62,142 nucleotides of DNA, taken from positions 1 to 62,142 of the forward strand of contig JAPOYM010000071.1 of NCBI GenBank assembly GCA_026706565.1. The letters run 5' to 3'. Positions 1 to 62,142 of this stretch are shown here, in pieces. This DNA comes from a bacterium (GTDB taxonomy: Bacteria > Actinomycetota > Acidimicrobiia > Acidimicrobiales > CATQHL01). Position numbers and translations under genes: made by a program. Under the pieces are notes generated by a model, which saw nothing but the letters and a program-made list of their open reading frames with translations, did no database searches and was not told the origin of the DNA. Numbering within the stretch: position 1 is the first letter of the stretch; each line of letters opens with the position of its first letter.

Positions 1-88
1 CGCCCTCTTCGGCGAAGCGCAGTGCCGCCGCCCTGCCCTGGCCGGAGCCCGCCCCAGTGATGATGCATACCTTGCCCTCGAGTCTCAT
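1..88 (-). CDS. short-chain dehydrogenase/reductase, N-terminal fragment (continues past window edge)
   Basis: Reverse translation from ATG at 88 gives MRLEGKVCIITGAGSGQGRAAALRFAEEG, which contains the TGxxxGxG Rossmann motif of SDRs. Confidence 0.6.
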   Translation of the reverse strand, partial: MRLEGKVCIITGAGSGQGRAAALRFAEEG

Positions 89-117
89 GGCGTCAGCACC
101 AAGGGCCGCGGGGCGAC

Positions 118-137
118 TGGATTCCGGCCTCCGCCGG
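118..137. repeat. partial copy of REP-like palindromic element (TGGATTCCGGCCTCCGCCGG...)
   Basis: Shares the ATTCCGGC-CTCC-GCCGG core with the copies at 3699 and 33586. The 3' arm is truncated. Confidence 0.5.
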
Positions 138-240
138 CACGACGACGCGGGGCGGATCGCGCGGCACGACGACGCGGGGCGGATCGCGCGGCACGACGAG
201 GCGGGGCGGATCGCGCGGCACGACGAGGTGGGGCGGGGGG
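135..240. repeat. 27-bp tandem repeat, about 3.9 copies (CGGCACGACGACGCGGGGCGGATCGCG)
   Basis: Units start at 135, 162, 189 and 216. The array is intergenic, between the stop of the 248..1408 gene and the SDR start. Confidence 0.85.
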
Positions 241-247
241 CATGGCC

Positions 248-1408
248 TCAGCGGCTCTCGGCGCGGGCGGTGGCGGTCCAGGTGGCGACGTGCTCGCCGG
301 CGTCGACGATCTCGGATCGGCCCAGCATGTGGAACGCCGAGCAGATGTGGTTGGGCAGGATCTGCACACGCTGGCCGATGGTCAGCTCGGTGGGCGGACC
401 GTCGCCCGTCCAGCGCAGCCAGCCGTGCTCCTCCGAGAGCTGGTACAGCTCCCAGCCCGGCAGGTCCACGACCAGGCCGTAGCCGCCGGGCGCGCCCGGC
501 ACATGGATGCCGAGACGGTCGTGGCTGACCGACTTGGAGCCGGCGTCCAGGATGGCCCTGTCCCGCTCGACGTGGCTGACCACCGTGGCCACCACCCGGG
601 CCGCGCAGCGGTCGAAGCCCACCACGCCGCGCAGCACCTGCCCATAATCGTTGAAGGCGTAGATGCCGGGACGGACCTGGGTGATGCCGTCCACCGCCGT
701 GGTGTGGCGGGCGGTGGCGCTGGAGCCCACCGACACCACGTCGATGTCGAGGCCCCTGGCCCGCAGTTCGTCGGCGGCGGCGACCATCAACTCCCCGGCG
801 TCGACCGAGGCGTTGTGCAGGCCGTCGGTGCCGGGCTTGGAGTAGGCGTGGCCCTCATGGGTGATGAGTCCCCGCAGCCGCAGCCCCGGCAGGGGCGCGA
901 TCGCGGCCCCGAAGTCGACGGCCTCGCCGGCGGCCACCCCGCAGCGGTGGTAGCCGGTGTCGACGATGACCAGCACATCGGCGGCCGTTCCCGCAGCCGC
1001 CATGCCGGCCCCCAACGCCTCGGCGCCGGCGAACGAGTCCACCGAGAGCAGGATGCTGGCACGCTCCATGAGGCGGCGGGCGCGGGCGATCTTGGCCTCC
1101 CCCACGATCGGGTAGGCCATGACGAAGCGGTCGAGGCCCGCGTCGGCCAGCACCTCGGCCTCGCCCAGTTTGGCGATGCAGAGCATCTCCGCCCCGGCGG
1201 CCATCTGCAGGCGGGCGATCTCGGGTGTGCGGTGGGTCTTGGCGTGTGGCGCCAGGCCGATGCCTCTGCCGGCCGCATAGGCCGCCATGTCGTCGATGTT
1301 CTGTTGCATGCGGGTGCGGTCGACCACCAGCGAGGGCGTCTCGATGCTCTCGGGGACGTCCAGGAGGCCGCCGATGGGAATCGTCTGCTCAGCCATCGTC
1401 TGCTCCAA
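248..1408 (-). CDS. PLP-dependent alanine-racemase-N-domain protein, D-threonine aldolase / D-serine dehydratase-like (DSD1 family)
   Basis: 386-aa ORF with typical family layout: PSLVVD...NI..M, HAKTH lysine region, and C-terminal HGW...ILPNH(I)C motif. Confidence 0.75.
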   Translation of the reverse strand: MEQTMAEQTIPIGGLLDVPESIETPSLVVDRTRMQQNIDDMAAYAAGRGIGLAPHAKTHRTPEIARLQMAAGAEMLCIAKLGEAEVLADAGLDRFVMAYPIVGEAKIARARRLMERASILLSVDSFAGAEALGAGMAAAGTAADVLVIVDTGYHRCGVAAGEAVDFGAAIAPLPGLRLRGLITHEGHAYSKPGTDGLHNASVDAGELMVAAADELRARGLDIDVVSVGSSATARHTTAVDGITQVRPGIYAFNDYGQVLRGVVGFDRCAARVVATVVSHVERDRAILDAGSKSVSHDRLGIHVPGAPGGYGLVVDLPGWELYQLSEEHGWLRWTGDGPPTELTIGQRVQILPNHICSAFHMLGRSEIVDAGEHVATWTATARAESR

Positions 1409-1868
1409 TCACGAACGTCGCTTCGATGACGATCGGCAGGCCGAAGGGGAGGCTCGCCACGCCCACGACCGAGCGGGCCGGCCGGGCGTCGGGACCGAAC
1501 GCGGCGTCGAGAACCTCGCTCGCCCCGTCGAGCACCTTGGCGTGGTCCTCGAACCCGGCGGCGGCGTTGACGTAGCCGGTCATCCGGAGGGTGCTGCTGA
1601 TCGCCGAGAGGCCGCCGAGCGCCCCGGCCGCCGACGCCAGCAGGCTGAGCACTGTCGCCGCCGCGGCGGCACGTCCCTCCTCCAGGGTGAGCTCCTCGCC
1701 CACGACGCCGCGGTGTGTGAACTCCCCGTCGGGGCCGAACGGGCCGTGCGCGCTGAGGTGCAGCAGGTCGCCGTGGCGGCGGGCGGGCACGTAGAGGCCC
1801 TTAGGCGTGGGCAGCGGCGGCAGTTCCCACCCTGCCTCCCGCAGGCGCTCCAACGGGGTGCTGGCCAA
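1389..1868 (-). CDS. RidA/YjgF family protein (start uncertain; TTG 1868 or GTG 1934)
   Basis: The C-terminal 157 aa of ORF 1389..2564 (STPLERLREAGWELPP...GYVNAA...RSVVGVASLPFGLPIEIEA-like) match the RidA fold pattern. The upstream part of the ORF overlaps the aminoacylase gene and the 48-bp repeats. Confidence 0.65.
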   Translation of the reverse strand: MASTPLERLREAGWELPPLPTPKGLYVPARRHGDLLHLSAHGPFGPDGEFTHRGVVGEELTLEEGRAAAAATVLSLLASAAGALGGLSAISSTLRMTGYVNAAAGFEDHAKVLDGASEVLDAAFGPDARPARSVVGVASLPFGLPIVIEATFVIGADDG

Positions 1869-1931
1869 GCCGCCGGGCTCAGCGGCCGCGGGCTCCAGGG
1901 CGCCGGTCCGCGAGCCGGCCACAGCGGTGCT

Positions 1932-2065
1932 CACGCCGCCGCCCGGCGCCGGCTGCGCCGCACCCGCCGAGGGCACGCTCACGCCGCCGCCCGGCGCCGG
2001 CTGCGCCGCATCCGCCGAGGGCACGCTCACGCCGCCGCCCGGAGCTGGCTGTGCAGCACCCGGCC
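1932..2065. repeat. 48-bp tandem repeat, about 2.7 copies, spanning the 3' end of the D-aminoacylase gene
   Basis: Units start at 1932, 1980 and 2028 (the last diverged). Each junction carries TCA, which is a reverse-strand TGA. Confidence 0.85.
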
Positions 2066-3625
2066 GGGCCGGGCGCCGGTGTGGGCGTCGTCGTCTTTCA
2101 CCAGTTCGCCGTTCACCAGAACCCAGGGCATCCCCTCGGGGTGTTGGCGGGGAGCCTCGAAGGTGGCGGTGTCGCGCACGCTGTCGGGGTCGAAGACCAC
2201 GATGTCGGCCCAGAAGCCGGGGCGCAACAGCCCACGGTCGAACTGGCGCAACCGCAGGCTCGGCAGGGCGGCCAGCTTGCGGACGATCTCCGGCCAGCCG
2301 AAGAGGCCCTCGTCGCGGGCGTAGTGGGCCAGGTAGCGGGCGAACGTGCCCCAGGCGCGCGGGTGCGGGCGGGCACCGGTCATGATTCCGTCGCTGCCGC
2401 CCATGTGGAAGGGCAACCGCATGATGGTGCGCACGTTCTCCTCGTGGCCCACGTGGGTGAGGATGTTGACGTTCAGGCGCTCGTCGAACATCAGCCGGCG
2501 GGCCGCCTCCCAGGGCGCAACGGCCATCTCGGCGGCTATCTCCGAGACGCGCATCCCGACCCAACGCCGCCGTTCCTCCGAGCCCACCGAGGAGACCTCG
2601 ATGGCCGACCAGTCCATCAGTGCCCCGTGGAAGCCGTCTGTGCCGACGTCCTCCAGTTCGTGGCGGATGCGCTCAGCCGCGGCGGGGTCGGCGAGGTGCG
2701 CCAGCACCCCGTCGGGGCCCTCGGTCCAGGCCCAGTTGGGCAGGAACGCGGCCATGTACGTGGAACCCGGCACGTAGCAGTAGCTGTCGGCGGAGATCTC
2801 CAAGTCCCGCGGGTCGACGGCGGCCAGCCGCTCGACCAGCTCGCCGGCGCGCCCCTCGTTGCCGGGGAAGCTGACCTGGCAGTGCGTGAGGTGCAGCGGC
2901 GCGCCCGAGCGCAGGCACACGTCGACCATCTCGTCGTAGGCCTCCATCACGCCGCGCCCGTAGCTGCGGGTGTGGGGCGAGAAGTATCCCCCGCCGGGGA
3001 CGATCTCGCGGCACAGCTCCACCAGTTCGTCGGTCCCGGCGTACATGGCGGGCGTGTAGGTGAGACCGGTGGAGAGCCCCAGGGCCCCCTCGGCCATACC
3101 CCGCCGCACCAGGGAGCGCATCTCGGCCAGTTCGGCGTCGGTGGCCGGACGGTCGTCGGTGCCGACGGTCATCATGCGCAGGTTTCCGTGCGGCACCAGG
3201 AACGCCACGTTCAGCGAGGGCGGGGCGACCTCCAGGCGGCCCAGGTAGTCCGCCACCGAGCGCCAGCCGTAGTCCAGTCCGGGCGGGTCGCCGACCCAGC
3301 CGGCGGTCTGGGTGCGCACCGCCGCCAGGGTGAAGTCGTCCAGCGGCGCGTACGCCAGCCCGTCCTGGCCTATGACCTCGCCGGTCACGCCCTGCATGAC
3401 CTTGGCCTCGGCGGTGGGCTCGGCCAGCAGCGCCAGATCGGAGTGCGAGTGCATGTCCACGAACCCCGGCGCCACCAGGTGGCCCGACACGTCGATGACG
3501 CGCCGGGCCGCCCCGGCGGGGCCCAGGGCGGCGATGCGGCCCTCGGTGACCGCGACGTCGGCGCGGAAGGGAACGCCGCCGGTACCGTCCACGACGTGGC
3601 CGCCCGACAGCACTAGATCATGCAT
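2027..3625 (-). CDS. D-aminoacylase (N-acyl-D-amino-acid deacylase), amidohydrolase superfamily
   Basis: 532 aa. N-terminus reads MHDLVLSGGHVVDGTG...APGFVDMHSHSD (metal-binding HxH), and length and C-terminus are typical of D-aminoacylases. Confidence 0.85.
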   Translation of the reverse strand: MHDLVLSGGHVVDGTGGVPFRADVAVTEGRIAALGPAGAARRVIDVSGHLVAPGFVDMHSHSDLALLAEPTAEAKVMQGVTGEVIGQDGLAYAPLDDFTLAAVRTQTAGWVGDPPGLDYGWRSVADYLGRLEVAPPSLNVAFLVPHGNLRMMTVGTDDRPATDAELAEMRSLVRRGMAEGALGLSTGLTYTPAMYAGTDELVELCREIVPGGGYFSPHTRSYGRGVMEAYDEMVDVCLRSGAPLHLTHCQVSFPGNEGRAGELVERLAAVDPRDLEISADSYCYVPGSTYMAAFLPNWAWTEGPDGVLAHLADPAAAERIRHELEDVGTDGFHGALMDWSAIEVSSVGSEERRRWVGMRVSEIAAEMAVAPWEAARRLMFDERLNVNILTHVGHEENVRTIMRLPFHMGGSDGIMTGARPHPRAWGTFARYLAHYARDEGLFGWPEIVRKLAALPSLRLRQFDRGLLRPGFWADIVVFDPDSVRDTATFEAPRQHPEGMPWVLVNGELVKDDDAHTGARPGRVLHSQLRAAA

Positions 3626-3698
3626 GGTTCACGCCCTCATGCGAGACCTGAGGGGCCTCTGGCCCAATCCACCGGAGGGCCGAGCGGATCGCCGGACA

Positions 3699-3725
3699 AT
3701 GGATTCCGGCCTCCGCCGGAATGAC
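3699..3725. repeat. REP-like palindromic element ATGGATTCCGGC-CTCC-GCCGGAATGAC
   Basis: Perfect 8-bp arms (ATTCCGGC/GCCGGAAT) around a 4-nt loop. Intergenic. It generates the spurious 'MDSGLRRND' ORF. Confidence 0.7.
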
Positions 3726-3793
3726 CGTGATCCGCAGCATCGCTCAGCATTGTCGTCGGGCCAGCGGGGCCTCGGTTGCGGGGCCAGGGCGGC

Positions 3794-4888
3794 TCAACTC
3801 CGGAGGTTCTGGGAGTCGGCGCCGAAGATGTGGCTTCGAGCCGGGTCGAACACCAAGCGCACGTCGGACCCCGTACTGACCCGGGTGTCGGGCGGCATCC
3901 GAACTTGCACCGCATGCCCGGCCACCATCACGCTCACGAACAGGTCCGAACCGACCGGCTCCAGGAAACGGACCACGCCGGGGAGGCCCTCGGCGTCGGG
4001 CGGGGCGAGCGTGAGATGTTCGGGGCGGACACCCAGTTGGGCTTCGCCGGAAGCCTCAGCCAGCACATAGGGCGCGATCCCCGACACTGCCGGATCCACC
4101 GCAAGTTCGTAGCCCTCCACCCGGAAATACGTCTGCCCGTTGCGGCGCTCGAGCGATCCGCCGACCAGGTTCATGGGGGGAGCACCCAGGAAGGTAGCCA
4201 CGAACGTATTGGCGGGCACGTCATACACCTCGGTGGGGTCACCCATCTGCTGGATGCGGCCGTCGCGCATCACGGCGATGCGCTGGCCCATCGTCATGGC
4301 CTCTACTTGATCGTGCGTGACGTAGATCGTGGTGATGCCGAGGCGCTCGTGCAGCCCCATCAGCTCCAGGCGGGTCTGCAGGCGCAGCTGGGCGTCGAGG
4401 TTCGAGAGCGGCTCGTCCATCAGGAACACCAGCGGCTGGCGCACGATGGCCCGGGCCAAGGCCACCCGCTGGCGCTGGCCGCCCGAGAGCTGCTCGGGCA
4501 GGCGCTTGAGCAGGGCCTCGATCTCCAGCATCTCCGCCGCCCGCTGCACGGCCTCGGCGACCTCCTCGCGGGCCATGCGGGCCGTCTCGAGGGGGAACGC
4601 CACGTTCTTGTAGACGGTCATGTGCGGGTACAGGGCGTAGTTCTGGAACACCATCGCCACGTTGCGCTTGGTGGGGTCTTTGAAGTTGATGAGCTCGCCG
4701 TCGATGAGGATCTCGCCGCGCGTGGCGTCCTCCAAGCCGGCGATGAGGCGCAGGATCGTGCTCTTGCCGCACCCCGACGGGCCCAGCAGCACCAGGAACT
4801 CCCCGTCGGGGATGCGCAGGGTCACATCCTCGACGGCTTCGACACTGCCGAAATGCTTGGTCAACTGCCGCAGGATCACCTCAGCCAT
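3794..4888 (-). CDS. ABC transporter ATP-binding protein, sugar type (MalK/UgpC family)
   Basis: Walker A GPSGCGKST, signature LSGGQRQRVALARA, Walker B FLMDEPLSNLD, and a C-terminal regulatory domain. Confidence 0.9.
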   Translation of the reverse strand: MAEVILRQLTKHFGSVEAVEDVTLRIPDGEFLVLLGPSGCGKSTILRLIAGLEDATRGEILIDGELINFKDPTKRNVAMVFQNYALYPHMTVYKNVAFPLETARMAREEVAEAVQRAAEMLEIEALLKRLPEQLSGGQRQRVALARAIVRQPLVFLMDEPLSNLDAQLRLQTRLELMGLHERLGITTIYVTHDQVEAMTMGQRIAVMRDGRIQQMGDPTEVYDVPANTFVATFLGAPPMNLVGGSLERRNGQTYFRVEGYELAVDPAVSGIAPYVLAEASGEAQLGVRPEHLTLAPPDAEGLPGVVRFLEPVGSDLFVSVMVAGHAVQVRMPPDTRVSTGSDVRLVFDPARSHIFGADSQNLRS

Positions 4889-4991
4889 GGCACCTCCGAT
4901 CTCGTCTGCGGATCACTGTCGCGTGGCCGCCGCCGGACCGGGGACCGGGGACCGCTGCCCGCCGACTGGGCGCGCCCGGCGCCGCGCGGAC

Positions 4992-5957
4992 TCATTGTTT
5001 CAGGGCGCCGGCCATCGACGCCTGCACGAACCACTTCTGGAAGAACAGGAAGACGATGGTCACCGGCACGATCGTCAGGAGCGACGCCGCCGCCAGGATG
5101 CCCCAGTCGGTCACGAATTGCCCCTTCAGGGAGGCGATGCCCACCGTCAGGACCCGGAACTCGTTGTCGGTTGCCGCCACGAGCGGCCACAGGTAGCTGG
5201 CCCATGTGAGCATGAACACGAAGATGCCCAGCACCACGAGGGCCGGTTTGATGAGCGGCAGCACGATCCTGGTGAAGATGCGCCACTCGCCGGCGCCGTC
5301 GAGGCGTGCCGCCTCGTAGAGACCGTCGGGGAGGGTCTCGATGAACTGGCGCATCATGAACACCCCCAGGGGGGACACGGCGCTCGGCAGGATCAGGCCC
5401 AGGTAGGTGTCGATGTCGATCCAGTTGCCGATGATGGGCCAATCCCCGATGGTGTTCACCGTCAGGTAGGTGGGCGCCAGCACCGCCGCCACCGGCACCA
5501 TGAGCGTCGCCAGGACCACGAAGAACAGCACGTTGCGCCCCGGGAAGCGCAGGCGGGCGAAGGCGTAGCCGGCCATGGAGTTGGTGACGAGCGTGAGGAG
5601 GGTGGTGCTGCCGGCGAAGATCAGCGTGTTGATCGCCCAGCGCACGTAGCTGGTGCTGGAGAACAGGAAGCGGTAGTTCTCGAGCGTGGGCTCGCTGGGA
5701 ATCCACTCCGGCGGGTAGGTGAACAGCGAGACGCTGTCGCGGAACGCCGGCGAGATGAGGTAGAAGGCCGGACCGATGGCGATCACCACGAAGAGCGAGA
5801 GCACCACGTAGGCCAGGATCTTCCGGGTCCGGTCACTGGCGCGCTTGGCGCGGCCCGCCTCGGCGAGTCGCTCCGCCATGGCGTCGGCGTCGCTGATCTC
5901 GTCCGTCGCAGGGACCTCCTCGAGGGCCGGGGGATCGGGGGTCACGTCGCCGGCCAC
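4992..5957 (-). CDS. carbohydrate ABC transporter permease (MalG/UgpE-like)
   Basis: 321 aa, multi-TM, with the EAA-type loop YEAARLDGAGEWRIFTRIVLP. Confidence 0.85.
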   Translation of the reverse strand: MAGDVTPDPPALEEVPATDEISDADAMAERLAEAGRAKRASDRTRKILAYVVLSLFVVIAIGPAFYLISPAFRDSVSLFTYPPEWIPSEPTLENYRFLFSSTSYVRWAINTLIFAGSTTLLTLVTNSMAGYAFARLRFPGRNVLFFVVLATLMVPVAAVLAPTYLTVNTIGDWPIIGNWIDIDTYLGLILPSAVSPLGVFMMRQFIETLPDGLYEAARLDGAGEWRIFTRIVLPLIKPALVVLGIFVFMLTWASYLWPLVAATDNEFRVLTVGIASLKGQFVTDWGILAAASLLTIVPVTIVFLFFQKWFVQASMAGALKQ

Positions 5958-5958
5958 G

Positions 5959-6930
5959 TCATGCCTCGCGCTGGCGTCGCTTGCCCAGCAGCCAGAACGA
6001 CAGCGCGGTCAGGATCAGCACCACGACCAGCAGCCCGATGCTGGAGGCGTACGCCAGGCCGGTGTCCTGGAACTTGAACAATCGCTTGTGGATGAACCAC
6101 ACCACCGTGGCGGTGCCGAGTCTCGGGCCGCCGTCGGTGAGCACCTGCACCGAGTCGAAGAGCTGGAAGTTGAAGATGACGGCGATCACCAGGGCGAACA
6201 GCAGCAGCGGGCGCAGTGTCGGCACGGTTATGCGCCGGAACCGGCGCCACTTGCCCGCACCGTCGATGCGGGCGGCGGCCTGCAGCTCCTCGGGCACGCT
6301 CTGCAGGCCCGCCAGGTAGAACAGCACCCAGAAGCCCAGGCCGCGCCACACCTCCACCGCCACGATGGTCAGCAGCGCGTTGGGATTGTCGCCCAAGAAG
6401 TTGATGCCGTCGCCCCCGAAGATCCCCCGCTCGATGAGGTTCAGAACCCCGAAGTCGAAGTGGGTCATGAAGAACCACATCATGGCCCCGAGGATCGGCG
6501 GTGCCAGCAGCGGAAAGTACAGAGCCACCTTGTAGAAGTTGCTGCCCCGCTTGTATCGATTCAGCAACGACGCCAAGAAGATGGCCAGGGCGAACACCAC
6601 CCCGATGGCGATGACGACGTAGATGCTGGTGTTCTTGACGGCAGTACGGAGTTCGGAGTCACCCCAGGCTCGGGTCCAGTTCTCGAAGCCCACGAACTTG
6701 CGGTCGTCGACGATGCCGCCCTGGTTGAAGCTCAGGAAGATGCCCCAGCCGACGGGAATGGCTAGGAAGACGCCCCAGACGATGAGGTACGGCGACAGGA
6801 AGCCCGCAGCGCGCCTAACGGTGCGGAAGCGGTAATGGCGTGCGCGCCGACGGTACTCGGCGGCACCGAGGCTGGGCATCGTCCAGTCGTCGGCCGCCAT
6901 CTCCGGCGCCGGTGCGTCAACCGCTGTCAC
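5959..6930 (-). CDS. carbohydrate ABC transporter permease (MalF/UgpA-like)
   Basis: 323 aa, multi-TM, with the EAA loop AAARIDGAGKWRRFRRITVP. Confidence 0.85.
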   Translation of the reverse strand: MTAVDAPAPEMAADDWTMPSLGAAEYRRRARHYRFRTVRRAAGFLSPYLIVWGVFLAIPVGWGIFLSFNQGGIVDDRKFVGFENWTRAWGDSELRTAVKNTSIYVVIAIGVVFALAIFLASLLNRYKRGSNFYKVALYFPLLAPPILGAMMWFFMTHFDFGVLNLIERGIFGGDGINFLGDNPNALLTIVAVEVWRGLGFWVLFYLAGLQSVPEELQAAARIDGAGKWRRFRRITVPTLRPLLLFALVIAVIFNFQLFDSVQVLTDGGPRLGTATVVWFIHKRLFKFQDTGLAYASSIGLLVVVLILTALSFWLLGKRRQREA

Positions 6931-7131
6931 AATGCCCTCGCGGTGGTGTGCCTCCCGGTAGATCGCACCTCACGAACCCCAACGTGCCTGCCGCGATGTC
7001 CTGCAACTACGTCGTGATCGTTGTGGCCGGGGGCCGGCAAGCCCTCGTCGGTACCTGCCGGCCCCCGGTCCATGAGCAGCATCATCGGCCGGCCCCGTGG
7101 TCTTCACCGTCAGCGCTGGCCGGTGCGTCGG

Positions 7132-8856
7132 CTACTCGCGCTCGAGGATCTCAGTGGCGCGTGCCTGGCCTTCAGCCAGAGCATCGTCGACCGACACCTC
7201 GCAGGAGGCGGCTGCCTCGAGTGCCTTGCCGTATTCGTCGAGGATCTGAGCGATCTTCGGGTGCGTGACGAGGCCGTCCCAGGAATCCTGGATCCACTGG
7301 AGGTTCCGTTGCAGCTTCTCGTTGCCGAGGAATGTCGTGATGTCGTCCCGTGGCGTGATCCAGCCGTAGACCTCGTTGTAACCGGTCATGAACTCGGCCG
7401 AACTCAGGAACTTGACCAGCTCCCAAGCGGCTTCGGGGTGCTCGGTCTCTGCAGCAATCGACCAGTGGCCCGTCGTGGAGAACATCGTCCTAGTGCCGTC
7501 CGGTGCCCCCACGGGCTGCGCGATGTCCCAGTCGAAGGGCAGGCCCTCCTCCTCGAAGAAGGAGACGCGCAGCGGCTCATCGTGTAGGAACGCAAGTTTG
7601 CCGGCCTTGAACAGATCGATACCACCGTCACGGTTGTACTGGCCGATCGGTGGCTGTACCTGGTCGTTGCAGATGAGATCAACGGCGAACTGCACCGCCT
7701 GGCTCACCGGCTCGGAGTCGATGGTCGCAGACGTGAAGTCGTCGGAGATGATGTCGCCACCGAAGTTGTGGACGTCGTTCAGGTTGAAGTACCAGTTGAA
7801 GTCCACGACCGTCCGCGGCACGTGGAAGCCGGTGGCGTCAGTGTTTTCCTGCACAGCGCGGGCCGCAGCGATGAGTTCCTCAGTGGTGGTCGGGATCTCG
7901 CTCACGCCAGCCTGCTCCAGCAGGTCGAGATTCACGAACATCACGGTACTTCCGACGATGATCGGGACGCCGAACAGCTCCCCTTTGTAGATGCTCGCGT
8001 CGAGGGCGCTATCGACGAAGTGGGCGCGCTCGGACGCGTACTCCGGGCTGCTCATCAGCGGCAGTACGTCCATGAAGGCGCCTCGCTCGCCGAACAGTGT
8101 GAGATGCGTGCTCACCTGGTAGGTCACGTCGTACGGGTCGTCGCCGGCGAAGCTGGCGGTGTACGCCGACTCCACCTCCCCCCACGGCACGACGGTGTGC
8201 TCGATGGTGATGCCGGTCCTCTCCTCGAAGGGGGCGAACCACACCTTGAACAGCTCTTTCTCAGTCTCGCCGTGAGGCGCCTTGCCGAACTTCAGCGTGA
8301 CGCCTTCGAACGGCCGCGCCGTCGCCGCGACCGCTGCCTCAGCCTCGGCCTGCGCAGCCGCAGCGTCAGCCTGCGCAGCCGCAGCGTCAGCCTGCGCAGC
8401 CGCTGCCTCGACCTGCGCTGCCTCAGCCTCGGCCTGCGCTGCGGCGGCATCGGCAGCAGCACTGTCGACAGCGGCCTGAGCCTCAGCGAGCGCAGCCTCG
8501 GCTGCCGCCACCGCGGCTTCGTTCCCCGCGGCGGCGGACTGCGCCGCATCGGCAGCAGCCTGAGCGTCCGCGAGCGCAGCCTCGGCTGCCGCTACCTTCG
8601 CTTCGTTCCCCGCGGCGGCGGCCTGCGCTGCATCAGCGGCGGCGGCGGCAGCAGCGGCCGCACTCGTCGCCTCCTCAGCCTGTGCCAGGGCCGCTTGGAC
8701 CTCCGCCGCGTTCGCGGCGACGGCGGCAGCAGCGGCAGCGGCGGCCTCCTCGGCGGTCGTGTCCGGCTCCTCCGCGGCGCAGGATGCCGCCAACAGCCCG
8801 AGGACCGCCAGCACCACCACCGCCACGAACAGGCGCCGTCTCTGCAATATCTTCAT
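7132..8856 (-). CDS. ABC transporter substrate-binding lipoprotein with a long Ala-rich N-terminal linker
   Basis: Signal peptide plus lipobox LLAASC, then about 155 aa of A/E/Q/D low-complexity repeats, then a family-1 sugar SBP-like domain. Confidence 0.8.
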   Translation of the reverse strand: MKILQRRRLFVAVVVLAVLGLLAASCAAEEPDTTAEEAAAAAAAAVAANAAEVQAALAQAEEATSAAAAAAAAADAAQAAAAGNEAKVAAAEAALADAQAAADAAQSAAAGNEAAVAAAEAALAEAQAAVDSAAADAAAAQAEAEAAQVEAAAAQADAAAAQADAAAAQAEAEAAVAATARPFEGVTLKFGKAPHGETEKELFKVWFAPFEERTGITIEHTVVPWGEVESAYTASFAGDDPYDVTYQVSTHLTLFGERGAFMDVLPLMSSPEYASERAHFVDSALDASIYKGELFGVPIIVGSTVMFVNLDLLEQAGVSEIPTTTEELIAAARAVQENTDATGFHVPRTVVDFNWYFNLNDVHNFGGDIISDDFTSATIDSEPVSQAVQFAVDLICNDQVQPPIGQYNRDGGIDLFKAGKLAFLHDEPLRVSFFEEEGLPFDWDIAQPVGAPDGTRTMFSTTGHWSIAAETEHPEAAWELVKFLSSAEFMTGYNEVYGWITPRDDITTFLGNEKLQRNLQWIQDSWDGLVTHPKIAQILDEYGKALEAAASCEVSVDDALAEGQARATEILERE

Positions 8857-9321
8857 CCGTCATCCCCTCTCAGAGTGATCGTCCGTTGCGCGCCCGCACT
8901 CAACCCCGCGGAATCGCCGAGCCCCAACACAGGCGAGGACATGCACCCTCAGCCCAGCCGAGGCGCTCAGCGCAACAGCATCGTCGGCAACCCTTGCGAG
9001 AAGAGCCACAGGCAAGCGCTGACTATAGATCACGACCCGCCGACTCACATGAGGCACATCCCGACACGCCCGCGACTGCGACTGGAACTACCGCAGAGTT
9101 CGCCGCGCCACGGCGCCAGCGTGTTGCTCCCAGGCGCGATGGATCGACTCGGCAGGCGTACCGCAGCTCACCGCGCGTCGACGGGCACGACGCGCCGTTG
9201 GGGACATCGATGCCGTACGGCCGACGACGCTGACCGCGGTTCGCCCTACTGGTCTCGTCTGGTCCGCAGGCGAAGCTGACCGGGCAGCCCCGATGTCCTC
9301 GGACGCAGTAGCGATCTGAGA

Positions 9322-9480
9322 GGGGCGAGACCCTGGCGCACGACGCTTGGCATTCCGAACAGGGGACCGGGTCTCACCACCTCTGAGCGCGCCGAGTTGG
9401 CACGGCTGCGCCGGGAGAACGCGCGGCTGCGCATGGAGCGTGATTCGCTCAAACGAGCGACGGCCTTTGGGGTCAAGGAG
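9322..9480 (+). pseudogene. IS3-family transposase OrfA remnant
   Basis: The frame reads ...LTTSERAELARLRRENARLRMERDSLKRATAFGVKE, the leucine-zipper end of IS3 OrfA. No OrfB or DDE domain follows. Confidence 0.6.
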
Positions 9481-9592
9481 TCTGGGGGTCCCTCACACGC
9501 ACCAAGACACCCCGACGCCTTGCGGCAGGACCAACAACTCCCGCCGCAAGACGACCTACGCGACTACCGACACCACAACAAGCACTCGCTCG

Positions 9593-11053
9593 TCAGTGCG
9601 TATGACAGTACCGACCCGGCCCAACACCATGACAATGCTGAGGCGGAGGAGGCGGCGGAGGCGGAGGCGGATGAGAATGCCCCGAGTGACAGTACCGACC
9701 CGGCCCAACACCATGACAATGCTGAGGCGGAGGAGGCGGCGGAGGCGGAGGCGGATGAGAATGCCCCGAGTGACAGTACCGACCCGGCCCAACACCATGA
9801 CAATGCTGAGGCGGAGGAGGAGGCGGGGGAGGAGGCGGATCCGGGCAGACGTGCTCGTTACCGCTGATCGCTGGCTGCTGGTCGCCGGTACACCTCGGCA
9901 ACACGTGAATGTGACAGTGCCGACTCGCACCAACCCCATGACAATGCTGACCAGCCGGCGGAGGCTGCTTCCGTATACACGTCTGCCCCAACAACGTGTA
10001 GCCCTCAGAACACTGAATTGTCCCACTTGAGGTCTTGGTGTCCAAACGCTCGCACTTAGAAGTCGCGAATTCCCCTCCTGGACCTGGACCTATTCGGGTT
10101 CCAAGAGCCACAAATCTCACGTTAACGTTGGGCTCGTTACAGTCAATCTCAAAGAGGCCATCTCTCCATCCTAAAAACCCCATCAGACCCGCTAGATTCG
10201 GATTATCGGCTAGCATTCTGGGGGTCACTGCCAAGTTCCACGCCTCAACTGCATCTCTGAGCACCTCATCAAAATCAAGACTACTTTCTTGCTGAATAGT
10301 GCTGATATTGCACACCTTTAGCTTCCCGCCCGCAGCGATAACATGACTACTAGCAACATATTCACTTTCCGAGACACTGCCACCATTTGCATTTGTAGAC
10401 GCTATTCGGTGGTCCAATCCATTCAGAGAACGCCGTTCATAGCCTGCAGCTGAGGGCTGTTTAGCAGACCCAACAAACTGATCAATCAGAGTGGTGACGA
10501 GAACGCGCCGTTGGGCGCTGCCGTTGGCGTTGGTGGCGACCACCCTTACGAAGACCTGGCCCGCCGCCACCGGGGTGATGGATACTGTCGAGCCGCTCAC
10601 CGAGACGCTCGCGACCGCCCCGTCGCGACGCGATGAGTAGTCGATTCTCACCGAATAGGAGTCCACCGGTCCCATGAACGGCTTGGACGCGTCGACCTCG
10701 ATGGCGGCGCCGCCGGCGACGAGATTCGGCGGTGTGCTGAAGTTGTCCCACCCCAGCGGCGGGTCATTCGAGTTGCGGATCACCACCACGAGAAACCTCG
10801 ATGCCGAACCCGCCGTGTTGGTGGCGACCACTGGGATGAGGGCACGGCCCGCCGCCACTCCGGTCACCGTCACCGTCGAACCGTTCGTCGTCACCGTCGC
10901 CTTCGACGTGTTCCGCGACGACGCCGTGTACGTCATCACCGTGCCCGTGAACGCCGAGGAGACATCGACCTCAAGCGTGTCGCCCACCAGCACCCAGACC
11001 GCGTCAAGAGCCGCGCCGGCCCTCGGTGCCGAGACCTGCGCGCCGATCGGCAT
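9593..11053 (-). CDS. secreted repeat protein: two Ig-like (Big_2-like) repeats, a Cys-containing middle domain, and C-terminal polyPro/His-Cys repeats. The 5' end is probably disrupted (see poly-G finding).
   Basis: 486-aa ORF. TVTVTGVAAGRALIPVVATN and VSITPVAAGQVFVRVVATN resemble bacterial Ig-like repeats. The C-terminus carries 3 copies of PPPPPPPPPPQHCHGVGPGRYCHSGHSH. The middle part is AT-richer than its surroundings. Confidence 0.7.
   Translation of the reverse strand: MPIGAQVSAPRAGAALDAVWVLVGDTLEVDVSSAFTGTVMTYTASSRNTSKATVTTNGSTVTVTGVAAGRALIPVVATNTAGSASRFLVVVIRNSNDPPLGWDNFSTPPNLVAGGAAIEVDASKPFMGPVDSYSVRIDYSSRRDGAVASVSVSGSTVSITPVAAGQVFVRVVATNANGSAQRRVLVTTLIDQFVGSAKQPSAAGYERRSLNGLDHRIASTNANGGSVSESEYVASSHVIAAGGKLKVCNISTIQQESSLDFDEVLRDAVEAWNLAVTPRMLADNPNLAGLMGFLGWRDGLFEIDCNEPNVNVRFVALGTRIGPGPGGEFATSKCERLDTKTSSGTIQCSEGYTLLGQTCIRKQPPPAGQHCHGVGASRHCHIHVLPRCTGDQQPAISGNEHVCPDPPPPPPPPPPQHCHGVGPGRYCHSGHSHPPPPPPPPPPQHCHGVGPGRYCHSGHSHPPPPPPPPPPQHCHGVGPGRYCHTH
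9607..9858. repeat. 84-bp tandem repeat x3 (coding; the 28-aa polyPro/His-Cys unit)
   Basis: Units start at 9607, 9691 and 9775. Confidence 0.85.
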
Positions 11054-11123
11054 GCCAACCGCGCCAACAAAAACACTAATAATAATTGAAAGAGATAATA
11101 ACCTAGTGAGAGTGTGACAAAGG

Positions 11124-11136
11124 CCCCCCCCCCCCC
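11124..11136. repeat. homopolymer C13 (G13 on the coding strand of the 9593.. gene)
   Basis: Counted directly in the sequence. It lies between an SD+ATG (11162) and the annotated ORF. Confidence 0.9.
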
Positions 11137-11459
11137 GGCTTAGGCTTCACTTGATCGAGCATGACTCGCCCTCCTCGAAAAATGTTCTCACCCATAGTTA
11201 GACTAGCACAGTTCTCCCGCCAAGTGCAAAAACCTCGCGGGGCTGTCGCGGGATAGTGCCAATCCGCTGGTTAGGGGCGGTTAGGACTGCCCCGGCGCCG
11301 AACGGGGATGCACTCCCGGCGAGCCGAAACCCTCGGCGCTGTAGCATCGTTCGACGATTCCGAAGGGAGGAGCCACAGGCGAATGCCGACTATAGATCAA
11401 TACCCGCGGGCGCATCCAAGCCGAGTCCGACTGCCCTCCGAGCCGAGGCTCCGCCCGTC

Positions 11460-12236
11460 GTGACCTCGCCAGCGCACCGGAAGAAAGTGCTGCTCACCGG
11501 CGCGGCAGGACACCTCGGGCGGCGGATTGCGGCCCATCTGGCGTCGAGTGGCTGCCATCTGGCTCTCAGCGACGTCGACGCGGCGGGGCTGGCCTCTCTG
11601 GCCGCCGAACTCACCGACGAAACAACAGCCGGGCACGGATCGGTCGTGTCGATTCCAGTCGACGTGACCGACGCGCAAGACGCCCGGGCCGCCGTCGGTG
11701 ATGCACAGGAGTCATTGGGCGGCCTCGACGTGCTGGTCAACGCCCACGGCATCGAAGGTCCGACCGCCCCGGTTGAGGCGCTCGATCCCGACGACGTGCG
11801 CCGGACGTTCGATGTGAACGTCATGAGCCTGTTCTGGCTCTGCGGCACCGCTGCTGAGATCTTCAAAACCGCCGGCGGCGGCCGGATCGTGAACCTGGCC
11901 TCGGGCGCCGGGCTGGCCGGCGGCGCCTTCACCGGCGTCTACCACGCCTCCAAGCACGCCGTGGTCGGTCTCACGCGCTCGCTGGCGCTGGAGTTGGGAC
12001 CGGCGGGAATCACCGTCAACGCCGTCTGCCCCGGTTTCGTGGAATCGCCGATGGTCGACCGCATCGTCTCGTCTCTCGGTGATCTGGACCTGCCCACCGA
12101 GTACGCCCACATGGTGCCGCTGGGCCGCTACGCCGACCCCGACGAAGTGGCCGAGACCGTCCGCTATCTGGCCTGCGAGGCGCCCGAATACATGACCGGA
12201 ACCTGCCTGGTGTTGGACGGCGGCCTGCGGGCCTAG
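11460..12236 (+). CDS. SDR family oxidoreductase (3-oxoacyl-ACP reductase-like)
   Basis: KKVLLTGAAGHLG Rossmann motif, YxxxK (YHASKHAV), and the C-terminal LVLDGG ending. The GTG at 11460 was chosen because the upstream part of ORF 11256.. covers a repeat element. Confidence 0.8.
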   Translation: MTSPAHRKKVLLTGAAGHLGRRIAAHLASSGCHLALSDVDAAGLASLAAELTDETTAGHGSVVSIPVDVTDAQDARAAVGDAQESLGGLDVLVNAHGIEGPTAPVEALDPDDVRRTFDVNVMSLFWLCGTAAEIFKTAGGGRIVNLASGAGLAGGAFTGVYHASKHAVVGLTRSLALELGPAGITVNAVCPGFVESPMVDRIVSSLGDLDLPTEYAHMVPLGRYADPDEVAETVRYLACEAPEYMTGTCLVLDGGLRA

Positions 12237-12349
12237 TTGTAGGTCGCCGATCTGGCTGAGACCGCTGTCCATGCCGGAACGCACCACTTGAACCGAGCCC
12301 CCACCCGCGGCATGAGACGTCCGGCGGCTGCCCCAGGACGATCGGAAGA

Positions 12350-13861
12350 TCATTCCAGCAGGCACGGCAGGTCCTGGCGGCGAATCTTGCCGGTGTCGGT
12401 GCGCGGGAACTCCTCGACGAAGACCACCTGGCGGGGTCGGCTGCGGCGGTCGAGTTGGGCGGCCACGAGGTTGGCCACGTCCTCGGGCCGGAGTTTGCTT
12501 CCGAGCGAGGTCCGGACGGCGGCGACCGGCACTTCGCCCCACTCGGGGTCGGGCACACCGAAGACCGCCACCTCGGCAACATCGGGATGGCCGGCCAACA
12601 CACGCTCGATCTGGGCGGGATGGACGTTGACACCACCGGAGATGATGACGTCCTTGGTCCGGCCCGCAAGCGTGAGGTACCCGCCTGCGTCGGCGGTGGC
12701 CAGATCGCCGGTGCGCAGCCAACCGTCGGCGAGGACCTCCGCGGTGGCCGCGGGATCGTCCCAGTACCCCGACATGAGCTTCGGTGCGCGAACCAAGATC
12801 TCGCCCACCTCTCCGGTGACGGCGTCGCCGCCATCGAGTCTGCGTAGCCGCACCTCCACGCCTGGCAGCGGCCGACCGATCGAGCCGAGACGGGGATCGT
12901 CGGGACCCGTCAGCGCCCGGTGATCCGCAGCGTTGAACCCACAGACGACCGCACAGGACTCGGTCAGCCCGTAGCCGTGGTAGAGGCCACACGGCAATTC
13001 CCGGCGCATCCGCAGGATCAGCGACCGCGCGCTCGGGCCGGCGCCGTACACCAGCAGCCGCAGTGACCTCAGCCGAGCTCGGCGGTAGCCATGGTGATCC
13101 AGGATCCGCTGGATCTGTGTCGGCACGGCGATCGTGCCGGTGATCCGTTCACTCTCCACGACACGCAGCCACCCCTCCGGCGAGAAGCGAGGCAGCACGA
13201 CGTGGGTGTGCGCGCCGTGGAGCATCGTGAAGATCCGCAGCCCTGCGGTGGCGTGGTACAGCGGCGTCGAGCTGAGGTAGACCTCGTGAGAGCCGAAGCC
13301 CTGATCTCGTTCGGCCATGGCGGCATTCCGGGTGACCGCCGCCTGGCTTAGGCAGACCCCTTTCGGGTCGCCGGTGGTGCCGCTGGTGTAGATCATCAAC
13401 GCCGTATCGCTCGGATCGGGAAGCGGGAGCGAGGCCTCGGTGGTGTCCGGCTGCCGCAGAGACACCGCTGCCCGGTAATCGGGGGAATCGGCCACCAGGG
13501 TCTCGAGTCCGGCGCGCCGCAATCCCACCGCGCCGTCGGCGTCGGCCAGCCCCAGGGCAGGTCGCGCGTCGTCGAGCAGGCGTGCGGCCTCCGCCGCGGC
13601 CATCGTGACGGGCACGGGCACGCAGGCCGCACCCAACCGTGCGGCCGCCAGATTGGCATCGAAGTGCATGACACCGGCCGCTGCCCGCACCACCACGCGG
13701 TCGCCCCGCCGAACTCCCCGGCCGGCCAGCCACGCCGCCAGATTCTCGCTACGGGCCAGCAACTCGGCGTAGCTCAACCGGAGGCCTTCGTCGATGACGA
13801 CCGCCAGTCGCCGCGGAGCTTTCGCCGCGGCGCGCCGCAGCAGGTGTGGGACCAGACTCAC
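12350..13861 (-). CDS. AMP-dependent acyl-CoA synthetase/ligase
   Basis: AMP-binding motif IYTSGTTGDPKG, then YGLTE, TGDL and GRTKD. GTG start at 13861 gives MSLVPHLLRRAAAKAP... The longer ORF (to 14536) overlaps the P450 gene. Confidence 0.85.
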   Translation of the reverse strand: MSLVPHLLRRAAAKAPRRLAVVIDEGLRLSYAELLARSENLAAWLAGRGVRRGDRVVVRAAAGVMHFDANLAAARLGAACVPVPVTMAAAEAARLLDDARPALGLADADGAVGLRRAGLETLVADSPDYRAAVSLRQPDTTEASLPLPDPSDTALMIYTSGTTGDPKGVCLSQAAVTRNAAMAERDQGFGSHEVYLSSTPLYHATAGLRIFTMLHGAHTHVVLPRFSPEGWLRVVESERITGTIAVPTQIQRILDHHGYRRARLRSLRLLVYGAGPSARSLILRMRRELPCGLYHGYGLTESCAVVCGFNAADHRALTGPDDPRLGSIGRPLPGVEVRLRRLDGGDAVTGEVGEILVRAPKLMSGYWDDPAATAEVLADGWLRTGDLATADAGGYLTLAGRTKDVIISGGVNVHPAQIERVLAGHPDVAEVAVFGVPDPEWGEVPVAAVRTSLGSKLRPEDVANLVAAQLDRRSRPRQVVFVEEFPRTDTGKIRRQDLPCLLE

Positions 13862-13887
13862 AGGCAGTCCAGCACTGCCGGCAGGTG

Positions 13888-15210
13888 CTAGTCCGCCAGC
13901 ACGACGCGAACGTGCCGGGGACCCCGCAACACGTACCCGGTGTCGCCGGGCACGTCCCCGGCGAACTCCACCCGCTCGAAGCGCTCCAGTAGATGGCGCA
14001 TCACCACCTCCATCTCCAGGCGCGCCAGTAGCGAGCCGGTGCAGTGGTGAGCCCCGGCGCCGAACGGCAGGATGTCGGCCTTCGGCGTGAACTGCCGGAA
14101 CGCATCCTCCCTGAAGCGGTCGATGATGAAGCGCTCCGGGTCCGCGAACACCGCAGGATCCCGGTTCGCCGAGCCCACGAGCGCGAAGAGCTTGGCGCCC
14201 GCAGCAAGCTCCGCGCCCCCCAGTTGCGTGTCGACGGCGGCTTGGCGCACCAGCCCGTGTGCCGGTGCGTTGTATCGGAGCGATTCCGCACAGGCCGGCA
14301 CGACCAGCTGAGACTCGACCCGCAGCCTCTCCCAGAGACCGTTCACCAGCAGTGCCTTCTGAAGGTTCGAGAGCGCCCGAGAGGTGGTCTCCACGCCGGC
14401 GGCCAGCAGCAGCGAGCAGGCCGAGGTAATCGTGTCGTCGCTGAGCGGCGCCCCCTCGAATCGAGCCGTGCACAAGTCCGACAGCAGGTCGTCGCCGGGC
14501 TCGGCCCGCTTTGCACGGATGACCGACTCCAGCCATTCCCCCAATTCGGCGCGGGCCTTGCGACCCCGGCGCTCCACCTCGGGATCGTTGCGGATGTTCG
14601 ACACGCTCGCTTTACCGATGGCGTCGTACCACTGCCGGAAGGCCGCCACTTCCGGAATGCCCATGAAGGTGGCGGTCATCTCCATGGGCATCTCGGTGTT
14701 CAGGACCTCGTGCAGATCCACGGGCTCGCCCACGGGAAGGCTCGCCACGATGCGCCCGGTGATCCGCTCCGCCAACTCCCGAAGGTCGCCCTCCATGCGG
14801 CGCCTGCTGCGAATCCAGCGACCCAGCAAACCGGCATGGAAGCTGTGCTCGCGGCCCTCCATGTGCAGGATGACACGGCCATGGATCATCGATGACCCGG
14901 GGCCGAAGGCCAGGGGTTCGAAACGCGCCCCGTCCTCGAACACCGTCCTGACGTCGGCGTGACGGGTCACGACCCAGCTTGCGGCTGCTTCGCTCCAGAA
15001 CACCGGCTCCGACGACCGCGCCTCGCGGTAGAGATCGAACGGCTCGGCGTCGTCGAACAGCACAGCGGCGAAGCGCTCGCCCAGCGAATCTCCACCCGGC
15101 GCGGGACCGGTCGGTTGCGTCGCAGCGCTGGCGGTCCGGCTTGCGGGCACGGCACCAGTGTACGAACCGCACACCCGTTCGACCAGACGCTTGCTTGGCA
15201 GCCATCGCAC
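13888..15210 (-). CDS. cytochrome P450
   Basis: Heme-binding loop FGAGAHHCTGSLLAR, I-helix LLLAAGVETTS, and ExxR. Confidence 0.85.
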   Translation of the reverse strand: MRWLPSKRLVERVCGSYTGAVPASRTASAATQPTGPAPGGDSLGERFAAVLFDDAEPFDLYREARSSEPVFWSEAAASWVVTRHADVRTVFEDGARFEPLAFGPGSSMIHGRVILHMEGREHSFHAGLLGRWIRSRRRMEGDLRELAERITGRIVASLPVGEPVDLHEVLNTEMPMEMTATFMGIPEVAAFRQWYDAIGKASVSNIRNDPEVERRGRKARAELGEWLESVIRAKRAEPGDDLLSDLCTARFEGAPLSDDTITSACSLLLAAGVETTSRALSNLQKALLVNGLWERLRVESQLVVPACAESLRYNAPAHGLVRQAAVDTQLGGAELAAGAKLFALVGSANRDPAVFADPERFIIDRFREDAFRQFTPKADILPFGAGAHHCTGSLLARLEMEVVMRHLLERFERVEFAGDVPGDTGYVLRGPRHVRVVLAD

Positions 15211-15263
15211 TCGGGACTAGTGTCCGACGCCGACCTACAGCCGCAATCCGAGGAGGAAGACCT

Positions 15264-17255
15264 GTGCGGAAGATTGGATTTCTACTGTTTACGCTCGCCC
15301 TTGTCGCCGGGGCCTGCGGAGGCGAGGACAGTTCCCCGGCCACGAGTCCGGCCCCGGCCGAGCCGGCACCGGCTCCGGCCGCACCGCCGGTGCCGGCCGA
15401 CACCGAGGCGTTGCCGGAGTTGACGTTGAGTGTCGGCCATTCGGGCGCGCCCGACGGGTTCGCCGACATCGCCTCGGTGAAGTTCAAGGAACTCGTGGAG
15501 GAACGCACCGACGGCCGATTCACCGTTGAGGTGTTCCCGAGCGGGCAGCTCGGCGGCGAGCGCGAGCTCGTGGAGGGCGCCCAGATCGGCTCGGTGGACA
15601 TCGCCGTGGTCCTGGCGGGAATCATGGAGTCCTTCGTGTCGGAGTTCGGCGTGTTGAACCTGCCGTACCTCTTCGACGACCGCGACCACGTCTTCGCCAC
15701 CCTCGACGGACCCGTCGGCGAGGACCTCCTGGCACTGCTGGACGGCGTGGACCTGAAGGGACTGGCCTTCGGCGAGTTCGGGTTCCGCTCGATGATGACC
15801 GCCCCGCGGCCCATCAACACCCCCGCTGACCTCAATGGCATCAAGATCCGCGTCCCCGAGTCGGATCTCTACATCAACACCATGGAGCTCCTAGGGGCCA
15901 CTCCGACGCCCATCCCGGGCCCGGAGATCTTCACGTCGCTGCAGAACGGCGTCGTGGACGCCACCGAGGCGCCGATCTTCGCGGCCGTCACCCAGAAGTA
16001 CTACGAGACGCCCCTTGAGCACCTCTCGCTCACCGAGCACATCTACGCCGCCCTGATGATGGTCGGCTCCCAGGACATGTGGGAGCGCTTGGGGCCCGAA
16101 GGTCAACGCCTGGTGAAGCGCGCCGCTCTGGAGGCGGTTACGCATCAGCGGCAGCGGTCCATCGCCGACGACGCCGGCTACGTCGCCGAACTCTCCAACC
16201 AGGGCTGGAGCATCACCGAGGTCGACAAGACCCCCTTCCGGGAGGCCGTCGCCCCGCTGTATGACGCCAACCCCGACCTGGCCGGCTGGGTGGAACGCAT
16301 CCGCGGCGTTGTGGGAGGCACGTCCCCGGCCACCGACGTGGAGGCGTTGCCGGAGTTGACGTTGAGTGTCGGCCATTCGGGCGCGCCCGACGGGTTCGCC
16401 GACATCGCCTCGGTGAAGTTCAAGGAACTCGTGGAGGAACGCACCGACGGCCGATTCACCGTTGAGGTGTTCCCGAGCGGGCAGCTCGGCGGCGAGCGCG
16501 AGCTCGTGGAGGGCGCCCAGATCGGCTCGGTGGACATCGCCGTGGTCCTGGCGGGAATCATGGAGTCCTTCGTGTCGGAGTTCGGCGTGTTGAACCTGCC
16601 GTACCTCTTCGACGACCGCGACCACGTCTTCGCCACCCTCGACGGACCCGTCGGCGAGGACCTCCTGGCACTGCTGGACGGCGTGGACCTGAAGGGACTG
16701 GCCTTCGGCGAGTTCGGGTTCCGCTCGATGATGACCGCCCCGCGGCCCATCAACACCCCCGCTGACCTCAATGGCATCAAGATCCGCGTCCCCGAGTCGG
16801 ATCTCTACATCAACACCATGGAGCTCCTAGGGGCCACTCCGACGCCCATCCCGGGCCCGGAGATCTTCACGTCGCTGCAGAACGGCGTCGTGGACGCCAC
16901 CGAGGCGCCGATCTTCGCGGCCGTCACCCAGAAGTACTACGAGACGCCCCTTGAGCACCTCTCGCTCACCGAGCACATCTACGCCGCCCTGATGATGGTC
17001 GGCTCCCAGGACATGTGGGAGCGCTTGGGGCCCGAAGGTCAACGCCTGGTGAAGCGCGCCGCTCTGGAGGCGGTTACGCATCAGCGGCAGCGGTCCATCG
17101 CCGACGACGCCGGCTACGTCGCCGAACTCTCCAACCAGGGCTGGAGCATCACCGAGGTCGACAAGGCTCCGTTCCGGGAGGCCGTCGCCCCGCTGTACGC
17201 CGAGAACCCCGGCCTGGCCGGCTGGGTGGAACGCATCCGCGACGTCGCCGGATAG
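15264..17255 (+). CDS. TRAP transporter substrate-binding lipoprotein (DctP family) with two tandem DctP domains
   Basis: SD GAGGAGGA precedes the GTG at 15264. Lipobox LVAGAC and a Pro/Ala linker follow, then two near-identical 312-aa DctP-like units. Confidence 0.75.
   Translation: MRKIGFLLFTLALVAGACGGEDSSPATSPAPAEPAPAPAAPPVPADTEALPELTLSVGHSGAPDGFADIASVKFKELVEERTDGRFTVEVFPSGQLGGERELVEGAQIGSVDIAVVLAGIMESFVSEFGVLNLPYLFDDRDHVFATLDGPVGEDLLALLDGVDLKGLAFGEFGFRSMMTAPRPINTPADLNGIKIRVPESDLYINTMELLGATPTPIPGPEIFTSLQNGVVDATEAPIFAAVTQKYYETPLEHLSLTEHIYAALMMVGSQDMWERLGPEGQRLVKRAALEAVTHQRQRSIADDAGYVAELSNQGWSITEVDKTPFREAVAPLYDANPDLAGWVERIRGVVGGTSPATDVEALPELTLSVGHSGAPDGFADIASVKFKELVEERTDGRFTVEVFPSGQLGGERELVEGAQIGSVDIAVVLAGIMESFVSEFGVLNLPYLFDDRDHVFATLDGPVGEDLLALLDGVDLKGLAFGEFGFRSMMTAPRPINTPADLNGIKIRVPESDLYINTMELLGATPTPIPGPEIFTSLQNGVVDATEAPIFAAVTQKYYETPLEHLSLTEHIYAALMMVGSQDMWERLGPEGQRLVKRAALEAVTHQRQRSIADDAGYVAELSNQGWSITEVDKAPFREAVAPLYAENPGLAGWVERIRDVAG
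15405..17255. repeat. in-frame 936-bp tandem duplication (2 copies)
   Basis: 15405-16229 appears identical by eye to 16341-17165. The last 90 bp or so of each copy diverge. Confidence 0.85.
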
Positions 17256-17303
17256 CACCGAGGCAGAGAGCCACAGCCAAGACCGAGGAGAGGCATCGAC
17301 GCG

Positions 17304-17855
17304 TTGAGTGGGCTTCCCAAACGGCTCGCCGAGCGGCTTCACTCCGCGAGCACGAGGCTCGAGCAGCACCTGCGGGTGCTGCTCGGCCTCGTGCTCGCCG
17401 TCCTCACGGGGATCCTGTTCCTACAGGTGGTGATGCGGTTCGTCTTCACGAACCCCATCACATGGGCCGAGGAGTTCCCGCGCATCATCCTGATCTGGCT
17501 GGTGTTCCTCGGACTGGTTCCGACGATCAAGGGCCAGCAACTGGTCATCGACGTACTGAAGGATCGCCCCTGGCTTCGGTTCCTCAGCACCGGCGTGAAA
17601 TGGGGGGTTCTGGTCTTCTTCCTGTTCAAGGGCATCGACCTGGTGGAACGAGTGGCCGACCAGAAGATGCCGGTCACCCAGATCTCACGAGCCTGGCAGT
17701 ACGTGGCGGCACCGGTGGGAGCCGGCATGGCCGCGATTGTGGGCATCGACGAGATCGTGGGCCTGATACGCAGTCGTGGCCGCGAGGTGACCGCCATGGA
17801 GAGCGTGCTGTCGGCCGCCGGGCTGGCCGACGACGCCCCATCCGGCGAGGACTAG
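17304..17855 (+). CDS. TRAP transporter small permease (DctQ family)
   Basis: 183 aa with 4 TM segments, located between the DctP and DctM genes. Confidence 0.8.
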   Translation: MSGLPKRLAERLHSASTRLEQHLRVLLGLVLAVLTGILFLQVVMRFVFTNPITWAEEFPRIILIWLVFLGLVPTIKGQQLVIDVLKDRPWLRFLSTGVKWGVLVFFLFKGIDLVERVADQKMPVTQISRAWQYVAAPVGAGMAAIVGIDEIVGLIRSRGREVTAMESVLSAAGLADDAPSGED

Positions 17856-17861
17856 GCGCCG

Positions 17862-19145
17862 GTGGAACTCTTCTTCGTGTTCCTGACCCTGTTCGGGCTG
17901 CTGATCCTCCGCGTCCCGATCTTTGCGTCCCTGGCCGGCGCCACCATCGTGGGAATCCTGTTGGAGCCGCGTCTCACGATGCTGGAGGTGGTCCGCAACT
18001 CCATCATCGGCATCGACTCGCTGGTGCTCTTCGCCGCCCCGCTGTTCGTGCTGGCCGGCAACCTCATCCTCGTGGGCGGGGTGTCGCAGCGACTCGTCGG
18101 CTGGGTGGACAACCTTTTCGGCTTCAGCCGGCTGCGTCTGGTGTATGTGAACGTGTTCGGCTCGATGTTCTTCGGCGGGATCTCCGGGTCGGCCACCGCC
18201 GACTCAGCCGCCATCGGCTCGGTGCTGGTTCCGGAGATGAAGCGGCAAGGCTATCCGACCGCCTACTCGGCGGCGGTCACCGCCGCCAGCAGCTCCATCG
18301 GCATCATCATCCCGCCCAGCGTGCCCATGATCCTGGCCGGGGCCGCAACCAGCGTGTCGGTCACGAAGCTGTTCGTGGGCGGGTACCTCCCGGGCCTGCT
18401 CATCGCGCTGTCGCTGGCCACCGTGGGATACCTCACCCGACCCAAGGGCGAGTGGCAGGCGCAGCGCAAGTCCTGGAGCTGGCAACGGATGGGCCGGCTC
18501 ACCTGGATAGCGCTGCCGGCGCTGATCTTCCCCGTGGTGATCATGGTGGGCATTCTCGGCGGGGTGTTCACCGCCACGGAAGCGGCCGCCGTGGCGGTGG
18601 TGTACGCCCTGGCGGTCTCAGCGTTCATCTACCGCGAACTCGGCTGGAAGAGCTTCATGAAGTCGTTGAGCGACTCGGCGATGTTCGCCTCGGTGGTCTT
18701 CGTGATCGTGGCCACCGCACAGGCCTTCGGCTGGTACCTCACCTACACCCGCGTCCCTCAGAAGCTCGCCGACTTCATGCTGGGCGTCTCCGACAGCCGG
18801 ACGGTCGTCATCCTCCTGATGATCCTGCTGCTGCTCATCATCGGCACGTTCCTGGAGACGGTGCCGATCGTGCTGGTCCTGTATCCGATCCTCGAGCCCA
18901 TCGCCACGCAGATCGGCATGGACCCCACCCACTACGGGGTCATGTTCATGGCGTCGATCGCGGTGGGCCTGCTGACGCCGCCCTACGGGGTGCTGCTCTT
19001 CGTAAACTCCAAGATCGCCGGGATCCCCTCGGCGCAACTCATCCGAGCCGTGCTGCCGTTCGTCGGCATCCTGATCGTGGACGCCCTCATCGTGGCGTTC
19101 GTGCCAAGCCTGGTTCTCGGACCCGTGGACCTATTCTTTGACTGA
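17862..19145 (+). CDS. TRAP transporter large permease (DctM family)
   Basis: 427 aa, polytopic, with a typical DctM N-terminus (MELFFVFLTLFGLLIL...). Confidence 0.85.
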   Translation: MELFFVFLTLFGLLILRVPIFASLAGATIVGILLEPRLTMLEVVRNSIIGIDSLVLFAAPLFVLAGNLILVGGVSQRLVGWVDNLFGFSRLRLVYVNVFGSMFFGGISGSATADSAAIGSVLVPEMKRQGYPTAYSAAVTAASSSIGIIIPPSVPMILAGAATSVSVTKLFVGGYLPGLLIALSLATVGYLTRPKGEWQAQRKSWSWQRMGRLTWIALPALIFPVVIMVGILGGVFTATEAAAVAVVYALAVSAFIYRELGWKSFMKSLSDSAMFASVVFVIVATAQAFGWYLTYTRVPQKLADFMLGVSDSRTVVILLMILLLLIIGTFLETVPIVLVLYPILEPIATQIGMDPTHYGVMFMASIAVGLLTPPYGVLLFVNSKIAGIPSAQLIRAVLPFVGILIVDALIVAFVPSLVLGPVDLFFD

Positions 19146-19214
19146 ACGCCACGACCACTGCAGCGTCGCCGCCGTCACCCGCATGCCCGCCAACATTCCC
19201 CGAATCGAGACGCC

Positions 19215-20609
19215 ATGAGCAACGAGACGTTCCGCATCCTGTCCTTCGTCAACCACATACCCGTGCATCCGCAGGTGGAGGAGTTGCTGGCCGAGGCTGA
19301 CCGCCGGGGCGTGGATGCCATCTGCTCGCAGGGCACCGGCATGGACTTCGGCCCGTACATGCTGGGAAGCGGCACCCAGTTCACCACCGAGAACTTCAAG
19401 GAGAACATCCGCCCCTACCTGCGCTTCGCCCACGAGCGGAGCATTCCCTTCGTGCTCTCGGTCGGCATCGCCGGCGGCCGCATGCAACTGGACGCCTGCC
19501 TCGAGCGGGTCGACGAGGTGGCGGTGGAGGAGGAGTTGGATCTCACCATCGGCGTCATCGACGGCGAACTGGACCGCTCCGACCTGGCTCAGCGGCTGCG
19601 CGACGGGGCCAGGGCCCGCCGGGCCGTGGACAGCCCCGCCCTTGTGGAGTGGCTGACGCCCGAGGAGGTGGAGCAGTCCACCCACGTGGTCGCACAGATG
19701 GGGCCCGAGCCGATCATGGCGGCGCTGGCTCGCGGCGTGGACGGCGTCATCACCGGCCGGGCGCTGGACGTGGGCGTGTACATGGCACCGCCTCTGGCGG
19801 CCGGCTTCCCGCGCGGCGCCACCACGCACATGGCGAAGGTCCTGGAGTGCGCCGGACTGGCGCTCACGCCGGGCGACCCCAGCGAGCCCATCTACGGGAT
19901 ACTGCGCCACGACGGCATCGAGGTCTACCCCCTCAGCGCCAACCAGCGCGCCACCCCGCGATCCATCGCCGGTCACTCCATGTACGAGCGGGACAACCCC
20001 TTCATGGAGCGCAACCCGGGCGGCTACCTGGACCTGACGCACGCCACGTACGAGGCCGTGGACGGCAACGGCGTGCTCTCGACCGGAGCCCTCTGGGTGG
20101 ACGAGCCGTACACGGTGAAACTGGAGGGCGCCCGGCGCAGGGGCTACCGAACGGTCGCATTCTTCGGGGTCCGCGAGCCGCGCTTCATCGCCGAGCTCGA
20201 CGGATTCCTCGAGAACGTACGCGCCGCCATCAAGGGCTCCGATCGGTTCGGCCACCTGGACGAGGGCAAGCACTACACGGTGACGTTCGATCAATACGGA
20301 CGCAACGGCGTGCTGGGGCCCAACGAACCCTTGATCGACGCGGTGCCCCACGAGATCGGGCTGCTGGTGGACGTGATCGCCGAGACGCAGGCGCTGGCGG
20401 AGAACCTGGCCTACTACATCTGCATGGAACTCTGGATCAAGCCGTACCCGCACCGCCAGACGACGGCCGGCAATCTGGCCACTCGCTTCGCGCCACCCAC
20501 CATCAACGTGGGGCCGGCGTTCGCGTTCAACGTTTGGCACCTGCTGGAGATCGACGATCCGCTGGAGCTGTTCCCCACCGAGATCATGTCGTTCCCGAGG
20601 AGTGCGTGA
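19215..20609 (+). CDS. AtuA-like acyclic terpene utilisation family protein (DUF1446)
   Basis: 464 aa. The pattern I recall for DUF1446 is followed by the small partner gene. Confidence 0.6.
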   Translation: MSNETFRILSFVNHIPVHPQVEELLAEADRRGVDAICSQGTGMDFGPYMLGSGTQFTTENFKENIRPYLRFAHERSIPFVLSVGIAGGRMQLDACLERVDEVAVEEELDLTIGVIDGELDRSDLAQRLRDGARARRAVDSPALVEWLTPEEVEQSTHVVAQMGPEPIMAALARGVDGVITGRALDVGVYMAPPLAAGFPRGATTHMAKVLECAGLALTPGDPSEPIYGILRHDGIEVYPLSANQRATPRSIAGHSMYERDNPFMERNPGGYLDLTHATYEAVDGNGVLSTGALWVDEPYTVKLEGARRRGYRTVAFFGVREPRFIAELDGFLENVRAAIKGSDRFGHLDEGKHYTVTFDQYGRNGVLGPNEPLIDAVPHEIGLLVDVIAETQALAENLAYYICMELWIKPYPHRQTTAGNLATRFAPPTINVGPAFAFNVWHLLEIDDPLELFPTEIMSFPRSA

Positions 20610-20935
20610 TGGCGACCCTACGAGACCTGGCGAAGACGCTGCGCAGCAAGAACTGCGACCCCTTCAACACCACGTTCGACGTCTTCTTCGACGACGCCGA
20701 GACCTACCAGCGGGTGAAGGAGTCGGGGGCCATCAACGCCACCGACATCGCGGCGCTGTACGGCTTGGAGCCCGCCGGGGTGCTCGGCATCTACTTCCTT
20801 GACGGGCCGATGGCCTTCAAGGTGACCATCGTGAAGGACATCCCCTCCTCCGACCCGGACTGCAAGGACGTGTTCGGCGCTCACCAGCACCTGCAACTAT
20901 CAAACATCACGATCCCCGAAGGGAGCAGCCAATGA
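20609..20935 (+). CDS. DUF4387-like small protein (usual partner of DUF1446)
   Basis: ATG at 20609 overlaps the upstream stop (TGATG). 108 aa: MATLRDLAKTLRSKNCDPFNTTFDVFFDD... Confidence 0.55.
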   Translation: MATLRDLAKTLRSKNCDPFNTTFDVFFDDAETYQRVKESGAINATDIAALYGLEPAGVLGIYFLDGPMAFKVTIVKDIPSSDPDCKDVFGAHQHLQLSNITIPEGSSQ

Positions 20936-21468
20936 CAACCATTCTCGATCCCCGAGCCGAGGAGTTCCGCCGCCTCGAGGAGGCCGATGAGCTCAAGCCT
21001 ATCGAGGCTGCGGAGATCAACGTCTCGATCCTCAATTCCCGGTGGGAGAGCATGACCCGCATCGCCGCCATAGTCGACGAGCAGTTGGCGCCACACCCCC
21101 GGATCGGGCAGGTGCGCCACTGGCGCATCAAGCACTCCGAGCCAACGCCCCCGGAGGTGCTCGACGAGGTCACCGACGGCAGCCACTACGCCATCCTGGG
21201 GCTCGGCAATTGAGGAGCCTGCACAGCGTGGAGTTGCCACGACGGAACAGAACTGAGACGGCGGGGCGTCGCGACGGTGGTGATCATCACCGAGGCGTTC
21301 GTGGAGCTCGCCGAGGCGACGATGCAGAGCCGGGGAATGCCTGAGTTGCCGATGATCGTGCTGCCCCACGACACCGAAGTGCTGCCGATGGAGGAGTTGC
21401 GACCCATCGTCGTCAATGCGGTGCAGCAGGAGCTGCTGCCCATGATCGAGGCTGCATGCGACGCCTGA
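20932..21468 (+). CDS. candidate selenoprotein with UxxC motif (UGSC-family-like): two ORFs joined by an in-frame TGA at 21211
   Basis: ORFs 20932..21213 and 21277..21468 are in the same frame, with no other stop between them. Read-through gives ...AILGLGN-U-GACTAWSCHDG...VVIITEAFVELAEATMQSRGMPELPMIVLPHD... Confidence 0.5.
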
Positions 21469-21475
21469 TGCCGCT

Positions 21476-22531
21476 ATGGCGATCGGATCGCTGACCTCTC
21501 GCTCCCTGGACGTTCCGGCGGCCGCGGGGCCCGACGAACTCCAGGAGTACTTCCACGAGCAGGATCTCAGCGACGGGCTGCCGGTGGTCCTGCCCACGCC
21601 GGCGCGCGTGGCCGCGATGGTGGCCGGCTCGGGAATGCGGGCCGATCACGAGGTCGGCGTCATGGACCCCGAGCGTGGCGTGGCGACCGTTGAGAAGTTG
21701 GCCGTCAACGCGGTCATGGCGGGGTGCCGTCCGGAATACATGCCGGTGATCGTGGCCGCCGTCTCGGCCATGTGCGAGCAACTGTTCAACCTGCACGCCG
21801 TCCAGGCCACCACCAACCCGGCCACGCCGCTCCTGATCGTGAACGGGCCGATACGGCGGGCCATCGGCATGAACACTGACCGCAACCTCCTGGGCCCGGG
21901 CAACCGCGCCAACGCCACCATCGGGCGAGCGATCCGCCTGGCCATGCGCAACGTCGGCGGGGCCTACGTGGGCATCGATCAGGCCACTCACGGCAGCCCC
22001 GCCAAGTACTCACTCTGCATCGCCGAGGACGAGGAGTCCAGCCCCTGGGAAGCACTGCACGTCACCAAGGGCTACGACGCGTCGGCCTCCACCGTCACGG
22101 TGGCGGGCATCGAGTCGGTCATCAACAGCACCGCCGTATGGTGGACGGCCCCGTCGCTTCTGAAGATGCTCGCCAAGACCATGCGCAGCACGGCCACCAG
22201 CCAGTTCTTCTCACGCGGCACGCCCAACCTGATGATGAGCCCGGCGCATGCCGGGGTCTTCGTGCGCGCCGGCTACACCAAGCGGCAACTGCGCGCCGAA
22301 CTCTGGGAAGCCGCCAAGGTGCCCCTCAGCGACTACCCGCCGGAGGGCAACATCCCCCAGGGGGACTGGACGACCGACGGCGATCGAGTGCTCATCTGCG
22401 AGTCGCCCGAGGATCTGAACCTTCTCGTGGCCGGCGGCACCGAAGGCAACGCCTCGCACTCGGTGTTCTTCTCGGGCTTCTGCCTGTCCAAGGGCGTGAC
22501 CCGCCGGATCGACTGGGACCGCGCGGCGTGA
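21476..22531 (+). CDS. conserved hypothetical protein
   Basis: 351-aa ORF with clean coding signal, in an operon with its neighbours. No motif was recognised. Confidence 0.6.
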   Translation: MAIGSLTSRSLDVPAAAGPDELQEYFHEQDLSDGLPVVLPTPARVAAMVAGSGMRADHEVGVMDPERGVATVEKLAVNAVMAGCRPEYMPVIVAAVSAMCEQLFNLHAVQATTNPATPLLIVNGPIRRAIGMNTDRNLLGPGNRANATIGRAIRLAMRNVGGAYVGIDQATHGSPAKYSLCIAEDEESSPWEALHVTKGYDASASTVTVAGIESVINSTAVWWTAPSLLKMLAKTMRSTATSQFFSRGTPNLMMSPAHAGVFVRAGYTKRQLRAELWEAAKVPLSDYPPEGNIPQGDWTTDGDRVLICESPEDLNLLVAGGTEGNASHSVFFSGFCLSKGVTRRIDWDRAA

Positions 22532-23649
22532 AGCCACCGGCCGAGGTGAGGGCTCTCTGCGCCGCGGCGCGCGCTGCGGTGGCTCCGAACGTGGCCGGCT
22601 GGGAGCGCCACGGCATCCCGGCAGGCACGTTCGAGGACCTGGCTCGCGACCTCGGGCTGAGCGCGCTGCGCACCCCGGAGGGGCGCGGCGGCGAACCCCG
22701 ACCGTGGACCGAGGTGGTCCATGTGGCCCGAGCCCTCGGACGCGTGTACCGAGCATTCGGGGCCGTGCTGGTGAACAACGTCGTCGCCGGTTACCTCGGC
22801 GCCCACGCCGATGACGCGCAGTGGGAGCGCTGGGGGGCTCCCATCCACGACGGCCGCTGCCTGTCGATGCTGGCGATCAACGAGGCGGGATCGGGCAACG
22901 ACCTGTCACGCCTGGCCAGCACGGTGACCCCCGTGGGCGCCGACCTGCGGCTGGACGGCACGAAGGCCTTCCTGCCCAACGCCAACCGGCTGCCCTACCT
23001 GTTGGTGCTGGCACGTCACGGCGACGGCACCTCAATGCTGGTGGTGCCGACCGACGCGCCCGGCGTGAAGATCGAATCGATGGGCCCCACACTGGCACTG
23101 CGCGGTCTCGACCTTTGCGAGGCGACGTTCGGCGACTGCCTCCTGGGGGCCGAGCACCTCATCGGCACGCCCGGCAAGGGCATGGCGGAGCTGCGGCCGC
23201 ATCTCCTGGGCAGCAGGCTGAACACCGCTGGGCTGGCGCTCGGCGGCGCCGAGGAGGCGCTGGATCTGGCTGTGGACTACACGGACCGCACCGAGCGGTT
23301 CGGTCGGCCGCTCAACCGGCTCGGGGCGGTGCAGCAGCGATTGGGCGACCTGGCCGTGCGGGTTCGTGCCACGGCCGCCTACCTCCAGACCGCTGCAGGC
23401 GAACTGGACACCGCCGCTGACGACGCCGGAGCGTCCGCCGAGCCGGCCGTCTCGGCGGCCAAGGTGCTCGCCTCGGAGACCTCCCGATACGTCACGCAGG
23501 AATCCATGCAGCTGCTGGGGGGCTGGGGATTTCTCGAGAGCGGCACGGTGGAGCGCCTGGCGCGTGAAGCCGCCGTGAACCAGATCGTGGACGGAGCCAA
23601 CGACATCCACCGAGCGATCGTGGCCCGAAGTCTGGGAGGCGACTCATGA
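22528..23649 (+). CDS. acyl-CoA dehydrogenase family protein
   Basis: GTG at 22528 overlaps the upstream stop. ACAD-like middle and C-terminal domains (LGGAEEALDLAVDYTDRTERFGRPL..., QLLGGWGF). Confidence 0.75.
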   Translation: MKPPAEVRALCAAARAAVAPNVAGWERHGIPAGTFEDLARDLGLSALRTPEGRGGEPRPWTEVVHVARALGRVYRAFGAVLVNNVVAGYLGAHADDAQWERWGAPIHDGRCLSMLAINEAGSGNDLSRLASTVTPVGADLRLDGTKAFLPNANRLPYLLVLARHGDGTSMLVVPTDAPGVKIESMGPTLALRGLDLCEATFGDCLLGAEHLIGTPGKGMAELRPHLLGSRLNTAGLALGGAEEALDLAVDYTDRTERFGRPLNRLGAVQQRLGDLAVRVRATAAYLQTAAGELDTAADDAGASAEPAVSAAKVLASETSRYVTQESMQLLGGWGFLESGTVERLAREAAVNQIVDGANDIHRAIVARSLGGDS

Positions 23650-24392
23650 GCGTGGCGGTCATCACCGGCGGGACCAGCGGCATCGGCCTGCAAGTCGCCC
23701 AGAGCCTGCTGGAGCGCCGGCCGGGTGTCTCCTGCGCCCTGGTCGACCGCGATGAGGGCCAAGCCGAGGAACTCCGGCGGCTCCACGGCGCCCGGGTGCG
23801 CCTCGTGCTGTCGGATGTGACCGACCCGGACGCTGTGAACCGCGCCGCCGAGGAGATCCTGGCCTGGCGCTCGCCCATCGGCCATCTGGTGACCTGCGCG
23901 GGCATTCAGATCGCCGGCGACAGCTTCACGATGGCCGCCGCGGATTGGCGGAGCGTCATCGACGTGAACCTGTCGGGCACCTTCTACTGGTGCCAGGCGG
24001 CCGGACGATCGATGCGCCACGCCGGCGGCGGCTCGATCGTGACGGTCGGCTCGATCGCGATGTGGTTCGGCTTTCCCGGTCGTTCGCCCTACACGGCGTC
24101 GAAGGCGGGCGTCGGCGGGCTCACGCAGGTCCTGGCCGTGGAGTGGGCCGAGCACGACATTCGCGTCAACTGCGTGGCGCCGGGCATGGTCGCCACGCCG
24201 CTGCTGGAGCGGGCGGTGGCGTCGGGACTCGTGGACGGCGACGCCGCCCGGGCCACGCACGCCGTGGACCGATTCGCCACGCCGCAGGAGATCGCCGAGG
24301 TCGTACTGTTCCTTCTCTCGGATGCGGCGTCATTCGTCACTGGCGACATCGTGCAAGTGGACGGAGGCTTCCGCCCGTACAAACTGGACTGA
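23646..24392 (+). CDS. SDR family oxidoreductase
   Basis: VITGGTSGIGL Rossmann motif, YTASKAGV catalytic YxxxK, and NCVAPG. Confidence 0.85.
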   Translation: MSVAVITGGTSGIGLQVAQSLLERRPGVSCALVDRDEGQAEELRRLHGARVRLVLSDVTDPDAVNRAAEEILAWRSPIGHLVTCAGIQIAGDSFTMAAADWRSVIDVNLSGTFYWCQAAGRSMRHAGGGSIVTVGSIAMWFGFPGRSPYTASKAGVGGLTQVLAVEWAEHDIRVNCVAPGMVATPLLERAVASGLVDGDAARATHAVDRFATPQEIAEVVLFLLSDAASFVTGDIVQVDGGFRPYKLD

Positions 24393-24472
24393 CCGTCGGC
24401 GGGACCGGCATTCGCCCGTCGTGGCACCCGCCGGCAGGACCCTCGCGAGCACTGGAATCGAAAGGAGCTCTC

Positions 24473-25480
24473 GTGCAGCACGACCGCATCAACTGGGACC
24501 GGGTGCGGCAGTACCTCGGCCGAAGCAACACCCGGGCCGTCCTGAAGCCGTACGGCCTCCCCGACATCACGAACCCGTTCACCTCGCGCTACGCGGACGT
24601 GGACGTGGCGCCCCGCTGGCCGATTCCCGACGAGGTGGCAATCTCGGTGGCCGTCACGGGCGGCTTCTTCATGAGCCGGGACAACCCGGCGCAGCCGATC
24701 AGCACCGACGAGATCCTGCAGGCCTCCCGCGAGTGCATGGATGCCGGCGCAACCTCGCTGCACATCCACGTGCGCAACGAGCTGGAGTTCTCGATCCTCG
24801 ACCTGGAGCGCTTCGTGACGGTGCTGGAGCCGCTCCACGCCGACTACGACGACCTCTACATCTCGGCCGGCGAGGTGGCGATCGGCCCCGACGACTGGAA
24901 GGACATGCAGCGCCTCAGCGAGTCGGGACTGGTCACCGGATCGCCCGTGAACACGACGGCTACGTTCGTCGGCGACACGCTGTTCGCCAAGCCGCCGGCG
25001 GTCATGATCGAGAAGGCGCGCATCCTGCAGGACGCGGGCGTGAAGCCCGAGATCGCCGTGTACACCGACGCCGACGTGGACAATGCCGACCGCTACCTGG
25101 TCAAGTCGGGGCTGGTCCGGGGACCGCTGTACTGGGTCGTGCTTCCCGCCCTGCCCGGCTGCAGCCCGATGCACAATCCACGCCAGATGATCCAGGGTCT
25201 CATGCGCATCGTGGACTCGATCCACGACATCGACCCGGAGTCGGTGATCTCGGTCTGCGCCGCGGGGCGAGCGTCGGTGTATCTCGTAACGCTGGCGATG
25301 CTCATGGGTCTGCACGTGAGGATCGGGATGGAGGACACCGTGTGGCAGTACCCGCACCGGGACGACCTCGTGAACTCCAACCTGGAGACGCTGCAAACCG
25401 TCTCGGGCATCGCCGGTCTGCTGGGCCGGCGACCCATGACGACCCCCCGCTACAGGGAACTGCTCGGGATCGGTTCGTGA
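24473..25480 (+). CDS. 3-keto-5-aminohexanoate cleavage enzyme family (BKACE/DUF849)
   Basis: SD GAAAGGAG precedes the GTG at 24473. Contains ATSLHIHVR and RIGMED-type motifs of BKACE TIM barrels. Confidence 0.65.
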   Translation: MQHDRINWDRVRQYLGRSNTRAVLKPYGLPDITNPFTSRYADVDVAPRWPIPDEVAISVAVTGGFFMSRDNPAQPISTDEILQASRECMDAGATSLHIHVRNELEFSILDLERFVTVLEPLHADYDDLYISAGEVAIGPDDWKDMQRLSESGLVTGSPVNTTATFVGDTLFAKPPAVMIEKARILQDAGVKPEIAVYTDADVDNADRYLVKSGLVRGPLYWVVLPALPGCSPMHNPRQMIQGLMRIVDSIHDIDPESVISVCAAGRASVYLVTLAMLMGLHVRIGMEDTVWQYPHRDDLVNSNLETLQTVSGIAGLLGRRPMTTPRYRELLGIGS

Positions 25481-25728
25481 CCAGCGAGCACCGCATCCGC
25501 CAACTGCTGCGCCCACTCACCGGCGCGCTGGAGGCCGACGGTTACGCACTCGAGGTCTCCCTGCGACCCGGCGTGATTGCCCTGCAGGTGGTCGCTGGCT
25601 CCGACGCCTGCGATGACTGCCTCGTACCGCGGGAGATGATGGAGCAGATGTTCCGGGCCCGGCTGCCCACGCACGAGACCGGGCTGAACCACGACAACGT
25701 CTCACTCCGCTATCCCGAGCACCATTAG
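25477..25728 (+). CDS. NifU C-terminal (Nfu)-like domain protein
   Basis: 83 aa. IRQLLRPLTGALEADGYALEV...GSDACDDC resembles the NifU_C pattern (VRP.L..DGG...GaC.gC). Confidence 0.45.
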   Translation: MTSEHRIRQLLRPLTGALEADGYALEVSLRPGVIALQVVAGSDACDDCLVPREMMEQMFRARLPTHETGLNHDNVSLRYPEHH

Positions 25729-25763
25729 CGGCCACACTCCATGCCACACCTCGCCGGCCGGAT

Positions 25764-26672
25764 TCAGAGAGCGGGCAACTCCCAGGGCAGTTCGGCGCGG
25801 TCTACGGTGCAGCGGGCCGTCGGCAGGGAGTTGGCGACCTGGCAGATGCCGACGTCGGCGATCATGCCCAGAACCAGCGCGGTGTCGGCACGCGACAACC
25901 CCGAGGTGGACTCGCACCACGCCAGCATCTCGGCGAACGCCAGCTTGGATCCGTCGTCGATGCTTCGGGCCGACACCACCGTGACCAGTTGGGTGGCACT
26001 CAGGATGCGCGGCCAGCCCATCCCCGGCGGCCGTGGCCCCACCGCCACCGACACCTCCAGCCGGGTCCCCACCTCCGGCGACTGGACCACCTCGCCGTCG
26101 CCCATCCGGGCTTTGCTGTCGCCGAAGTAGAGGTAGGCGCCGTCCACCTCGACGGGCAGCACGACGGTCGCACCCTCGCGCACCTCGTTGCAGTCCATGT
26201 TCCCGCCGTAGCGGCCCTGCATCTTGGAGAAGACGGTCTCACGATCGGGCGCCGTGGCGATGCAGCCCACCAGCGGGCGGGCCGCGATGCGCAGCTCGCC
26301 GACATGCACGTGGCCGTCACGCACCTCGAGGCCGTCGCAGGCGTACCACTCGCCCCACCAGTCCACCGGCGAAGCGGCCTCGCAGCGGCTCCAGGCGACG
26401 CTGCCGGGCGTCGTGACCTCCACCTTGTGCAGCGTCACCGCCACGGCGTCGCCGCGCCGCGCGCCCGCCACGGCGATGGGGCCGGTCACCCCGTCGAGGT
26501 TCTCCAGCACCCAGGTGAGGTTCTCCGGCGTGAACCCGTCGGGCCGGCGGAAGCGGCCCGTGAAGCAGTCCTCGGTCTCGACGACGAACGTCTCACCCGG
26601 ATCGACGGCGCCGATGGGGGTGTGCTCACCGCTGTAGGTGAACTTCAGGTCGTCGGGTTCGAAGATCTGCAC
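25764..26672 (-). CDS. acetamidase/formamidase family protein
   Basis: 302 aa. The N-terminus (PGETFVVETEDCFTG...VTGPIAVAGA..GD) is typical of FmdA/AmdA. Confidence 0.75.
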   Translation of the reverse strand: MQIFEPDDLKFTYSGEHTPIGAVDPGETFVVETEDCFTGRFRRPDGFTPENLTWVLENLDGVTGPIAVAGARRGDAVAVTLHKVEVTTPGSVAWSRCEAASPVDWWGEWYACDGLEVRDGHVHVGELRIAARPLVGCIATAPDRETVFSKMQGRYGGNMDCNEVREGATVVLPVEVDGAYLYFGDSKARMGDGEVVQSPEVGTRLEVSVAVGPRPPGMGWPRILSATQLVTVVSARSIDDGSKLAFAEMLAWCESTSGLSRADTALVLGMIADVGICQVANSLPTARCTVDRAELPWELPAL

Positions 26673-26687
26673 CCGTCGACTCCGCGG

Positions 26688-26957
26688 CTAGTCCCGGCGC
26701 AGGGCCTTGCAGTTCTGGCGCACCAGCCGGAGTTGCTCGGTGATGCCCAGGTCCGCGTCGGGGCGGCGGGTGGTGGGATCGCTGCGCAGGCGGGTGCGCT
26801 GGTGGATGTCGGCCACCTCGGGGGTGCAGAACGGCACGTCGTCGCCGTCGATGTCCTCCAGCCAGACGTGGCGGGGCACGTTCTTGCCGCAGTAAGCGCA
26901 GTTGTACACGTCGAAGGACAGGTACATGGGCTCCCGCTCGATCCAGCGGCCGCTCAT
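26688..26957 (-). CDS. small Cys-containing hypothetical protein
   Basis: 89-aa ORF between the hydantoinase B and acetamidase genes. It has a CxxC...C pattern. Confidence 0.45.
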   Translation of the reverse strand: MSGRWIEREPMYLSFDVYNCAYCGKNVPRHVWLEDIDGDDVPFCTPEVADIHQRTRLRSDPTTRRPDADLGITEQLRLVRQNCKALRRD

Positions 26958-27003
26958 GGCGTCGCCGCCCTCGCCGCGGCGGGCGCAGCGTCGCCGCGCC
27001 GGC

Positions 27004-28806
27004 TCACGAGTCGCCGCCCCTCGCCGCTGTCGGGGTGGCGTCCCAGGCGCCGTTGCGTCGCTCGACGGTCAGTCCGTAGTCGCGCTGCGCCGCCTCGGGG
27101 GTGACGAGCCCTTCCGCCACGTCGGCCACCACCCTGTCGGCGGAGCGCTCCAGCGGATCGCCCCAGCCGCCGCCGCCCGGCGCCACGATCCTCACCTGGT
27201 CGCCGCGGCGCAGGCGGATGTTGGAGAACTTGGACGGCGACATCGTGCCGAACTTCTCGCTGAACGTGCTCCAGGACTCCTCGCCGGCGAGCCGCACGAA
27301 GATGCCGCTGTTGGCGCCCGGCTTGCCGCCGTGGATCCCGAAGGGGTCGACGCGCATCCGGTTGAAGATGGCGCTGACGGTCACCTCGTCGGCCGCCATG
27401 GTGAGGACGCGCTCGATGCCCAGGCCGCCCCGGTTCAGTCCCGGCCCGCCGGAGTCCTCCAGCAGCCGGTAAGAGTCCACGCGCAGCGGGTAGCGCGACT
27501 CGAAGACCTCCACCGGCGTGTTGCGGCAGTTGCCGTTGATCACGATGACCTGGCTGTTGCCGTCGGCAGCCGGCCGGCCGCCCCAGCCGATCCCCTCGAA
27601 ATGGAAGTGCGAGTAGAGATCATCGTTGTCGGGGTGCTGGCCGCCGAACAGGAAGCAGCACGAGGTGCCGCCGAGGGAGGCGGGGATGCGCTCGGGCAGC
27701 GGATCGGCTAGGGCGCCGAAGATGATGTCGGTGATGCGGGGCGAGACCTCGGTGTTGCCCCCCACCAGCGGCGCCGGGAACTCGCAGTTCACGATGGTGC
27801 CCGGCGGGGCGATGATGTTGATGGGCCGGTAGCAGCCCTCGTTGCGCGGGATGGTGGGGTCGGTGATGTGCATGAAGGCGTTGTAGACCGCCGAGGCCGT
27901 CACGGCGTAGGTGGCGTTCATGGGTCCGGCCGCCTGGCCGTCGGAGCCGGTGAAGTCGCACGCCACGTTGCCGCCGTCCACCACGACGGTGCAGTCGATG
28001 ACGTAGGACCCCTCGGCCACCCCGTCGTCCTCGATGATGTCGCTGAAGCGGTACTCGCCGTCGGGGATGCGGCGGATCTCCTCGGACATGCGCCGCTCGG
28101 CGATGTTGATCAGATCCTCGGTGGCGGTGGTGACGGTGTCGTAGCCGTAGGTGTCGATGAGGCCGGTGAGGCGGCGCTCGGCCACGTTCAGCGAGCCGAC
28201 CATGGCCATGAGGTCCCCGTAGGTGACCTTCGGCGTGCGATGGTTGGCGAAGATGATCTTCCAGACGTCCTCCTGCGGTACGCCCTCGCGCTGCAGCCAC
28301 AGCGGCGGGATGCGCAGGCCCTCCTGGAAGATGTCGGTGGCGTCGCCCGCCAGCCCGCCGGGAGCCTTGGCACCCGGCTCGGCCAGGTGGGCGCAGTTGG
28401 CCACGAAACCCACGATCTCGTCACCGTGGAAGACCGCCTTCAACAAGGTGTGCTCGGGAATGTGGCCGCTGCCCCGGTAGGGGTCGTTCATGATGATCAC
28501 GTCGCCCGGGCGGTAGATGTCGGGGCCGAGCTCGTCGATCATCCACTCAACGGTGAACTTGATCGTGCCGATCTGGGAGGGGCAGAACTCGGCCTGGGCG
28601 CTCAGGCGGCCCTTGGCGTCGAACAGGACGCAGGAGAAGTCCAGCGACTCGTTGAACATCGGCGAGTAGGCGGTGCGCATCATGGCGATGCCCATCTCGC
28701 GGCAGGTGGTGGCCAGGTAGTTGTCGATCACCGTGAGCGTGACCTGATCGATGGCGAGGTCGGCGGCCGGCGGCCGGCCCTCCGGGGGCGTACTCAGCGC
28801 CGTCAT
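27004..28806 (-). CDS. hydantoinase B/oxoprolinase family protein
   Basis: 600 aa. Typical HyuB N-terminus (DQVTLTVIDNYL...MMRTAYSP) with NDPY..GSGH. Confidence 0.9.
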   Translation of the reverse strand: MTALSTPPEGRPPAADLAIDQVTLTVIDNYLATTCREMGIAMMRTAYSPMFNESLDFSCVLFDAKGRLSAQAEFCPSQIGTIKFTVEWMIDELGPDIYRPGDVIIMNDPYRGSGHIPEHTLLKAVFHGDEIVGFVANCAHLAEPGAKAPGGLAGDATDIFQEGLRIPPLWLQREGVPQEDVWKIIFANHRTPKVTYGDLMAMVGSLNVAERRLTGLIDTYGYDTVTTATEDLINIAERRMSEEIRRIPDGEYRFSDIIEDDGVAEGSYVIDCTVVVDGGNVACDFTGSDGQAAGPMNATYAVTASAVYNAFMHITDPTIPRNEGCYRPINIIAPPGTIVNCEFPAPLVGGNTEVSPRITDIIFGALADPLPERIPASLGGTSCCFLFGGQHPDNDDLYSHFHFEGIGWGGRPAADGNSQVIVINGNCRNTPVEVFESRYPLRVDSYRLLEDSGGPGLNRGGLGIERVLTMAADEVTVSAIFNRMRVDPFGIHGGKPGANSGIFVRLAGEESWSTFSEKFGTMSPSKFSNIRLRRGDQVRIVAPGGGGWGDPLERSADRVVADVAEGLVTPEAAQRDYGLTVERRNGAWDATPTAARGGDS

Positions 28807-30854
28807 GTGCCGACCTCCACGATCAGAACGTCCTCGGGTGTGCGGCGGACGCGCATCCCCGGTTCCACGAGCGTCGTAGAACCCTCCTCAGAGACGATCA
28901 GCGGACCCTCGAGCGCCTCGTCGAGCGGCAGGGCGCGGCGGTGGGTCACACGGCAGTCCACCAGCCCGTCGCCGCGGAAATACACCTGCCGGGCAGCCTC
29001 GGCATGGCCGCTCTCGGGCTGGACGCGGGCGAGGCGCGGATGGGCGATGGCGCCGATGGCCGAGACCCGGAAGCTGACCATCTCAATGACGGCGTCGGCG
29101 ATCACGTACTCGTACATGGCCCGATGGCGGTCGTGGAACGCCTGATAGGCCAGCTCCAGCTGCGCGGCGGCGCCGTCGGCATCGAGCGCGTCGATCGGCG
29201 GCACCTCCACCTCGGTCTCGTAGTTCTGCCCCAGGTAGCGCATGTTGATGGCGTAGCGCAGCTCGCAGTCGCCTTCGAAGCCCTGGGCACGCAATTCCTC
29301 GGTGGCCGCGGTGGCGATGGTGGCGAAGCGCTCGGCCACCTCCGCGGGGCCGACGCGGTCCGAGCGGAACGACTGGGTCCAGAGCTTGTCGACGCGCAGG
29401 TCGCCCAGCAGCAGCCCCAGCGCCGAGAAGCTGCCCGGGAAAGGCGGCACCACGAGGGTGGGGATGTGCAGCTTGCGCGCCACCGCGGCGCCGTGCAGCG
29501 GGCCGGCCCCGCCGAAGGCCAGCAGGGCGAAGTGGCGCGGGTCGTGGCCCCGGTCGATGCTGACCATGCGGATGGCGTTGGCCATGTTCTCATCCGCGAT
29601 CTCCACGACGGCGTGCGCGAACTCCAGCGGGGACATGTCCAGCCTCGCCGCCATCTCGGCGGTCGCCCGGCGGGCGAGGTCCTCGTCGAGGCGCATGGCG
29701 CCACCGCAGAAATAGTCGGGGTCGAGGCGGCCCAGCACCAGGTTGGCGTCGGTGAGCGTGACCTGCTGCCCGCCGGCGCCGTAGCAGACGGGCCCCGGGA
29801 CGGCGCCAGCGCTCTGGGGGCCCACCTGCAGGAAACCGCCCGCGTTGAGGTAGGCGATCGACCCGCCCCCGGCCCCCACGGTGTGGATGTCCATGAGCGG
29901 GATCGCCGCGGGGATGCCCCACTCCACCTCGTAGGAGGTGGTGTAACCCACGTCGCCGCCCAGGACGAGCGCCACATCCGCGCTCGTGCCGCCCACGTCG
30001 ATGGTGACCACGTTCTCGAGCCCCAGCAGGCCGGCCACATGGCGGCTGGCCACGGCGCCCCCCGCCGGCCCCGACATGGCCAGGTGGATGGGATGGTCGG
30101 CGGCGGCCTCGGCCTTCATCAGGCCGCCGTTGGACTTCATCATCGCCCAGTTCACGTCGATGTCGGCTTCCGCCAGGCCGTCGGCGAGGCTGGCCACGTA
30201 GCCCTGTATGAGCGGTTTGATGTAGGCGTCGGCGATGGTCGTGCTGGAGCGCTCGTACTCCCGCCAGATGGGGGCGACCTCGTGGCTCACCGACAGCGGC
30301 AGGTCACCGAACCGCTCCCGGAGAGCGGCGGCCAGCGCCGCCTCGTGGTCAGTCCTGAGGTACGAGAACAGCAAGCACACAGCGAGCGCCTCGAGTTCGC
30401 CGTTGGCGGCGAGCCGCTCGCAGAGGTCGTCGATCGCTTCGGCGGTCAGAGGCGTCAGGACCTCTCCGTCGGCGGTGATGCGTTCGGCGACGCCGAAGCA
30501 GTCGCGCCGGCTCGCCAGCAGCGGCCGTGGCTTGTTCCAGGTGAGGTCGTAGAGGTACTGCCGGTTGACGCGCTGGATGTAGGGGATGTCCTCGTGGCCG
30601 GCGGTGCAGATGAAGCCCACCCGGGCGCCGGCCCGCTGGATCATGGCGTTGGTGGCGACGGTGGTGCCGTGTACCAGGAAGGAGATGTCGCCGGCAGCGA
30701 CGCCGGACGCCTCGATGGCGCCGAGGAAGGCCCGCAGCGGCGCCGCCGGCGTCGACGCCACCTTGCGCGAGCTGACGGTTCCGTCGGAGGCGTCGAAGGC
30801 GATCAGGTCGGTGAAGGTGCCGCCGGTGTCGATGCCGATGCGCACCGAGGTCAT
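28803..30854 (-). CDS. hydantoinase A/oxoprolinase family protein
   Basis: 683 aa. IGIDTGGTFTDL ATPase motif, and a 4-nt overlap with the HyuB gene. Confidence 0.9.
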   Translation of the reverse strand: MTSVRIGIDTGGTFTDLIAFDASDGTVSSRKVASTPAAPLRAFLGAIEASGVAAGDISFLVHGTTVATNAMIQRAGARVGFICTAGHEDIPYIQRVNRQYLYDLTWNKPRPLLASRRDCFGVAERITADGEVLTPLTAEAIDDLCERLAANGELEALAVCLLFSYLRTDHEAALAAALRERFGDLPLSVSHEVAPIWREYERSSTTIADAYIKPLIQGYVASLADGLAEADIDVNWAMMKSNGGLMKAEAAADHPIHLAMSGPAGGAVASRHVAGLLGLENVVTIDVGGTSADVALVLGGDVGYTTSYEVEWGIPAAIPLMDIHTVGAGGGSIAYLNAGGFLQVGPQSAGAVPGPVCYGAGGQQVTLTDANLVLGRLDPDYFCGGAMRLDEDLARRATAEMAARLDMSPLEFAHAVVEIADENMANAIRMVSIDRGHDPRHFALLAFGGAGPLHGAAVARKLHIPTLVVPPFPGSFSALGLLLGDLRVDKLWTQSFRSDRVGPAEVAERFATIATAATEELRAQGFEGDCELRYAINMRYLGQNYETEVEVPPIDALDADGAAAQLELAYQAFHDRHRAMYEYVIADAVIEMVSFRVSAIGAIAHPRLARVQPESGHAEAARQVYFRGDGLVDCRVTHRRALPLDEALEGPLIVSEEGSTTLVEPGMRVRRTPEDVLIVEVGT

Positions 30855-30962
30855 GGCGCCCCGCCGGGTCCGCCGCTCGTCCTACGGTTCATGCCCCGCT
30901 CCTTGATCGGCCCGGCGGTTCGGTGCCCGTAATCATGGCAGCCAACGGGTGCTCTCGGGCAA

Positions 30963-31034
30963 AACGTCCTGCACTCCGTCTCAGGGAACGTCCTGCGCTC
31001 CGTTTCAGGGAACGTCGTGCGCTCCGTGTCAGGG
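30963..31034. repeat. 24-bp tandem repeat x3 covering the stop of the downstream ATPase gene
   Basis: Units AACGTCCTGCACTCCGTCTCAGGG at 30963, 30987 and 31011. Confidence 0.85.
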
Positions 31035-32306
31035 GCCGAGAGCCGTAATGGGCACCACCGCCACGCCGTCGGGATACTCGAAGCCGTAACCGCCGGCGGT
31101 GACAACGACGAGCTTCCGCGGCTCGCCCATGCGATCGGCGTCAACCCGCTGGCGCAGCCTCCGCAGCGCTGCGACGCCTCGGTTCACTAAAGCCTCACCG
31201 CCCAGTTTCACCTCTACGGCGGCCCAGCGCTGGTAGTCGAGGCTTGTGAGGATCAAGTCCACCTCAAGGCCCGTGCTGTCGCGGTAGTGGGACAGCTCCC
31301 AGCCGTTGGCCTGCGCGTAGACGCTCAGGTCGCGCCAAACCAGCGACTCGAACACCAGCCCGAAATAGCTCAGATCGGCCATTAGCTGATCGGCGTTGGA
31401 GCGAAGAGAGGCCACCGCCAGCGATGGGTCAGCGAAGAAGCGTTTCGGCGTTGAGCGAAGGGCGGCGCGAGATCGCAGATGGGGCCTCCAGGCGGGGAGC
31501 TCCTCCGCCACAAAAAGGCGCGACAAGGCGCTGAGGTAACTCTTGACAGTCGTTGCGTGCAAGGTCCCCTCGCCGCCGGCGAGGTCCGCGCCCAGGGTCT
31601 TCAGCGTCACCTCGGTGGCGACGTTGCGTCCCAGCGATGCCAGCAGGCGACTCACCCCCGCCGGGTCGCGGCCAGTGCCGTCGACCCGCGAGACGTCTGT
31701 CCGAGAGGTCTCGTCCAGGTAGGCGCGGAGTTGGCGCTGCGCATCCTCAGGCAGATCGTTCAGCAAGCCCGGCCAACCGCCGCGGCAGGCGATGGCTACT
31801 AGGTCGCGCAGGTCGATGGGCGACTCCGGCGCCGAAGCTCGCCCGCCCTCTAGGAGGTCCCCGAGCGATACCCGGCCGTTCGCCTCGCCGCTCTCGTAGA
31901 GGCTCATGGGCCGCATCCGGACTCGTACGATCCGGCCCGTTCCGGTGTGGCGGGTGGTGGCGTCCGGCGGATCGGCGGAGCCGGTGAGTATGAACTGGCC
32001 CTTGCGGCCGCGGTCGTCGCAGGCCCGCCTCATGGCGTTCCACACGTCGGGAGCGAGTTGCCACTCGTCCAGCAGACGGGGCACCGGCCCCTCCAATACC
32101 TCCATCGGAGCAACCTGCGCTGCCAGGCGATGAGCGAACACCGAATCGAACGGAACTTCGCTCCGTGCGTGCCGCCGCCCGGTCCACGTCTTGCCGCAGG
32201 CGCGAGGCCCCTCGACCACAACCGCCGGAGAGGCGCGCAAAGCCCGCTCCACCTCGCGGTCTGCGACCCGAGGCATGTATCCGGACGGCGTCAGAAGGTC
32301 GTCCAC
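31029..32306 (-). CDS. ATP-binding protein, AAA_14/DUF4143 type
   Basis: Walker A GPRACGKT, DEWQ, and a DUF4143-like C-terminal half. Paralogue of 55291..56553. Confidence 0.75.
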   Translation of the reverse strand: MDDLLTPSGYMPRVADREVERALRASPAVVVEGPRACGKTWTGRRHARSEVPFDSVFAHRLAAQVAPMEVLEGPVPRLLDEWQLAPDVWNAMRRACDDRGRKGQFILTGSADPPDATTRHTGTGRIVRVRMRPMSLYESGEANGRVSLGDLLEGGRASAPESPIDLRDLVAIACRGGWPGLLNDLPEDAQRQLRAYLDETSRTDVSRVDGTGRDPAGVSRLLASLGRNVATEVTLKTLGADLAGGEGTLHATTVKSYLSALSRLFVAEELPAWRPHLRSRAALRSTPKRFFADPSLAVASLRSNADQLMADLSYFGLVFESLVWRDLSVYAQANGWELSHYRDSTGLEVDLILTSLDYQRWAAVEVKLGGEALVNRGVAALRRLRQRVDADRMGEPRKLVVVTAGGYGFEYPDGVAVVPITALGP

Positions 32307-32472
32307 GGCGCTCCCTGGGGCCCAGCATATGTGCGCAAACGAGGCAACCGCGCTTTTATGGCTATTTCAACCGCGATTTTATGGCGTTCCCAGTCGCGTA
32401 ATCGTTGATGACTTGTTCGCGATTTTGTGGGTCAGCCTGGTGTCGGGAGAGGAGAGCGTCCGACCGAGCGGT

Positions 32473-33444
32473 TCATGCCCCGCCGCGCGGTCGGTCCGGC
32501 GGTTCACGGAGGGGTTCCGCCTCGGCGATCATGGCGGCGAACGGGTGCGTACCGGCAGCCGCCGACGGGCAGAAGTTGAGCGTCTGACCCGGCGCACGCC
32601 AGTCCACGGCGACCATCTCGCCGGTGTCGTCGACGGTGACGAACAGCGTGGCGTGGTCCGCTCCGCCGAAGCACACGTTGGTGGGGTTGGCGCCGCCGCA
32701 GCCGATCCGGTCGACTTCGACGCCCTCGGGGTCGTAGACGAACACGAACCCCGAGCCGTAGTGGGTCACCAGCAGGTTGCCCTCTGCGTCGAAGGCCATG
32801 CCGTCGGGCCCGCACACCGGGGCGTCGGGGACCGCCGGCTGGCGGCAGAACAACCGCCGCCCCTCGGCCCGGCCGGGCCCTCTCACGTCGTAGACCCAGA
32901 CGCAGCTGCGCAGCGTCTCGGCCACGTACAGTCGCTCGTCGCGCAGGACGATGCCGTTGGGGAAGACCATGGCGGAATCGATCCGGTGCAGTTCGCCGTC
33001 GGGAGCGCGGCCGTAGACGGCGCCGACCGGGTTCTGCAGCGAGCTGCCCCACGGGTCGGTGAAGTAGAGGCTGCCGTCGGCGTCGAAGACCAGGTCGTTG
33101 GGGCCGTTCAGAGGCTCGCCATCGAAGGAGTCCACCCAGCGGCTGCGCGCACCCTCGGGGGCGACCCGCAAGACGGCCCGGTGTCCCTCGTCGGTGATGT
33201 ACAGGGCGCCGTCGGGGCCGAACGCCAGCGCCGCGGGGATTCCCGAGGTGCCGCCTGCGCTCGTGTTGAAGAGCCGCCGGGTGCTGCCGGGCTTGCTGGG
33301 ATGGGTGGCACAGATGTCGCCGCCCCGGGTCGGCCAGCCCTCGTCCCGCGTGAACGAGCAGACGTTGAGAATCCAGCCGTCGGGACCGACCGTCGGCCCC
33401 TCCGGCGCACCCAGCTGTGAGGCGAACACTCCCGGTCCGGTCAT
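32473..33444 (-). CDS. SMP-30/gluconolactonase/LRE family protein
   Basis: 323 aa from the ATG at 33444. Beta-propeller motifs present: GPNDLVFDADGSLYFTD, PNGIVL, PDGMAFDAEGNLLV. Confidence 0.8.
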   Translation of the reverse strand: MTGPGVFASQLGAPEGPTVGPDGWILNVCSFTRDEGWPTRGGDICATHPSKPGSTRRLFNTSAGGTSGIPAALAFGPDGALYITDEGHRAVLRVAPEGARSRWVDSFDGEPLNGPNDLVFDADGSLYFTDPWGSSLQNPVGAVYGRAPDGELHRIDSAMVFPNGIVLRDERLYVAETLRSCVWVYDVRGPGRAEGRRLFCRQPAVPDAPVCGPDGMAFDAEGNLLVTHYGSGFVFVYDPEGVEVDRIGCGGANPTNVCFGGADHATLFVTVDDTGEMVAVDWRAPGQTLNFCPSAAAGTHPFAAMIAEAEPLREPPDRPRGGA

Positions 33445-33585
33445 CGCGGCAACCAGCCTGCACCGGAGCATGACACTCGATGGGACACGAGAACTGAGGC
33501 CGGGGGTGCCGGGGGCCAGCGCAGGCGCGCCATTCTCAGAGGCCGCCGGAGCGCCACCGGCACCCCCGGCAGGACCGCCGCAAAC

Positions 33586-33612
33586 ATGGATTCCGGCCTG
33601 CGCCGGAATGAC
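33586..33612. repeat. REP-like palindromic element ATGGATTCCGGC-CTGC-GCCGGAATGAC
   Basis: Same 8-bp arms as the copy at 3699. Intergenic. Confidence 0.7.
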
Positions 33613-33650
33613 GAAGTGGAAGCAGTCGCAGCGTGCCCCGCATCGGGCGG

Positions 33651-34562
33651 CTAGCCGTCGACCGCCTCGCGCAGGCGCCCGACGAGACGGTCCACCTCCG
33701 CCAGCGTCTCGGGGTCGGGGTCGTAGCCCACCGGCCCCCGCCGGCGGGCGCTGGAGAAGATCCCCTGCGCCACCAGCAGGTGCTTCTCGATGGCCACGAA
33801 GGCGTCGAGGCTGTCCATCAGCGAGACCAGGCGGGCCAGCGGGTCGGCAATGGCCTCGATACGCGCCTCGTCGCCGGCCTCCAAGGCTCGCCAGAGAGCG
33901 ACCAGCGCCCAGGGGGTGTCGGCCGCCGGCATGGTGCCGACGATGCCGCGCCGGTAGCTGTCCACCAAGGCGATGCCCCCCGAGCCCTCGAAGACCCGCG
34001 CCCGGCCGTCGGTGGCCTCGCGCAGGGCGGTGAGGCGCGGACCGATGGGCACCGCCTCGGGCTTGAACAGCACCCGCTCGCCGTAGGTCTCCAGGAGGTC
34101 GGCCTGCATCGCAATCGACATCGGCCGGCCCACGTAGCCGCTGGCGTCCTGCACCACCACGGGAATATCGATGGCCGCCAAGAGAGCCTCGTAGTAGGCC
34201 GAGAGTTCGCTGTCCGGCACCCCCACCGAGATAGGCGGGATGGCCATGACCGCCGTGGCGCCGACGCTCTGGGCGTGGCGGGCGAGGTCCACCGCCACCT
34301 TGGTGCTCTCGGCCCCCACCGAGACGATCACCGGCCCGTGCGGCAGGCCGAGACCGCAGCAGAGCTCGGCCAGCTCGCGGCGCTCTTCGGTGCTGAGGCG
34401 CAACACCTCCGAGACCATCGCCAGCACGATCCCGTCGACCTCGCAGCGATACACCCACTCGATCTCGGCGGCCAGGGCGGCGGCGTCAATGCCATCGCCG
34501 TCGTCGAAGGGCGTCTGGAAGACCGGGAACACGCCGGCCAGCGACTCGGGCGGGTACTGCAC
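33651..34562 (-). CDS. dihydrodipicolinate synthase/N-acetylneuraminate lyase family protein
   Basis: GTG at 34562 gives MQYPPESLAGVFPVFQTPF... Also GIVLAMVSE and a FKPEA Schiff-base Lys region. Confidence 0.75.
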   Translation of the reverse strand: MQYPPESLAGVFPVFQTPFDDGDGIDAAALAAEIEWVYRCEVDGIVLAMVSEVLRLSTEERRELAELCCGLGLPHGPVIVSVGAESTKVAVDLARHAQSVGATAVMAIPPISVGVPDSELSAYYEALLAAIDIPVVVQDASGYVGRPMSIAMQADLLETYGERVLFKPEAVPIGPRLTALREATDGRARVFEGSGGIALVDSYRRGIVGTMPAADTPWALVALWRALEAGDEARIEAIADPLARLVSLMDSLDAFVAIEKHLLVAQGIFSSARRRGPVGYDPDPETLAEVDRLVGRLREAVDG

Positions 34563-34831
34563 GCCGGCGATGCTAACCGCCCCGGTGAGCGCCCGGTACC
34601 GAGCTGTTGGACGCGATCTGCTGCACGACCTTTGATCCACCCCAGGCGCGACTCGGTCTGGGCGGCGAAAGGTTTGTGTCTGTCCTTGCCCTCTCCGGCC
34701 CCCTGGACCGAGTCGCGCCTCCTGAAGGTCGAGACCCACATACCAGATTGGGAGGTTCCGCCCATGAACCGAGACTCCGCCGACCAGCCGGTCCTGGCCA
34801 ACTCGGTCGGGGCCGTGATCCGTCCAGGGTT

Positions 34832-34847
34832 TGGACTGACTTTGCTG
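34832..34847 (+). promoter_or_regulatory. -24/-12-like motif copy 1: TGGACTGACTTTGCTG
   Basis: TGGAC-N5-TTGCTG, 83 nt upstream of the small ORF at 34930. Confidence 0.35.
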
Positions 34848-34929
34848 TAGGGAGGGTCGACGTTCGATTCACCGTCGACCGCGGCAACTCCGCGGCTGGC
34901 TCGAGCGACCTACCGAAAGGAACGACTCC

Positions 34930-35112
34930 ATGTCAGTTTTCTCCTCCCTCTTCCGCTTCGGCTTCCGGTGCGGGCTGATTCTTGCGCTCCTGCTGTACCT
35001 GGCCATCGGCCGGGGCGGGTGCGCTGGCGGCAATTTCGCCCTCCATGACGCCTCGCCCGACACTCCGACCGCGGTCACCGCTGATCCTCCGACAGCCCCG
35101 CACCTCCCCTGA
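34930..35112 (+). CDS. small hydrophobic/secreted peptide (60 aa), hypothetical
   Basis: SD GAAAGGA lies 8 nt before the ATG. The N-terminus is signal/TM-like: MSVFSSLFRFGFRCGLILALLLYLAIGRGGCAG. Confidence 0.4.
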   Translation: MSVFSSLFRFGFRCGLILALLLYLAIGRGGCAGGNFALHDASPDTPTAVTADPPTAPHLP

Positions 35113-35122
35113 GGGGACGCCC

Positions 35123-35138
35123 TGGACGCGCCTTGCTG
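35123..35138 (+). promoter_or_regulatory. -24/-12-like motif copy 2: TGGACGCGCCTTGCTG
   Basis: Same motif, also sharing TTGCTGTAGG with copy 1. A 10-bp perfect hairpin follows. Confidence 0.35.
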
Positions 35139-35185
35139 TAGGCATCTCAGCGCCGCCATCGGTGTGGACAACCCACGGCTGATGC

Positions 35186-35211
35186 GAGCTGCGGCAGGGC
35201 GGCCGCAGCTC
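35186..35211 (+). terminator. perfect 10-bp stem / 6-nt loop hairpin (GAGCTGCGGC-AGGGCG-GCCGCAGCTC)
   Basis: Complementarity checked base by base. No U-tract is present. It lies 48 nt after motif copy 2. Confidence 0.3.
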
Positions 35212-35257
35212 ACCTGATCTCGAGCGACGCACTCCGTTCGCCGCGCCGCCCAACCCT

Positions 35258-35273
35258 TGGACGCTGCTTGCTG
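35258..35273 (+). promoter_or_regulatory. -24/-12-like motif copy 3: TGGACGCTGCTTGCTG
   Basis: Same motif, 102 nt upstream of the small ORF at 35375 and 278 nt upstream of the gene at 35551. Confidence 0.35.
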
Positions 35274-35374
35274 CAACGAATACGACGTACCCGACGGGGC
35301 GACGTGTCCTATGCACCGACCCTGTCGGGCTCGCCCATTGACACAGGTAACGCCAACAGAAAGGAGGGCCGCCT

Positions 35375-35446
35375 ATGGCCGCCGAAGACGAGAAGCCCAG
35401 CGCGCCGGTCGACGTGGACACCATCCCCGCCGGCACGTTCCACTAG
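35375..35446 (+). CDS. 23-aa small ORF (MAAEDEKPSAPVDVDTIPAGTFH), hypothetical
   Basis: Strong SD AGAAAGGAGGG lies 6 nt before the ATG. There is no homology evidence. Confidence 0.35.
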   Translation: MAAEDEKPSAPVDVDTIPAGTFH

Positions 35447-35550
35447 CCCCCGCGGCGCCGGACGCACACGCGCCCGGCGCCGCCCCCCAACGTCCGCTCC
35501 GTCCATCGGAGAGAACCGTCACTCCAACTCCCCAGAGAAAGGAAAACCGA

Positions 35551-36810
35551 ATGGAACCGACCCTCGAAACGTTCGGGCTCAGCCAGCCCGCCGAGCTGTT
35601 GCAGATGCCGTGGCTCGCGGCCTTGGCCGCCGCTGTGGTGATTTCCGGTTTGCTGCTGGCGCGGCACCGCTCCGGCAAGCGACTGGTGCGAGGCTCCAGC
35701 GCTTGGAGCGCTCGCCGCCGGCGCCCGAACAACAACCAACGCAAGATCCAACCCGAGGACTATGTGAAGGCCGGCGTCATCGGCATCGGCCACGACCTAG
35801 CCCATGCGGTCACCAAGGACCGGTCGGAAATCGCCGCCGGAGAGGCAAAGATCGCCGCCCTTCAGGAGCAAGAGGCCCGACACCTCCAGGAAATAGACCG
35901 CCTGACCGAACAGCGCGCATCCGACGATACGCGCTTCGACGCGGAGATCGAAGCGGTGAGGGAGAACTTCGCCGCCGAGGACAACGCCCCGGCAGCGATG
36001 ACCAAGAAGTGGAGCACACTCTGGGGCGGATTCTTCCTCCTAGGTGACGTCTTCGTCGTCTCACAGGCGATCATGGTGCAAGAAGGCACGGTCACGCCGG
36101 TGATTGCGTACGGCACAGCGATCGCCATTTCCCTCATGATGTGGTTTGCGGGCAAATGGCTGGGCTGCGAGTTGCGCCGCTTCCGGATGGCCCAGAAGGC
36201 CGCAAGAGTCATCGTCCCGGTGGTTCTCGTTCTGTTGGTCGTGTCGGGCGCGCTGTACGTGATGCGAACCGGTGACACCAGAGCTTGGATCGCGCTCGCA
36301 CTGGCGCCTCCACTGGGAACCGCCGCCACGAAGGTCCTCGGTCCGACAGCCAGCCAAGCCAAAGTCGCAACGCTGAGCCGCGCTAAGGAATCCGAACGAG
36401 CATCGACGCAGGGAAAGATCGACGCTCAGCGGTCGAAGATCGAGCAGAGCCTCAACGCCCGCGGCGAAGCCGCAGTCAACTGTGCCCAACGGCGGGAACA
36501 CATCCTGAGCCGGACCGACGCCGAGAAGCTGCGAGCCAAGGCCGTGTTCCACCAGGGCGGCTTCAACCCGCACAACCCGGACTACTGGATCACGCTCAAC
36601 CAGGCGGGATTCTCCGTCGAGGCCCCCGTGGACACATGCCCCCACGACCCCGACTACTGGGACATCCCCGCCAGCGCCGGTCTCCATGCGCGCCCGCGGG
36701 CAGTCGCCGCGCAGGGCCCGGGGGGCCCGCCGAACGGCATCCACCCCGCGGACGCGCCGCCGACGGTCGCGGCAACGAACGGCGCCCAGCCCGCAGGCAC
36801 CCCGGCCTGA
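35551..36810 (+). CDS. membrane protein with coiled-coil segments (about 5 TM), hypothetical
   Basis: SD GAAAGGA lies 7 nt before the ATG at 35551. It has an N-terminal TM, a coiled coil (AKIAALQEQEARHLQEIDRLTEQ), four clustered TM helices, a second coiled coil and a Pro-rich tail. Confidence 0.7.
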   Translation: MEPTLETFGLSQPAELLQMPWLAALAAAVVISGLLLARHRSGKRLVRGSSAWSARRRRPNNNQRKIQPEDYVKAGVIGIGHDLAHAVTKDRSEIAAGEAKIAALQEQEARHLQEIDRLTEQRASDDTRFDAEIEAVRENFAAEDNAPAAMTKKWSTLWGGFFLLGDVFVVSQAIMVQEGTVTPVIAYGTAIAISLMMWFAGKWLGCELRRFRMAQKAARVIVPVVLVLLVVSGALYVMRTGDTRAWIALALAPPLGTAATKVLGPTASQAKVATLSRAKESERASTQGKIDAQRSKIEQSLNARGEAAVNCAQRREHILSRTDAEKLRAKAVFHQGGFNPHNPDYWITLNQAGFSVEAPVDTCPHDPDYWDIPASAGLHARPRAVAAQGPGGPPNGIHPADAPPTVAATNGAQPAGTPA

Positions 36811-36858
36811 ACCGTCCGAACCCTGAACTGCCCGACCACAAACGAAAGGACAGTCCCC

Positions 36859-37665
36859 ATGAACAGGAGCCGACCAGAGCGCGCTCCCCTCGCTCCGAGA
36901 ATGGCCGCGGCGACGCTGGCGGCGCTCCTCGGCCTTGTGTCGCTCGCCTGCGACGCGGGCGGCTTGGCAAGCGCCGCCAAAGACACGGTCAAGGAGAACA
37001 CCGTAGGCGTCAACGACCCCGGAGTGCGCCGAACGATCATCATCGATCCGGGGCACCGCCCGGTTGACCAGATCCTCGACCAGGTTCACGCCGTGGCCGT
37101 CGACAGCGCCTCCCGCGGGCAACGCATCACGGTCCGGCTCGTCGGCGGAGGCAACGCCGACGCTTGGCGGGCCGTGGACCTGTCATCGGCGCACGGCGGA
37201 GACCTCCGGCGCGAGGCCCAGAACCCCACCCACCTTCGCAAGGAAGCCAACGCCAACGCCGAGGCCGTGACGGCCGCCGTCGCCGCGGCGCTCCGCGGAT
37301 TCGCCTACGACGGCAGCGGCGCGGACCTCTTCGGCGCCATCCGACGAGCCGCGACAGACCCGGTCCTGCCCCGAGAGGTCGTAATGGTCACCGGCGGGGG
37401 CGTTCACCAGACCGCCGCGCTCGACACCGTGAGCGGCTACGGGAACCTGCCGCGACTGCTCGACGCCATCCCAGCGATCGAAGCCCCCGAGACCGACGTC
37501 GTAATCATCGGCGCGGGCGACTTCACCGGGGCTGCGACCACCCCATCGGGAGAGTTCAGCGCCGCGGTCGCCGAACTCTGGGATCACGCCTGCGCCCGCT
37601 GGCGACTCCGCACGTGCGCGCTCGCAGACAATCCCGACTATCTCGCCACGCTCGAGAGCCGATAG
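36859..37665 (+). CDS. lipoprotein, hypothetical (possibly degenerate vWA-like alpha/beta fold)
   Basis: SD GAAAGGA; lipobox LVSLAC; alternating beta-strand-like segments (TIIIDPG, VVMVTGGG, VVIIGAGD). Confidence 0.65.
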   Translation: MNRSRPERAPLAPRMAAATLAALLGLVSLACDAGGLASAAKDTVKENTVGVNDPGVRRTIIIDPGHRPVDQILDQVHAVAVDSASRGQRITVRLVGGGNADAWRAVDLSSAHGGDLRREAQNPTHLRKEANANAEAVTAAVAAALRGFAYDGSGADLFGAIRRAATDPVLPREVVMVTGGGVHQTAALDTVSGYGNLPRLLDAIPAIEAPETDVVIIGAGDFTGAATTPSGEFSAAVAELWDHACARWRLRTCALADNPDYLATLESR

Positions 37666-37670
37666 CCCCG

Positions 37671-39284
37671 ATGGCCGCAACAAGACGCTGGAGCCGCGTC
37701 CGAGAACTCGCCCGCCGGGCCGACCGGCAGCACGAGTCCCCAGCACTCGGTCCCAGCGTCCGCCCCACCGACACGCACCTCGCCGGGGGCCACCCACGCG
37801 TCCGCGTCGTCGGTCCCAGCGACGGCCGACGGGACGCGGTGCGGATCGCCGAGCCGGCGTACACCGAAGCCATCGCGTCGCTCGGCGGTCTGCCCGCCGA
37901 AGCGGGCGGGCCCCTCGGCGGCGACCACCGCACGGGCATCGTCTCAGAGTTCTACCTCGACGAGTCCGCGCGGCGCGACGAGCACAGTTACTCCCCCGAC
38001 GTAGAGACCCTGAACCGGCTCTTCCGCACACAGTGGAACCCCCGGGGCCTATCTCTGCTCGGCTTCGCGCACTCGCACCCCCCGGGCGTGCCGGTGCCTT
38101 CGACCGGCGACCGGCGATACGCCCGAAGACTCCTCGCCGCCCTTCCCTCCCTGGACCGACTCCAGCTGCCCATCGTCGAACAGTCCCGCGTCGGCAACCA
38201 CATAGCCCGGGGTTTCGCCGTCGTCGACGACGGTTCATCGCTGCCGGCGGCGCAGCGAGTCTCCCTCGACACGGTCCCCGACTGCCCGACGCGCCGCGAG
38301 CCCGACCCCGCGACGTTCCTCCGAGCCTCGACCAGCTACGAGTTGGCGATCATGGCCAACACCCGCGTCGTGCTCGTCGGAGTCGGAGGGGCCGCCCAGC
38401 ACGCCGAGCACTTGGCGCGGTGCGGCATCGGCGAACTCGTCCTCGTCGATCCGGACCGGGTGGAGCCCCCGAACGTTGCAACCCAACAGGCCTATCTGCG
38501 GGACGCGGGGCGATCGAAGGTCGGCGCCCTCGCCGAACGCCTCACCGACATCAGCCCAATCCTGCGCGTCGCCGCGGTGCCCCACAGCGTCCAACAGCTA
38601 GATCTCCCGACACTGCGAATGCTGCTGCATCGGCCGTTGTTCCCCGGCGAGCCGATCGCTCCCAGACTCACGGTCACATGCGGATTCACCGACGACTTCT
38701 GGACGCAGGCCGAGGTCGCTCGCATCGCGTTGCAGGAAGGCACACCCCTGCTCGCGGGCCAAGTCTACGAGCAAGGATGCGGGGCGGAGATCGTCTTCGT
38801 GGCGCCGGGCCACACCGCCGCCTGTCACCGATGCGTCCTCGGCTCTCGCTACTACTCCTATCTGGCCGGGTTCCGCAACGACGTCACCAGCGCCGGCGCA
38901 CCTCTGTTCGCCACCGAGAGGCTCAACGCAACCAAAGCGATCGTGATGATGGCGATGGTCCACGGACTGCACCCCGACGCGGACCGCGGCCACCCCGCCA
39001 CCGCGAGATTCTCGACGCTGTTCGAGACCATCCGCGAGCGGAACCTCATCCAGATCCGCCTCACCCCTGACTTCGAGTCGATCCTCGGCGTCAGCGTCTT
39101 CGAGCGCACACTCACCGGCGCCGACAGCACACGCGTCGTCTGCGACGAGACCCTCTGGCACCCCCAGACACCGACTGCCCATCCCCCCTGCCCCGATTGC
39201 GGCGGCACCGGCGACCTCGCACAACTCGCCGGCACCAACATCGCCCCCCTGACGCGACCTGAGAACACGGAGAGGACACCATGA
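37671..39284 (+). CDS. JAB/JAMM metallopeptidase fused to an E1-like (ThiF/MoeB-family) adenylation domain
   Basis: The JAMM motif is intact: E(AGGPLGG)...HSHPPGVPVPSTGD, which fits HxHx7Sx2D (38070-38111). E1 Rossmann VVLVGVGGAAQH...LVLVDPDRVEPPNV. Cys pairs CHRC and CPDC. Confidence 0.8.
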   Translation: MAATRRWSRVRELARRADRQHESPALGPSVRPTDTHLAGGHPRVRVVGPSDGRRDAVRIAEPAYTEAIASLGGLPAEAGGPLGGDHRTGIVSEFYLDESARRDEHSYSPDVETLNRLFRTQWNPRGLSLLGFAHSHPPGVPVPSTGDRRYARRLLAALPSLDRLQLPIVEQSRVGNHIARGFAVVDDGSSLPAAQRVSLDTVPDCPTRREPDPATFLRASTSYELAIMANTRVVLVGVGGAAQHAEHLARCGIGELVLVDPDRVEPPNVATQQAYLRDAGRSKVGALAERLTDISPILRVAAVPHSVQQLDLPTLRMLLHRPLFPGEPIAPRLTVTCGFTDDFWTQAEVARIALQEGTPLLAGQVYEQGCGAEIVFVAPGHTAACHRCVLGSRYYSYLAGFRNDVTSAGAPLFATERLNATKAIVMMAMVHGLHPDADRGHPATARFSTLFETIRERNLIQIRLTPDFESILGVSVFERTLTGADSTRVVCDETLWHPQTPTAHPPCPDCGGTGDLAQLAGTNIAPLTRPENTERTP

Positions 39285-39619
39285 CCACCGTATTGGAGAA
39301 CATCAAGTACCGAGCCTCGAACGGTGAGGACTTCATGTTCGACTTCGAACTGCGCGACGACGGTTGGCGCGTGCACATAACCAGCCAACCCCGCTACCGC
39401 CACCGGAGCGCGAGCGCGCACGACACTCACCGCCTCGGCCGGGCTGAACGTCCCTACATCTGCTGGACCAACCCGATAAACGGACTCGACGACGCCTTCG
39501 GCGTCGCCGCCCTGTGGGCGGAAGCGACCCTCGTGTACATCGCGACCGGTCGCTTCAACGCGCCGCGCCGCTTACCGCGACTCCACGATCTCACCGGACT
39601 CACCCGGCTCAGCCGCTAG
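39281..39619 (+). CDS. small conserved-looking protein, possible E2(UBC)-like with HDTH...PYICW
   Basis: ATGA overlap with the JAB-E1 gene. 112 aa. The H-x-x-H...x-I-C-W spacing recalls HPN...C of UBC folds. The call is weak. Confidence 0.3.
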   Translation: MTTVLENIKYRASNGEDFMFDFELRDDGWRVHITSQPRYRHRSASAHDTHRLGRAERPYICWTNPINGLDDAFGVAALWAEATLVYIATGRFNAPRRLPRLHDLTGLTRLSR

Positions 39620-39652
39620 CCCCCGATCAATCCACCCCGAAAGGACGATCCC

Positions 39653-40381
39653 ATGGCCCGTCAACGCCCCACCCTGTTCCTCGAGACCAACGACTGGGAC
39701 ACTCACACCGCGCCGCGCCGATGGTTGGCCGTGATCCCCGTCATCGCGCTGGTCGTCGCCGCCGCCGCCATGTGGCAGCTCAACCGCCCCGAGCCGATCG
39801 GGGCGGCCTCGACCCTGCCGGTCTGCGACTCTGACCACCCGCACCTAACCGTTGTTGTCCTCGATGTCTCGCCGTCGGTGATCAGCGCGGACGGCGCCGA
39901 CCCCGACGGTCGCAGCTTCGACGAAGCCCGAGAGCTCGCGCGGCTGCTTGCCGCCGACCCCTGCACCCCCGACGACCGGTTCGCCGCCATCGTGTTCGGC
40001 GCAGAAGCGATTCTGCAAATGCCGCCGACACTGCTGTCGCAGAGCAGCGACATCGCCGCCGGCCTCCGCAACCAGGGCTACGCCAACCTCGGGGACTCCA
40101 CCGACATCTCAGCCTCAATCCGCACGGTGGACTCCATCGCATCCGATCATCCGCACCACGAACTCTCAGCCATCTGGCTCTCAGACATGATGGGAGACCC
40201 GTTCACCGAACAACACCTCCGAACCCTCGCCGCCGAGCACGCCTACCTCGTCGCGCTCGGTGACTACGACCCGTACTTCAACCAGTACTTCGACGCAGTC
40301 CACGAGATCGTCACGGTCAAACCCGGTGCCGTCGCACACGCACTCACCGAGAGCATCTCCCGCACCCGCGGCGCGCCCTGA
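39653..40381 (+). CDS. membrane-anchored von Willebrand factor type A (vWA) domain protein
   Basis: N-terminal TM (WLAVIPVIALVVAAAAMW). MIDAS-like VVVLDVSPSV (DxSxS at 39863-39877). Further vWA strands: AAIVFG and AIWLSD. Confidence 0.65.
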   Translation: MARQRPTLFLETNDWDTHTAPRRWLAVIPVIALVVAAAAMWQLNRPEPIGAASTLPVCDSDHPHLTVVVLDVSPSVISADGADPDGRSFDEARELARLLAADPCTPDDRFAAIVFGAEAILQMPPTLLSQSSDIAAGLRNQGYANLGDSTDISASIRTVDSIASDHPHHELSAIWLSDMMGDPFTEQHLRTLAAEHAYLVALGDYDPYFNQYFDAVHEIVTVKPGAVAHALTESISRTRGAP

Positions 40382-40434
40382 CCACCAACCACCGAACATC
40401 CAGCCACCAGACGCGAAAGGAAACCTCCACCGAC

Positions 40435-41781
40435 ATGAATTGCGCCAACATCCCGCGCCTCATCCGCAGCACCGCGATCGCGTCCGCAGTCGCCGTCATC
40501 GCGCTCGCCTGCGACCCCGATCACGCCACAACCCACGACACCAGCCCGGCCGAACGGGTCGCCGAACAGGCAGGCGAACAGGCAGCCGGCACCGTCGCGG
40601 CCGGCAGGACCGCTCTTCCCGAAGCGGTCGTGCTCCCCACCGGAATTCCCGGCATCAGCGAACTCACTCCACCAACACCGGACACCGTCGTCCCGCCACC
40701 CCCCGACCCCGCACCGGCGGCGCCCACAAGCGACCCCCCCGTCGTCCCGCCACCCCCCGACCCCGCACCGGCGGCGCCCACAAGCGACCCCCCCGTCGAC
40801 CGCCCACCGCCGACGTCCGCAACCGAACCGGATGCACCCCCGGTCGCCCCCGACCTTCCGCCATCCACGGCCGGACCGCCCGAGCCCGCGCCCCCGCCAC
40901 CGCCCGCAGACCCCGAACCCCATACCTGCGTCGCCTACCGCATAGACGACGTGCTCTTCAACAGCGCCGCCGCGGAACTCGCCCCCGGCGCCGAGGACAG
41001 CCTCGCCGCCGTCGCCGCGCTAATCGCCGACGACGCCCGAGTCTCCGTCATCGGCCACACCGACTCGCTGCCGTCAGCGATCGGCAACCAGCGACTGTCC
41101 GAACTCCGCGCCCAGACTGTCGCCGAGGCCCTGATCGGCGCGGGCCTGAACCCCGAATCGGTGACCGAGATCGCCGGCAGAGGCGAAACCGAACCCATCG
41201 CCGACAACGGCACCGACGAAGGCCGGCGCCTCAACCGGCGCGTCGAGGTATACATCAACTGCGCCGCCCGACAACACCGAAGCGCCGCGTCCGAAGCAGG
41301 CCGAGGCAGCGCCGCTGCGAACCCGACCACCCCCGCAGACCCGACGACCGACGACCCCGAGGCCGTGCCAGCGGGCCCCAGAAGCGAACCCGAGGCCGAT
41401 ATGCTAGGCATGGTCGGCGAGTTCCGAGCGGACCTCGAACTGCAGCCACTTCTGCACCATCAACAGCTAGCATCCGTCGCCCGTGCCTGGTCAGCCACAA
41501 TGGACACAACCGGACGGCTAGAGCACAATCCTGACTACACAAACCAGTATCCCACGGGTTGGCTGTCAGCTGCCGAGAACATCGCGTTCGTAACAGTACC
41601 CACAACCTCACCAGAATCGCTCGCAGAGGCAACCATGATCGCCTTCCAAGGACTTGTCAACAGCCCACCGCACTACAAGAACCTCACCAACCCGACGTTC
41701 ACCCACATAGGAATCGGCATACACCTAAGCACCGATACCCTGTGGGTAACCCAGAACTTCGCGCACTATCCACCCGAATAG
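40435..41781 (+). CDS. lipoprotein with Pro-rich linker, OmpA-family peptidoglycan-binding domain and C-terminal CAP/SCP (PR-1-like) domain
   Basis: Lipobox IALAC. OmpA_C motifs: VIGHTDSLPS..GNQRLSELRA..V and NRRVEVYI. CAP motifs: HNPDY, NIAF, SPPHYKNL, THIGIG. Confidence 0.75.
   Translation: MNCANIPRLIRSTAIASAVAVIALACDPDHATTHDTSPAERVAEQAGEQAAGTVAAGRTALPEAVVLPTGIPGISELTPPTPDTVVPPPPDPAPAAPTSDPPVVPPPPDPAPAAPTSDPPVDRPPPTSATEPDAPPVAPDLPPSTAGPPEPAPPPPPADPEPHTCVAYRIDDVLFNSAAAELAPGAEDSLAAVAALIADDARVSVIGHTDSLPSAIGNQRLSELRAQTVAEALIGAGLNPESVTEIAGRGETEPIADNGTDEGRRLNRRVEVYINCAARQHRSAASEAGRGSAAANPTTPADPTTDDPEAVPAGPRSEPEADMLGMVGEFRADLELQPLLHHQQLASVARAWSATMDTTGRLEHNPDYTNQYPTGWLSAAENIAFVTVPTTSPESLAEATMIAFQGLVNSPPHYKNLTNPTFTHIGIGIHLSTDTLWVTQNFAHYPPE
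40687..40794. repeat. perfect 54-bp tandem duplication (18-aa VVPPPPDPAPAAPTSDPP x2) inside the linker
   Basis: 40687-40740 is the same as 40741-40794 by eye. Confidence 0.85.
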
Positions 41782-41786
41782 CCACC

Positions 41787-44700
41787 ATGTCACCCAGCGC
41801 CTCGTCGCGGCTCGACCAGCACCACCTCGCATCGCTGCACAAACTCACCGACGAGCACCTAATCAAGCTCCTCAATGAGATCCTTCCGCTGAAATGCGCT
41901 CACGGCTCCGTCGAAGCGGAACGCCTGGAATGGCATGACCCATGCTGGGAGACACGCCCCGCCTTGAAGCGCGTGCGACGATTGTCCCTAGAACTCTCCG
42001 TCAACAACCCCAACGGGCGTAGCCGTAGCAGGGTCACCCTGCCGTTTCTCTGGCCATTGGGCGAGGAGGCTTGCGCCGAACCGTACCCGCTAGAATATGT
42101 GCGCCTCGGCGGCCCTGCGACGTTCATCGACGCGCTACCGAAGGTGGCGGTAAGCCAAAGAACGTACCGTCCCGGGTTGCACTTGTTTCGTCACGATTTC
42201 CGCTACTCGGGTCGTCAATATTCGGGCCGACGACTAGTTCTTATGCCGGACATCGGCCCGAGCATACGAATCTACAAAACAAGCATCGGACGAGATCAGA
42301 CAAGCAGTGAATTCGACCCAGCTCCAGACGACCACGCGCCTCCACTCGCCAAGTCGCCCCCAAGGTCGTCGTTCCGAGTGTCGATCTATGGGCTAGGAAG
42401 CGGGACAGCTGTCTTTGAGAATGCCGAACTCATTGGTTGCGCCGATTCCGGCCAGACTCGCGCGCCTCACGGGACGCCCCATACCGCTAACCTAGGGGCC
42501 CTCTGTGATCGTCTCCTAGGACAGAATCGACCCCCCTTGGCATTTTTCTCGGACGCGACAAGGGAGCGGATCTCCGAAGCGGGAATACGACTCGACGATT
42601 CCAGCTTACAGGACCTATGCGGCCTCTTGTTCAGCTTGGATAAGGATGGAGCTGAACCTCCGGAGTATGGACATGAACTCTCCGAAGCGACTCTCCGGAC
42701 GCAGCACCACGGCGACATACTGGAGTCGATTCTTGTGGAATCGCTGCTAGCGGCTGTGGAGCGATTCCATCTCGGCAAGCCCGATCAGGCCGCGGCGCTC
42801 GGCTCTCTACTGAAGTCCATGTTCCAGCAGATTTACAACCGGATGCATCGCGGCGGAGACCGCCAGCCTGCACTGCTGGTGACCGACGACGACCGTAACA
42901 CGCTCGCCAACCTCGAGGCCCGGCGAAAGACGACTCGATACAGTCCCGAGATTCCCCGAGAGATTCGGTACTGGCTCTGGACCCGTGACATCGACCCAAG
43001 CGACCGTCGCCGTCTCTGCCCGCTCCAAACTCCCGAGTCAGCCGACCTTGGATACGTGCGATTCTTGGCCCTCGGAGATGGATATGCCGACGAGCACTCA
43101 GGGATCGCCGATCTTGACGCGCCCGACTTGGACCTTGACTCGAGCGACTTGAGCGCCGCCGCCTCGCTCATTCCGTTCATCAATCACAACGACCCGACGC
43201 GCTCGGCCATCGGCTCAAAGAACCTGAAGCAGGCGCTGCCACTCGCAGGGGCGAGCGCGCCGCGAATCCGGTCGGGCACCGAAGCGGCCCTCGCCGAAGC
43301 ACACGGCACGGCCCGTCTGCCCGCAGGGCCCGACGCGACTGTTCTAGAGGTATTCGAGGACCGGATCATCGTGCAGCGCCAGGAAGGCGCCCCGCGTGGG
43401 GCGGAAGTCCTACCGTTCGGCTACCCGCACCCCACCGGCCACACCGCCGACGGGCGCTGGAAACTGCTCACGACACCCGGCGACACCCTCAGCGCAGGAA
43501 CCGTGTTCGCGCACGCCCCCGACGTCGTCATCGACTGCGGCGAACCCACTCTCGCTCTCGGCACCGACGTGCTCGTGGCGTTCACGCCCTGGTTGGGGAT
43601 GAACTACGAGGACGCCATCGTCGCCAGTGAGGCTGTCGTCGACCGGATGGCTTCGTTGCATTCTCTTCGCATCACCGAGCCGCTCGGCGCCTATGAGACT
43701 CTGCGGCCGTCGGTCGAGGCGGGTGCCGAGGTCGTCGCCGGCGACGAACTGCTGAAGATCCTCGGCCCCGACTCGAAGACGCGTCGCTCCGTCGTCGCCC
43801 CCGAGTCCGGAGTCCTTGAGGAGGGCCCGCGCGTCGAACCGGTCATCGGCCCTCGTGAGAGCGGTGACAGTGACGACGCGGTCTCGGGCGAGATCGTCAT
43901 CCGGCTCAGGACCAGCAGGCGTCTCGCGGTCGGGGACAAGCTAACCAACCGCCATGGCGGCAAGGGGGTGGTTTCTGCGATCCTGCCCCCATCGAGCATG
44001 CCGAAACTCCCCGACGGACGCCACGTTGAGATGATTCTCAACCCGCTCGGAGTGATCCGGCGTTTGAACATCGGCCAACTGTTTGAGACCCATGAGAGCC
44101 TGCTCGCCGACCTCGAGGAGGGCGGACCCCGCATCGTCGGCCGCCGGATGAGCCCGCAGCGTCGGGGCGAACTCGCCTCCGCCCTGGCCGAGCGTGGCGC
44201 CCCGGGCGGGCGGCTGGTGCTGGAATGCGCCGACGGCACCGTGCTGGACCGCCACGGCGGCGTTGTCGCGGGTTGGCAGTACATGCTGAAACTGGACCAC
44301 CTGGTGGCGGACAAGCGCAACGAGCGTCTCGCGGCGTTCGCCGGGCCGCGCGACCGGCAGCCCGTCCGCGGCTCGACGTTCGCCGGCGGCGTCCGGCGGG
44401 GAGGCGCCAAACGTTGCGGCGAAATGGAGATCTGGGCCCTTCGGGCCAAGGGCGCATCAGAGTTCTTGGATGAGACCCTCACTGCACGCAGCGGTTTCGC
44501 CCCCGGCACGAATCCCACCCTCGCCAGCGTCGACGCCCACCTGAGAACTGCCCAACTCGCTGTTGACCACACCACCGGGGCGGTCAAGCTACTGGACGCA
44601 CGAGACACCAAGGCCCTGGCGCCCGTCATCTGCGAGGAGATCACCGAACCTACGACGAACACTCCCCAGTACGCCTCCGCCGCCAGCCACGGCCTCTACC

Positions 44701-47222
44701 GCCCCGATTGCCACGGTGACTTCGAGAAGGCCGGAGCATCTTGTGCCTGCGGTTCCGTGTGGCAATCCGGCGCCAGATGCGCGTCCTGCCACACGACGCC
44801 CCGACCCGACCCACACCCGGAGCGCTTGGCGGTGCGATACCACATCAAGTTGCCGGCACCGGTGAAGCATCCGTGGTTCCGGCCGTCGCCGAGTCAAGGC
44901 GCAAGCTCTTGCGTAGCCTCGCGCATTCATCGCGAACACCGCCGGGCTGCCGAGCTCGAGCACCTGTGCTGTGCGAATCATGATCCGGACGTCGTTCGGC
45001 ACCGTGACGAGAACGGTCGATCCTCCGCGCTCGAACGCGTTCGGGAATCGCTCGCCGAAGAGGGTCACCAACCGATTGCGATGACCCACGACTGTCGTCG
45101 CGCGCGATTGTACGTGTTCACCGACCGTGGCCGACTCGCGGAGTTCGACCTTGCCGAAGGCGCGGCGGGGGACTTCGTGCGGGATTGGTTCATCGAGCAC
45201 CGACGCGCCGGGAATCCCGAATTGCCCCCGGATGATGTCCAGTTCCTTGCGCTCGAACCCAACGGATTCCCGGTCATCAACTACGGCAAGGACGACCAGA
45301 GCAGGGATATTCTCCGGACCGCCACTCCGGCGTTGCACGTCGTTCCGATACTGCCCCCGGCCTATCGCAGGTTCGGGTACGAACCCCTTGACACCCTCTA
45401 CGAGCGACTCATCCGTCTAGTCGCTCTGGTGGAAGAGAACCGAGAGGCGGCAGTGATGGGGGTGGAACGGCAACTTGTTCGGGCCATCCTCGGCGGACCG
45501 ACCGACAAGCCGGATCACGGCACCATTTCCGGTCGGCTGAACGGCAAGCACGGCCTGATTCGCCGTGGACTGAGAGGACGGCACAACAACTCTGTCGCCC
45601 GAAACGTCATCACGCCCCAGACAACGCTCGGCCTCGAGGAGGTCGGGCTGCCGTCTGGCACCATGGCGGAGCTCCAACTCCGCGACGGGGACGTCGTTGT
45701 CGTCAATCGCCAGCCCACCCTACGCCCATCGAACGTCGTGGCGCTACGCGCCAGGGCCCACGACGGTGACCACGTCGCACTTCACCCAATGATGTCGAAG
45801 CAGTTGGCCGGCGACTTCGACGGCGACGAAGTCACGTTGCACTGCCCCAGCGACGGACAGGTGGCGGTCGACACCTGGAGGCGTCTCAGACCTACGAGCG
45901 AACTCCTCAACGACACCGATGGTCAGCCCACCATGGCGCCCGACCTCGACGTCGCCCTCGGAGTCCACCTTCTCTCGATGTCGGATGCCGGTCGCGTCGA
46001 ACTCTCGAAGCTCCTGGACGGTGGCGAGCAGCCGGCCGGCAACGGGTCAGCCGGAGTCGAGTCCGCTGTCGGCGCGGACCAAGCCGTCGAACTGGTCCGG
46101 GCCGCCTACAGTGCCCTCGCAATCGATCCAGAACGCGACCCTTGCGCGGTCATCGAGGCGCTCTTCGAGGCGACGACCCGCGCCTGCCTGGGTTGGTCCG
46201 CTTCGCTGCTCGACGACGCGTTCCTGGAAGACGGCGCGCGGCTGAGGATGCTGGAACGTACCGGCAACGACGAACTGGACGGTCCTCGGTCCGACTGGCT
46301 CGACGAGGCGATCGCAGCAGGCGTCGCGGGAGGGGCAGGCGGTCTGCGCCAACTATTCGTCGAACGCGGCAGCCTCCCGACCTTCACACCCGGCAAGTCG
46401 ACGCCGCGAGTCGGGTCGTGCTTCCTCGACGGCCTCTCGTCCGGCGACGTCTTCGCGACAGCTCCCGGGGCGCTGGCCGCGCTGGTCCAGAAGAAGCTCG
46501 TGACGCCTCAGGCAGGACACGTCACAAAACGGCTGGCAGACGCGCTGTACGACTTTGTCGTGGCAGCGGAGGATTGCGGCGTCGGGCCCGATGCCACAGG
46601 ACACCGCGACGCTCTTCATTGCGCCCTCGACGGATCTTGCTGCGCGGCGTGCGTCGGCCCGCTCCCCTCGGGCAGGAGCGCAGATGTCGGGGATTTCATC
46701 GGGCTGCGAGCCGCGATGCTGATCGGCGAACGCTGCACCCAGAAAGCCATGAAGACCTTCCACGGAGGCGGCACCAGCGACGACGTCCGCGGCATTGTGC
46801 CCGAACTCGAGGCAGCGTTCGGCTTTCGCGCCAACCACCCGCAGGAGTCAGGGCTCTCGTTCAGGGACGCATTGAAGGCCGACGATCCTCCAGCGACGCT
46901 ACGCCGTCTCGCCGGACAGACCGCCGCGGCCCTCGATGGCGGCGTGCATGAATCCTTGATCTGCATAGCTCTGAGGCGGGTACACGACCTCGCCCGACAA
47001 GCCGAAGCGGAGGCCGCTGTCGGTCCGCTCCCTCGGGTGCCCGCAGGACCGAACAACCAAGCCGCCAGAGCGAATCCACTCCTGCACGCATCCACCATTG
47101 GGCACCTTCGACCCATCCTGGATTCCGTCGAATGGCCGGTACGCCACGGCCCTTCCGGCCAGCAGTTGCGCGATGCCTACTGGCCCGTCGCCCGTCCTGC
47201 CCGACCCGAAGCCAGGCGGTGA
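41787..47222 (+). CDS. single-chain RNA polymerase: fused, shortened beta (RpoB-like) + beta-prime (RpoC-like) homologue, 1811 aa
   Basis: Beta motifs occur in canonical order: KVAVSQRTYRPGL (cf ERVIVSQLHRSPGV), CPLQTPESADLGYV (cf CPIETPEG.NIGLI), SLIPFINHNDPTRSAIGSKNLKQALPL, NYEDAIV, GDKLTNRHGGKGVV (43932-43973), LNPLGVIRRLNIGQLFETH, YMLKLDHLVADK and CGEMEIWAL. Beta-prime motifs follow: Zn ribbon CHG..CACG..CASC, HIKLPAPVKHPWF, VPILPPAYRRF, NGKHGLIRRGLRGRHNNSVARNVI, NRQPTLRPS, AGDFDGDEV (DFDGD at 45813-45827), a bridge-helix-like GHVTKRLADALYDFVVAAEDCG, and a trigger-loop-like LIGERCTQKAMKTFHGGG. Confidence 0.85.
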   Translation: MSPSASSRLDQHHLASLHKLTDEHLIKLLNEILPLKCAHGSVEAERLEWHDPCWETRPALKRVRRLSLELSVNNPNGRSRSRVTLPFLWPLGEEACAEPYPLEYVRLGGPATFIDALPKVAVSQRTYRPGLHLFRHDFRYSGRQYSGRRLVLMPDIGPSIRIYKTSIGRDQTSSEFDPAPDDHAPPLAKSPPRSSFRVSIYGLGSGTAVFENAELIGCADSGQTRAPHGTPHTANLGALCDRLLGQNRPPLAFFSDATRERISEAGIRLDDSSLQDLCGLLFSLDKDGAEPPEYGHELSEATLRTQHHGDILESILVESLLAAVERFHLGKPDQAAALGSLLKSMFQQIYNRMHRGGDRQPALLVTDDDRNTLANLEARRKTTRYSPEIPREIRYWLWTRDIDPSDRRRLCPLQTPESADLGYVRFLALGDGYADEHSGIADLDAPDLDLDSSDLSAAASLIPFINHNDPTRSAIGSKNLKQALPLAGASAPRIRSGTEAALAEAHGTARLPAGPDATVLEVFEDRIIVQRQEGAPRGAEVLPFGYPHPTGHTADGRWKLLTTPGDTLSAGTVFAHAPDVVIDCGEPTLALGTDVLVAFTPWLGMNYEDAIVASEAVVDRMASLHSLRITEPLGAYETLRPSVEAGAEVVAGDELLKILGPDSKTRRSVVAPESGVLEEGPRVEPVIGPRESGDSDDAVSGEIVIRLRTSRRLAVGDKLTNRHGGKGVVSAILPPSSMPKLPDGRHVEMILNPLGVIRRLNIGQLFETHESLLADLEEGGPRIVGRRMSPQRRGELASALAERGAPGGRLVLECADGTVLDRHGGVVAGWQYMLKLDHLVADKRNERLAAFAGPRDRQPVRGSTFAGGVRRGGAKRCGEMEIWALRAKGASEFLDETLTARSGFAPGTNPTLASVDAHLRTAQLAVDHTTGAVKLLDARDTKALAPVICEEITEPTTNTPQYASAASHGLYRPDCHGDFEKAGASCACGSVWQSGARCASCHTTPRPDPHPERLAVRYHIKLPAPVKHPWFRPSPSQGASSCVASRIHREHRRAAELEHLCCANHDPDVVRHRDENGRSSALERVRESLAEEGHQPIAMTHDCRRARLYVFTDRGRLAEFDLAEGAAGDFVRDWFIEHRRAGNPELPPDDVQFLALEPNGFPVINYGKDDQSRDILRTATPALHVVPILPPAYRRFGYEPLDTLYERLIRLVALVEENREAAVMGVERQLVRAILGGPTDKPDHGTISGRLNGKHGLIRRGLRGRHNNSVARNVITPQTTLGLEEVGLPSGTMAELQLRDGDVVVVNRQPTLRPSNVVALRARAHDGDHVALHPMMSKQLAGDFDGDEVTLHCPSDGQVAVDTWRRLRPTSELLNDTDGQPTMAPDLDVALGVHLLSMSDAGRVELSKLLDGGEQPAGNGSAGVESAVGADQAVELVRAAYSALAIDPERDPCAVIEALFEATTRACLGWSASLLDDAFLEDGARLRMLERTGNDELDGPRSDWLDEAIAAGVAGGAGGLRQLFVERGSLPTFTPGKSTPRVGSCFLDGLSSGDVFATAPGALAALVQKKLVTPQAGHVTKRLADALYDFVVAAEDCGVGPDATGHRDALHCALDGSCCAACVGPLPSGRSADVGDFIGLRAAMLIGERCTQKAMKTFHGGGTSDDVRGIVPELEAAFGFRANHPQESGLSFRDALKADDPPATLRRLAGQTAAALDGGVHESLICIALRRVHDLARQAEAEAAVGPLPRVPAGPNNQAARANPLLHASTIGHLRPILDSVEWPVRHGPSGQQLRDAYWPVARPARPEARR

Positions 47223-48268
47223 CTGAATTGATCACCTCCGGAGTGCGAGCGGGGCGCGACCGGCGACGCAGCGCAAAGCCAGACACCGATGCTCTCACAC
47301 AACCGAACGCTCGCCGCCTAGCTCGAGTCCTGGTATCCACTATTGCTTCACCGACTGCACACGAGATCCAGCACCTCGATAGCGACGAACCGCTTGATGA
47401 CGATCCCTTGGATATGGTGCCCGACGGCTGGGAGGACGAAGAGCCGGATGCTCCGACGGCCTTCGACGAGGCGTCGCCGACGGCCTCGGGCCGCACTGCC
47501 CCACCCACAGCGGTTCTTGAGTTCTTCGTCCGCCCGGGGCCGCTGTCGGATGTCGCCGTCGAGGTGAACGCTCCGCTGCCCCAAGAGCATCACCTCGGAG
47601 TGGCTGGGCTTCCGCTGGTTCAAGCCGAATGGTTGGAACGACGTCGACACCTTGAGGCCGTCGGCGTCTGCATCCTGAACCGTCAACTACCCGCCATTCA
47701 GTCGACCGACCCGCGTCATGCCTACAGATCCTTGCGCCCGATGACCAACGCTGATTTGAACGAATCCGCTGGCACACGCGGCTCGGGCTGGGCTTCCCGC
47801 AATCGGACGGCTCCGGTCGCCTGCCCCTGGGGCCTCGTTCGACTGGAGTTCTTCACTTGGGGGATCGGTCCCGGACGCGTCGCCGTGTACGAAGCGCTGC
47901 TCAACGCTGTGTTGATTGACGGCGCTGCCGGTGGAGACACCGCCATCGCCCGCGACGCGCGCGACCAAGCCATAGCGGCTCTCGAAACATCGTCCGACTC
48001 TGCTCTGAGGCAGTCGACGCTCTCAGAGCAGGCACGCACGCAGCTCCCAGCTCTCGACAGCGTCCGTAAGTTGGTTTCCGTCGCTCGTTCGCTGGGAGCA
48101 CCTCAGACCTCCGCCTACATCGCGACCCTTCGACGCGACTCATTGTTCTGGAGCGACGACCTAATCGGAGCTAACGCCATGCTCGCCTCATCGCTTAGCG
48201 ACAGAGGCCTCCAGTTGGCAAGGTTCGCCGTGGCTGGATGGGAGGGGGGCAAGCAGTGGATGCCTTGA
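47219..48268 (+). CDS. sigma-54 (RpoN)-like protein, divergent and shortened (349 aa)
   Basis: GTG at 47219 overlaps the polymerase stop (GTGA). There is an acidic N-terminal segment. LERRRHLEAVGVCILNRQ, LRPMTNADLNE and SRNRTAPVACPWGLVRLEFF align by eye with E. coli RpoN LEARNDTLLRVSRCIVEQQ, MKPMVLADIAQ and [22 protein letters not shown]. Confidence 0.7.
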   Translation: MTELITSGVRAGRDRRRSAKPDTDALTQPNARRLARVLVSTIASPTAHEIQHLDSDEPLDDDPLDMVPDGWEDEEPDAPTAFDEASPTASGRTAPPTAVLEFFVRPGPLSDVAVEVNAPLPQEHHLGVAGLPLVQAEWLERRRHLEAVGVCILNRQLPAIQSTDPRHAYRSLRPMTNADLNESAGTRGSGWASRNRTAPVACPWGLVRLEFFTWGIGPGRVAVYEALLNAVLIDGAAGGDTAIARDARDQAIAALETSSDSALRQSTLSEQARTQLPALDSVRKLVSVARSLGAPQTSAYIATLRRDSLFWSDDLIGANAMLASSLSDRGLQLARFAVAGWEGGKQWMP

Positions 48269-49833
48269 CGATCGACGCGCCAGGCAAGGACTTGAGCGTC
48301 GCGATAGATCAAATCAACAATGGCGACCCACTTGAGGTCCGTCTTCGTTGGAACGACGAGCACGCCGAGCAGTTCAGCGAACTGTTGAAGGTCGCCGATG
48401 AGAACCGGGTCTCCGTCACCGTAGAGTTCGACACACTCCGGCCGAGCCATCTCTCCGATGTGATCTTCCGCTACCGGTACCCTCGGCCCGCGGTCACCGC
48501 CAAGAGGAACGTCACCGACGAGCGCAATCTCGCCATCGGCAGCACCCTACCGATGCCGGCTGACCCTCTCGACTACGAGAACGCGCGCGGAATGTCGCTG
48601 GTGTCTGAGGCCATGCAGGAGTTCATCCAGGAGCTGCGTGATGCGTTGTGGGTTATGCGAGCACATAAGCAGGCCCCGAGGATGCCGTGGGATCCGTTGG
48701 ATGGACAGAGGTCGGATATTCGTTACGCAAAGGACAACTCCCCCACCCTTCAGGATTGGGGCTTCCCCAATCTCTCCGCGGTCTTCGAATGTTACAACGA
48801 GAGGAATCGGGGCCACCTCCGGAGGCTCTTCGGCCATGCCAACGACGGTGTCCGACCCAATTCGGCCCGCGAGCCGGGGTGGGACTGGAACATCAAGCTG
48901 CTCGTGACAGGCGACAGCGGCACCGGCAAGTCGCTCGTTGCTCGCCTTGCACACCGCGTGCTGTACCCCGACGACCATCACAAACGCTATTTCGCTCACC
49001 TGAACTGCAGCACCCTCGACGCGCAGAACGCCGAGTTCGAGATCTTCGGCGCCGCCCCCGGCACCTACACCGGCGTCGACCATCGGGTCGGGGCCTTGGC
49101 GAGAGCCGCCTACGGCACAGCGTTCCTAGACGAGTTCGGTGACCTGCCCCCAGGGACTGGGCCGATTCTCCTCACCTTCTTGGACGATCTTCTGGTCCGG
49201 CCACGAGGGATGATGCAGTTCTTCTCCTACAGCTACGTGGTCGCCGCCACGAATCGCGACCTGAGCGCCCGGATACGAGCCGGCGAGTTCCGAAACGACC
49301 TAGTCCAACGCTTCAGCCGCCGCATCGAGGTGCCCCCACTGCGCCGCCGCGGCCGAGCCGAGATCCTGGCCCTAGTGGACATGGCCTGCCAGAACCCCAT
49401 CGAGAACCCGATCGAGACCTTCCGAGGAAAAGAAGGCCGAGCAATAACCGAGGTCGCCCCGCCTGCCCTCTCCATGCTCGCCAGCCACGATTATGCCGAC
49501 GGCAACGTCCGAGAGCTAGAAGCGATCACACACCAGGCTATCCAACGAGCAAAGCGCCGAAACTCCTCGCTCATCGAGCCGATTGATCTCGACATTCCCA
49601 AGCATCCGAATTACCGCCCCGACGCCGACCAGAACGTCATCCGCGTAGGCGCACTCCCCGACCTGGATCAGCAAGTCGAGGTCGAGAGTCTCCAAGACAT
49701 CGCCCATCTAGCCCAACTAACACGCCAACCGCTCCTACAAGCACCCGACAACACGTACGCCGTCATCCATGGCAGCACCGGATACTACTACCGTCCGCCT
49801 CGGCCCCGTCCCCTGCCATTTCGACACGAGTGA
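48256..49833 (+). CDS. bacterial enhancer-binding-protein-like AAA+ ATPase (sigma54-interaction domain) with an unknown N-terminal domain
   Basis: SD GGAGGGGGG lies 6 nt before the GTG at 48256 (alternative ATG at 48238). Walker A GDSGTGKS (48910-48933), GTYTGV in the GAFTGA position (49060-49077), Walker B AFLDEF, AATNRDL, FRNDLVQRF...VPPLRRR, and GNVRELE sensor II. Confidence 0.8.
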   Translation: MDALTIDAPGKDLSVAIDQINNGDPLEVRLRWNDEHAEQFSELLKVADENRVSVTVEFDTLRPSHLSDVIFRYRYPRPAVTAKRNVTDERNLAIGSTLPMPADPLDYENARGMSLVSEAMQEFIQELRDALWVMRAHKQAPRMPWDPLDGQRSDIRYAKDNSPTLQDWGFPNLSAVFECYNERNRGHLRRLFGHANDGVRPNSAREPGWDWNIKLLVTGDSGTGKSLVARLAHRVLYPDDHHKRYFAHLNCSTLDAQNAEFEIFGAAPGTYTGVDHRVGALARAAYGTAFLDEFGDLPPGTGPILLTFLDDLLVRPRGMMQFFSYSYVVAATNRDLSARIRAGEFRNDLVQRFSRRIEVPPLRRRGRAEILALVDMACQNPIENPIETFRGKEGRAITEVAPPALSMLASHDYADGNVRELEAITHQAIQRAKRRNSSLIEPIDLDIPKHPNYRPDADQNVIRVGALPDLDQQVEVESLQDIAHLAQLTRQPLLQAPDNTYAVIHGSTGYYYRPPRPRPLPFRHE

Positions 49834-50511
49834 ACTATCCTTTACCTCCCGCGTTACCCTCGTCCGATCACATTGCAATTCCCCACTCACGCCCATTTCG
49901 GAGCTTCGAATGAACTCCACGGCTACCTCTGGCCTAGGCATGCCATTACAGACATGTCTAATGTACGCTTCCAGGGGCGCATCCGGACAAGTACGCCACC
50001 GCGATAAATCGCGGCACCCAAGGTTCTCACGATATCCAGATATCACTTCACCAGCTATTTTACTAGTAATCCTGTCATTAGAGATATTCGCAATCATGAC
50101 AATCGCCGCTTTCCTCCAACAGCGTAGGTCAATGTCGTAACGCTCGCTATCCAAGTCAGATTCCCACATCTTCTGCCGCAACCGCTGGAGTTCGGAGTCA
50201 AAGTGACTGCGCGATTCCTCAAAGTCCGGCCGACACATTATGTTGTCACGTACAGTCCATGGCCAGCTAACCTCATCTTCTCCGACACAAATTCCAAACT
50301 TAAGCCCCCTCAAGTAATCGGACATTGACTGCTTCGGCTCGCACTCCCAAGGTGCGAGGTAGTCTGTGGAGGCATGGAAATTGTGCCCGGCCATTCGCCT
50401 AGCCACCCACTCTTGGAAAGTAGGTCTTTGATTCTTGTCTCCGCGCCACTGCTCGAACTCGTCAAGCCAACATGCTATCCAGTGACTTGCTGGCACTTCA
50501 GCCCACCACAC
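49735..50511 (-). CDS. hypothetical protein, stand-alone paralogue of the C-terminal module of the adjacent HD-domain protein
   Basis: 258 aa. WWAEVPASHWIACWLDEFEQ and APWECEPKQSMSDYLRGLKFG parallel WLGIPRGDWILYWLAMEFQ and PPWDKPGSGKALHKYLSGLDVG in 50523..53099. It lies in AT-richer DNA, and its last 99 nt overlap the convergent bEBP-like gene. Confidence 0.55.
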   Translation of the reverse strand: MWWAEVPASHWIACWLDEFEQWRGDKNQRPTFQEWVARRMAGHNFHASTDYLAPWECEPKQSMSDYLRGLKFGICVGEDEVSWPWTVRDNIMCRPDFEESRSHFDSELQRLRQKMWESDLDSERYDIDLRCWRKAAIVMIANISNDRITSKIAGEVISGYRENLGCRDLSRWRTCPDAPLEAYIRHVCNGMPRPEVAVEFIRSSEMGVSGELQCDRTRVTREVKDSSLVSKWQGTGPRRTVVVSGAAMDDGVRVVGCL

Positions 50512-50522
50512 GTTAGACGAGT

Positions 50523-53099
50523 TTATAGGGTTGGCTCAGCCATCTCCGCAGTACCACCGTGAGGGGCACTACCACGTTCCAGGTTCAAAACCCAAGCACC
50601 GACATCAGCGCGCGGCTGCGCTATTTCATCTCGCTGGTCATGCCATTGATGCATGTCCCCACTAGCAGACCCATGAGAGCCACTATCAGGCAACCCATCT
50701 GTTTCTTCCGCTGTCGCGTCTTCGGGAAGCCATCGTCCATAGTCGGACTTACTCCACTCTATCAAATAATTCAAGGGGTGTGGGGGATTCGGGCGTGGGA
50801 TCTCACTAATCTCAGCGTCCAGGCTCTCCAAGTAATTGCCCACACGCACTCCCTTAGGTTCCCATGGACGCGCGCCCCAGACCATATCGAAACCAAGACC
50901 GCTAACGCCAAGACCCTCAAGTCCCGCGTCGAGTCCCGCCTTTATCAAGCCGCCAAGCGTCGTGCTTGGAATCCAATTCCCGTCAACTTCGTTAAATGCC
51001 GCCGCCACCCACTCAAGGACATGCCCCTTAGCCTCCTCGCTGTTCCACCAGTCTCTCGCCGCAATCTCGCCGAATCGTGCCCTGTGCGCTTCAAGCCAAG
51101 ACGAAGCGCCTTCCCATCGAATTCGACCCTGCGGAGGTTCAACTTCATGGCGACTCTTCTTGACTCCAACATCTAGTCCACTCAGGTATTTGTGAAGAGC
51201 CTTGCCGCTCCCCGGCTTATCCCATGGCGGTTCGAATGGCGCCGAGCCAGAGCGACTACGATTAAGCGACTCTAATTTATGACGCAGGCTCTTGCCGAGC
51301 TCTCCGGGAGCAACCCCTTCGCTGGCATCTCTGCCTTGGAATTCCATGGCAAGCCAATATAGTATCCAGTCGCCACGCGGTATCCCAAGCCATTGTTCTT
51401 CACCTGGCTCGTCAGATCCCTCGTACATTAGATCCGCTGAAGCGGTCGAGTTCTCGCCGCCCTCCTTCGTTTTGGCGGTTACGGAATGCGATAGCGACTG
51501 ATCTGATACTGATTCCATTCTCGAGTATTCCGACGTTGCTTCGCGTGGATATAGTTTGCCCTCTTCGGATGTCGTAATCCCAGACAGTTCGGAAGGCCTA
51601 TTCGACCTCAGTGCCTCCTTATCAGCAGTCCCGGCAATATCAGACTTGTCTTTGGAGGCGTCGTGCTCCGGCTGTGCTCCACTTTCGCCACTCGTAACGC
51701 GAATCACTACCTCGGAGGCGTCGCGCGGCAGGTAGCCTCTCAATGGCTCCTCGCTCATAGGAAACTTATTCAACTCACGCTCAAGGAATTCCTTCATGTC
51801 GTTTTCGATGTCGGTCCTAACGTGTTTGTGCTTTTCATGACCGGTAAGGTCATCGGCCGGCGTTATCTGGATCGTGAGCTGATTGCCCTTATCCATCCCC
51901 GTCCCCTCCACAAATTTGACGCCGTATGCCTTGACTCGCTTATGCTTCTCCATGTGAGACTGCTGGTCTTTGATGTACTCGAAGTAGCCGCTAACATCGT
52001 CAGGGATCTTGCCAACAAATTCGTCGAACCACCTAACGTAGATATCGATCATTGAGTTAAGGTCGTTATGTTTTCCCAACATTTCGAGGATCATCTTGCT
52101 GTGGGCAGTAGCTTGATCTAGTTCAGCTGGATTATCAGCCGGACGCGTAAGTAGTTCCCGGACCATGCAGACGCGGAACTGAGCGCGACGCGTGTCCAGG
52201 TCGTCGCGGGTTCGGTGTTCACCCAGATCTACGGCGTCGGCGAGTCGAAGAATCGCCAGTAGTGTCTGAAAGGGCTTATAGTCGGCACCGCCGTGCTGAT
52301 TTTGAACACTTGCAACGTGCGTTTTCCAATCGTCGTGGAGTGAGTTTACTGTGAGCTTATATTGTACGACCAAGTTATGCGGTTTGACGTTTACATTCGA
52401 CCACCAACCCGCTGTGCTGCTAGGGCTCTTGTGTACTGCGTGAGGCGACAGCTTATCGTCTTCGTAGGTGATGTAATGCTCGCTACTACAGGAAGTCCAT
52501 CCTTGATGATGGGCACATAAAATGCCTGCGGGTACAGTTATCTCGTCTGCGTCTATTGGTATCGGACTTCCAGAAGAGCGTATCTCGAAGTTGTCAATGC
52601 CGTGAAGACTCTTCCAGTTAGGATTGAGCCAACTTTGCGATAGAAGTCCATGAAGTCGACGCACTTGGATCGAATGTGAAATCCAGCGTAGTTGCTTATC
52701 CTCTCCCTTTAGCACGCCGCCGCAATGGCCCCAGTCATGCAGCCACGAGGCCACTGACAGCCATACTAACTCAATGGGTTTGAAGTGGAGCTTTTTCCCT
52801 GGCTGCCAGTGCGGCTCAACAATCTCTGCCGCTAGGCGTTCTACGGACTTTGCGTGCTCCTCGTCGTGCGCAACTAACTCTGGGGCTAAGTTAACTGACC
52901 AGAGATTATTGTCGTGCCAAGTTTGGAGCCATTGGTCAAGCATCTCTGCGTAGGTTCGCAGTTCCGCGACGGTTGTGGCGGAGTCTTTGTCGCCGTCATC
53001 ACGGAGTCGGTCCGCGTTCTTGCTAAACAAGCGGGCAAACGCTGATCTGGGAGCGTCAACACGTTTGGATAAGTGTTGTTCCTTGGAGTGCTCAGACAT
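50523..53099 (-). CDS. HD-domain protein (N-terminal HD phosphohydrolase-like domain, long unknown middle, repeated C-terminal module)
   Basis: HDEEHAKSV, WLHDWGH, CAHHQGW and LRLADAVDLGEHR give an HD-superfamily pattern. 858 aa in an AT-richer segment. Confidence 0.7.
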   Translation of the reverse strand: MSEHSKEQHLSKRVDAPRSAFARLFSKNADRLRDDGDKDSATTVAELRTYAEMLDQWLQTWHDNNLWSVNLAPELVAHDEEHAKSVERLAAEIVEPHWQPGKKLHFKPIELVWLSVASWLHDWGHCGGVLKGEDKQLRWISHSIQVRRLHGLLSQSWLNPNWKSLHGIDNFEIRSSGSPIPIDADEITVPAGILCAHHQGWTSCSSEHYITYEDDKLSPHAVHKSPSSTAGWWSNVNVKPHNLVVQYKLTVNSLHDDWKTHVASVQNQHGGADYKPFQTLLAILRLADAVDLGEHRTRDDLDTRRAQFRVCMVRELLTRPADNPAELDQATAHSKMILEMLGKHNDLNSMIDIYVRWFDEFVGKIPDDVSGYFEYIKDQQSHMEKHKRVKAYGVKFVEGTGMDKGNQLTIQITPADDLTGHEKHKHVRTDIENDMKEFLERELNKFPMSEEPLRGYLPRDASEVVIRVTSGESGAQPEHDASKDKSDIAGTADKEALRSNRPSELSGITTSEEGKLYPREATSEYSRMESVSDQSLSHSVTAKTKEGGENSTASADLMYEGSDEPGEEQWLGIPRGDWILYWLAMEFQGRDASEGVAPGELGKSLRHKLESLNRSRSGSAPFEPPWDKPGSGKALHKYLSGLDVGVKKSRHEVEPPQGRIRWEGASSWLEAHRARFGEIAARDWWNSEEAKGHVLEWVAAAFNEVDGNWIPSTTLGGLIKAGLDAGLEGLGVSGLGFDMVWGARPWEPKGVRVGNYLESLDAEISEIPRPNPPHPLNYLIEWSKSDYGRWLPEDATAEETDGLPDSGSHGSASGDMHQWHDQRDEIAQPRADVGAWVLNLERGSAPHGGTAEMAEPTL

Positions 53100-53145
53100 G
53101 ACCGTTCGGCTTGGGGTCGCGGCGAATTTCGGCGTCCGTAACTAA

Positions 53146-53161
53146 CACAACTTCAGTTGTG
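53146..53161. promoter_or_regulatory. 7-2-7 perfect palindrome CACAACT-TC-AGTTGTG upstream of the HD gene
   Basis: It lies inside a possible reverse-strand promoter (TTGACG-17 nt-TTAGTT), between the HD gene start and the Xis-like gene end. Confidence 0.25.
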
Positions 53162-53186
53162 CCGTCAACCTGGAGGCGCGACCCGA

Positions 53187-53387
53187 TCAGTCGGTGGGGC
53201 GTTGGTTGCGGGAGGCGCGGTAGTCGTCGACCCAGATGCGGGAGCTGCGCCATTGGCCGTCGGCGCCGCGGTGGGCTTGGAGGCGGCCGCGTTGCGCGGC
53301 GGCCTGCAGGGCGGCGACTGAGAGGTCTGCTGCGGCGAGGGCACTCAGGGGCACGAGTCTTGCGGGTCCGGCGACGGCGGGCAGCAC
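53187..53387 (-). CDS. excisionase/MerR-type helix-turn-helix DNA-binding protein (Xis-like)
   Basis: 66 aa. LVPLSALAAADLSVAALQAAAQRGRLQAHRGADGQWRSSRIWVDDY resembles the excisionase-family HTH pattern (...G.L.a.r.Gg.Wri....ld.w). Confidence 0.45.
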   Translation of the reverse strand: MLPAVAGPARLVPLSALAAADLSVAALQAAAQRGRLQAHRGADGQWRSSRIWVDDYRASRNQRPTD

Positions 53388-53589
53388 GAACCGGTAGAGG
53401 CTGCCGAGGACGGCTCGGGCGATCAGTTCGCCGAGCGGTCCCGGCTCGCCGGCGTCGGCGGACCGCTCACAGTGGCCAGTCCGCCTCGTCGGCGGCGTCG
53501 AACAGTCGCAGCTCCAGAGGCTCAGAACTCAGGCCGAACCCGAGGACCGAACTGCGGCCCGCCTCGGGCGGGGTGCGATACTTGGGGCC

Positions 53590-55188
53590 GTGCGGTTCTT
53601 CAACACGGCGGGCCCCATCAAGCCGGACTGGCACTACTGCATCCCGCCGCTTGAACGCCTCGACGCCGACAACGTCCTCGGGCTGATCGGCCAGGGCAAG
53701 TACTTCGTGCTGCACGCGCCCCGCCAGACGGGCAAAACCTCCATCCTGCTGGCGCTGCGAGACCAGCTGAACGCCGACGGTGCCTACCGCTGCGTCTACG
53801 TGAACGTCGAGGTCGGCCAGGCCGCCCGGGAGGACGCAGCGTCGGCGATGCGGGCGATTCTGAGTCAGCTTGCCCGCGAGGCGGAAGTCGGTCTGGGCGA
53901 TTCGGCGGTCCAGGAGACGTGGACGGAGGCGCTGGACCGCTCCGGGCCGCACGATGCCCTGCAAGCAGTGCTGGCGCGCTGGACGTCGTCGGATCCTCGA
54001 CCGTCGGTGCTGCTGATCGACGAGATCGACGCTCTCGTGGGTGACACCCTGATCTCCGTGCTGCGGCAGTTGCGCTCCGGCTACGCCAACCGCCCGCGGC
54101 ATTTCCCACAGAGCGTGATCCTGTGCGGCGTGCGGGACGTGCGCGACTACCGCATCAGAGCGAGTTCCGAGCGGGAGATGATCACCGGCGGCAGCGCCTT
54201 CAACATCAAGGCGGAGTCTCTGCGCCTCGGCGACTTCTCCGCCGCGCAAACCGAGAGTCTGCTCGCCCAGCACACCGACGAGACGGGCCAGCGATGGACC
54301 TCAGGCGCCCGCGCCGAAGTGTGGAGGCTGACCGCCGGCCAGCCCTGGCTCGTGAACGCGCTGGCCTACCGGGCCGCCGAGGCGATCTCGGACCACGACC
54401 GGCCGATCGGCGCCGAGGCGATCAGCGAGGCGCGCGAGCGGCTGATAGCCGGCCGCGAGACCCATCTGGACCAACTCGCCGACAAGCTCGCCGAGCCGCG
54501 GGTCCGGCGGGTCGTGGAGCCGTTGCTGAGCGGTCGCCTCGAGACCGAATCCGAGCGGATTCCCGTCGACGACCTGCAGTACGTGGCGGATCTGGGATTG
54601 GTGCGCACAGACGGCGGGGTGCGCATCGCCAACCCGATCTACGCCGAGGTGATCCCCCGAGAGCTCACCTGGACCACCCAGGTGATGCTCCCGTTCGAGG
54701 GGGCGTGGTACCTCCAGGACGGCGACCTTCGGGTGGACCGGCTGCTGGAGGCGTTCCAAGACTTCTTCCGGGAGCATTCCGAGCACTGGGTGCAGCGCTT
54801 CGAGTACCGGGAGGCCGGTCCGCAATTGCTGTTGCAGGCGTTCCTTCAGCGTGTGGTCAACGCGGGCGGGCGCATCGAGCGGGAGTACGGACTGGGACGG
54901 ATGCGCACCGACCTGCTGGTGCTCTGGCCGGCGGGCGAGGCGGGGGAGGCCGCCGCCGGTCGCCGGTCGCTCAGCCGCACCGTCGTGGAGTGCAAGCTGC
55001 TGTACGGGGGCCTTGAGCGGACCACACGGGAAGGTTTGGCGCAGACACGGGCCTACATGGACCGTTGCGGCGCCACCGAGGGCCACCTCGTGATCTTCGA
55101 CCGGTCCGAGGACCGAACCTGGGACGAGAAGATCTATCGGCGCACCGTCACGGCCGACGGCCCGCCCGTGACCGTCTGGGGCATGTGA
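53590..55188 (+). CDS. AAA-ATPase-like protein with C-terminal PD-(D/E)xK nuclease-like domain
   Basis: MRFFNTAGPIKPDWHYCIPP N-terminus, Walker A APRQTGKTS, Walker B LLIDEID, and a C-terminal D...ECK motif (RTDLLVLW...VVECKLL). Confidence 0.7.
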   Translation: MRFFNTAGPIKPDWHYCIPPLERLDADNVLGLIGQGKYFVLHAPRQTGKTSILLALRDQLNADGAYRCVYVNVEVGQAAREDAASAMRAILSQLAREAEVGLGDSAVQETWTEALDRSGPHDALQAVLARWTSSDPRPSVLLIDEIDALVGDTLISVLRQLRSGYANRPRHFPQSVILCGVRDVRDYRIRASSEREMITGGSAFNIKAESLRLGDFSAAQTESLLAQHTDETGQRWTSGARAEVWRLTAGQPWLVNALAYRAAEAISDHDRPIGAEAISEARERLIAGRETHLDQLADKLAEPRVRRVVEPLLSGRLETESERIPVDDLQYVADLGLVRTDGGVRIANPIYAEVIPRELTWTTQVMLPFEGAWYLQDGDLRVDRLLEAFQDFFREHSEHWVQRFEYREAGPQLLLQAFLQRVVNAGGRIEREYGLGRMRTDLLVLWPAGEAGEAAAGRRSLSRTVVECKLLYGGLERTTREGLAQTRAYMDRCGATEGHLVIFDRSEDRTWDEKIYRRTVTADGPPVTVWGM

Positions 55189-55290
55189 CAGCCGACCCGC
55201 CCGGGCCAGCCGGCGGACGTGCGGGTCCGCCCGCGGGGCCGCAACGCCGAGCCTCCTCGGATCGAGGCCGGGAGCGAGAGGCAGCGCGGG

Positions 55291-56553
55291 TCAAGGGCCG
55301 AGCAGGGCCGCAGGAATCACGGCGATGCCGTCGCTTCGTCTGTAAGCCTCCGAGCCGGTGGAGATGACCGCGGCGCCGAGCAACTGCGGCCCGATCTCTC
55401 CGGCGAGCCAGCGGAGGTGCTCAACGTCGTCGCTCCTGATCGCAGAAGCCAGTTTCACCTCCAGCGCGACGATCGCCCCGTCGGCGCGTTCGACGATCAG
55501 GTCGACCTCGCGACGACCTCCATGGGTTCGCAGATGAGAGACGCGGGCACCGCAGGCCTGGGCGTAGACGCGCACCGACAGCGTTATGAGCGACTCGAAA
55601 AGGGCGCCGAGCAACAGCCCGTTCCCTACGTGAGTTCTGCGGCCAGCCAGAAGTCCGTCGACGCTGACACCGAGCAGTCGGGCCGCGATAGCTGGATCGG
55701 CCAACTGATGAACCGGCGAGGACGCTAGCGATCTCAGCCGGCTCCGTGTCGGCGTCCAGGCAGGCACCTCCTCGATCATCCAGAGACCCTCGAGCGCGGC
55801 CCTATAGGGGACGGTCGTCGTGCGGGCAGGCTTGTCGGCCTCACCCGCCGACGCCGCGTCCCGGATTTTCTCATACGAGGCGGTCGTGGATGTGGCTGCG
55901 GCGTACGCGGTCAACCATCTCCGCAGACCGCCGCGATCTCGGAACGTCCGCCCGAGACCGTGGATCTCGTGCTCCACGAGGCGATCAACGTAACCGTCGA
56001 GAAGTCCGAGTCTCACCTTGTCCGGCTGGAGGCGAAGCCCCGGGAACCCGGAACGGCAAATCTCCTCGGCGTAGCTCTCTAGGCCGAGTCGCGTGGCGCC
56101 CGCGAGGCGCGGCCGGGCGCCGCTGAGGAGATCTCCGAGACTCACCGTCGGCTCCTCGAGGCCCCGCTCGGCCAGGGCCATAGGGCGCATCCGCACAGTG
56201 ATGATCCGGCCCGCCCCGGTGTGCGTGGGAGCGTCGGCAGGCGCCGCCGACCCGGTCAGCAGGAATCGCGACGTCGTTGGGTGGGCGTCGACGGCTCGGC
56301 GGACCAAGTCCCATGTGTCGGGCAGACGCTGCCATTCGTCGATCAGTACCGGTGGCTCGCCCGCGGTGGCCCGGCGAGGCGCTGCTCGCAGCACCGCCCG
56401 CTGATCGGGATCGTCGAGACGGTGGACCGTGCGTGCCCTGCGCAGCGCGGTCTCTGTCTTGCCGACCCCTCGAGGCCCCTCGATGGCAAGCGCCGGCGCC
56501 TCGGCCAGTTCATCGAGTTCGGAGTCGACGATCCGGGGAAGATACGTCACCAC
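55291..56553 (-). CDS. ATP-binding protein, AAA_14/DUF4143 type (paralogue of 31029..32306)
   Basis: Walker A GPRGVGKT, DEWQ, RMRPM, and a C-terminal EVDLIVE...EVK nuclease-like end. Confidence 0.75.
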   Translation of the reverse strand: MVTYLPRIVDSELDELAEAPALAIEGPRGVGKTETALRRARTVHRLDDPDQRAVLRAAPRRATAGEPPVLIDEWQRLPDTWDLVRRAVDAHPTTSRFLLTGSAAPADAPTHTGAGRIITVRMRPMALAERGLEEPTVSLGDLLSGARPRLAGATRLGLESYAEEICRSGFPGLRLQPDKVRLGLLDGYVDRLVEHEIHGLGRTFRDRGGLRRWLTAYAAATSTTASYEKIRDAASAGEADKPARTTTVPYRAALEGLWMIEEVPAWTPTRSRLRSLASSPVHQLADPAIAARLLGVSVDGLLAGRRTHVGNGLLLGALFESLITLSVRVYAQACGARVSHLRTHGGRREVDLIVERADGAIVALEVKLASAIRSDDVEHLRWLAGEIGPQLLGAAVISTGSEAYRRSDGIAVIPAALLGP

Positions 56554-56617
56554 TCAGCGAATGCTACAGTTTCAACCGAACTAATGCTGCAATGTCATCA
56601 TCCTCAGGACTACAGAA

Positions 56618-56925
56618 TCGCTGTTGTCAACCCCGGCGACCGTGGCGATCGCGGCGCAGAAACCACCGGCCCGCTCCTCGACGCGCCGACGGCATCGCTG
56701 TTGTCAACCCCGGCGACCGTGGCGATCGCGGCGCAGAAACCACCGGCCCGCTCCTCGACGCGCCGACGGCATCGCTGTTGTCAACCCCGGCGACCGTGGC
56801 GATCGCGGCGCAGAAACCACCGGCCCGCTCCTCGACGCGCCGACGGCATCGCTGTTGTCAACCCCGGCGACCGTGGCGATCGCGGCGCAGAAACCACCGG
56901 CCCGCTCCTCGACGCGCCGACGGCG
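56618..56925. repeat. 77-bp tandem repeat x4
   Basis: Units start at 56618, 56695, 56772 and 56849 and are near-identical. Each contains GGCGATCGCGGC and, on the reverse strand, TTGACA. Confidence 0.9.
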
Positions 56926-56942
56926 GGGGTTCGGGAGTGCCG

Positions 56943-57443
56943 TTACAGCGGCTCTCCGGCCAGCCAGCGGGCGAGGGCCTTGGTTGAGTCGGCGATCTCG
57001 TCGGTCGAGGTGTACCAGTAGTCCTCCCAGCCGTGCTCCGGGAGGCCTGTGAACAGCATGAGGTTGAGGGGGTACGTGTCGCTGTCGGCGCAGCGGCGGA
57101 AATCGTCGCGGAACAGGAACGTGGGCTTGCCCCAAGCGATGGCCATGCCCAACTCCACCATGACGCCCTCGTCGGGCGGGCAGCCGTTCACCACCGCGAA
57201 GATGCCGTCGGAGTCGCGCACCAGCTGGGTGTCCTTCCGTCCGATCTTGTAGGCCCAGCCGGGCTCACGCGCCCAGCCCTCCTGATCGCCGAGGGCGAAC
57301 GGCTCCCACGGCTCGGCGCCGACGGCTTCCAGGGCCCCGACCAACTCTTGGAGGGGCCCGGCCCGCTGCGGCGGCGAGAACCCATAAGGGTTCGCCAAGT
57401 AAAGAGTCTTGCGCCTGCTCACCGCTTCTGCCGGTCCGCTCAT
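56943..57443 (-). CDS. nucleoside 2-deoxyribosyltransferase family protein
   Basis: LYLANPYGF and DEGVMVELGMAIAWGKP motifs. The ATG at 57443 is preferred over 57494. Confidence 0.7.
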   Translation of the reverse strand: MSGPAEAVSRRKTLYLANPYGFSPPQRAGPLQELVGALEAVGAEPWEPFALGDQEGWAREPGWAYKIGRKDTQLVRDSDGIFAVVNGCPPDEGVMVELGMAIAWGKPTFLFRDDFRRCADSDTYPLNLMLFTGLPEHGWEDYWYTSTDEIADSTKALARWLAGEPL

Positions 57444-57520
57444 CGGGCGATCGTACCGCGGCGCAGCCCGGCGCACGACCGGATACCACGCCACCTTCGA
57501 GGGAGGGCGACCGATGACCG

Positions 57521-57590
57521 GGCGTCAGCCCGGGCGCTGGGGGCTCGGCGGGGCGTCAGCCCGGGCGCTGGGGGCTCGGCGGGGCGTGGT
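57521..57590. repeat. 31-bp tandem duplication (about 2.2 copies) covering the lysC stop codon
   Basis: Units GGCGTCAGCCCGGGCGCTGGGGGCTCGGCGG at 57521 and 57552. Confidence 0.8.
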
Positions 57591-58059
57591 CAAGGCCGAA
57601 GGCGTCGTGGAGGACAGACACCGCCCGCATCACGTCGGCCTCCCCGACGACGCAGGAGATCCGGATGGCGGAGGTGGAGATCATCTCGATGTTGATCCCC
57701 GCGGCGCCGAGGGTCTCGAACATCGTGGCGGCCACTCCGGGATTCGTCTTCATCCCCGCCCCGACGAGGCTGACGCGGGCGACGGCGACGTCCGAGGTGA
57801 CCGCCCCCGCCCCGATCTCGCCCGCCAGCGACTGGGCCACCGAGGTGCTGTCGCCGAGTTGGCCGCGGGGCACCGTGAAGGAGATGTCGGTGACGCCGTC
57901 CGCCGAGACGTTCTGCACGATCATGTCGACGTTCACGTCGAGCTCGGCGAGGCGGCGGAACAGCGCGCCGGCGATACCCGGGCGGTCGGGCACACCGGGC
58001 ACGGTGATCTTCGCCTCCGAGATGTCGTGGGTGACGGCCGAGACGATGGCCTGCTCCAT
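57556..58059 (-). CDS. lysC: aspartate kinase beta subunit (nested in-frame ORF)
   Basis: An internal ATG at 58059 is preceded by GAGGAGGA 7 nt upstream. Its product starts MEQAIVSAVTHDISEAKITV, as with the nested beta subunit known in Corynebacterium and Mycobacterium. Confidence 0.55.
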   Translation of the reverse strand: MEQAIVSAVTHDISEAKITVPGVPDRPGIAGALFRRLAELDVNVDMIVQNVSADGVTDISFTVPRGQLGDSTSVAQSLAGEIGAGAVTSDVAVARVSLVGAGMKTNPGVAATMFETLGAAGINIEMISTSAIRISCVVGEADVMRAVSVLHDAFGLDHAPPSPQRPG

Positions 58060-58812
58060 AGTGGGATCCTCCTCGTCGATCCAGGTGCCCGGCTCCCAGG
58101 TGAACGCTGAGCGCACATGCAGCCGCACGCGCCGGGCGCGGGCCACCTCCACCGAGCGCATCGCCGGCTTGGGGCAGCCCGTGGCGGTCATCTCCAGCAT
58201 CTCGTCGTAGGACAAGCGCCCGATCCTGCGGGCTGTCGGCACCACCCGGGGGTCGGCGGTGAACACGCCCGACACGTCGGTGTAGAGCTCGCAGGCCGCC
58301 GCGCCGAGCACATGCGCCAGCGCCACGGCCGTGGTGTCGGAACCGCCGCGGCCCAAGAACGTGACGTCGCCCTGGGCCGAGACACCCTGCGAGCCGGCCA
58401 CCACCGGCACTCGCCCCTCGGACAGAGCCGTCCGCACCCGCTCCGGTCTGATCTCGGTGATTCGTGCGTTCTGATGGGTGGCGTCGGTGATGAAGCCCGC
58501 CTGGCTGCCGGTCAGCGAATCGGCCGGAACGCCGCGGTCGGCCAGCGCCATGCACATCAGCGCAGTGGCCTTGCGCTCGCCGGCGGTGATGAGCATGTCC
58601 ATCTCGCGGCCGGGCCGGCGGTCGGCCACCGCAGCCGCGAGCCGCAACAGCTCGTCGGTCTCGCTGCCCATGGCGCTGACCACCAAGACGACGTCGTCGC
58701 CCTGCAGACGACGGACGCGCACCTGCTCGGCCACCTCCCGCATGCGCTCGGGGGTGGCTACTGAGGTTCCGCCGAACTTCTGGACGCACAGCGCCGCCCG
58801 CTGGAGGCTCAT
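57556..58812 (-). CDS. lysC: aspartate kinase (alpha subunit)
   Basis: VQKFGGTSV, VVVSAMG.TD, and two C-terminal ACT domains. 418 aa from the ATG at 58812. Confidence 0.9.
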   Translation of the reverse strand: MSLQRAALCVQKFGGTSVATPERMREVAEQVRVRRLQGDDVVLVVSAMGSETDELLRLAAAVADRRPGREMDMLITAGERKATALMCMALADRGVPADSLTGSQAGFITDATHQNARITEIRPERVRTALSEGRVPVVAGSQGVSAQGDVTFLGRGGSDTTAVALAHVLGAAACELYTDVSGVFTADPRVVPTARRIGRLSYDEMLEMTATGCPKPAMRSVEVARARRVRLHVRSAFTWEPGTWIDEEDPTMEQAIVSAVTHDISEAKITVPGVPDRPGIAGALFRRLAELDVNVDMIVQNVSADGVTDISFTVPRGQLGDSTSVAQSLAGEIGAGAVTSDVAVARVSLVGAGMKTNPGVAATMFETLGAAGINIEMISTSAIRISCVVGEADVMRAVSVLHDAFGLDHAPPSPQRPG

Positions 58813-58873
58813 CGCCGCCAACCTAACGCCGCCGAGCGTCAGGTTGCGCCCCCGGGGGCGGTAGCTTCTAGTG

Positions 58874-60022
58874 ATGGGCACCGAGAAGCGAGCGCGCCAG
58901 AAGGCCGGACGGCAGGCCCGCCTGGCGGCGCAGAAGGCGGAGCAGGCCCGAACCCGGAGGCGTCGCACGATCCTGCGCGTCGGCCTCGTGGCGCTGGCTG
59001 TCGCCGGGGTGTTCCTGGGCCTCACGTTGAGCGGGCGCGACGACGAGGCGGAGTTGGACCCGGACGAGGTCGCGGCCACCGAGGACACCGTGGGCCCCAT
59101 CGTCGGCGACGCTGCGGCCGAGGCGATCGACGAGGTGACCGGCGACAGCCCGACAGCCGCCGACGGCCCGACAGCCGGCGAGGCGACCGGCGACGACGGC
59201 CCGACAGCCGGCGAGGTGACCGCCGACGACATGATCGGCGACGAGCCGATCGGTGCTACGACGGTGCCTGCCACCGAGCCCGACGCGGCGCCCGAGGCCG
59301 ACGGGCGCGACGACGTGACCCGGAACTCCGACGAGGCTGGCGAGGATGCCGCCGCGGGTGCCGGCGAGGCCGGCGGCGGCGGGTTCCCCGAAGGCGTGGC
59401 GGGCGCCGACTACACGCCCTACGGCTCTGAGGAGTACGGCGAGGGGGAGTGCGCTCCCGCGGGCGGCGCCGACGAGCCGGTGCTGGACTTCGCCGGGGCG
59501 CCGGCTCTGTGCATCGACACCTCGGCGCCGCACACCGCGGTGTTCGACACCAGCCGAGGCACGGTGCGGGTGGCCTTGGACGTGACCAACACGCCCGGCA
59601 CGGTGAACAGCTTCGTGAACCTGGCGCGCTTCGGCTACTACGACGGGACGCTGGTACACCGCAGCGACCAGAGCATCGGCATCCTGCAGGGCGGCTCGCC
59701 GCACACCAACGACGCCGCCGACCCGGGCCCCGGCTACACCCTGTGGGACGAGGGCACCGGCTTCACTTACCGGCCGGGGCAGTTCGTCATGGCGCGCACC
59801 GGCGCACCCAACAGCGCCGGCGCTCAGTACTTCTTCACTGTCACCGAGGCGGCCGGCCTGCTCGACGGCCAGGGCATCTACGTGGTCTTCGGCGAGGTGG
59901 TCGAAGGGCTGGACCTGCTCACCGGAATGCTCGACAGCCATGTGGACGATCCGGCGAACCCCCTGGGCGGCGCACCGGACCCGCCTGTGGTCGTCAACAG
60001 CGTCACGATCGAAGTGGGCTGA
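58874..60022 (+). CDS. membrane-anchored cyclophilin-type peptidyl-prolyl cis-trans isomerase
   Basis: Basic N-terminus plus TM, an acidic repeat linker, then a cyclophilin core (VNSFVNLARFGYYDG, FVMARTG.PNSAGAQYFF). Confidence 0.85.
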   Translation: MGTEKRARQKAGRQARLAAQKAEQARTRRRRTILRVGLVALAVAGVFLGLTLSGRDDEAELDPDEVAATEDTVGPIVGDAAAEAIDEVTGDSPTAADGPTAGEATGDDGPTAGEVTADDMIGDEPIGATTVPATEPDAAPEADGRDDVTRNSDEAGEDAAAGAGEAGGGGFPEGVAGADYTPYGSEEYGEGECAPAGGADEPVLDFAGAPALCIDTSAPHTAVFDTSRGTVRVALDVTNTPGTVNSFVNLARFGYYDGTLVHRSDQSIGILQGGSPHTNDAADPGPGYTLWDEGTGFTYRPGQFVMARTGAPNSAGAQYFFTVTEAAGLLDGQGIYVVFGEVVEGLDLLTGMLDSHVDDPANPLGGAPDPPVVVNSVTIEVG

Positions 60023-60088
60023 GCGGGCCGCCTCGGCGGCGCAAGCCGGGGGCGGATCAGCCGGGGGGCGGATCAGCCGGGGGACGGA

Positions 60089-60748
60089 TCATTCAGGCAG
60101 GCCTTCGGGCCCGATCCGCGCCCCGTCCCGGTACAGGACGACATCGCCGGAGACCTCCCAGCGGTCGCAGCGGCGGATCAGCGCGCTGCGCTCGTCCACC
60201 GCAGCCACGAGCAGCCCCGGCGGCGCCAGCCGGACAGTGCGGGAGATGCGCTCGGCGGACAGGGTGTCGGCGCGGGAGATCATCGCAAGTTCGTCGGTCA
60301 GCCCGAGGCCGAGCGTGAAGGCGCCGCCCCGCACGTCGACCATGAAGTCGCACAGCACGTTGCCGCCCGCCCCGGCGCCGACGACCGTGGCGCCGGCGGC
60401 GGACGCCGCCGCGAGAGCCTCCCAGACGGCGGTCCGCAGCAAGGTCGAGCGGGCGTGCAGGGGCGACCCCCCGGTGAGGTAGACCATGCGCGCCTCCCGC
60501 ACCGCCGCGGCGGCTCCGGCGTCGGCCGCGTCGGCCCGCCGGTAGACGTCGAGCCAGCGGCAGCCGGCGCCTAGCGCCTCGAACCATCCCTCGGCCCGCC
60601 CCCGCAGCTTCGCGGGATTCTCATACGCCGTGGCCGTCGGCAGCACCACGACCTCGGCAGCTCCGCACTCCCCCAGCAGGGCGGCGTCGAAGTCGCAGCC
60701 CGGCGAGAACTCGCCGCCCCCGACGAACGCCAGAGTTCCCCGGCTCAC
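60089..60748 (-). CDS. peptidase S51 / cyanophycinase-like (class I glutamine-amidotransferase-like fold) protein
   Basis: 219 aa. LAFVGGGEF and VYLTGGSP patterns. Confidence 0.5.
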   Translation of the reverse strand: MSRGTLAFVGGGEFSPGCDFDAALLGECGAAEVVVLPTATAYENPAKLRGRAEGWFEALGAGCRWLDVYRRADAADAGAAAAVREARMVYLTGGSPLHARSTLLRTAVWEALAAASAAGATVVGAGAGGNVLCDFMVDVRGGAFTLGLGLTDELAMISRADTLSAERISRTVRLAPPGLLVAAVDERSALIRRCDRWEVSGDVVLYRDGARIGPEGLPE

Positions 60749-61353
60749 GGCGCCGTCCCCCGCGCGCGGAGATCAGCCGTCTCGCCGAGCCGGTGCGGGT
60801 CGGGCCGGGCGACGCCGACGACTACCCGCAGCAGGCCGGGGGGACCGTGCCGCAGCGGGCGGCGGTCCACCGAGGTCACCTCGAACCCGCCGGCCCACAG
60901 CGCTCCGGTTATGTCGCGGGACATCGACATGCCCCACAGGCGCCGTGCCGGGCGATCCAGCCGGCGGCACCAGCGGCGGCCGTCGCCGTCGAGTTCCACG
61001 AACAGCACACGGCCGTCGGATGCCACGAGCGGCCGGAGCGCCGCGACGAGCGAGTCCAGGCGCGGCGCCGCCGCGAGGGCCCCGAACGAGCAGACGGTGT
61101 CGAACGGGTTGCCGGCCCGGTCATCCAGCGAGGCCGGAGGCGCCACGACCAGCTCCTGTACCGACTCGTAGTCGAATCCGCCGGCCAAGGGGCCGCGGAT
61201 GTCCAGCACCCGGCCGCCGGCGCTGCGTTGCATGGCCGCTGCGTCGGGGCGGAGCAGCCGCCGGAGGGCCGTTCCGCCGCCGGCCCACCGCATATCCGAC
61301 CCGGGATCCGACACGGCCCAGTCGCGTCGCCCTGGCGCAACATCCGCGGACAT
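60745..61353 (-). CDS. hypothetical protein, possibly SAM-dependent methyltransferase-like
   Basis: 202-aa ORF with a 4-nt overlap with the downstream gene. The resemblance is weak (VLDI..G...DTVCSFGAL...DGRVLFVE). Confidence 0.35.
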   Translation of the reverse strand: MSADVAPGRRDWAVSDPGSDMRWAGGGTALRRLLRPDAAAMQRSAGGRVLDIRGPLAGGFDYESVQELVVAPPASLDDRAGNPFDTVCSFGALAAAPRLDSLVAALRPLVASDGRVLFVELDGDGRRWCRRLDRPARRLWGMSMSRDITGALWAGGFEVTSVDRRPLRHGPPGLLRVVVGVARPDPHRLGETADLRARGTAP

Positions 61354-61508
61354 GGCGACGGTCCTCCCGAAGCCCGCTCAGAAACCACTCGGCGGCAAAG
61401 GCCCCGAGACCGCCGGACCCTGGATTCCCGCCCCGGATCGGCTCCGGGGCAGGCCCTTCGCCGGAACGACATCGGGCAGGACACGGCAGGGCATCACCCG
61501 GCAGTCGT

Positions 61509-61682
61509 TCAGCGCCACCAGCGGCCTGCGAACCGCCACCCGGACCGCTGCGGCGCCGCCCGGGGGGGCTCGGGCCTCCGCAGCAGCAGCCCGACGGCGG
61601 CCGCGATGGCCGCGACCTCGCCGTCGTCGGTCGGCGGCGGCGTCACCGCGACGATCCCGGAAGCGTCGCCCGGACCGCTCAC
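61509..61682 (-). CDS. acyl-CoA carboxylase epsilon subunit
   Basis: GTG at 61682 overlaps the carboxyltransferase stop (GTGA). The 57-aa product (...TDDGEVAAIAAAVGLLL....SGW...) fits the AccE pattern (E.AAL.AVL...W). Confidence 0.55.
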   Translation of the reverse strand: MSGPGDASGIVAVTPPPTDDGEVAAIAAAVGLLLRRPEPPRAAPQRSGWRFAGRWWR

Positions 61683-62142
61683 AGCGGGATGACGCCGTGC
61701 TTGCGGCGGGGACGCTCGGCACGCTTGGTGCGCAGCGCGTCGAACCCGGCGATCACCTTGCGCCTGGTGTCGGCCGGATCGATGACGTCGTCTATGTAGC
61801 CCCGCTCGGCGGCGACGTACGGGTTGGCGTAGCGCTCGATGTAGTCCTCCACCAGTTCGTCGCGTCGGGTCTCGGGGTCGTCGCTGTCGGCCAGCTCGCG
61901 CCGGTGAAGGATCTCCACGGCGCCCTGCGGGCCCATGACCGCCAACTCGGCCGACGGCCAGGCGAAGCACAGGTCCGAGCCCACCGACTTGGAGTCCATG
62001 ACGACGTAGGCGCCCCCGTAGGCCTTGCGCACGACCACCGAGATGCGCGGCACGGTCGCCTCGCAGTAGGCGTACAGCAGCTTCGCCCCGTGGCGGATGA
62101 TGCCGCCGTACTCCTGATCGACGCCCGGCAGGAACCCCGGCA
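61679..62142 (-). CDS. acyl-CoA carboxylase carboxyltransferase beta subunit (PccB/AccD-like), C-terminal part; continues past window end
   Basis: PRISVVVRKAYGGAYVVM...GYIDDVIDPADTR...KHGVIPL is a typical PccB C-terminus. Confidence 0.85.
   Translation of the reverse strand, partial: PGFLPGVDQEYGGIIRHGAKLLYAYCEATVPRISVVVRKAYGGAYVVMDSKSVGSDLCFAWPSAELAVMGPQGAVEILHRRELADSDDPETRRDELVEDYIERYANPYVAAERGYIDDVIDPADTRRKVIAGFDALRTKRAERPRRKHGVIPL

Follow-up and report, generated by a model that had tools for sequence, protein, structure and literature searches.

A single open reading frame in the window (the whole 62,142-nt stretch of DNA analysed here) encodes a predicted bacterial-type RNA polymerase (RNAP) in which shortened beta and beta-prime subunits are fused into one chain, and this gene is directly followed by genes for a putative sigma-54-like factor, here called protein X, and a bEBP-type AAA+ ATPase. 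Copies of an unusual bipartite promoter-like motif lie in the same island. We consider it probable that these components form a transcription module that is orthogonal, ATP-gated and self-amplifying and belongs to a conflict-type island, in which we infer the working of the parts as set out below.

The polymerase gene (41787..47222, + strand) is an intact 1811-aa open reading frame with ~25 homologues of 1477-2077 aa. The open frame around it spans 41559-47222, and we placed the start at the ATG at 41787, 6 nt past the stop of the preceding gene, because a 99%-identical 1811-aa protein is present in independent assemblies and conservation among homologues begins at about residue 7; the NCBI annotation covers 1459 aa only. 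Pfam domains occur in the order Rpb2_6 (residues 696-862, E 3e-39), Rpb2_7 (873-902), Rpb1_2 (1295-1355, E 9e-15) and Rpb1_5 (1549-1666). Profile-profile alignment with a 25-member family profile (HHalign) matched E. coli beta residues 27-1309 to residues 9-916 (E 2e-83) and E. coli beta-prime residues 25-942 to residues 939-1665 (E 6e-71). The C-terminal residues 1678-1780 aligned to E. coli beta-prime ~1200-1347 (the core of region H) with 79% probability. Because the two HHalign matches end and begin there, the beta/beta-prime junction falls at residues 916-939 (nt 44534-44601), in good agreement with the position near 44.64 kb proposed in an earlier note on this DNA, whose description of a single chain with beta and then beta-prime is borne out by both the Pfam order and the profile alignments. 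As delimited by HHalign, the protein comprises a beta-like module (residues 1-916; 41787..44534, +) with the lobes, fork, DPBB, reduced flap and C-terminal part of the clamp; a linker (residues 917-938; 44535..44600, +) that occupies the gap between the matches and has low pLDDT in the model; and a beta-prime-like module (residues 939-1811; 44601..47222, +).

An AF2 model of the beta-like module (pLDDT 72.6, pTM 0.73) matched bacterial beta subunits best in Foldseek searches (T. thermophilus beta, E 1e-44, TM 0.60, ~1100 columns; 20-23% identity to bacterial beta), whereas the best viral match was weaker (E 4e-26, TM 0.49, 11-13% identity). By sequence and by fold, the polymerase is nearest to bacterial beta/beta-prime rather than to archaeal or viral enzymes. 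It shares with RpoB/RpoC the fold, the order of regions, the two catalytic barrels, the Mg loop, the bridge helix, the trigger loop and both Zn sites, but it is a single chain with a beta part of 916 aa and a beta-prime part of ~870 aa, in contrast to 1342 and 1407 aa in E. coli. The profile alignment attributed this shortening mainly to the absence of lineage-specific insertions (E. coli beta SI1, SI2 and residues 1126-1177, and beta-prime SI3). Also lost are the flap tip, most of the jaw and most of what follows the trigger loop, with the C-terminal region trimmed, and the sigma-binding clamp-helix region is apparently kept in a short form; losses of insertions and peripheral domains had been foreseen in the earlier note. 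Alignment confirms a fusion of beta and beta-prime, reduced to the conserved regions, that is assigned to the bacterial multisubunit type; its activity is predicted.

Residue conservation was scored over 25 family members aligned to E. coli beta/beta-prime. In the beta-like module, the active-site equivalents of E. coli R678, E813, D814, K1065, K1073, R1106 and H1237 are invariant (25/25); they include E608 and D609 of the NYEDA motif (43602..43616, +; equivalent to E813 and D814) and K718 and K726 of the catalytic motif GDKLTNRHGGKG (43932..43967, +; equivalent to K1065 and K1073). The beta-prime-like module contains an N-terminal Zn ribbon (C986, C988, C998 and C1001, aligned to E. coli C70, C72, C85 and C88; 44742..44789, +) found in 15 of the 25 members, and a second Zn site (C1597, C1612, C1619 and C1622, aligned to E. 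coli C814, C888, C895 and C898; 46575..46652, +) kept in 24 of them. Between these sites lie the Mg-binding loop AGDFDGD (residues 1341-1347; 45807..45827, +), in which D1343, D1345 and D1347 are invariant (25/25), and a bridge-helix segment (~residues 1552-1589; 46440..46553, +) aligned to E. coli beta-prime 769-806. The trigger loop (…IGERCTQKAMKTFHGGG…VRGIVPELEAAFGFR; 46683..46826, +) lacks SI3 and aligns to E. coli 910-942, with its second helix read from the sequence directly. There, AMKTFHGGG is followed by VRGIVPELEAAFGFR, and M1655, K1656 and H1659 are the equivalents of E. coli M932, R933 and H936; the catalytic His position is His in 17/25 members and Gln in 8/25. The claim in the earlier note that all catalytic hallmarks are present held for the Zn ribbon, DFDGD, the bridge helix and the trigger loop, with one qualification, the Asn of the universal NADFDGD motif (E. 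coli N458), which contacts the ribose. Its equivalent is Ala in 22/25 members, including the window protein, and Asn in 1/25, and the equivalent of beta-prime R731 is Ala in 20/25. Substrate chemistry might be altered by this Asn-to-Ala change in the Mg loop.

The gene for protein X (349 aa; 47219..48268, +) is the next gene after the polymerase in all loci examined, and in the window its GTG start overlaps the polymerase stop by 4 bp. In 13/13 loci with readable downstream DNA, the genes for the polymerase, X and the AAA+ ATPase follow one another on the same strand, and their stops and starts usually overlap. Protein X consists of an acidic N-terminal part, an ELH-HTH-like core and an RpoN-box-like C-terminus (RFAVAGWE); members of its family measure 250-430 aa and have a variable, acidic N-terminus with a PDGWE motif. 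In sigma-54, the ELH-HTH recognizes the -12 element, the RpoN box recognizes the -24 element and region I is activator-responsive. HHalign matched X to the sigma-54 ELH-HTH (E. coli residues 325-405) with probabilities of 75-90% and E values of 1.4e-6 to 2.5e-5, compared with 0.14-0.7 (about 0.1-0.7) for control alignments (reversed sigma-54 and unrelated alignments). Sigma54_DBD was the top, weak Pfam family among X members (2/11 homologues, best E 0.004); its gathering score was not reached, and the X of the window had no match. The conserved C-terminal RG.EL.RFAVAGW is colinear with the RpoN box ARRTVAKYR, a similarity that is not significant alone (E 0.13-0.3). The N-terminal half of X showed no match to sigma-54 residues 1-250, leaving region I and the core-binding domain undetected. 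AlphaFold modelling of X from a 6-sequence alignment gave a pLDDT of 36, too low for fold comparison, and the X profile had no meaningful match among PDB sequences. Almost no relatives came back from word-based protein searches, whether run with X itself or with a profile, or from HMMER profile A3 over 1.84 billion representatives, because X is too divergent and the profile is dominated by one clade. Profile-profile comparison and the Sigma54_DBD matches support the identification of protein X as a highly divergent sigma-54-like factor homologous to the ELH-HTH region, and agree with the earlier proposal that the polymerase is coupled to its own sigma-54-like gene.

The third gene of the triad encodes a bEBP-type AAA+ ATPase of 531 aa (48238..49833, +; Sigma54_activat, Pfam E 8.6e-28) that is composed of its own N-terminal domain of ~215 aa, the Sigma54_activat core and ~90 aa of distinct, conserved C-terminal sequence. 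The motifs GDSGTGKS, FLDEFGD, FRNDLVQRF and GNVRELE, which cover Walker A and B, the R-finger and sensor II, are present and, like the L1 loop, conserved. In bEBPs, the GAFTGA L1 loop contacts sigma-54 and the C-terminal HTH binds upstream activating sequences. The L1 loop of the ATPase, PG.YTGV (G.YTGV), is a Tyr variant at the GAFTGA position, and a few natural bEBPs have Tyr in place of the GAFTGA Phe (PMC7057263). Pfam detected no HTH family in the ATPase. The likeness to sigma-54/bEBP systems comprises the ELH-HTH match and RpoN-box-like C-terminus of X together with the Sigma54_activat core and GAFTGA-type loop of the ATPase. Unlike bEBPs, the ATPase carries unique N- and C-terminal domains and no DNA-binding HTH, and its partner would be the fused polymerase rather than the host core enzyme.

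Canonical sigma-54 promoters read TGGCACG-N4-TTGCW, with a fixed GG-N10-GC spacing. The motif of the island, TGGACGC-N3-TTGCT (GG-N9-GC), has the same bipartite GG...GC form as the -24/-12 elements, and its TGGAC and TTGCT blocks resemble TGGCAC and TTGCW, but the two elements are 1 bp closer together. Exact copies number 3 in the window (0.06 expected) and 9 in twelve other loci (0.36 expected). Sites scoring at least 19 bits with a PWM, itself built from sites first found in the same loci, are all intergenic and face the next gene, and ten of them lie 40-61 nt ahead of a start codon. Four tandem copies precede the operon that holds the polymerase, at 34608..34622 (TGGACGCGATCTGCT, 1 mismatch), 34832..34846 (TGGACTGACTTTGCT), 35123..35137 (TGGACGCGCCTTGCT) and 35258..35272 (TGGACGCTGCTTGCT), all on the + strand. 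The distant clade L089 has a co-varied form, GGATGC-N3-CGGCAT, with unchanged spacing, and L091 has another, different repeated motif; a motif of the TGGACGC-N3-TTGCT form was found neither in L090 and L103 nor upstream of the HD-CE gene in the window. The canonical sigma-54 consensus showed no enrichment (15 matches in the window, 21.6 expected), and an N6 spacing gave noise only. A 400-nt 'intergenic' stretch upstream of the L084 and L085 polymerase genes was uninformative on promoters because it is 89% identical and probably a mis-called N-terminal coding region. Rfam searches returned nothing in the window. Neither the ATPase as a partner of the polymerase nor cognate promoters had been part of the finding in the earlier note.

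We propose that the fused polymerase acts together with the proteins encoded by the two genes that invariably come after it. Protein X would bind the polymerase and direct it to the bipartite TGGACGC-N3-TTGCT promoters, and the ATPase would spend ATP to convert the closed into the open complex once its own N-terminal domain is triggered. These putative promoters precede island operons for envelope proteins, a JAB/E1 ubiquitin-like conjugation module and large effector-type proteins. In the window they also stand before the long operon with the polymerase, X and the ATPase, and activation would therefore self-amplify. Because these matching, unusual promoter-like sites lie in the same island, the set looks like a private, switchable machine apart from the main RNAP.

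The genes upstream of the polymerase form a tightly packed string (35551..41781, +; all gaps at most 53 nt) of island genes identified by Pfam and by homologues in other loci. In order, they encode a membrane protein, g1 (35551-36810; TM features), a lipoprotein-like protein, g2 (36859-37665; lipobox-like feature), a JAB+E1 protein (about 37647-39284; Pfam), a 112-aa protein (39281-39619), a vWA-like protein (39653-40381) and an OmpA+CAP protein (40435-41781; Pfam), all on the + strand. On the - strand, in a low-GC stretch, lies the gene for an 858-aa HD-CE domain protein (50523..53099). This is a recurrent partner: HD-CE proteins are also present at L084, L086 and L089, and L085 has a homologous 969-aa protein without a recorded Pfam match. 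Conflict-type neighbours across the loci comprise JAB/E1/E2-CBASS, HD-CE, TIR, nSTAND, LRR, GmrSD and REase genes, and the island contains no alpha- or omega-like gene. Guilt by association with these neighbours suggests that the island may act in defence. We tentatively suggest, as a possibility somewhat short of even, that the whole is a complete orthogonal system on rare chromosomal islands, which would stay silent until triggered, amplify itself and drive the envelope, ubiquitin-like and effector module independently of host RNAP, for example as an immune alarm when phage shuts down or hijacks host transcription.

Several observations indicate that the polymerase is an accessory second enzyme, distinct from the housekeeping RNAP. 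Its bit scores are far under the NCBIfam equivalog cut-offs for rpoB (227.7 vs 896), rpoC (108 vs 963) and fused rpoBC (215.5 vs 5372 and 203.6 vs 4632), i.e., ~4- to 25-fold under those for rpoB and fused rpoBC, in line with the divergence described in the earlier note. Core identity to housekeeping enzymes is ~32%, in contrast to 61% among housekeeping enzymes of different phyla, and the polymerase branches outside every housekeeping enzyme sampled. The window and L085 copies are 52% identical, whereas the genes flanking both are 85-92% identical. This faster evolution than that of neighbouring housekeeping genes, and the setting in a variable island beside JAB/E1, OmpA and HD-CE genes rather than in a ribosomal-protein or rpoBC neighbourhood, favour the accessory status that the earlier note had claimed. 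The family is extremely rare (~25 clusters in 5.8 billion proteins). Peptide patterns from the family alignment found no member in 185,579 species genomes; the 80/80 loci returned were housekeeping rpoB-rpoC operons of at most 34% identity, because the derived patterns (DFDGD..., NYEDA...) are generic. INPHARED phages, PLSDB plasmids and IMG/VR likewise yielded housekeeping or generic homologues and no family member. One could instead take the protein for the sole housekeeping RNAP of a streamlined lineage, i.e., a shortened version of the fused rpoBC of Helicobacter and Wolbachia. Such fusions are known housekeeping enzymes (NCBIfam equivalogs NF007172 and NF011417) with one polypeptide and the same beta/beta-prime order, and only a single MAG contig, the window, could be inspected for other rpoB and rpoC genes. 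However, they are full length (~2840-2890 aa) and the cell's only polymerase, in contrast to 1811 aa in an accessory context here, and the 25-fold score deficit, the island setting, the divergence relative to flanking genes, the rarity, the missing flap tip and the outside branching leave this reading a very small chance.

It is very unlikely that the fused core borrows host sigma-70 or sigma-54, alpha and omega, with X reduced to a regulator that binds DNA and the AAA+ protein serving host sigma-54 as any other bEBP does. Such borrowing would be compatible with the lack of a recognizable core-binding domain and region I in X, with the likeness of the motif to canonical sigma-54 promoters and with the apparent retention of a short form of the sigma-binding clamp-helix region, but the flap-tip helix that serves sigma-70 region 4 has been lost, and a GG-GC spacing 1 bp under the canonical one inactivates host sigma-54 promoters according to established genetics. 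The missing enrichment of the canonical consensus, the co-variation of the motif with the X clade, and the strict three-gene linkage with translational coupling also count against it. The polymerase might also not be a conventional DNA-dependent transcriptase and might, for example, copy RNA into RNA, make products that contain DNA or make short RNAs for signalling or priming. The Ala residues at the N458 and R731 positions point this way, as do DPBB relatives such as the eukaryotic RdRPs and YonO, which are not known to have Asn before the aspartate triad either. This is nonetheless highly improbable in view of the conservation of all other residues that contact substrate or template (R425, beta R678, K1065, K1073, R1106, H1237, and trigger-loop Met and His), of an overall layout with the lobes, clamp, bridge helix and trigger loop of a complete transcribing enzyme, and of the linked sigma-like factor and promoter-like sites. 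A further alternative concerns the biological role only and is compatible with the same molecular mechanism: the polymerase would be the enzyme of a mobile element (an integrative element or defective prophage) and serve its own expression programme, as YonO does for SPbeta late genes, rather than host defence. The position of the island varies between related genomes, a low-GC segment is present, the outlier homologue P0023 has a tyrosine integrase immediately upstream, L090 has an rve integrase next to it, several loci have faint TrwB-/DUF87-type ATPase matches, and YonO (PMC5467207) and jumbo-phage RNAPs (PMC7598289) are precedents. Yet no called gene in the 13 loci belongs to a Pfam family for capsid, terminase, tail or conjugation-pilus proteins, integrases are missing from most loci, and the family is absent from INPHARED, PLSDB and IMG/VR. 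We therefore regard a mobile-element role as unlikely and favour the orthogonal module of a conflict-type island.

If this module works as proposed, a second chromosomal enzyme served by a sigma-54-type factor, an activator and a promoter grammar of its own would constitute a natural orthogonal transcription system, with dedicated transcription tied to ubiquitin-like, TIR and HD effector systems. Phage enzymes aside, bacteria are not known to rely on more than one multisubunit RNA polymerase, which sigma factors reprogramme. The polymerase would define the losses that a bacterial-type enzyme (presumably) survives: ~1800 aa in one chain without the flap tip, lineage insertions or encoded alpha and omega. 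For the sigma-54 mechanism, it would be a natural experiment in which region I and the core-binding domain are missing and the spacing is shifted by 1 bp. Furthermore, a compact, ATP-gated and self-contained set of polymerase, sigma factor and promoters would suit synthetic biology.

No earlier description of the system was found in the literature examined, Kaur et al. 2020 included, although Iyer and Aravind 2012 (J Struct Biol) may mention it; neither the polymerase nor X is covered by a PADLOC model. Among known systems, YonO of the Bacillus prophage SPbeta is likewise a single beta/beta-prime-related polypeptide outside the core genome with a dedicated gene set, but it is ~100 kDa, has few catalytic residues in common with msRNAPs and has no trigger-loop homology (PMC5467207). 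The polymerase described here is ~200 kDa, and its 1811 aa, trigger loop and nearly complete set of conserved regions rule out a YonO-like single-peptide RNAP; a sigma-54-like partner and an AAA+ activator set it further apart. We know of no sigma-54/bEBP logic in jumbo-phage RNAPs. The non-virion msRNAPs of jumbo phages (PMC7598289) resemble the polymerase in being of non-host msRNAP type with their own promoter specificity, but they are phage-encoded, consist of several polypeptides and fit the beta-like model more poorly than bacterial beta.

The polymerase gene lies in an open frame that extends from 41559 to 47222 on the + strand of the window. Its first ATG, at 41787, is located 6 nt past the stop codon of the preceding gene and gives a protein of 1811 aa. 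A homologue from an independent assembly (P0001/P0048) has the same length and is 99% identical, and conservation among homologues begins at about residue 7. These three lines of evidence support the start at 41787 and, with it, the 1811-aa ORF that an earlier note had read from the sequence alone. The NCBI entry for this gene (MCY3785956.1, hypothetical protein, 1459 aa) starts 352 codons too late and omits an N-terminal part that is conserved in the family and is predicted by modeling to form the beta lobe and protrusion. Two homologues, P0002 and P0003, are similarly called short, which leaves a false 400-nt 'intergenic' region that is 89% identical between loci L084 and L085.

The Pfam domains Rpb2_6 (E 3e-39), Rpb2_7, Rpb1_2 (E 9e-15) and Rpb1_5 occur in this order along the polymerase, a set of matches far beyond chance. 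A profile of 25 family members (the A1 alignment) was compared with housekeeping beta and beta-prime alignments, in which the E. coli proteins were included. This revealed a beta-like module (residues 9-916 against E. coli beta 27-1309, E 2e-83) that lacks beta 258-336 (SI1), 893-913 (flap tip), 939-1035 (SI2) and 1126-1177, and in which beta 585-647 is partly absent. It is followed by a beta-prime-like module (residues 939-1665 against beta-prime 25-942, E 6e-71) that lacks beta-prime 822-878, SI3 and most of the part after the trigger loop. Residues 1678-1780 matched the core of conserved region H (~1200-1347) with 79% probability. Beta followed by beta-prime in a single chain, as originally proposed, is thus confirmed by both the Pfam order and the profile alignments, and the domain inventory called for at that time shows SI1, SI2, SI3 and the flap tip lost and the region H core kept.

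Two other identities for this protein were considered. The first was a YonO-like remnant. Viral beta-like proteins matched an AlphaFold model of residues 1-1000 (pLDDT 72.6, pTM 0.73), at best with E 4e-26, TM 0.49 and 11-13% identity. The best structural matches of the same model were complete bacterial beta subunits (T. thermophilus 9fo6_C, E 1e-44, TM 0.60, 20-23% identity). From the profile alignments and the better structural match to bacterial than to viral proteins, the polymerase is a trimmed bacterial-type beta + beta-prime and not a YonO-like remnant.

The second identity was a housekeeping rpoB or fused rpoBC. The polymerase scores far below the relevant NCBIfam cut-offs: 228 bits where rpoB requires 896, and 216 and 204 bits where the fusions of the Helicobacter and Wolbachia types require 5372 and 4632. 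Mean identity between the family and housekeeping enzymes, taken over 869 well-aligned core columns, is 32%, compared with 61% among the housekeeping enzymes themselves (Proteobacteria, Actinobacteria, Chloroflexi, Bacteroidota, Firmicutes and CPR), and in a neighbor-joining tree it falls outside all housekeeping enzymes sampled, in line with the divergence claimed at the outset. A housekeeping polymerase is expected to be more conserved than its neighbors. In locus L085, the flanking DHDPS gene is 92% identical and the flanking nucleoside deoxyribosyltransferase gene 85% identical to its counterpart in the window, whereas the polymerases share only 52% identity and the remaining island proteins 27-61% over aligned parts; the L085 island also lies on the opposite side of the deoxyribosyltransferase gene. 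We thus infer that the polymerase is probably an accessory rather than a housekeeping enzyme. The family member nearest to the housekeeping enzymes in the tree is an outlier, P0023 (L262 1436-6175), on a 7-kb contig where a tyrosine integrase gene (256-1404) directly precedes it, a hint that this branch, at least, came from a mobile element.

Residues equivalent to beta R678, E813, D814, K1065, K1073, R1106, H1237 and K1242 and to beta-prime R425, D460, D462 and D464 are invariant in all 25 members. The second Zn site is present in 24/25 and the N-terminal Zn ribbon in 15/25; the trigger-loop Met932 position is Met in 22 and Leu in 3, and the His936 position His in 17 and Gln in 8. Rif-pocket residues are not conserved in the family alignment, and the H526 equivalent is variable. 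The sole systematic departure among the sites checked is in the Mg-binding loop, where the Asn of NADFDGD is replaced by Ala in 22/25 members (AGDFDGD). The earlier claim of 'all catalytic hallmarks' thus stands for the catalytic residues and needs qualifying for this Asn. In bacterial and yeast RNAP structures, this side chain is in contact with the ribose of the NTP being added, and its loss may relax sugar discrimination. These alignments show the predicted protein to be a conserved, bacterial-type, fused polymerase whose catalytic residues appear intact.

We examined the neighborhoods of twelve homologues (L001, L002/L003, L084-L091, L262 and L263) and of metagenomic locus L103, reached through the ATPase. 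The arrangement of L002 is found again in L003, on another contig, and L262 stops inside the gene 3' of the polymerase. In all 13 loci with downstream sequence, the window included, the polymerase gene is followed consecutively on one strand by genes for a protein of 250-430 aa without a Pfam domain (X) and a Sigma54_activat AAA+ protein of ~480-810 aa, usually with overlapping stop and start codons. In the window, the 349-aa X (47219-48268, +) has a GTG start codon that shares bases with the stop codon of the polymerase (GTGA), and the ATPase follows at 48238-49833 (+). Linkage of the polymerase to a sigma-54-like protein and a bEBP-type ATPase is therefore obligatory across these loci. In L263 (15962-18394 and 20971-22941) the activator reaches 810 aa and so has extra domains, and genes for JAB-ThiF, a TIR-domain protein and ATPases of the AAA_2 and DUF87/TrwB types are nearby.

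Common to the X proteins are an acidic region containing PDGWE, the block W.SR.R..LV.CPWG.VPL.FF.W and the C-terminus RG.EL.RFAVAGW. In a comparison with nine aligned sigma-54 sequences, from E. coli and from rpoN genes on plasmids, the X profile matched residues 325-405, which comprise the HTH and the end of the extra-long helix before it (STISR..KY..TPRGIFELKYFF), with 90.5% probability and E 1.4e-6. A 12-sequence re-alignment gave 75% and E 2.5e-5, while reversed sigma-54 and three unrelated alignments gave E 0.14-0.7, supporting the sigma54-like neighbor gene of the earlier note. The C-terminal block is colinear with the RpoN box and without significance by itself. Pfam Sigma54_DBD was the top family among X members, weakly (2/11, E 0.004), and X falls below formal family thresholds; profile comparison detected neither region I nor the core-binding domain of sigma-54. 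X is best described as a putative sigma-54-like factor, drastically reduced and fast-evolving.

The ATPase carries Walker A (GDSGTGKS), Walker B (FLDEFGD), an R-finger (FRNDLVQRF) and sensor II (GNVRELE), and a PG.YTGV loop occupies the GAFTGA position; by these motifs, it is predicted to keep all bEBP hallmarks. A few bEBPs in nature are known to have Tyr in place of the GAFTGA Phe (PMC7057263). Its own conserved parts are an N-terminal domain of ~215 aa and a C-terminal region of ~90 aa, and no HTH family was detected.

Short-word BLASTN between island intergenic regions of different loci uncovered a shared element, for which 21 sites give the consensus ytTGGACGC-nnn-TTGCTgtag. This resembles the sigma-54 consensus TGGCACG-N4-TTGCW, except that GG and GC are 1 bp closer (GG-N9-GC). 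TGGAC-N5-TTGCT occurs exactly three times in the window, all on the + strand within 34832-35272 (0.06 expected; 0/100 shuffles reach 3), and a fourth copy at 34608 has one mismatch; canonical sigma-54 consensus sites were not enriched there. Twelve other loci (276 kb) contain 9 exact copies (0.36 expected; maximum 3 in 200 simulations). When 625,000 positions were scanned with a weight matrix, every site of at least 19 bits was intergenic and directed at the next gene, although this is not an independent test because the matrix derives from the 21 sites first found in the same loci. Ten sites lie 40-61 nt ahead of a start codon. The genes downstream include the JAB-E1 operon, the lipoprotein/vWA/OmpA operon and large effector-type genes, and in L088 a site precedes the polymerase gene itself. 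Distant L089 has four copies of a co-varied CGGATGC-N3-CGGCAT with identical spacing, and L091, which has the most divergent X, has a different repeated element. These results show that a specific, co-varying -24/-12-like motif precedes the island operons. A 1-bp change in spacing inactivates sigma-54 promoters; if the shift seen here does so, the sites would be orthogonal to host sigma-54.

L091, the most divergent locus and low in GC, is without the GG/GC motif and has repeats at 6668-6769, 7907-8151, 9778-10000 and 17186-17265: CAAATTCTG.AA.CTTC.GACCAC is found ahead of the polymerase gene and gene 6770, and CACAAAAAATTCTTAAT ahead of two further genes. Such repeats may act as promoters with a different specificity. 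In L087, an identical 32-nt promoter-like element (CTGTTGCGGACTGGTTTTGCTGTAACGGGATT) forms an inverted pair at 2923 (-) and 3282 (+), with a copy ~60 nt upstream of each gene of a divergent pair.

In the window, the four sites (34608, 34832, 35123 and 35258, all +) are followed by two small ORFs and a packed gene string with gaps of at most 53 nt. The 60-aa ORF (34930-35112, +), ~85 nt 3' of the second site, has a hydrophobic, signal-/lipobox-like N-terminus (…LLLYLAIGRGGC…). The 23-aa ORF (35376-35447, +; MAAEDEKPSAPVDVDTIPAGTFH, then stop), ~100 nt 3' of the fourth, has a strong RBS. The DNA coding for its C-terminus, ...IPAG(T/S)FH, is also conserved between genes in L002 (8296-8539) and in L085 (2582-3047), and the ORF may encode a small, conserved peptide that belongs to the system. 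The string starts with a 4-TM-like membrane protein (35551-36810, +), continues with a lipoprotein-like protein, JAB+E1 (Pfam), a 112-aa protein, a vWA-like protein with an N-terminal anchor and an OmpA+CAP lipoprotein (Pfam), and ends with the polymerase, X and the ATPase. In other loci these accessory genes reappear in a different order. E2-CBASS, TIR, nSTAND, LRR and ATP-grasp genes are added in other loci, and some loci sit among GmrSD and restriction genes. PADLOC recognized the E1 and JAB parts as defense-type and had no model for the polymerase or X.

We hypothesize that X would bind the fused core and the motif, and that the ATPase, with an N-terminal domain that would sense a signal, would supply the ATP hydrolysis needed by the closed complex; we consider this transcription-module mechanism probable. 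Should the sites prove to be promoters that depend on X, the system would transcribe its own genes, creating positive feedback. Induction would be self-amplifying and independent of the host polymerase, and its output would be an envelope, ubiquitin-like and effector program for conflict with phages or other elements. The full reading as an 'insulated immune alarm' is possible but less likely than not. The family comprises about 25 clusters, all unnamed, among 5.8 billion proteins, and a metagenome scan added two further loci; at the sensitivity used, no member turned up in 50,697 phage records, in 72,556 plasmids or in IMG/VR. Some members are encoded on long contigs: ERZ25068633 ctg160187_29x_c (3.87 Mb), ERZ25766727 ctg362392_10x_l (4.74 Mb) and ERZ21830300 ctg717503l (2.94 Mb). 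The parts are of known kinds (msRNAP, sigma-54, bEBP and -24/-12 promoters), and a full-text literature search found no description of the system. As far as could be established, the combination is undescribed: one chromosomal island brings together a minimal core in a single chain, its own sigma-54-like factor that lacks both region I and the core-binding domain, its own activator, and promoters whose spacing is shifted.

Convergent to the gene string is an HD-CE gene (50523-53099, -) in a low-GC stretch, with no promoter-like motif upstream in the window scan. GC falls to 0.54 over this gene (50000-52000) from 0.68-0.74 in the flanks, suggesting that an effector cassette was acquired separately here. 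A STAND-like ATPase (AAA_22, AAA_35, NPHP3_N; 53590-55188, +) adjoins it, and paralogous AAA_14+DUF4143 ATPases flank the island (31029-32306, -; 55291-56553, -). From JAB-E1 to OmpA-CAP (38000-42000), GC skew is -0.17 to -0.26 and AT skew up to +0.29, a strand bias much larger than in the rest of the window. CA-rich tracts (CCAACCAACC-type repeats; L001 8699-8760, L002 7071-7170, L086 6911-7049, L087 5814-5926) sit ahead of a gene for a ~390-aa membrane protein in several loci.

Follow-up and report, generated by a model that had tools for sequence, protein, structure and literature searches.

Gene content of the locus

The window (the whole stretch of DNA that was analysed, 62,142 nucleotides) carries a compact single-chain beta-beta' RNA polymerase gene, a gene for a 349-amino-acid factor and a gene for a bEBP-type AAA+ ATPase, one after another on the forward strand and downstream of eight further operon genes (Table 1). 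The factor gene starts with GTG and has the boundaries that a first-pass annotation from the sequence had given it; the NCBI and ENA gene calls place the start identically and name the product 'hypothetical protein'. The same annotation had taken the host to be a probable actinobacterium. Flanking proteins cluster with proteins of Acidimicrobiia metagenome-assembled genomes (MAGs), which, together with a relative on a Ca. Aldehydirespirator chromosome, makes Acidimicrobiia the most likely affiliation.

The GTG of the factor gene shares the tetranucleotide GTGA with the TGA stop (47220-47222) of the polymerase open reading frame (ORF), and this arrangement had been read as translational coupling. 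A 4-nt overlap between polymerase and factor genes recurs in five of seven related loci (L001, L002, L012, L013 and L015), indicating that translation of the factor is probably coupled to that of the polymerase. Across the eight loci that we examined, most of which have 4-nt gene overlaps, the factor gene is upstream of a bEBP-type ATPase gene in all eight and is preceded by the fused polymerase gene in seven; in L003, the polymerase could not be checked because the contig ends just upstream of the factor gene.

The identification of the upstream gene as a fused beta-beta' polymerase is upheld by Pfam (Rpb2_6, 3.4e-39; Rpb1_2, 1e-14; Rpb2_7 and Rpb1_5), by PDB matches (beta, E 1.3e-52; beta', E 7e-28) and by NCBIfam rpoB, rpoC and rpoBC matches that fall far under the cut-offs. 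As judged from its sequence, the protein has both the beta and the beta' catalytic domains with the Mg-binding motif DFDGD (in LAGDFDGDE), along with GDKLTNRHGGKGV and GDK..RHG.KG.

The first-pass annotation overlooked the strongest contextual clue, which is the next gene. This gene overlaps the factor gene, and its product scores 97.6 bits against PF00158 (Sigma54_activat), for which the cut-off is 20.2. Its motifs (GDSGTGKS, FLDEFG and GNVRELE) are those of a predicted bEBP AAA+ core with Walker A and B, an R-finger and a GAFTGA-type L1 loop, the last in the form G275-T-Y-T-G-V280. The pattern G-x-[YFW]-T is kept in eight ATPase orthologues, in which T278 is invariant, and some bEBPs are known with Tyr in place of Phe in this loop (PMC7057263). 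NCBIfam RtcR, NorR and NifA matches are confined to the AAA+ part; the N-terminal domain belongs to no recognized family, and the C-terminal 80 amino acids are conserved within the family but assigned to no domain. Pfam found no Fis-type HTH or HTH_8 in the protein, which has no recognizable DNA-binding HTH. Some known bEBPs also do without a C-terminal Fis-type HTH.

The gene set between positions 34930 and 41781 also adjoins the closest relative, in L002. The convergent HD-CE gene is likewise kept beside the module in L002, coincides with a local dip in G+C to 0.54-0.62 and encodes a candidate effector.

Table 1 Features of the locus, in positions of the window
Feature	Position	Strand	Basis or remark
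Weaker motif copy TGGACGCGATCTGCTG	34608-34623	+	Pattern and PWM; CTGC replaces TTGC
Candidate -24/-12-type promoter TGGACTGACTTTGCTG	34832-34847	+	Exact pattern; top PWM score, 29.2
60-aa lipoprotein-like ORF	34930-35112	+	Upstream operon gene
Candidate -24/-12-type promoter TGGACGCGCCTTGCTG	35123-35138	+	Pattern and PWM
Candidate -24/-12-type promoter TGGACGCTGCTTGCTG	35258-35273	+	About 100 nt upstream of ATG 35375
23-aa ORF	35375-35446	+	Upstream operon gene; strong-RBS ATG at 35375
419-aa membrane/coiled-coil protein	35551-36810	+	Upstream operon gene
268-aa secreted protein	36859-37665	+	Upstream operon gene
JAB-E1 (ThiF) fusion	37671-39284	+	Upstream operon gene; Pfam
112-aa protein	39281-39619	+	Upstream operon gene
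VWA protein	39653-40381	+	Upstream operon gene; Pfam
OmpA-CAP protein	40435-41781	+	Upstream operon gene; Pfam
Compact single-chain beta-beta' RNA polymerase	41784-47222	+	About 1812 aa from ATG 41784; ORF open from 41559
GTGA start/stop overlap with polymerase gene	47219-47222	+	Sequence
Sigma-54-like factor gene	47219-48268	+	ORF and translation; 349 aa, without region I or core-binding domain
N-terminal helix, residues 29-43	47303-47347	+	AF2; pLDDT about 78 at 31-40; weakly conserved
Acidic linker with PDGWE, residues 54-77	47378-47449	+	Alignments A1 and A2; predicted disordered (AF2)
Beta-hairpin, residues 100-116	47516-47566	+	AF2 strands 100-105 and 111-116; precedes long helix
Extra-long helix and helix-turn-helix, residues 132-194	47612-47800	+	hhalign, hmmsearch alignments of relatives; pLDDT >90
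CPWGxVxLEFF beta-hairpin motif, residues 202-212	47822-47854	+	Matches sigma-54 TPRGxFELKYFF
Degenerate RpoN-like helical domain, residues 218-293	47870-48097	+	hhalign to E. coli residue 468, low confidence
Family-specific C-terminal extension, residues 295-349	48101-48265	+	Alignment A1; pLDDT about 90
bEBP-type AAA+ ATPase, 531 aa	48238-49833	+	Pfam Sigma54_activat (PF00158), 8.6e-28
858-aa HD-CE domain protein, convergent	50523-53099	-	Pfam HD-CE, 9e-9

Homology of the factor to sigma-54

The factor belongs to a rare family without annotation, with 21 representatives among 1.84 billion proteins; one relative is encoded on a Ca. Aldehydirespirator chromosome, and searches of phage genomes, IMG/VR contigs and BFVD structures recovered no member. 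All of the data are from MAGs and metagenomes.

Sequence searches of Pfam, NCBIfam and the PDB with the window factor itself returned no match, including none to the sigma-54 DNA-binding profile (PF04552, Sigma54_DBD), the check that had been proposed for it; taken strictly, this outcome touches the condition that had been set for rejecting the homology. Six relatives do match this profile collinearly (E 1.1e-4 to 0.04), all under the gathering threshold (best, 22.4 bits versus a cut-off of 22.8), and the family profile and model, which rest on 20 sequences only, carry the comparison further. Aligned with hhalign to a nine-sequence sigma-54 alignment, the family matched over 181 columns (E 1.4e-7, probability 94%, score 62.5). 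Control sigma-54 alignments, 20 with shuffled columns and one reversed, scored far lower (10-17, E 0.27-0.95), and the match is thus well above chance.

The RpoN likeness that had been noticed by eye in the C-terminal half was recovered by hhalign without prompting. It pairs ERRRHLEAVGVCILNRQ of the factor with SRNDTLLRVSRCIVEQQ of RpoN, LRPMTNADL with MKPMVLADI, SGWASRN with ESTISRV and CPWGLVRLEFF with SPRGIFELKYFF. Alignments of the relatives to a sigma-54 HMM (hmmsearch) read PM(T/L)..LA....ES.(I/V)SR....(I/V).CPWG..PL.FF. Some relatives also have weak matches to generic HTH profiles (HTH_31 and HTH_3).

The fold points the same way. An AlphaFold (AF2) model of the factor (pLDDT 79, pTM 0.74) was compared with the PDB using Foldseek, and its best 22 matches are all sigma-54/SigN chains, with probabilities of up to 1.00, marginal E-values (0.03-1.5) and TM-scores of about 0.3; the first match to anything else has a probability of 0.06. 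Together, the Pfam matches of relatives, the profile-profile comparison and the fold model make the factor, on family-level evidence, a predicted sigma-54 (RpoN) homologue.

That the factor is instead an unrelated HTH protein, with a convergent or generic resemblance to sigma-54, would accord with the lack of a direct database match for the window factor, and with the sub-threshold Pfam matches and occasional weak HTH_31 and HTH_3 matches of its relatives. We regard this as extremely improbable, as the 181-column match reaches beyond the HTH to the long helix and to two hairpins, the second being PxG..L.FF, and greatly exceeds the controls, the structural matches fall abruptly after the sigma-54 chains, and the presence of both an adjacent bEBP-type ATPase and a -24/-12-like motif would be hard to put down to chance.

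Domain architecture of the factor

The factor is shorter than canonical sigma-54 (349 versus about 477 amino acids), as had been remarked, and the failure to identify region I and the core-binding domain (CBD) by eye reflects their absence by Pfam and by profile comparison. Region I, which in sigma-54 is rich in Gln and Leu and interacts with the activator (PF00309, Sigma54_AID), has no Pfam match, and the N-terminal 100 residues compare with the sigma-54 profile only at E 0.95. The core-binding domain (PF04963, Sigma54_CBD) is matched neither by the window factor nor by any of 20 relatives; the hhalign match begins past it, at E. coli sigma-54 residue 264, and in the AF2 model the acidic linker leads to the hairpin with no space for it in between.

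In place of these domains, the N terminus has a helix (residues 29-43) that has no profile match to region I, in which A35 is invariant among close relatives, and that is possibly a functional stand-in for region I. An acidic stretch, DSDEPLDDDPLDMVPDGWEDEEPD, follows. The stretch itself is present, as had been reported; its likeness to region II is compositional, and to this is added a family-specific PDGWE motif, with D69, G70, W71 and D77 conserved.

From here on, the factor has in common with sigma-54 a beta-hairpin, an extra-long helix (ELH) with HTH and, in degenerate form, an RpoN domain. The hairpin at residues 100-116 aligns with the one that lies between the CBD and the ELH in sigma-54, as part of the hhalign match to E. 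coli residues 264-330. The ELH-HTH of sigma-54 is the reader of the -12 element. In the CPWG motif, G205 is invariant, and F211 and F212 occur in at least 90% of the family.

The RpoN-like domain contains 'P..S', matching KPLSD, and 'LRKxV', a candidate counterpart of ARRTV in the RpoN box, which in sigma-54 occupies the final helix of this domain; R283, in the candidate RpoN box D.LRK.VP, is nearly invariant (at least 90% of the family). In the relative P0012, the Sigma54_DBD match extends to profile position 141 of 160. The earlier pairing of DSVRKLV... with ARRTVAKYR falls in the right region of the alignment, at low confidence. ARRTVAKYR is not conserved in the family, and the C-terminal part alone does not match the sigma-54 profile significantly (E 0.14-0.21). 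The C-terminal extension, with R329, G330 and G340 invariant in the pattern RG..L.RFA.AGW, aligns weakly and alternatively with GIxIARRTVAKYR (E 0.14), and is a candidate polymerase-docking module or alternative equivalent of the RpoN box.

The housekeeping core is the partner of canonical sigma-54, and the factor might use it too, leaving the polymerase of the module to an unrelated task, for example as a primase-like or RNA-synthesizing effector. The fused enzyme keeps cellular-like beta' zinc-finger and clamp-helix-like segments, so the two polymerases may present similar surfaces. This arrangement seems to us very unlikely, given that the factor lacks the domain on which core binding by sigma-54 mainly depends, the CBD (PMC7057263), that relatives preserve its translational coupling to the fused polymerase, and that the host phylum offers no sigma-54 system to join (PMC12316311).

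Candidate promoters

The TGGAC-N5-TTGCTG sites in the first-pass annotation are present at the operon head, with three exact copies and one near copy within 660 bp, and recur in related loci. Their consensus is a bipartite GG/GC motif, TGGAC-N5-TTGCTG(T/C)A. The copy with the highest score lies 83 nt upstream of the lipoprotein-like ORF; the role of the near copy is doubtful because it is inside the 5' part of an opposite-strand DHDPS-family gene. Over the entire window, the motif shows no enrichment (9 observed versus 7.6 expected), and a PWM scan of the window found it at the operon head only. In the intergenic DNA of seven related loci, GGAC-N5-YTGC occurs 7 times versus 0.80 expected, a count reached in 0/2000 simulations. 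Six of these seven copies are oriented toward the downstream gene, and each site stands alone, 40-270 nt ahead of a gene.

A cluster of four sites, as at the operon head, would equally fit operators. The factor could then be a sigma-54-derived DNA-binding regulator (a repressor, activator or anti-activator at GGAC-N5-TTGCTG) rather than a sigma factor, with the polymerase initiating unaided or by means of a different factor, and with a different target for the AAA+ protein. The missing region I and CBD are what allow sigma-54 to join the polymerase and to be acted on by a bEBP, and demonstrable homology is confined to the DNA-binding portion. We nevertheless consider such a regulator unlikely. 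Gene order and the 4-nt overlaps with the polymerase and the ATPase are kept wherever the contig allows a check, the ATPase keeps a GAFTGA-like loop for which sigma-54 is the sole known target, and the single, oriented sites at other loci fit promoters; a regulator would also leave the conserved N- and C-terminal modules unexplained.

Comparison with known systems

In canonical systems (E. coli RpoN with PspF or NtrC), the hairpin, ELH-HTH and RpoN domain are homologous to those described here, the partner is likewise a Sigma54_activat ATPase with a GAFTGA-type loop, and the candidate promoter here resembles theirs in its bipartite form, in which about one helical turn separates the GG from the TTGC element. 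The differences are that the factor lacks region I and the CBD, has no conserved ARRTVAKYR box, adds the PDGWE segment and a C-terminal extension of roughly 55 amino acids, and is presumably paired with a private fused polymerase rather than the housekeeping core. The motif has GGAC instead of the GGCAC of TGGCAC-N5-TTGC, which shortens the GG-to-GC spacing by 1 bp, and the activator lacks a recognizable DNA-binding domain in a phylum otherwise without sigma-54.

A 378-amino-acid RpoN paralogue on a Paracoccus pantotrophus plasmid (NZ_CP058691; L011, 7812-8948) is also a shortened sigma-54 relative named 'hypothetical protein', on accessory DNA beside a sigma-54-dependent regulator. Unlike the factor, it retains the canonical ARRTVAKYR box and is recovered when E. 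coli RpoN is used as a tblastn query, with a match covering residues 124-468; no polymerase of its own accompanies it.

The fused rpoBC proteins of Helicobacter and Wolbachia (PRK09603 and PRK14844) also join beta and beta' in one polypeptide and are among the best matches of the polymerase (E 8e-64 and 4e-60). These proteins are about 2,840-2,890 amino acids long, are essential and use alpha, omega and sigma-70-family factors, whereas the polymerase here, the product of an accessory gene in a variable island, is about 1,810 amino acids long and scores 215 bits versus a cut-off of 5,372. The non-canonical multisubunit polymerases of jumbo phages (PMC7598289) offer a conceptual parallel, as accessory, reduced beta/beta'-type enzymes with a dedicated specificity factor that act independently of host sigma factors, but they have split subunits, no sigma-54 homologue and no AAA+ activator.

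A proposed self-contained transcription system

The first-pass interpretation holds up overall, and we infer function from the observations above. Within the sigma-54 superfamily, the factor is a minimal member that has diverged strongly, and it is most likely the promoter-specificity subunit of the upstream compact beta-beta' polymerase, a reading to which we assign a probability of roughly 0.65. Actinomycetota 'effectively lacks' RpoN (PMC12316311), and an operon with a private polymerase and activator in a phylum thought to be without sigma-54 suggests a self-contained second transcription system.

In the mechanism that we propose, the HTH of the factor would read the conserved TTGC(T) as a '-12' element and the remodelled RpoN-like domain an altered 'GGAC' as a '-24' element, while new N- or C-terminal modules would replace the CBD in docking on the cognate polymerase. 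The resulting holoenzyme would form a closed complex. Triggering of the N-terminal sensor domain of the adjacent ATPase would then cause this ATPase to open the complex by means of its G-x-Y-T-G loop. The three genes would form an orthogonal, activator-gated cassette that drives its own operon and the neighbouring variable, defence-island-like genes, and that operates in a lineage, the Acidimicrobiia, which has no canonical sigma-54. We consider it an even bet that the cassette is, in full, a portable, orthogonal and complete enhancer-type transcription machine in Actinomycetota, in which a minimal polymerase, a sigma-54 descendant docking by new modules and a sensor ATPase read their own GGAC-N5-TTGCTG promoters and control variable conflict/defence and envelope genes as a switch that is gated by ATP and independent of the host. 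If so, this would be the first accessory RNA polymerase holoenzyme of cells rather than phages to have a sigma-54-type factor of its own, and would offer a natural, minimal model of sigma-54 function without a core-binding domain.

To our knowledge, sigma-54 is the sole bacterial sigma family that requires an ATPase for promoter opening. That it comprises three modules (region I, the CBD and the DNA-binding domain) and acts with the housekeeping core has been taken as a rule without exception. With a single polymerase chain, a single factor, a single ATPase and a promoter of 16 bp, the compact cassette may make an attractive orthogonal expression system with tight off/on control for high-G+C hosts, and a tractable minimal system for structures of activator-driven promoter opening. 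If our reading holds, sigma-54-type promoter recognition would be separable from the domains that canonically bind the core and interact with the activator, cell-encoded accessory RNA polymerase holoenzymes would exist outside phages, and the cassette may gate defence-island-like genes independently of host transcription.

Homology to the sigma-54 DNA-binding region

The 349-amino-acid reading frame of the factor starts at a GTG that runs into the TGA stop of the large reading frame before it, giving GTGA; public gene calls use the identical start, and NCBI names the product 'MAG: hypothetical protein [bacterium]'. G+C content in the window is 62–75%, with a drop to 0.54–0.62 at 48–54 kb. The factor alone has no match in Pfam (E up to 1), PADLOC or, by phmmer, the PDB sequences (E up to 10), and its sole NCBIfam match is meaningless (0.28). 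Word-indexed homologue searches, with the single factor or a family profile, returned essentially the query alone.

An exhaustive HMMER search of 1.84 billion representatives identified 21 family proteins (E = 1e-226 to 5e-4). A match of the family HMM to PAAR among PDB sequences (E = 0.5) was dismissed as chance, and nothing else was found there. Pattern scans for relatives found none in JGI metagenome contigs, IMG/VR viral contigs, PLSDB plasmids or GenBank phages, and BFVD viral structures gave no match. GTDB species genomes were scanned twice, and one of the scans located a related locus, the other none. In the family alignment the N-terminus is variable and an acidic segment carries a PDGWE motif; there are also a conserved block (L..Q..A......A....L.PMTQ..LA......S..SR.R..LI.CPWG.VPL.FF.W), a further segment (P..S....AR.V....D.LRK.VPV) and an invariant C-terminal RG..L.R.A.AG(W).

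The first-pass annotation had likened the C-terminal half to RpoN and proposed checking this with Pfam models, profile comparison and fold prediction. The Pfam check succeeded in part: whereas the factor itself goes unmatched, 6 of 20 family members match Sigma54_DBD collinearly (E = 1.1e-4 to 0.04), the best scoring 22.4 bits, just below the cut-off of 22.8. Profile–profile comparison of the family with Escherichia coli sigma-54 alone gave E = 0.0039 (E. coli residues 335–429). Because a search seeded with E. coli RpoN gave only near-identical E. coli entries, we combined E. coli sigma-54 with eight diverse plasmid-borne rpoN genes. Against this nine-sequence alignment the family matched with 94% probability (E = 1.4e-7, 181 columns), pairing factor residues 71–285 with E. 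coli residues 264–468; one reversed and 20 column-shuffled control alignments gave E = 0.27–0.95. With hmmsearch, the sigma-54 consensus 'alkPLvlkdvAealglheSTvSRvtankylatPrGvfelkyff' pairs with ALRPMTQRALARRAALGESAISRR-RRIIVECPWGLTPLEFFF in the family.

An AlphaFold2 model built on the family alignment reached a pLDDT of 79 and a pTM of 0.74, and most 10-residue blocks of residues 131–340 average >90; the single-sequence model was uninformative (pLDDT 35). The best 22 Foldseek matches of the alignment-based model in the PDB are 22 sigma-54/SigN chains (probability up to 1.00, E = 0.03–1.5, 123–228 aligned columns), and the first unrelated match has a probability of 0.06. TM-scores to sigma-54 are only about 0.3, as expected of a flexible multi-domain protein. 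These four independent lines (Pfam, profile–profile, hmmsearch and structure) agree that the factor is very probably homologous to the DNA-binding region of sigma-54. The original observation was right and understated. Set beside these lines, the reading as a generic helix–turn–helix (HTH) protein is highly improbable.

Modules shared and absent

We took the domain boundaries of sigma-54 from a published account (PMC7057263). The factor shares with canonical sigma-54 the hairpin that follows the core-binding domain (CBD), the extra-long helix, the HTH and the PxG..L.FF hairpin. A shared RpoN domain is assigned with low confidence, 'P..S' corresponding to KPLSD and 'LRK.V' to ARRTV. The terminal RG..L.RFA.AGW suggests an alternative candidate for the RpoN-box counterpart, from a comparison in which the C-terminal 135 residues alone were not significant against sigma-54 (E = 0.14–0.21). 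Two stretches are specific to the family: the last ~55 residues and the PDGWE segment.

Unlike canonical sigma-54, the factor has neither region I nor a CBD, in keeping with the earlier failure to identify them: neither has a Pfam match in the family, homology of the N-terminal 100 residues to the sigma-54 profile was rejected (E = 0.95), and the predicted model leaves no room for a CBD. A protein reduced in this way could be a sigma-54-derived regulator rather than a polymerase subunit; given its conserved place beside a polymerase gene, described below, we regard this as unlikely.

A conserved cassette with a fused polymerase and an ATPase

The reading frame upstream of the factor matches Rpb2_6 (3.4e-39), Rpb2_7, Rpb1_2 and Rpb1_5 in Pfam, NCBIfam rpoB, rpoC and rpoBC models far below their cut-offs, and beta (1e-52) and beta' (7e-28) subunits in the PDB. 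It contains the catalytic motifs LAGDFDGDE and GDKLTNRHGGKGV. Its sequence marks it as a fused beta-beta' RNA polymerase, as had been proposed. Downstream lies a gene for a bEBP-type AAA+ ATPase that the first-pass annotation had not mentioned (Table). Its best NCBIfam and PADLOC matches (RtcR, NorR, NifA and PspF) are confined to the AAA+ core; RtcR, a CARF-domain bEBP, is the closest, and the N-terminal 215 amino acids carry no assigned domain. The L1 loop reads GTYTGV as against GAFTGA in bEBPs; eight orthologues share the pattern G-x-[YFW]-T, in which the Thr never varies. Tyr also replaces the loop Phe in a minority of genuine bEBPs (PMC7057263).

We compared synteny across eight loci, including the window. 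The ATPase gene follows the factor gene in all eight, and the polymerase gene precedes it in 7/7 loci whose contigs extend far enough; L003 was left out of the latter count since its contig holds only a 93-amino-acid gene fragment upstream of the factor. Cassette genes overlap by 4 nt in most loci, which, with the GTGA overlap, fits the proposed translational coupling to the polymerase. That the factor instead serves the host RNA polymerase seems, beside this arrangement, quite unlikely.

The flanks of the cassette vary. The window and its closest relative, L002, share OmpA, CAP, VWA and JAB-E1 genes and a convergent HD-CE gene. In the window, the operon of the cassette also encodes a JAB-E1 (ThiF) fusion and, after it, a 112-amino-acid protein, a VWA protein and an OmpA-CAP protein, a ubiquitin-like-conjugation and envelope set that L002 has beside its cassette as well. 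LRR proteins flank the cassette in L012 and L014, other ATPases in L013, and Cas10-palm, RAMP and Csx19 genes in L015, where a type III CRISPR-like set with two RAMPs lies downstream of the cassette. STAND, DUF4143, Fic and TrwB-like genes also occur nearby. These neighbours suggest that the cassette sits in a defence or conflict island or in some mobile setting. In L002, four 23-bp direct repeats (TTGAA-N3-TGCGG core) between DUF4143 ATPase and Fic genes resemble iterons or operators. The window has a perfect 77-bp tandem repeat between DUF4143/AAA_14 ATPase and nucleoside 2-deoxyribosyltransferase-like genes, which could be a real array or an assembly artefact.

Features of the window and related loci
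Feature	Locus	Position	Strand	Basis or detail
TGGAC-N5-TTGCTG, one mismatch	window	34608	+	pattern match
TGGAC-N5-TTGCTG, exact	window	34832, 35123, 35258	+	pattern match
23-codon ORF	window	35375-35446		MAAEDEKPSAPVDVDTIPAGTFH
JAB-E1 (ThiF) fusion, 112-aa protein	window	37671-39619		
VWA and OmpA-CAP proteins	window	39653-41781		
Strong strand asymmetry	window	40001-42000		GC skew -0.26, AT skew +0.29
Fused polymerase	window	41784-47222		ATG 41784 most likely start, ~1812 aa
Factor	window	47219-48268	+	349 aa
bEBP-type AAA+ ATPase	window	48238-49833		overlaps factor gene, downstream; Sigma54_activat 8.6e-28
GGCAC-N5-TTGC site	window	53349-53364	+	GGGCACGAGTCTTGCG
STAND NTPase	window	53590-55188		
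DUF4143/AAA_14 ATPase	window	55291-56553	-	
77-bp tandem repeat	window	56617-56924		4.0 copies, 100% identity
23-bp direct repeats	L002	16856-16937		four copies, intergenic
Short divergent sigma-54	L011	7812-8948		378 aa
C/A-rich leader	L012	3333-3394		
C/A-rich leader	L013	789-927		
C/A-rich leader	L014	2983-3095		
Inverted motif pair	L014	32-523		two GCGGACTGGTTTTGCTGTAACGGG copies
Cassette, type III CRISPR-like genes	L015	11509-17348		

Candidate promoters

The TGGAC-N5-TTGCTG sites reported earlier are present as three exact copies and one near copy, all within 660 bp at the operon head. A PWM scan of the window found no site beyond these, and neither the relaxed core nor canonical TGGCAC-N5-TTGCW is enriched across it. 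A consensus scan of the operon head found no sigma-70-like promoter, the window holds no Rfam families or tRNAs, and naive gapped-dyad enumeration was uninformative.

The exact motif is absent from the seven related loci; what recurs there is its relaxed core, GGAC-N5-YTGC. Counted as an independent test between the genes of these loci, the core occurs 7 times against 0.80 expected, a count reached in 0/2000 Markov simulations, at about 7 times its coding density; six of the seven copies face a gene start 42–266 nt downstream. Similarity continues outside the core (TTGCTGTA, TTGCTATAGG). The canonical sigma-54 promoter is TGGCACG-N4-TTGCW. Relative to it the candidate motif keeps TTGC(T) but has GGAC as its upstream element, with GG-to-GC spacing 1 bp shorter, a pattern that parallels the conserved HTH and remodelled RpoN domain of the protein.

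Two inverted, outward-facing copies of GCGGACTGGTTTTGCTGTAACGGG in L014 point towards divergent genes and bracket ~350 bp with 44-bp GC-rich tandem repeats; the arrangement may represent two divergent promoters plus an upstream activating region. Directly 3' of motif copies 3 and 4, before a 419-amino-acid membrane/coiled-coil gene, the 23-codon ORF has a strong Shine–Dalgarno sequence (AAAGGAGGG) and high third-position G+C, and could encode a leader peptide or small protein. A near-canonical sigma-54-type site precedes the STAND NTPase gene by ~225 nt; it lies within a called 66-amino-acid minus-strand ORF and may be a chance occurrence. Many genes of the related operons have leaders that are rich in C and A and poor in G, with CCAACC-type repeats and AAGGAG at the end.

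Host and other unusual sigma-54 proteins

The host is probably an actinobacterium, as first supposed: at 90% identity or more, flanking hydantoinase and AtuA proteins fall into clusters with MAG proteins labelled '[Acidimicrobiia bacterium]', and the only relative in a GTDB genome is on a Ca. Aldehydirespirator sp. chromosome (class Acidimicrobiia, phylum Actinomycetota). Weak sigma-54 hits in three actinomycete isolates, comprising CBD-DBD (DNA-binding domain) hits in Modestobacter marinus (MODMU_2490) and Citricoccus (E7744_01085) and an AID-CBD-DBD hit in Alloactinosynnema (CRK59238), were deemed non-functional by the authors of the survey (PMC12316311, supplementary table S8), but could represent additional divergent factors of the sigma-54-like kind. 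A Paracoccus pantotrophus plasmid (NZ_CP058691.1; L011) encodes a 'hypothetical protein' that is a short divergent sigma-54, with 25% identity to E. coli RpoN residues 124–468 and a canonical ARRTVAKYR box. Its gene adjoins an operon for acetoin catabolism and the gene of a Fis-family regulator that depends on sigma-54.

A sigma-54 variant with a putative polymerase of its own

Taken together, the conserved gene order, the translational coupling, the loop motif and the promoter-like motif point to a reading to which we assign a probability of roughly two in three: the factor would be the specificity subunit of the adjacent fused polymerase, the adjacent ATPase would open the closed complex that the two form, and GGAC-N5-TTGCTG would be the promoter of the factor. 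We found no earlier description of a cassette of RNA polymerase, sigma-54-like factor and bEBP in the full-text literature. The factor represents a rare, new form of the sigma-54 system, with what we infer to be its own polymerase.
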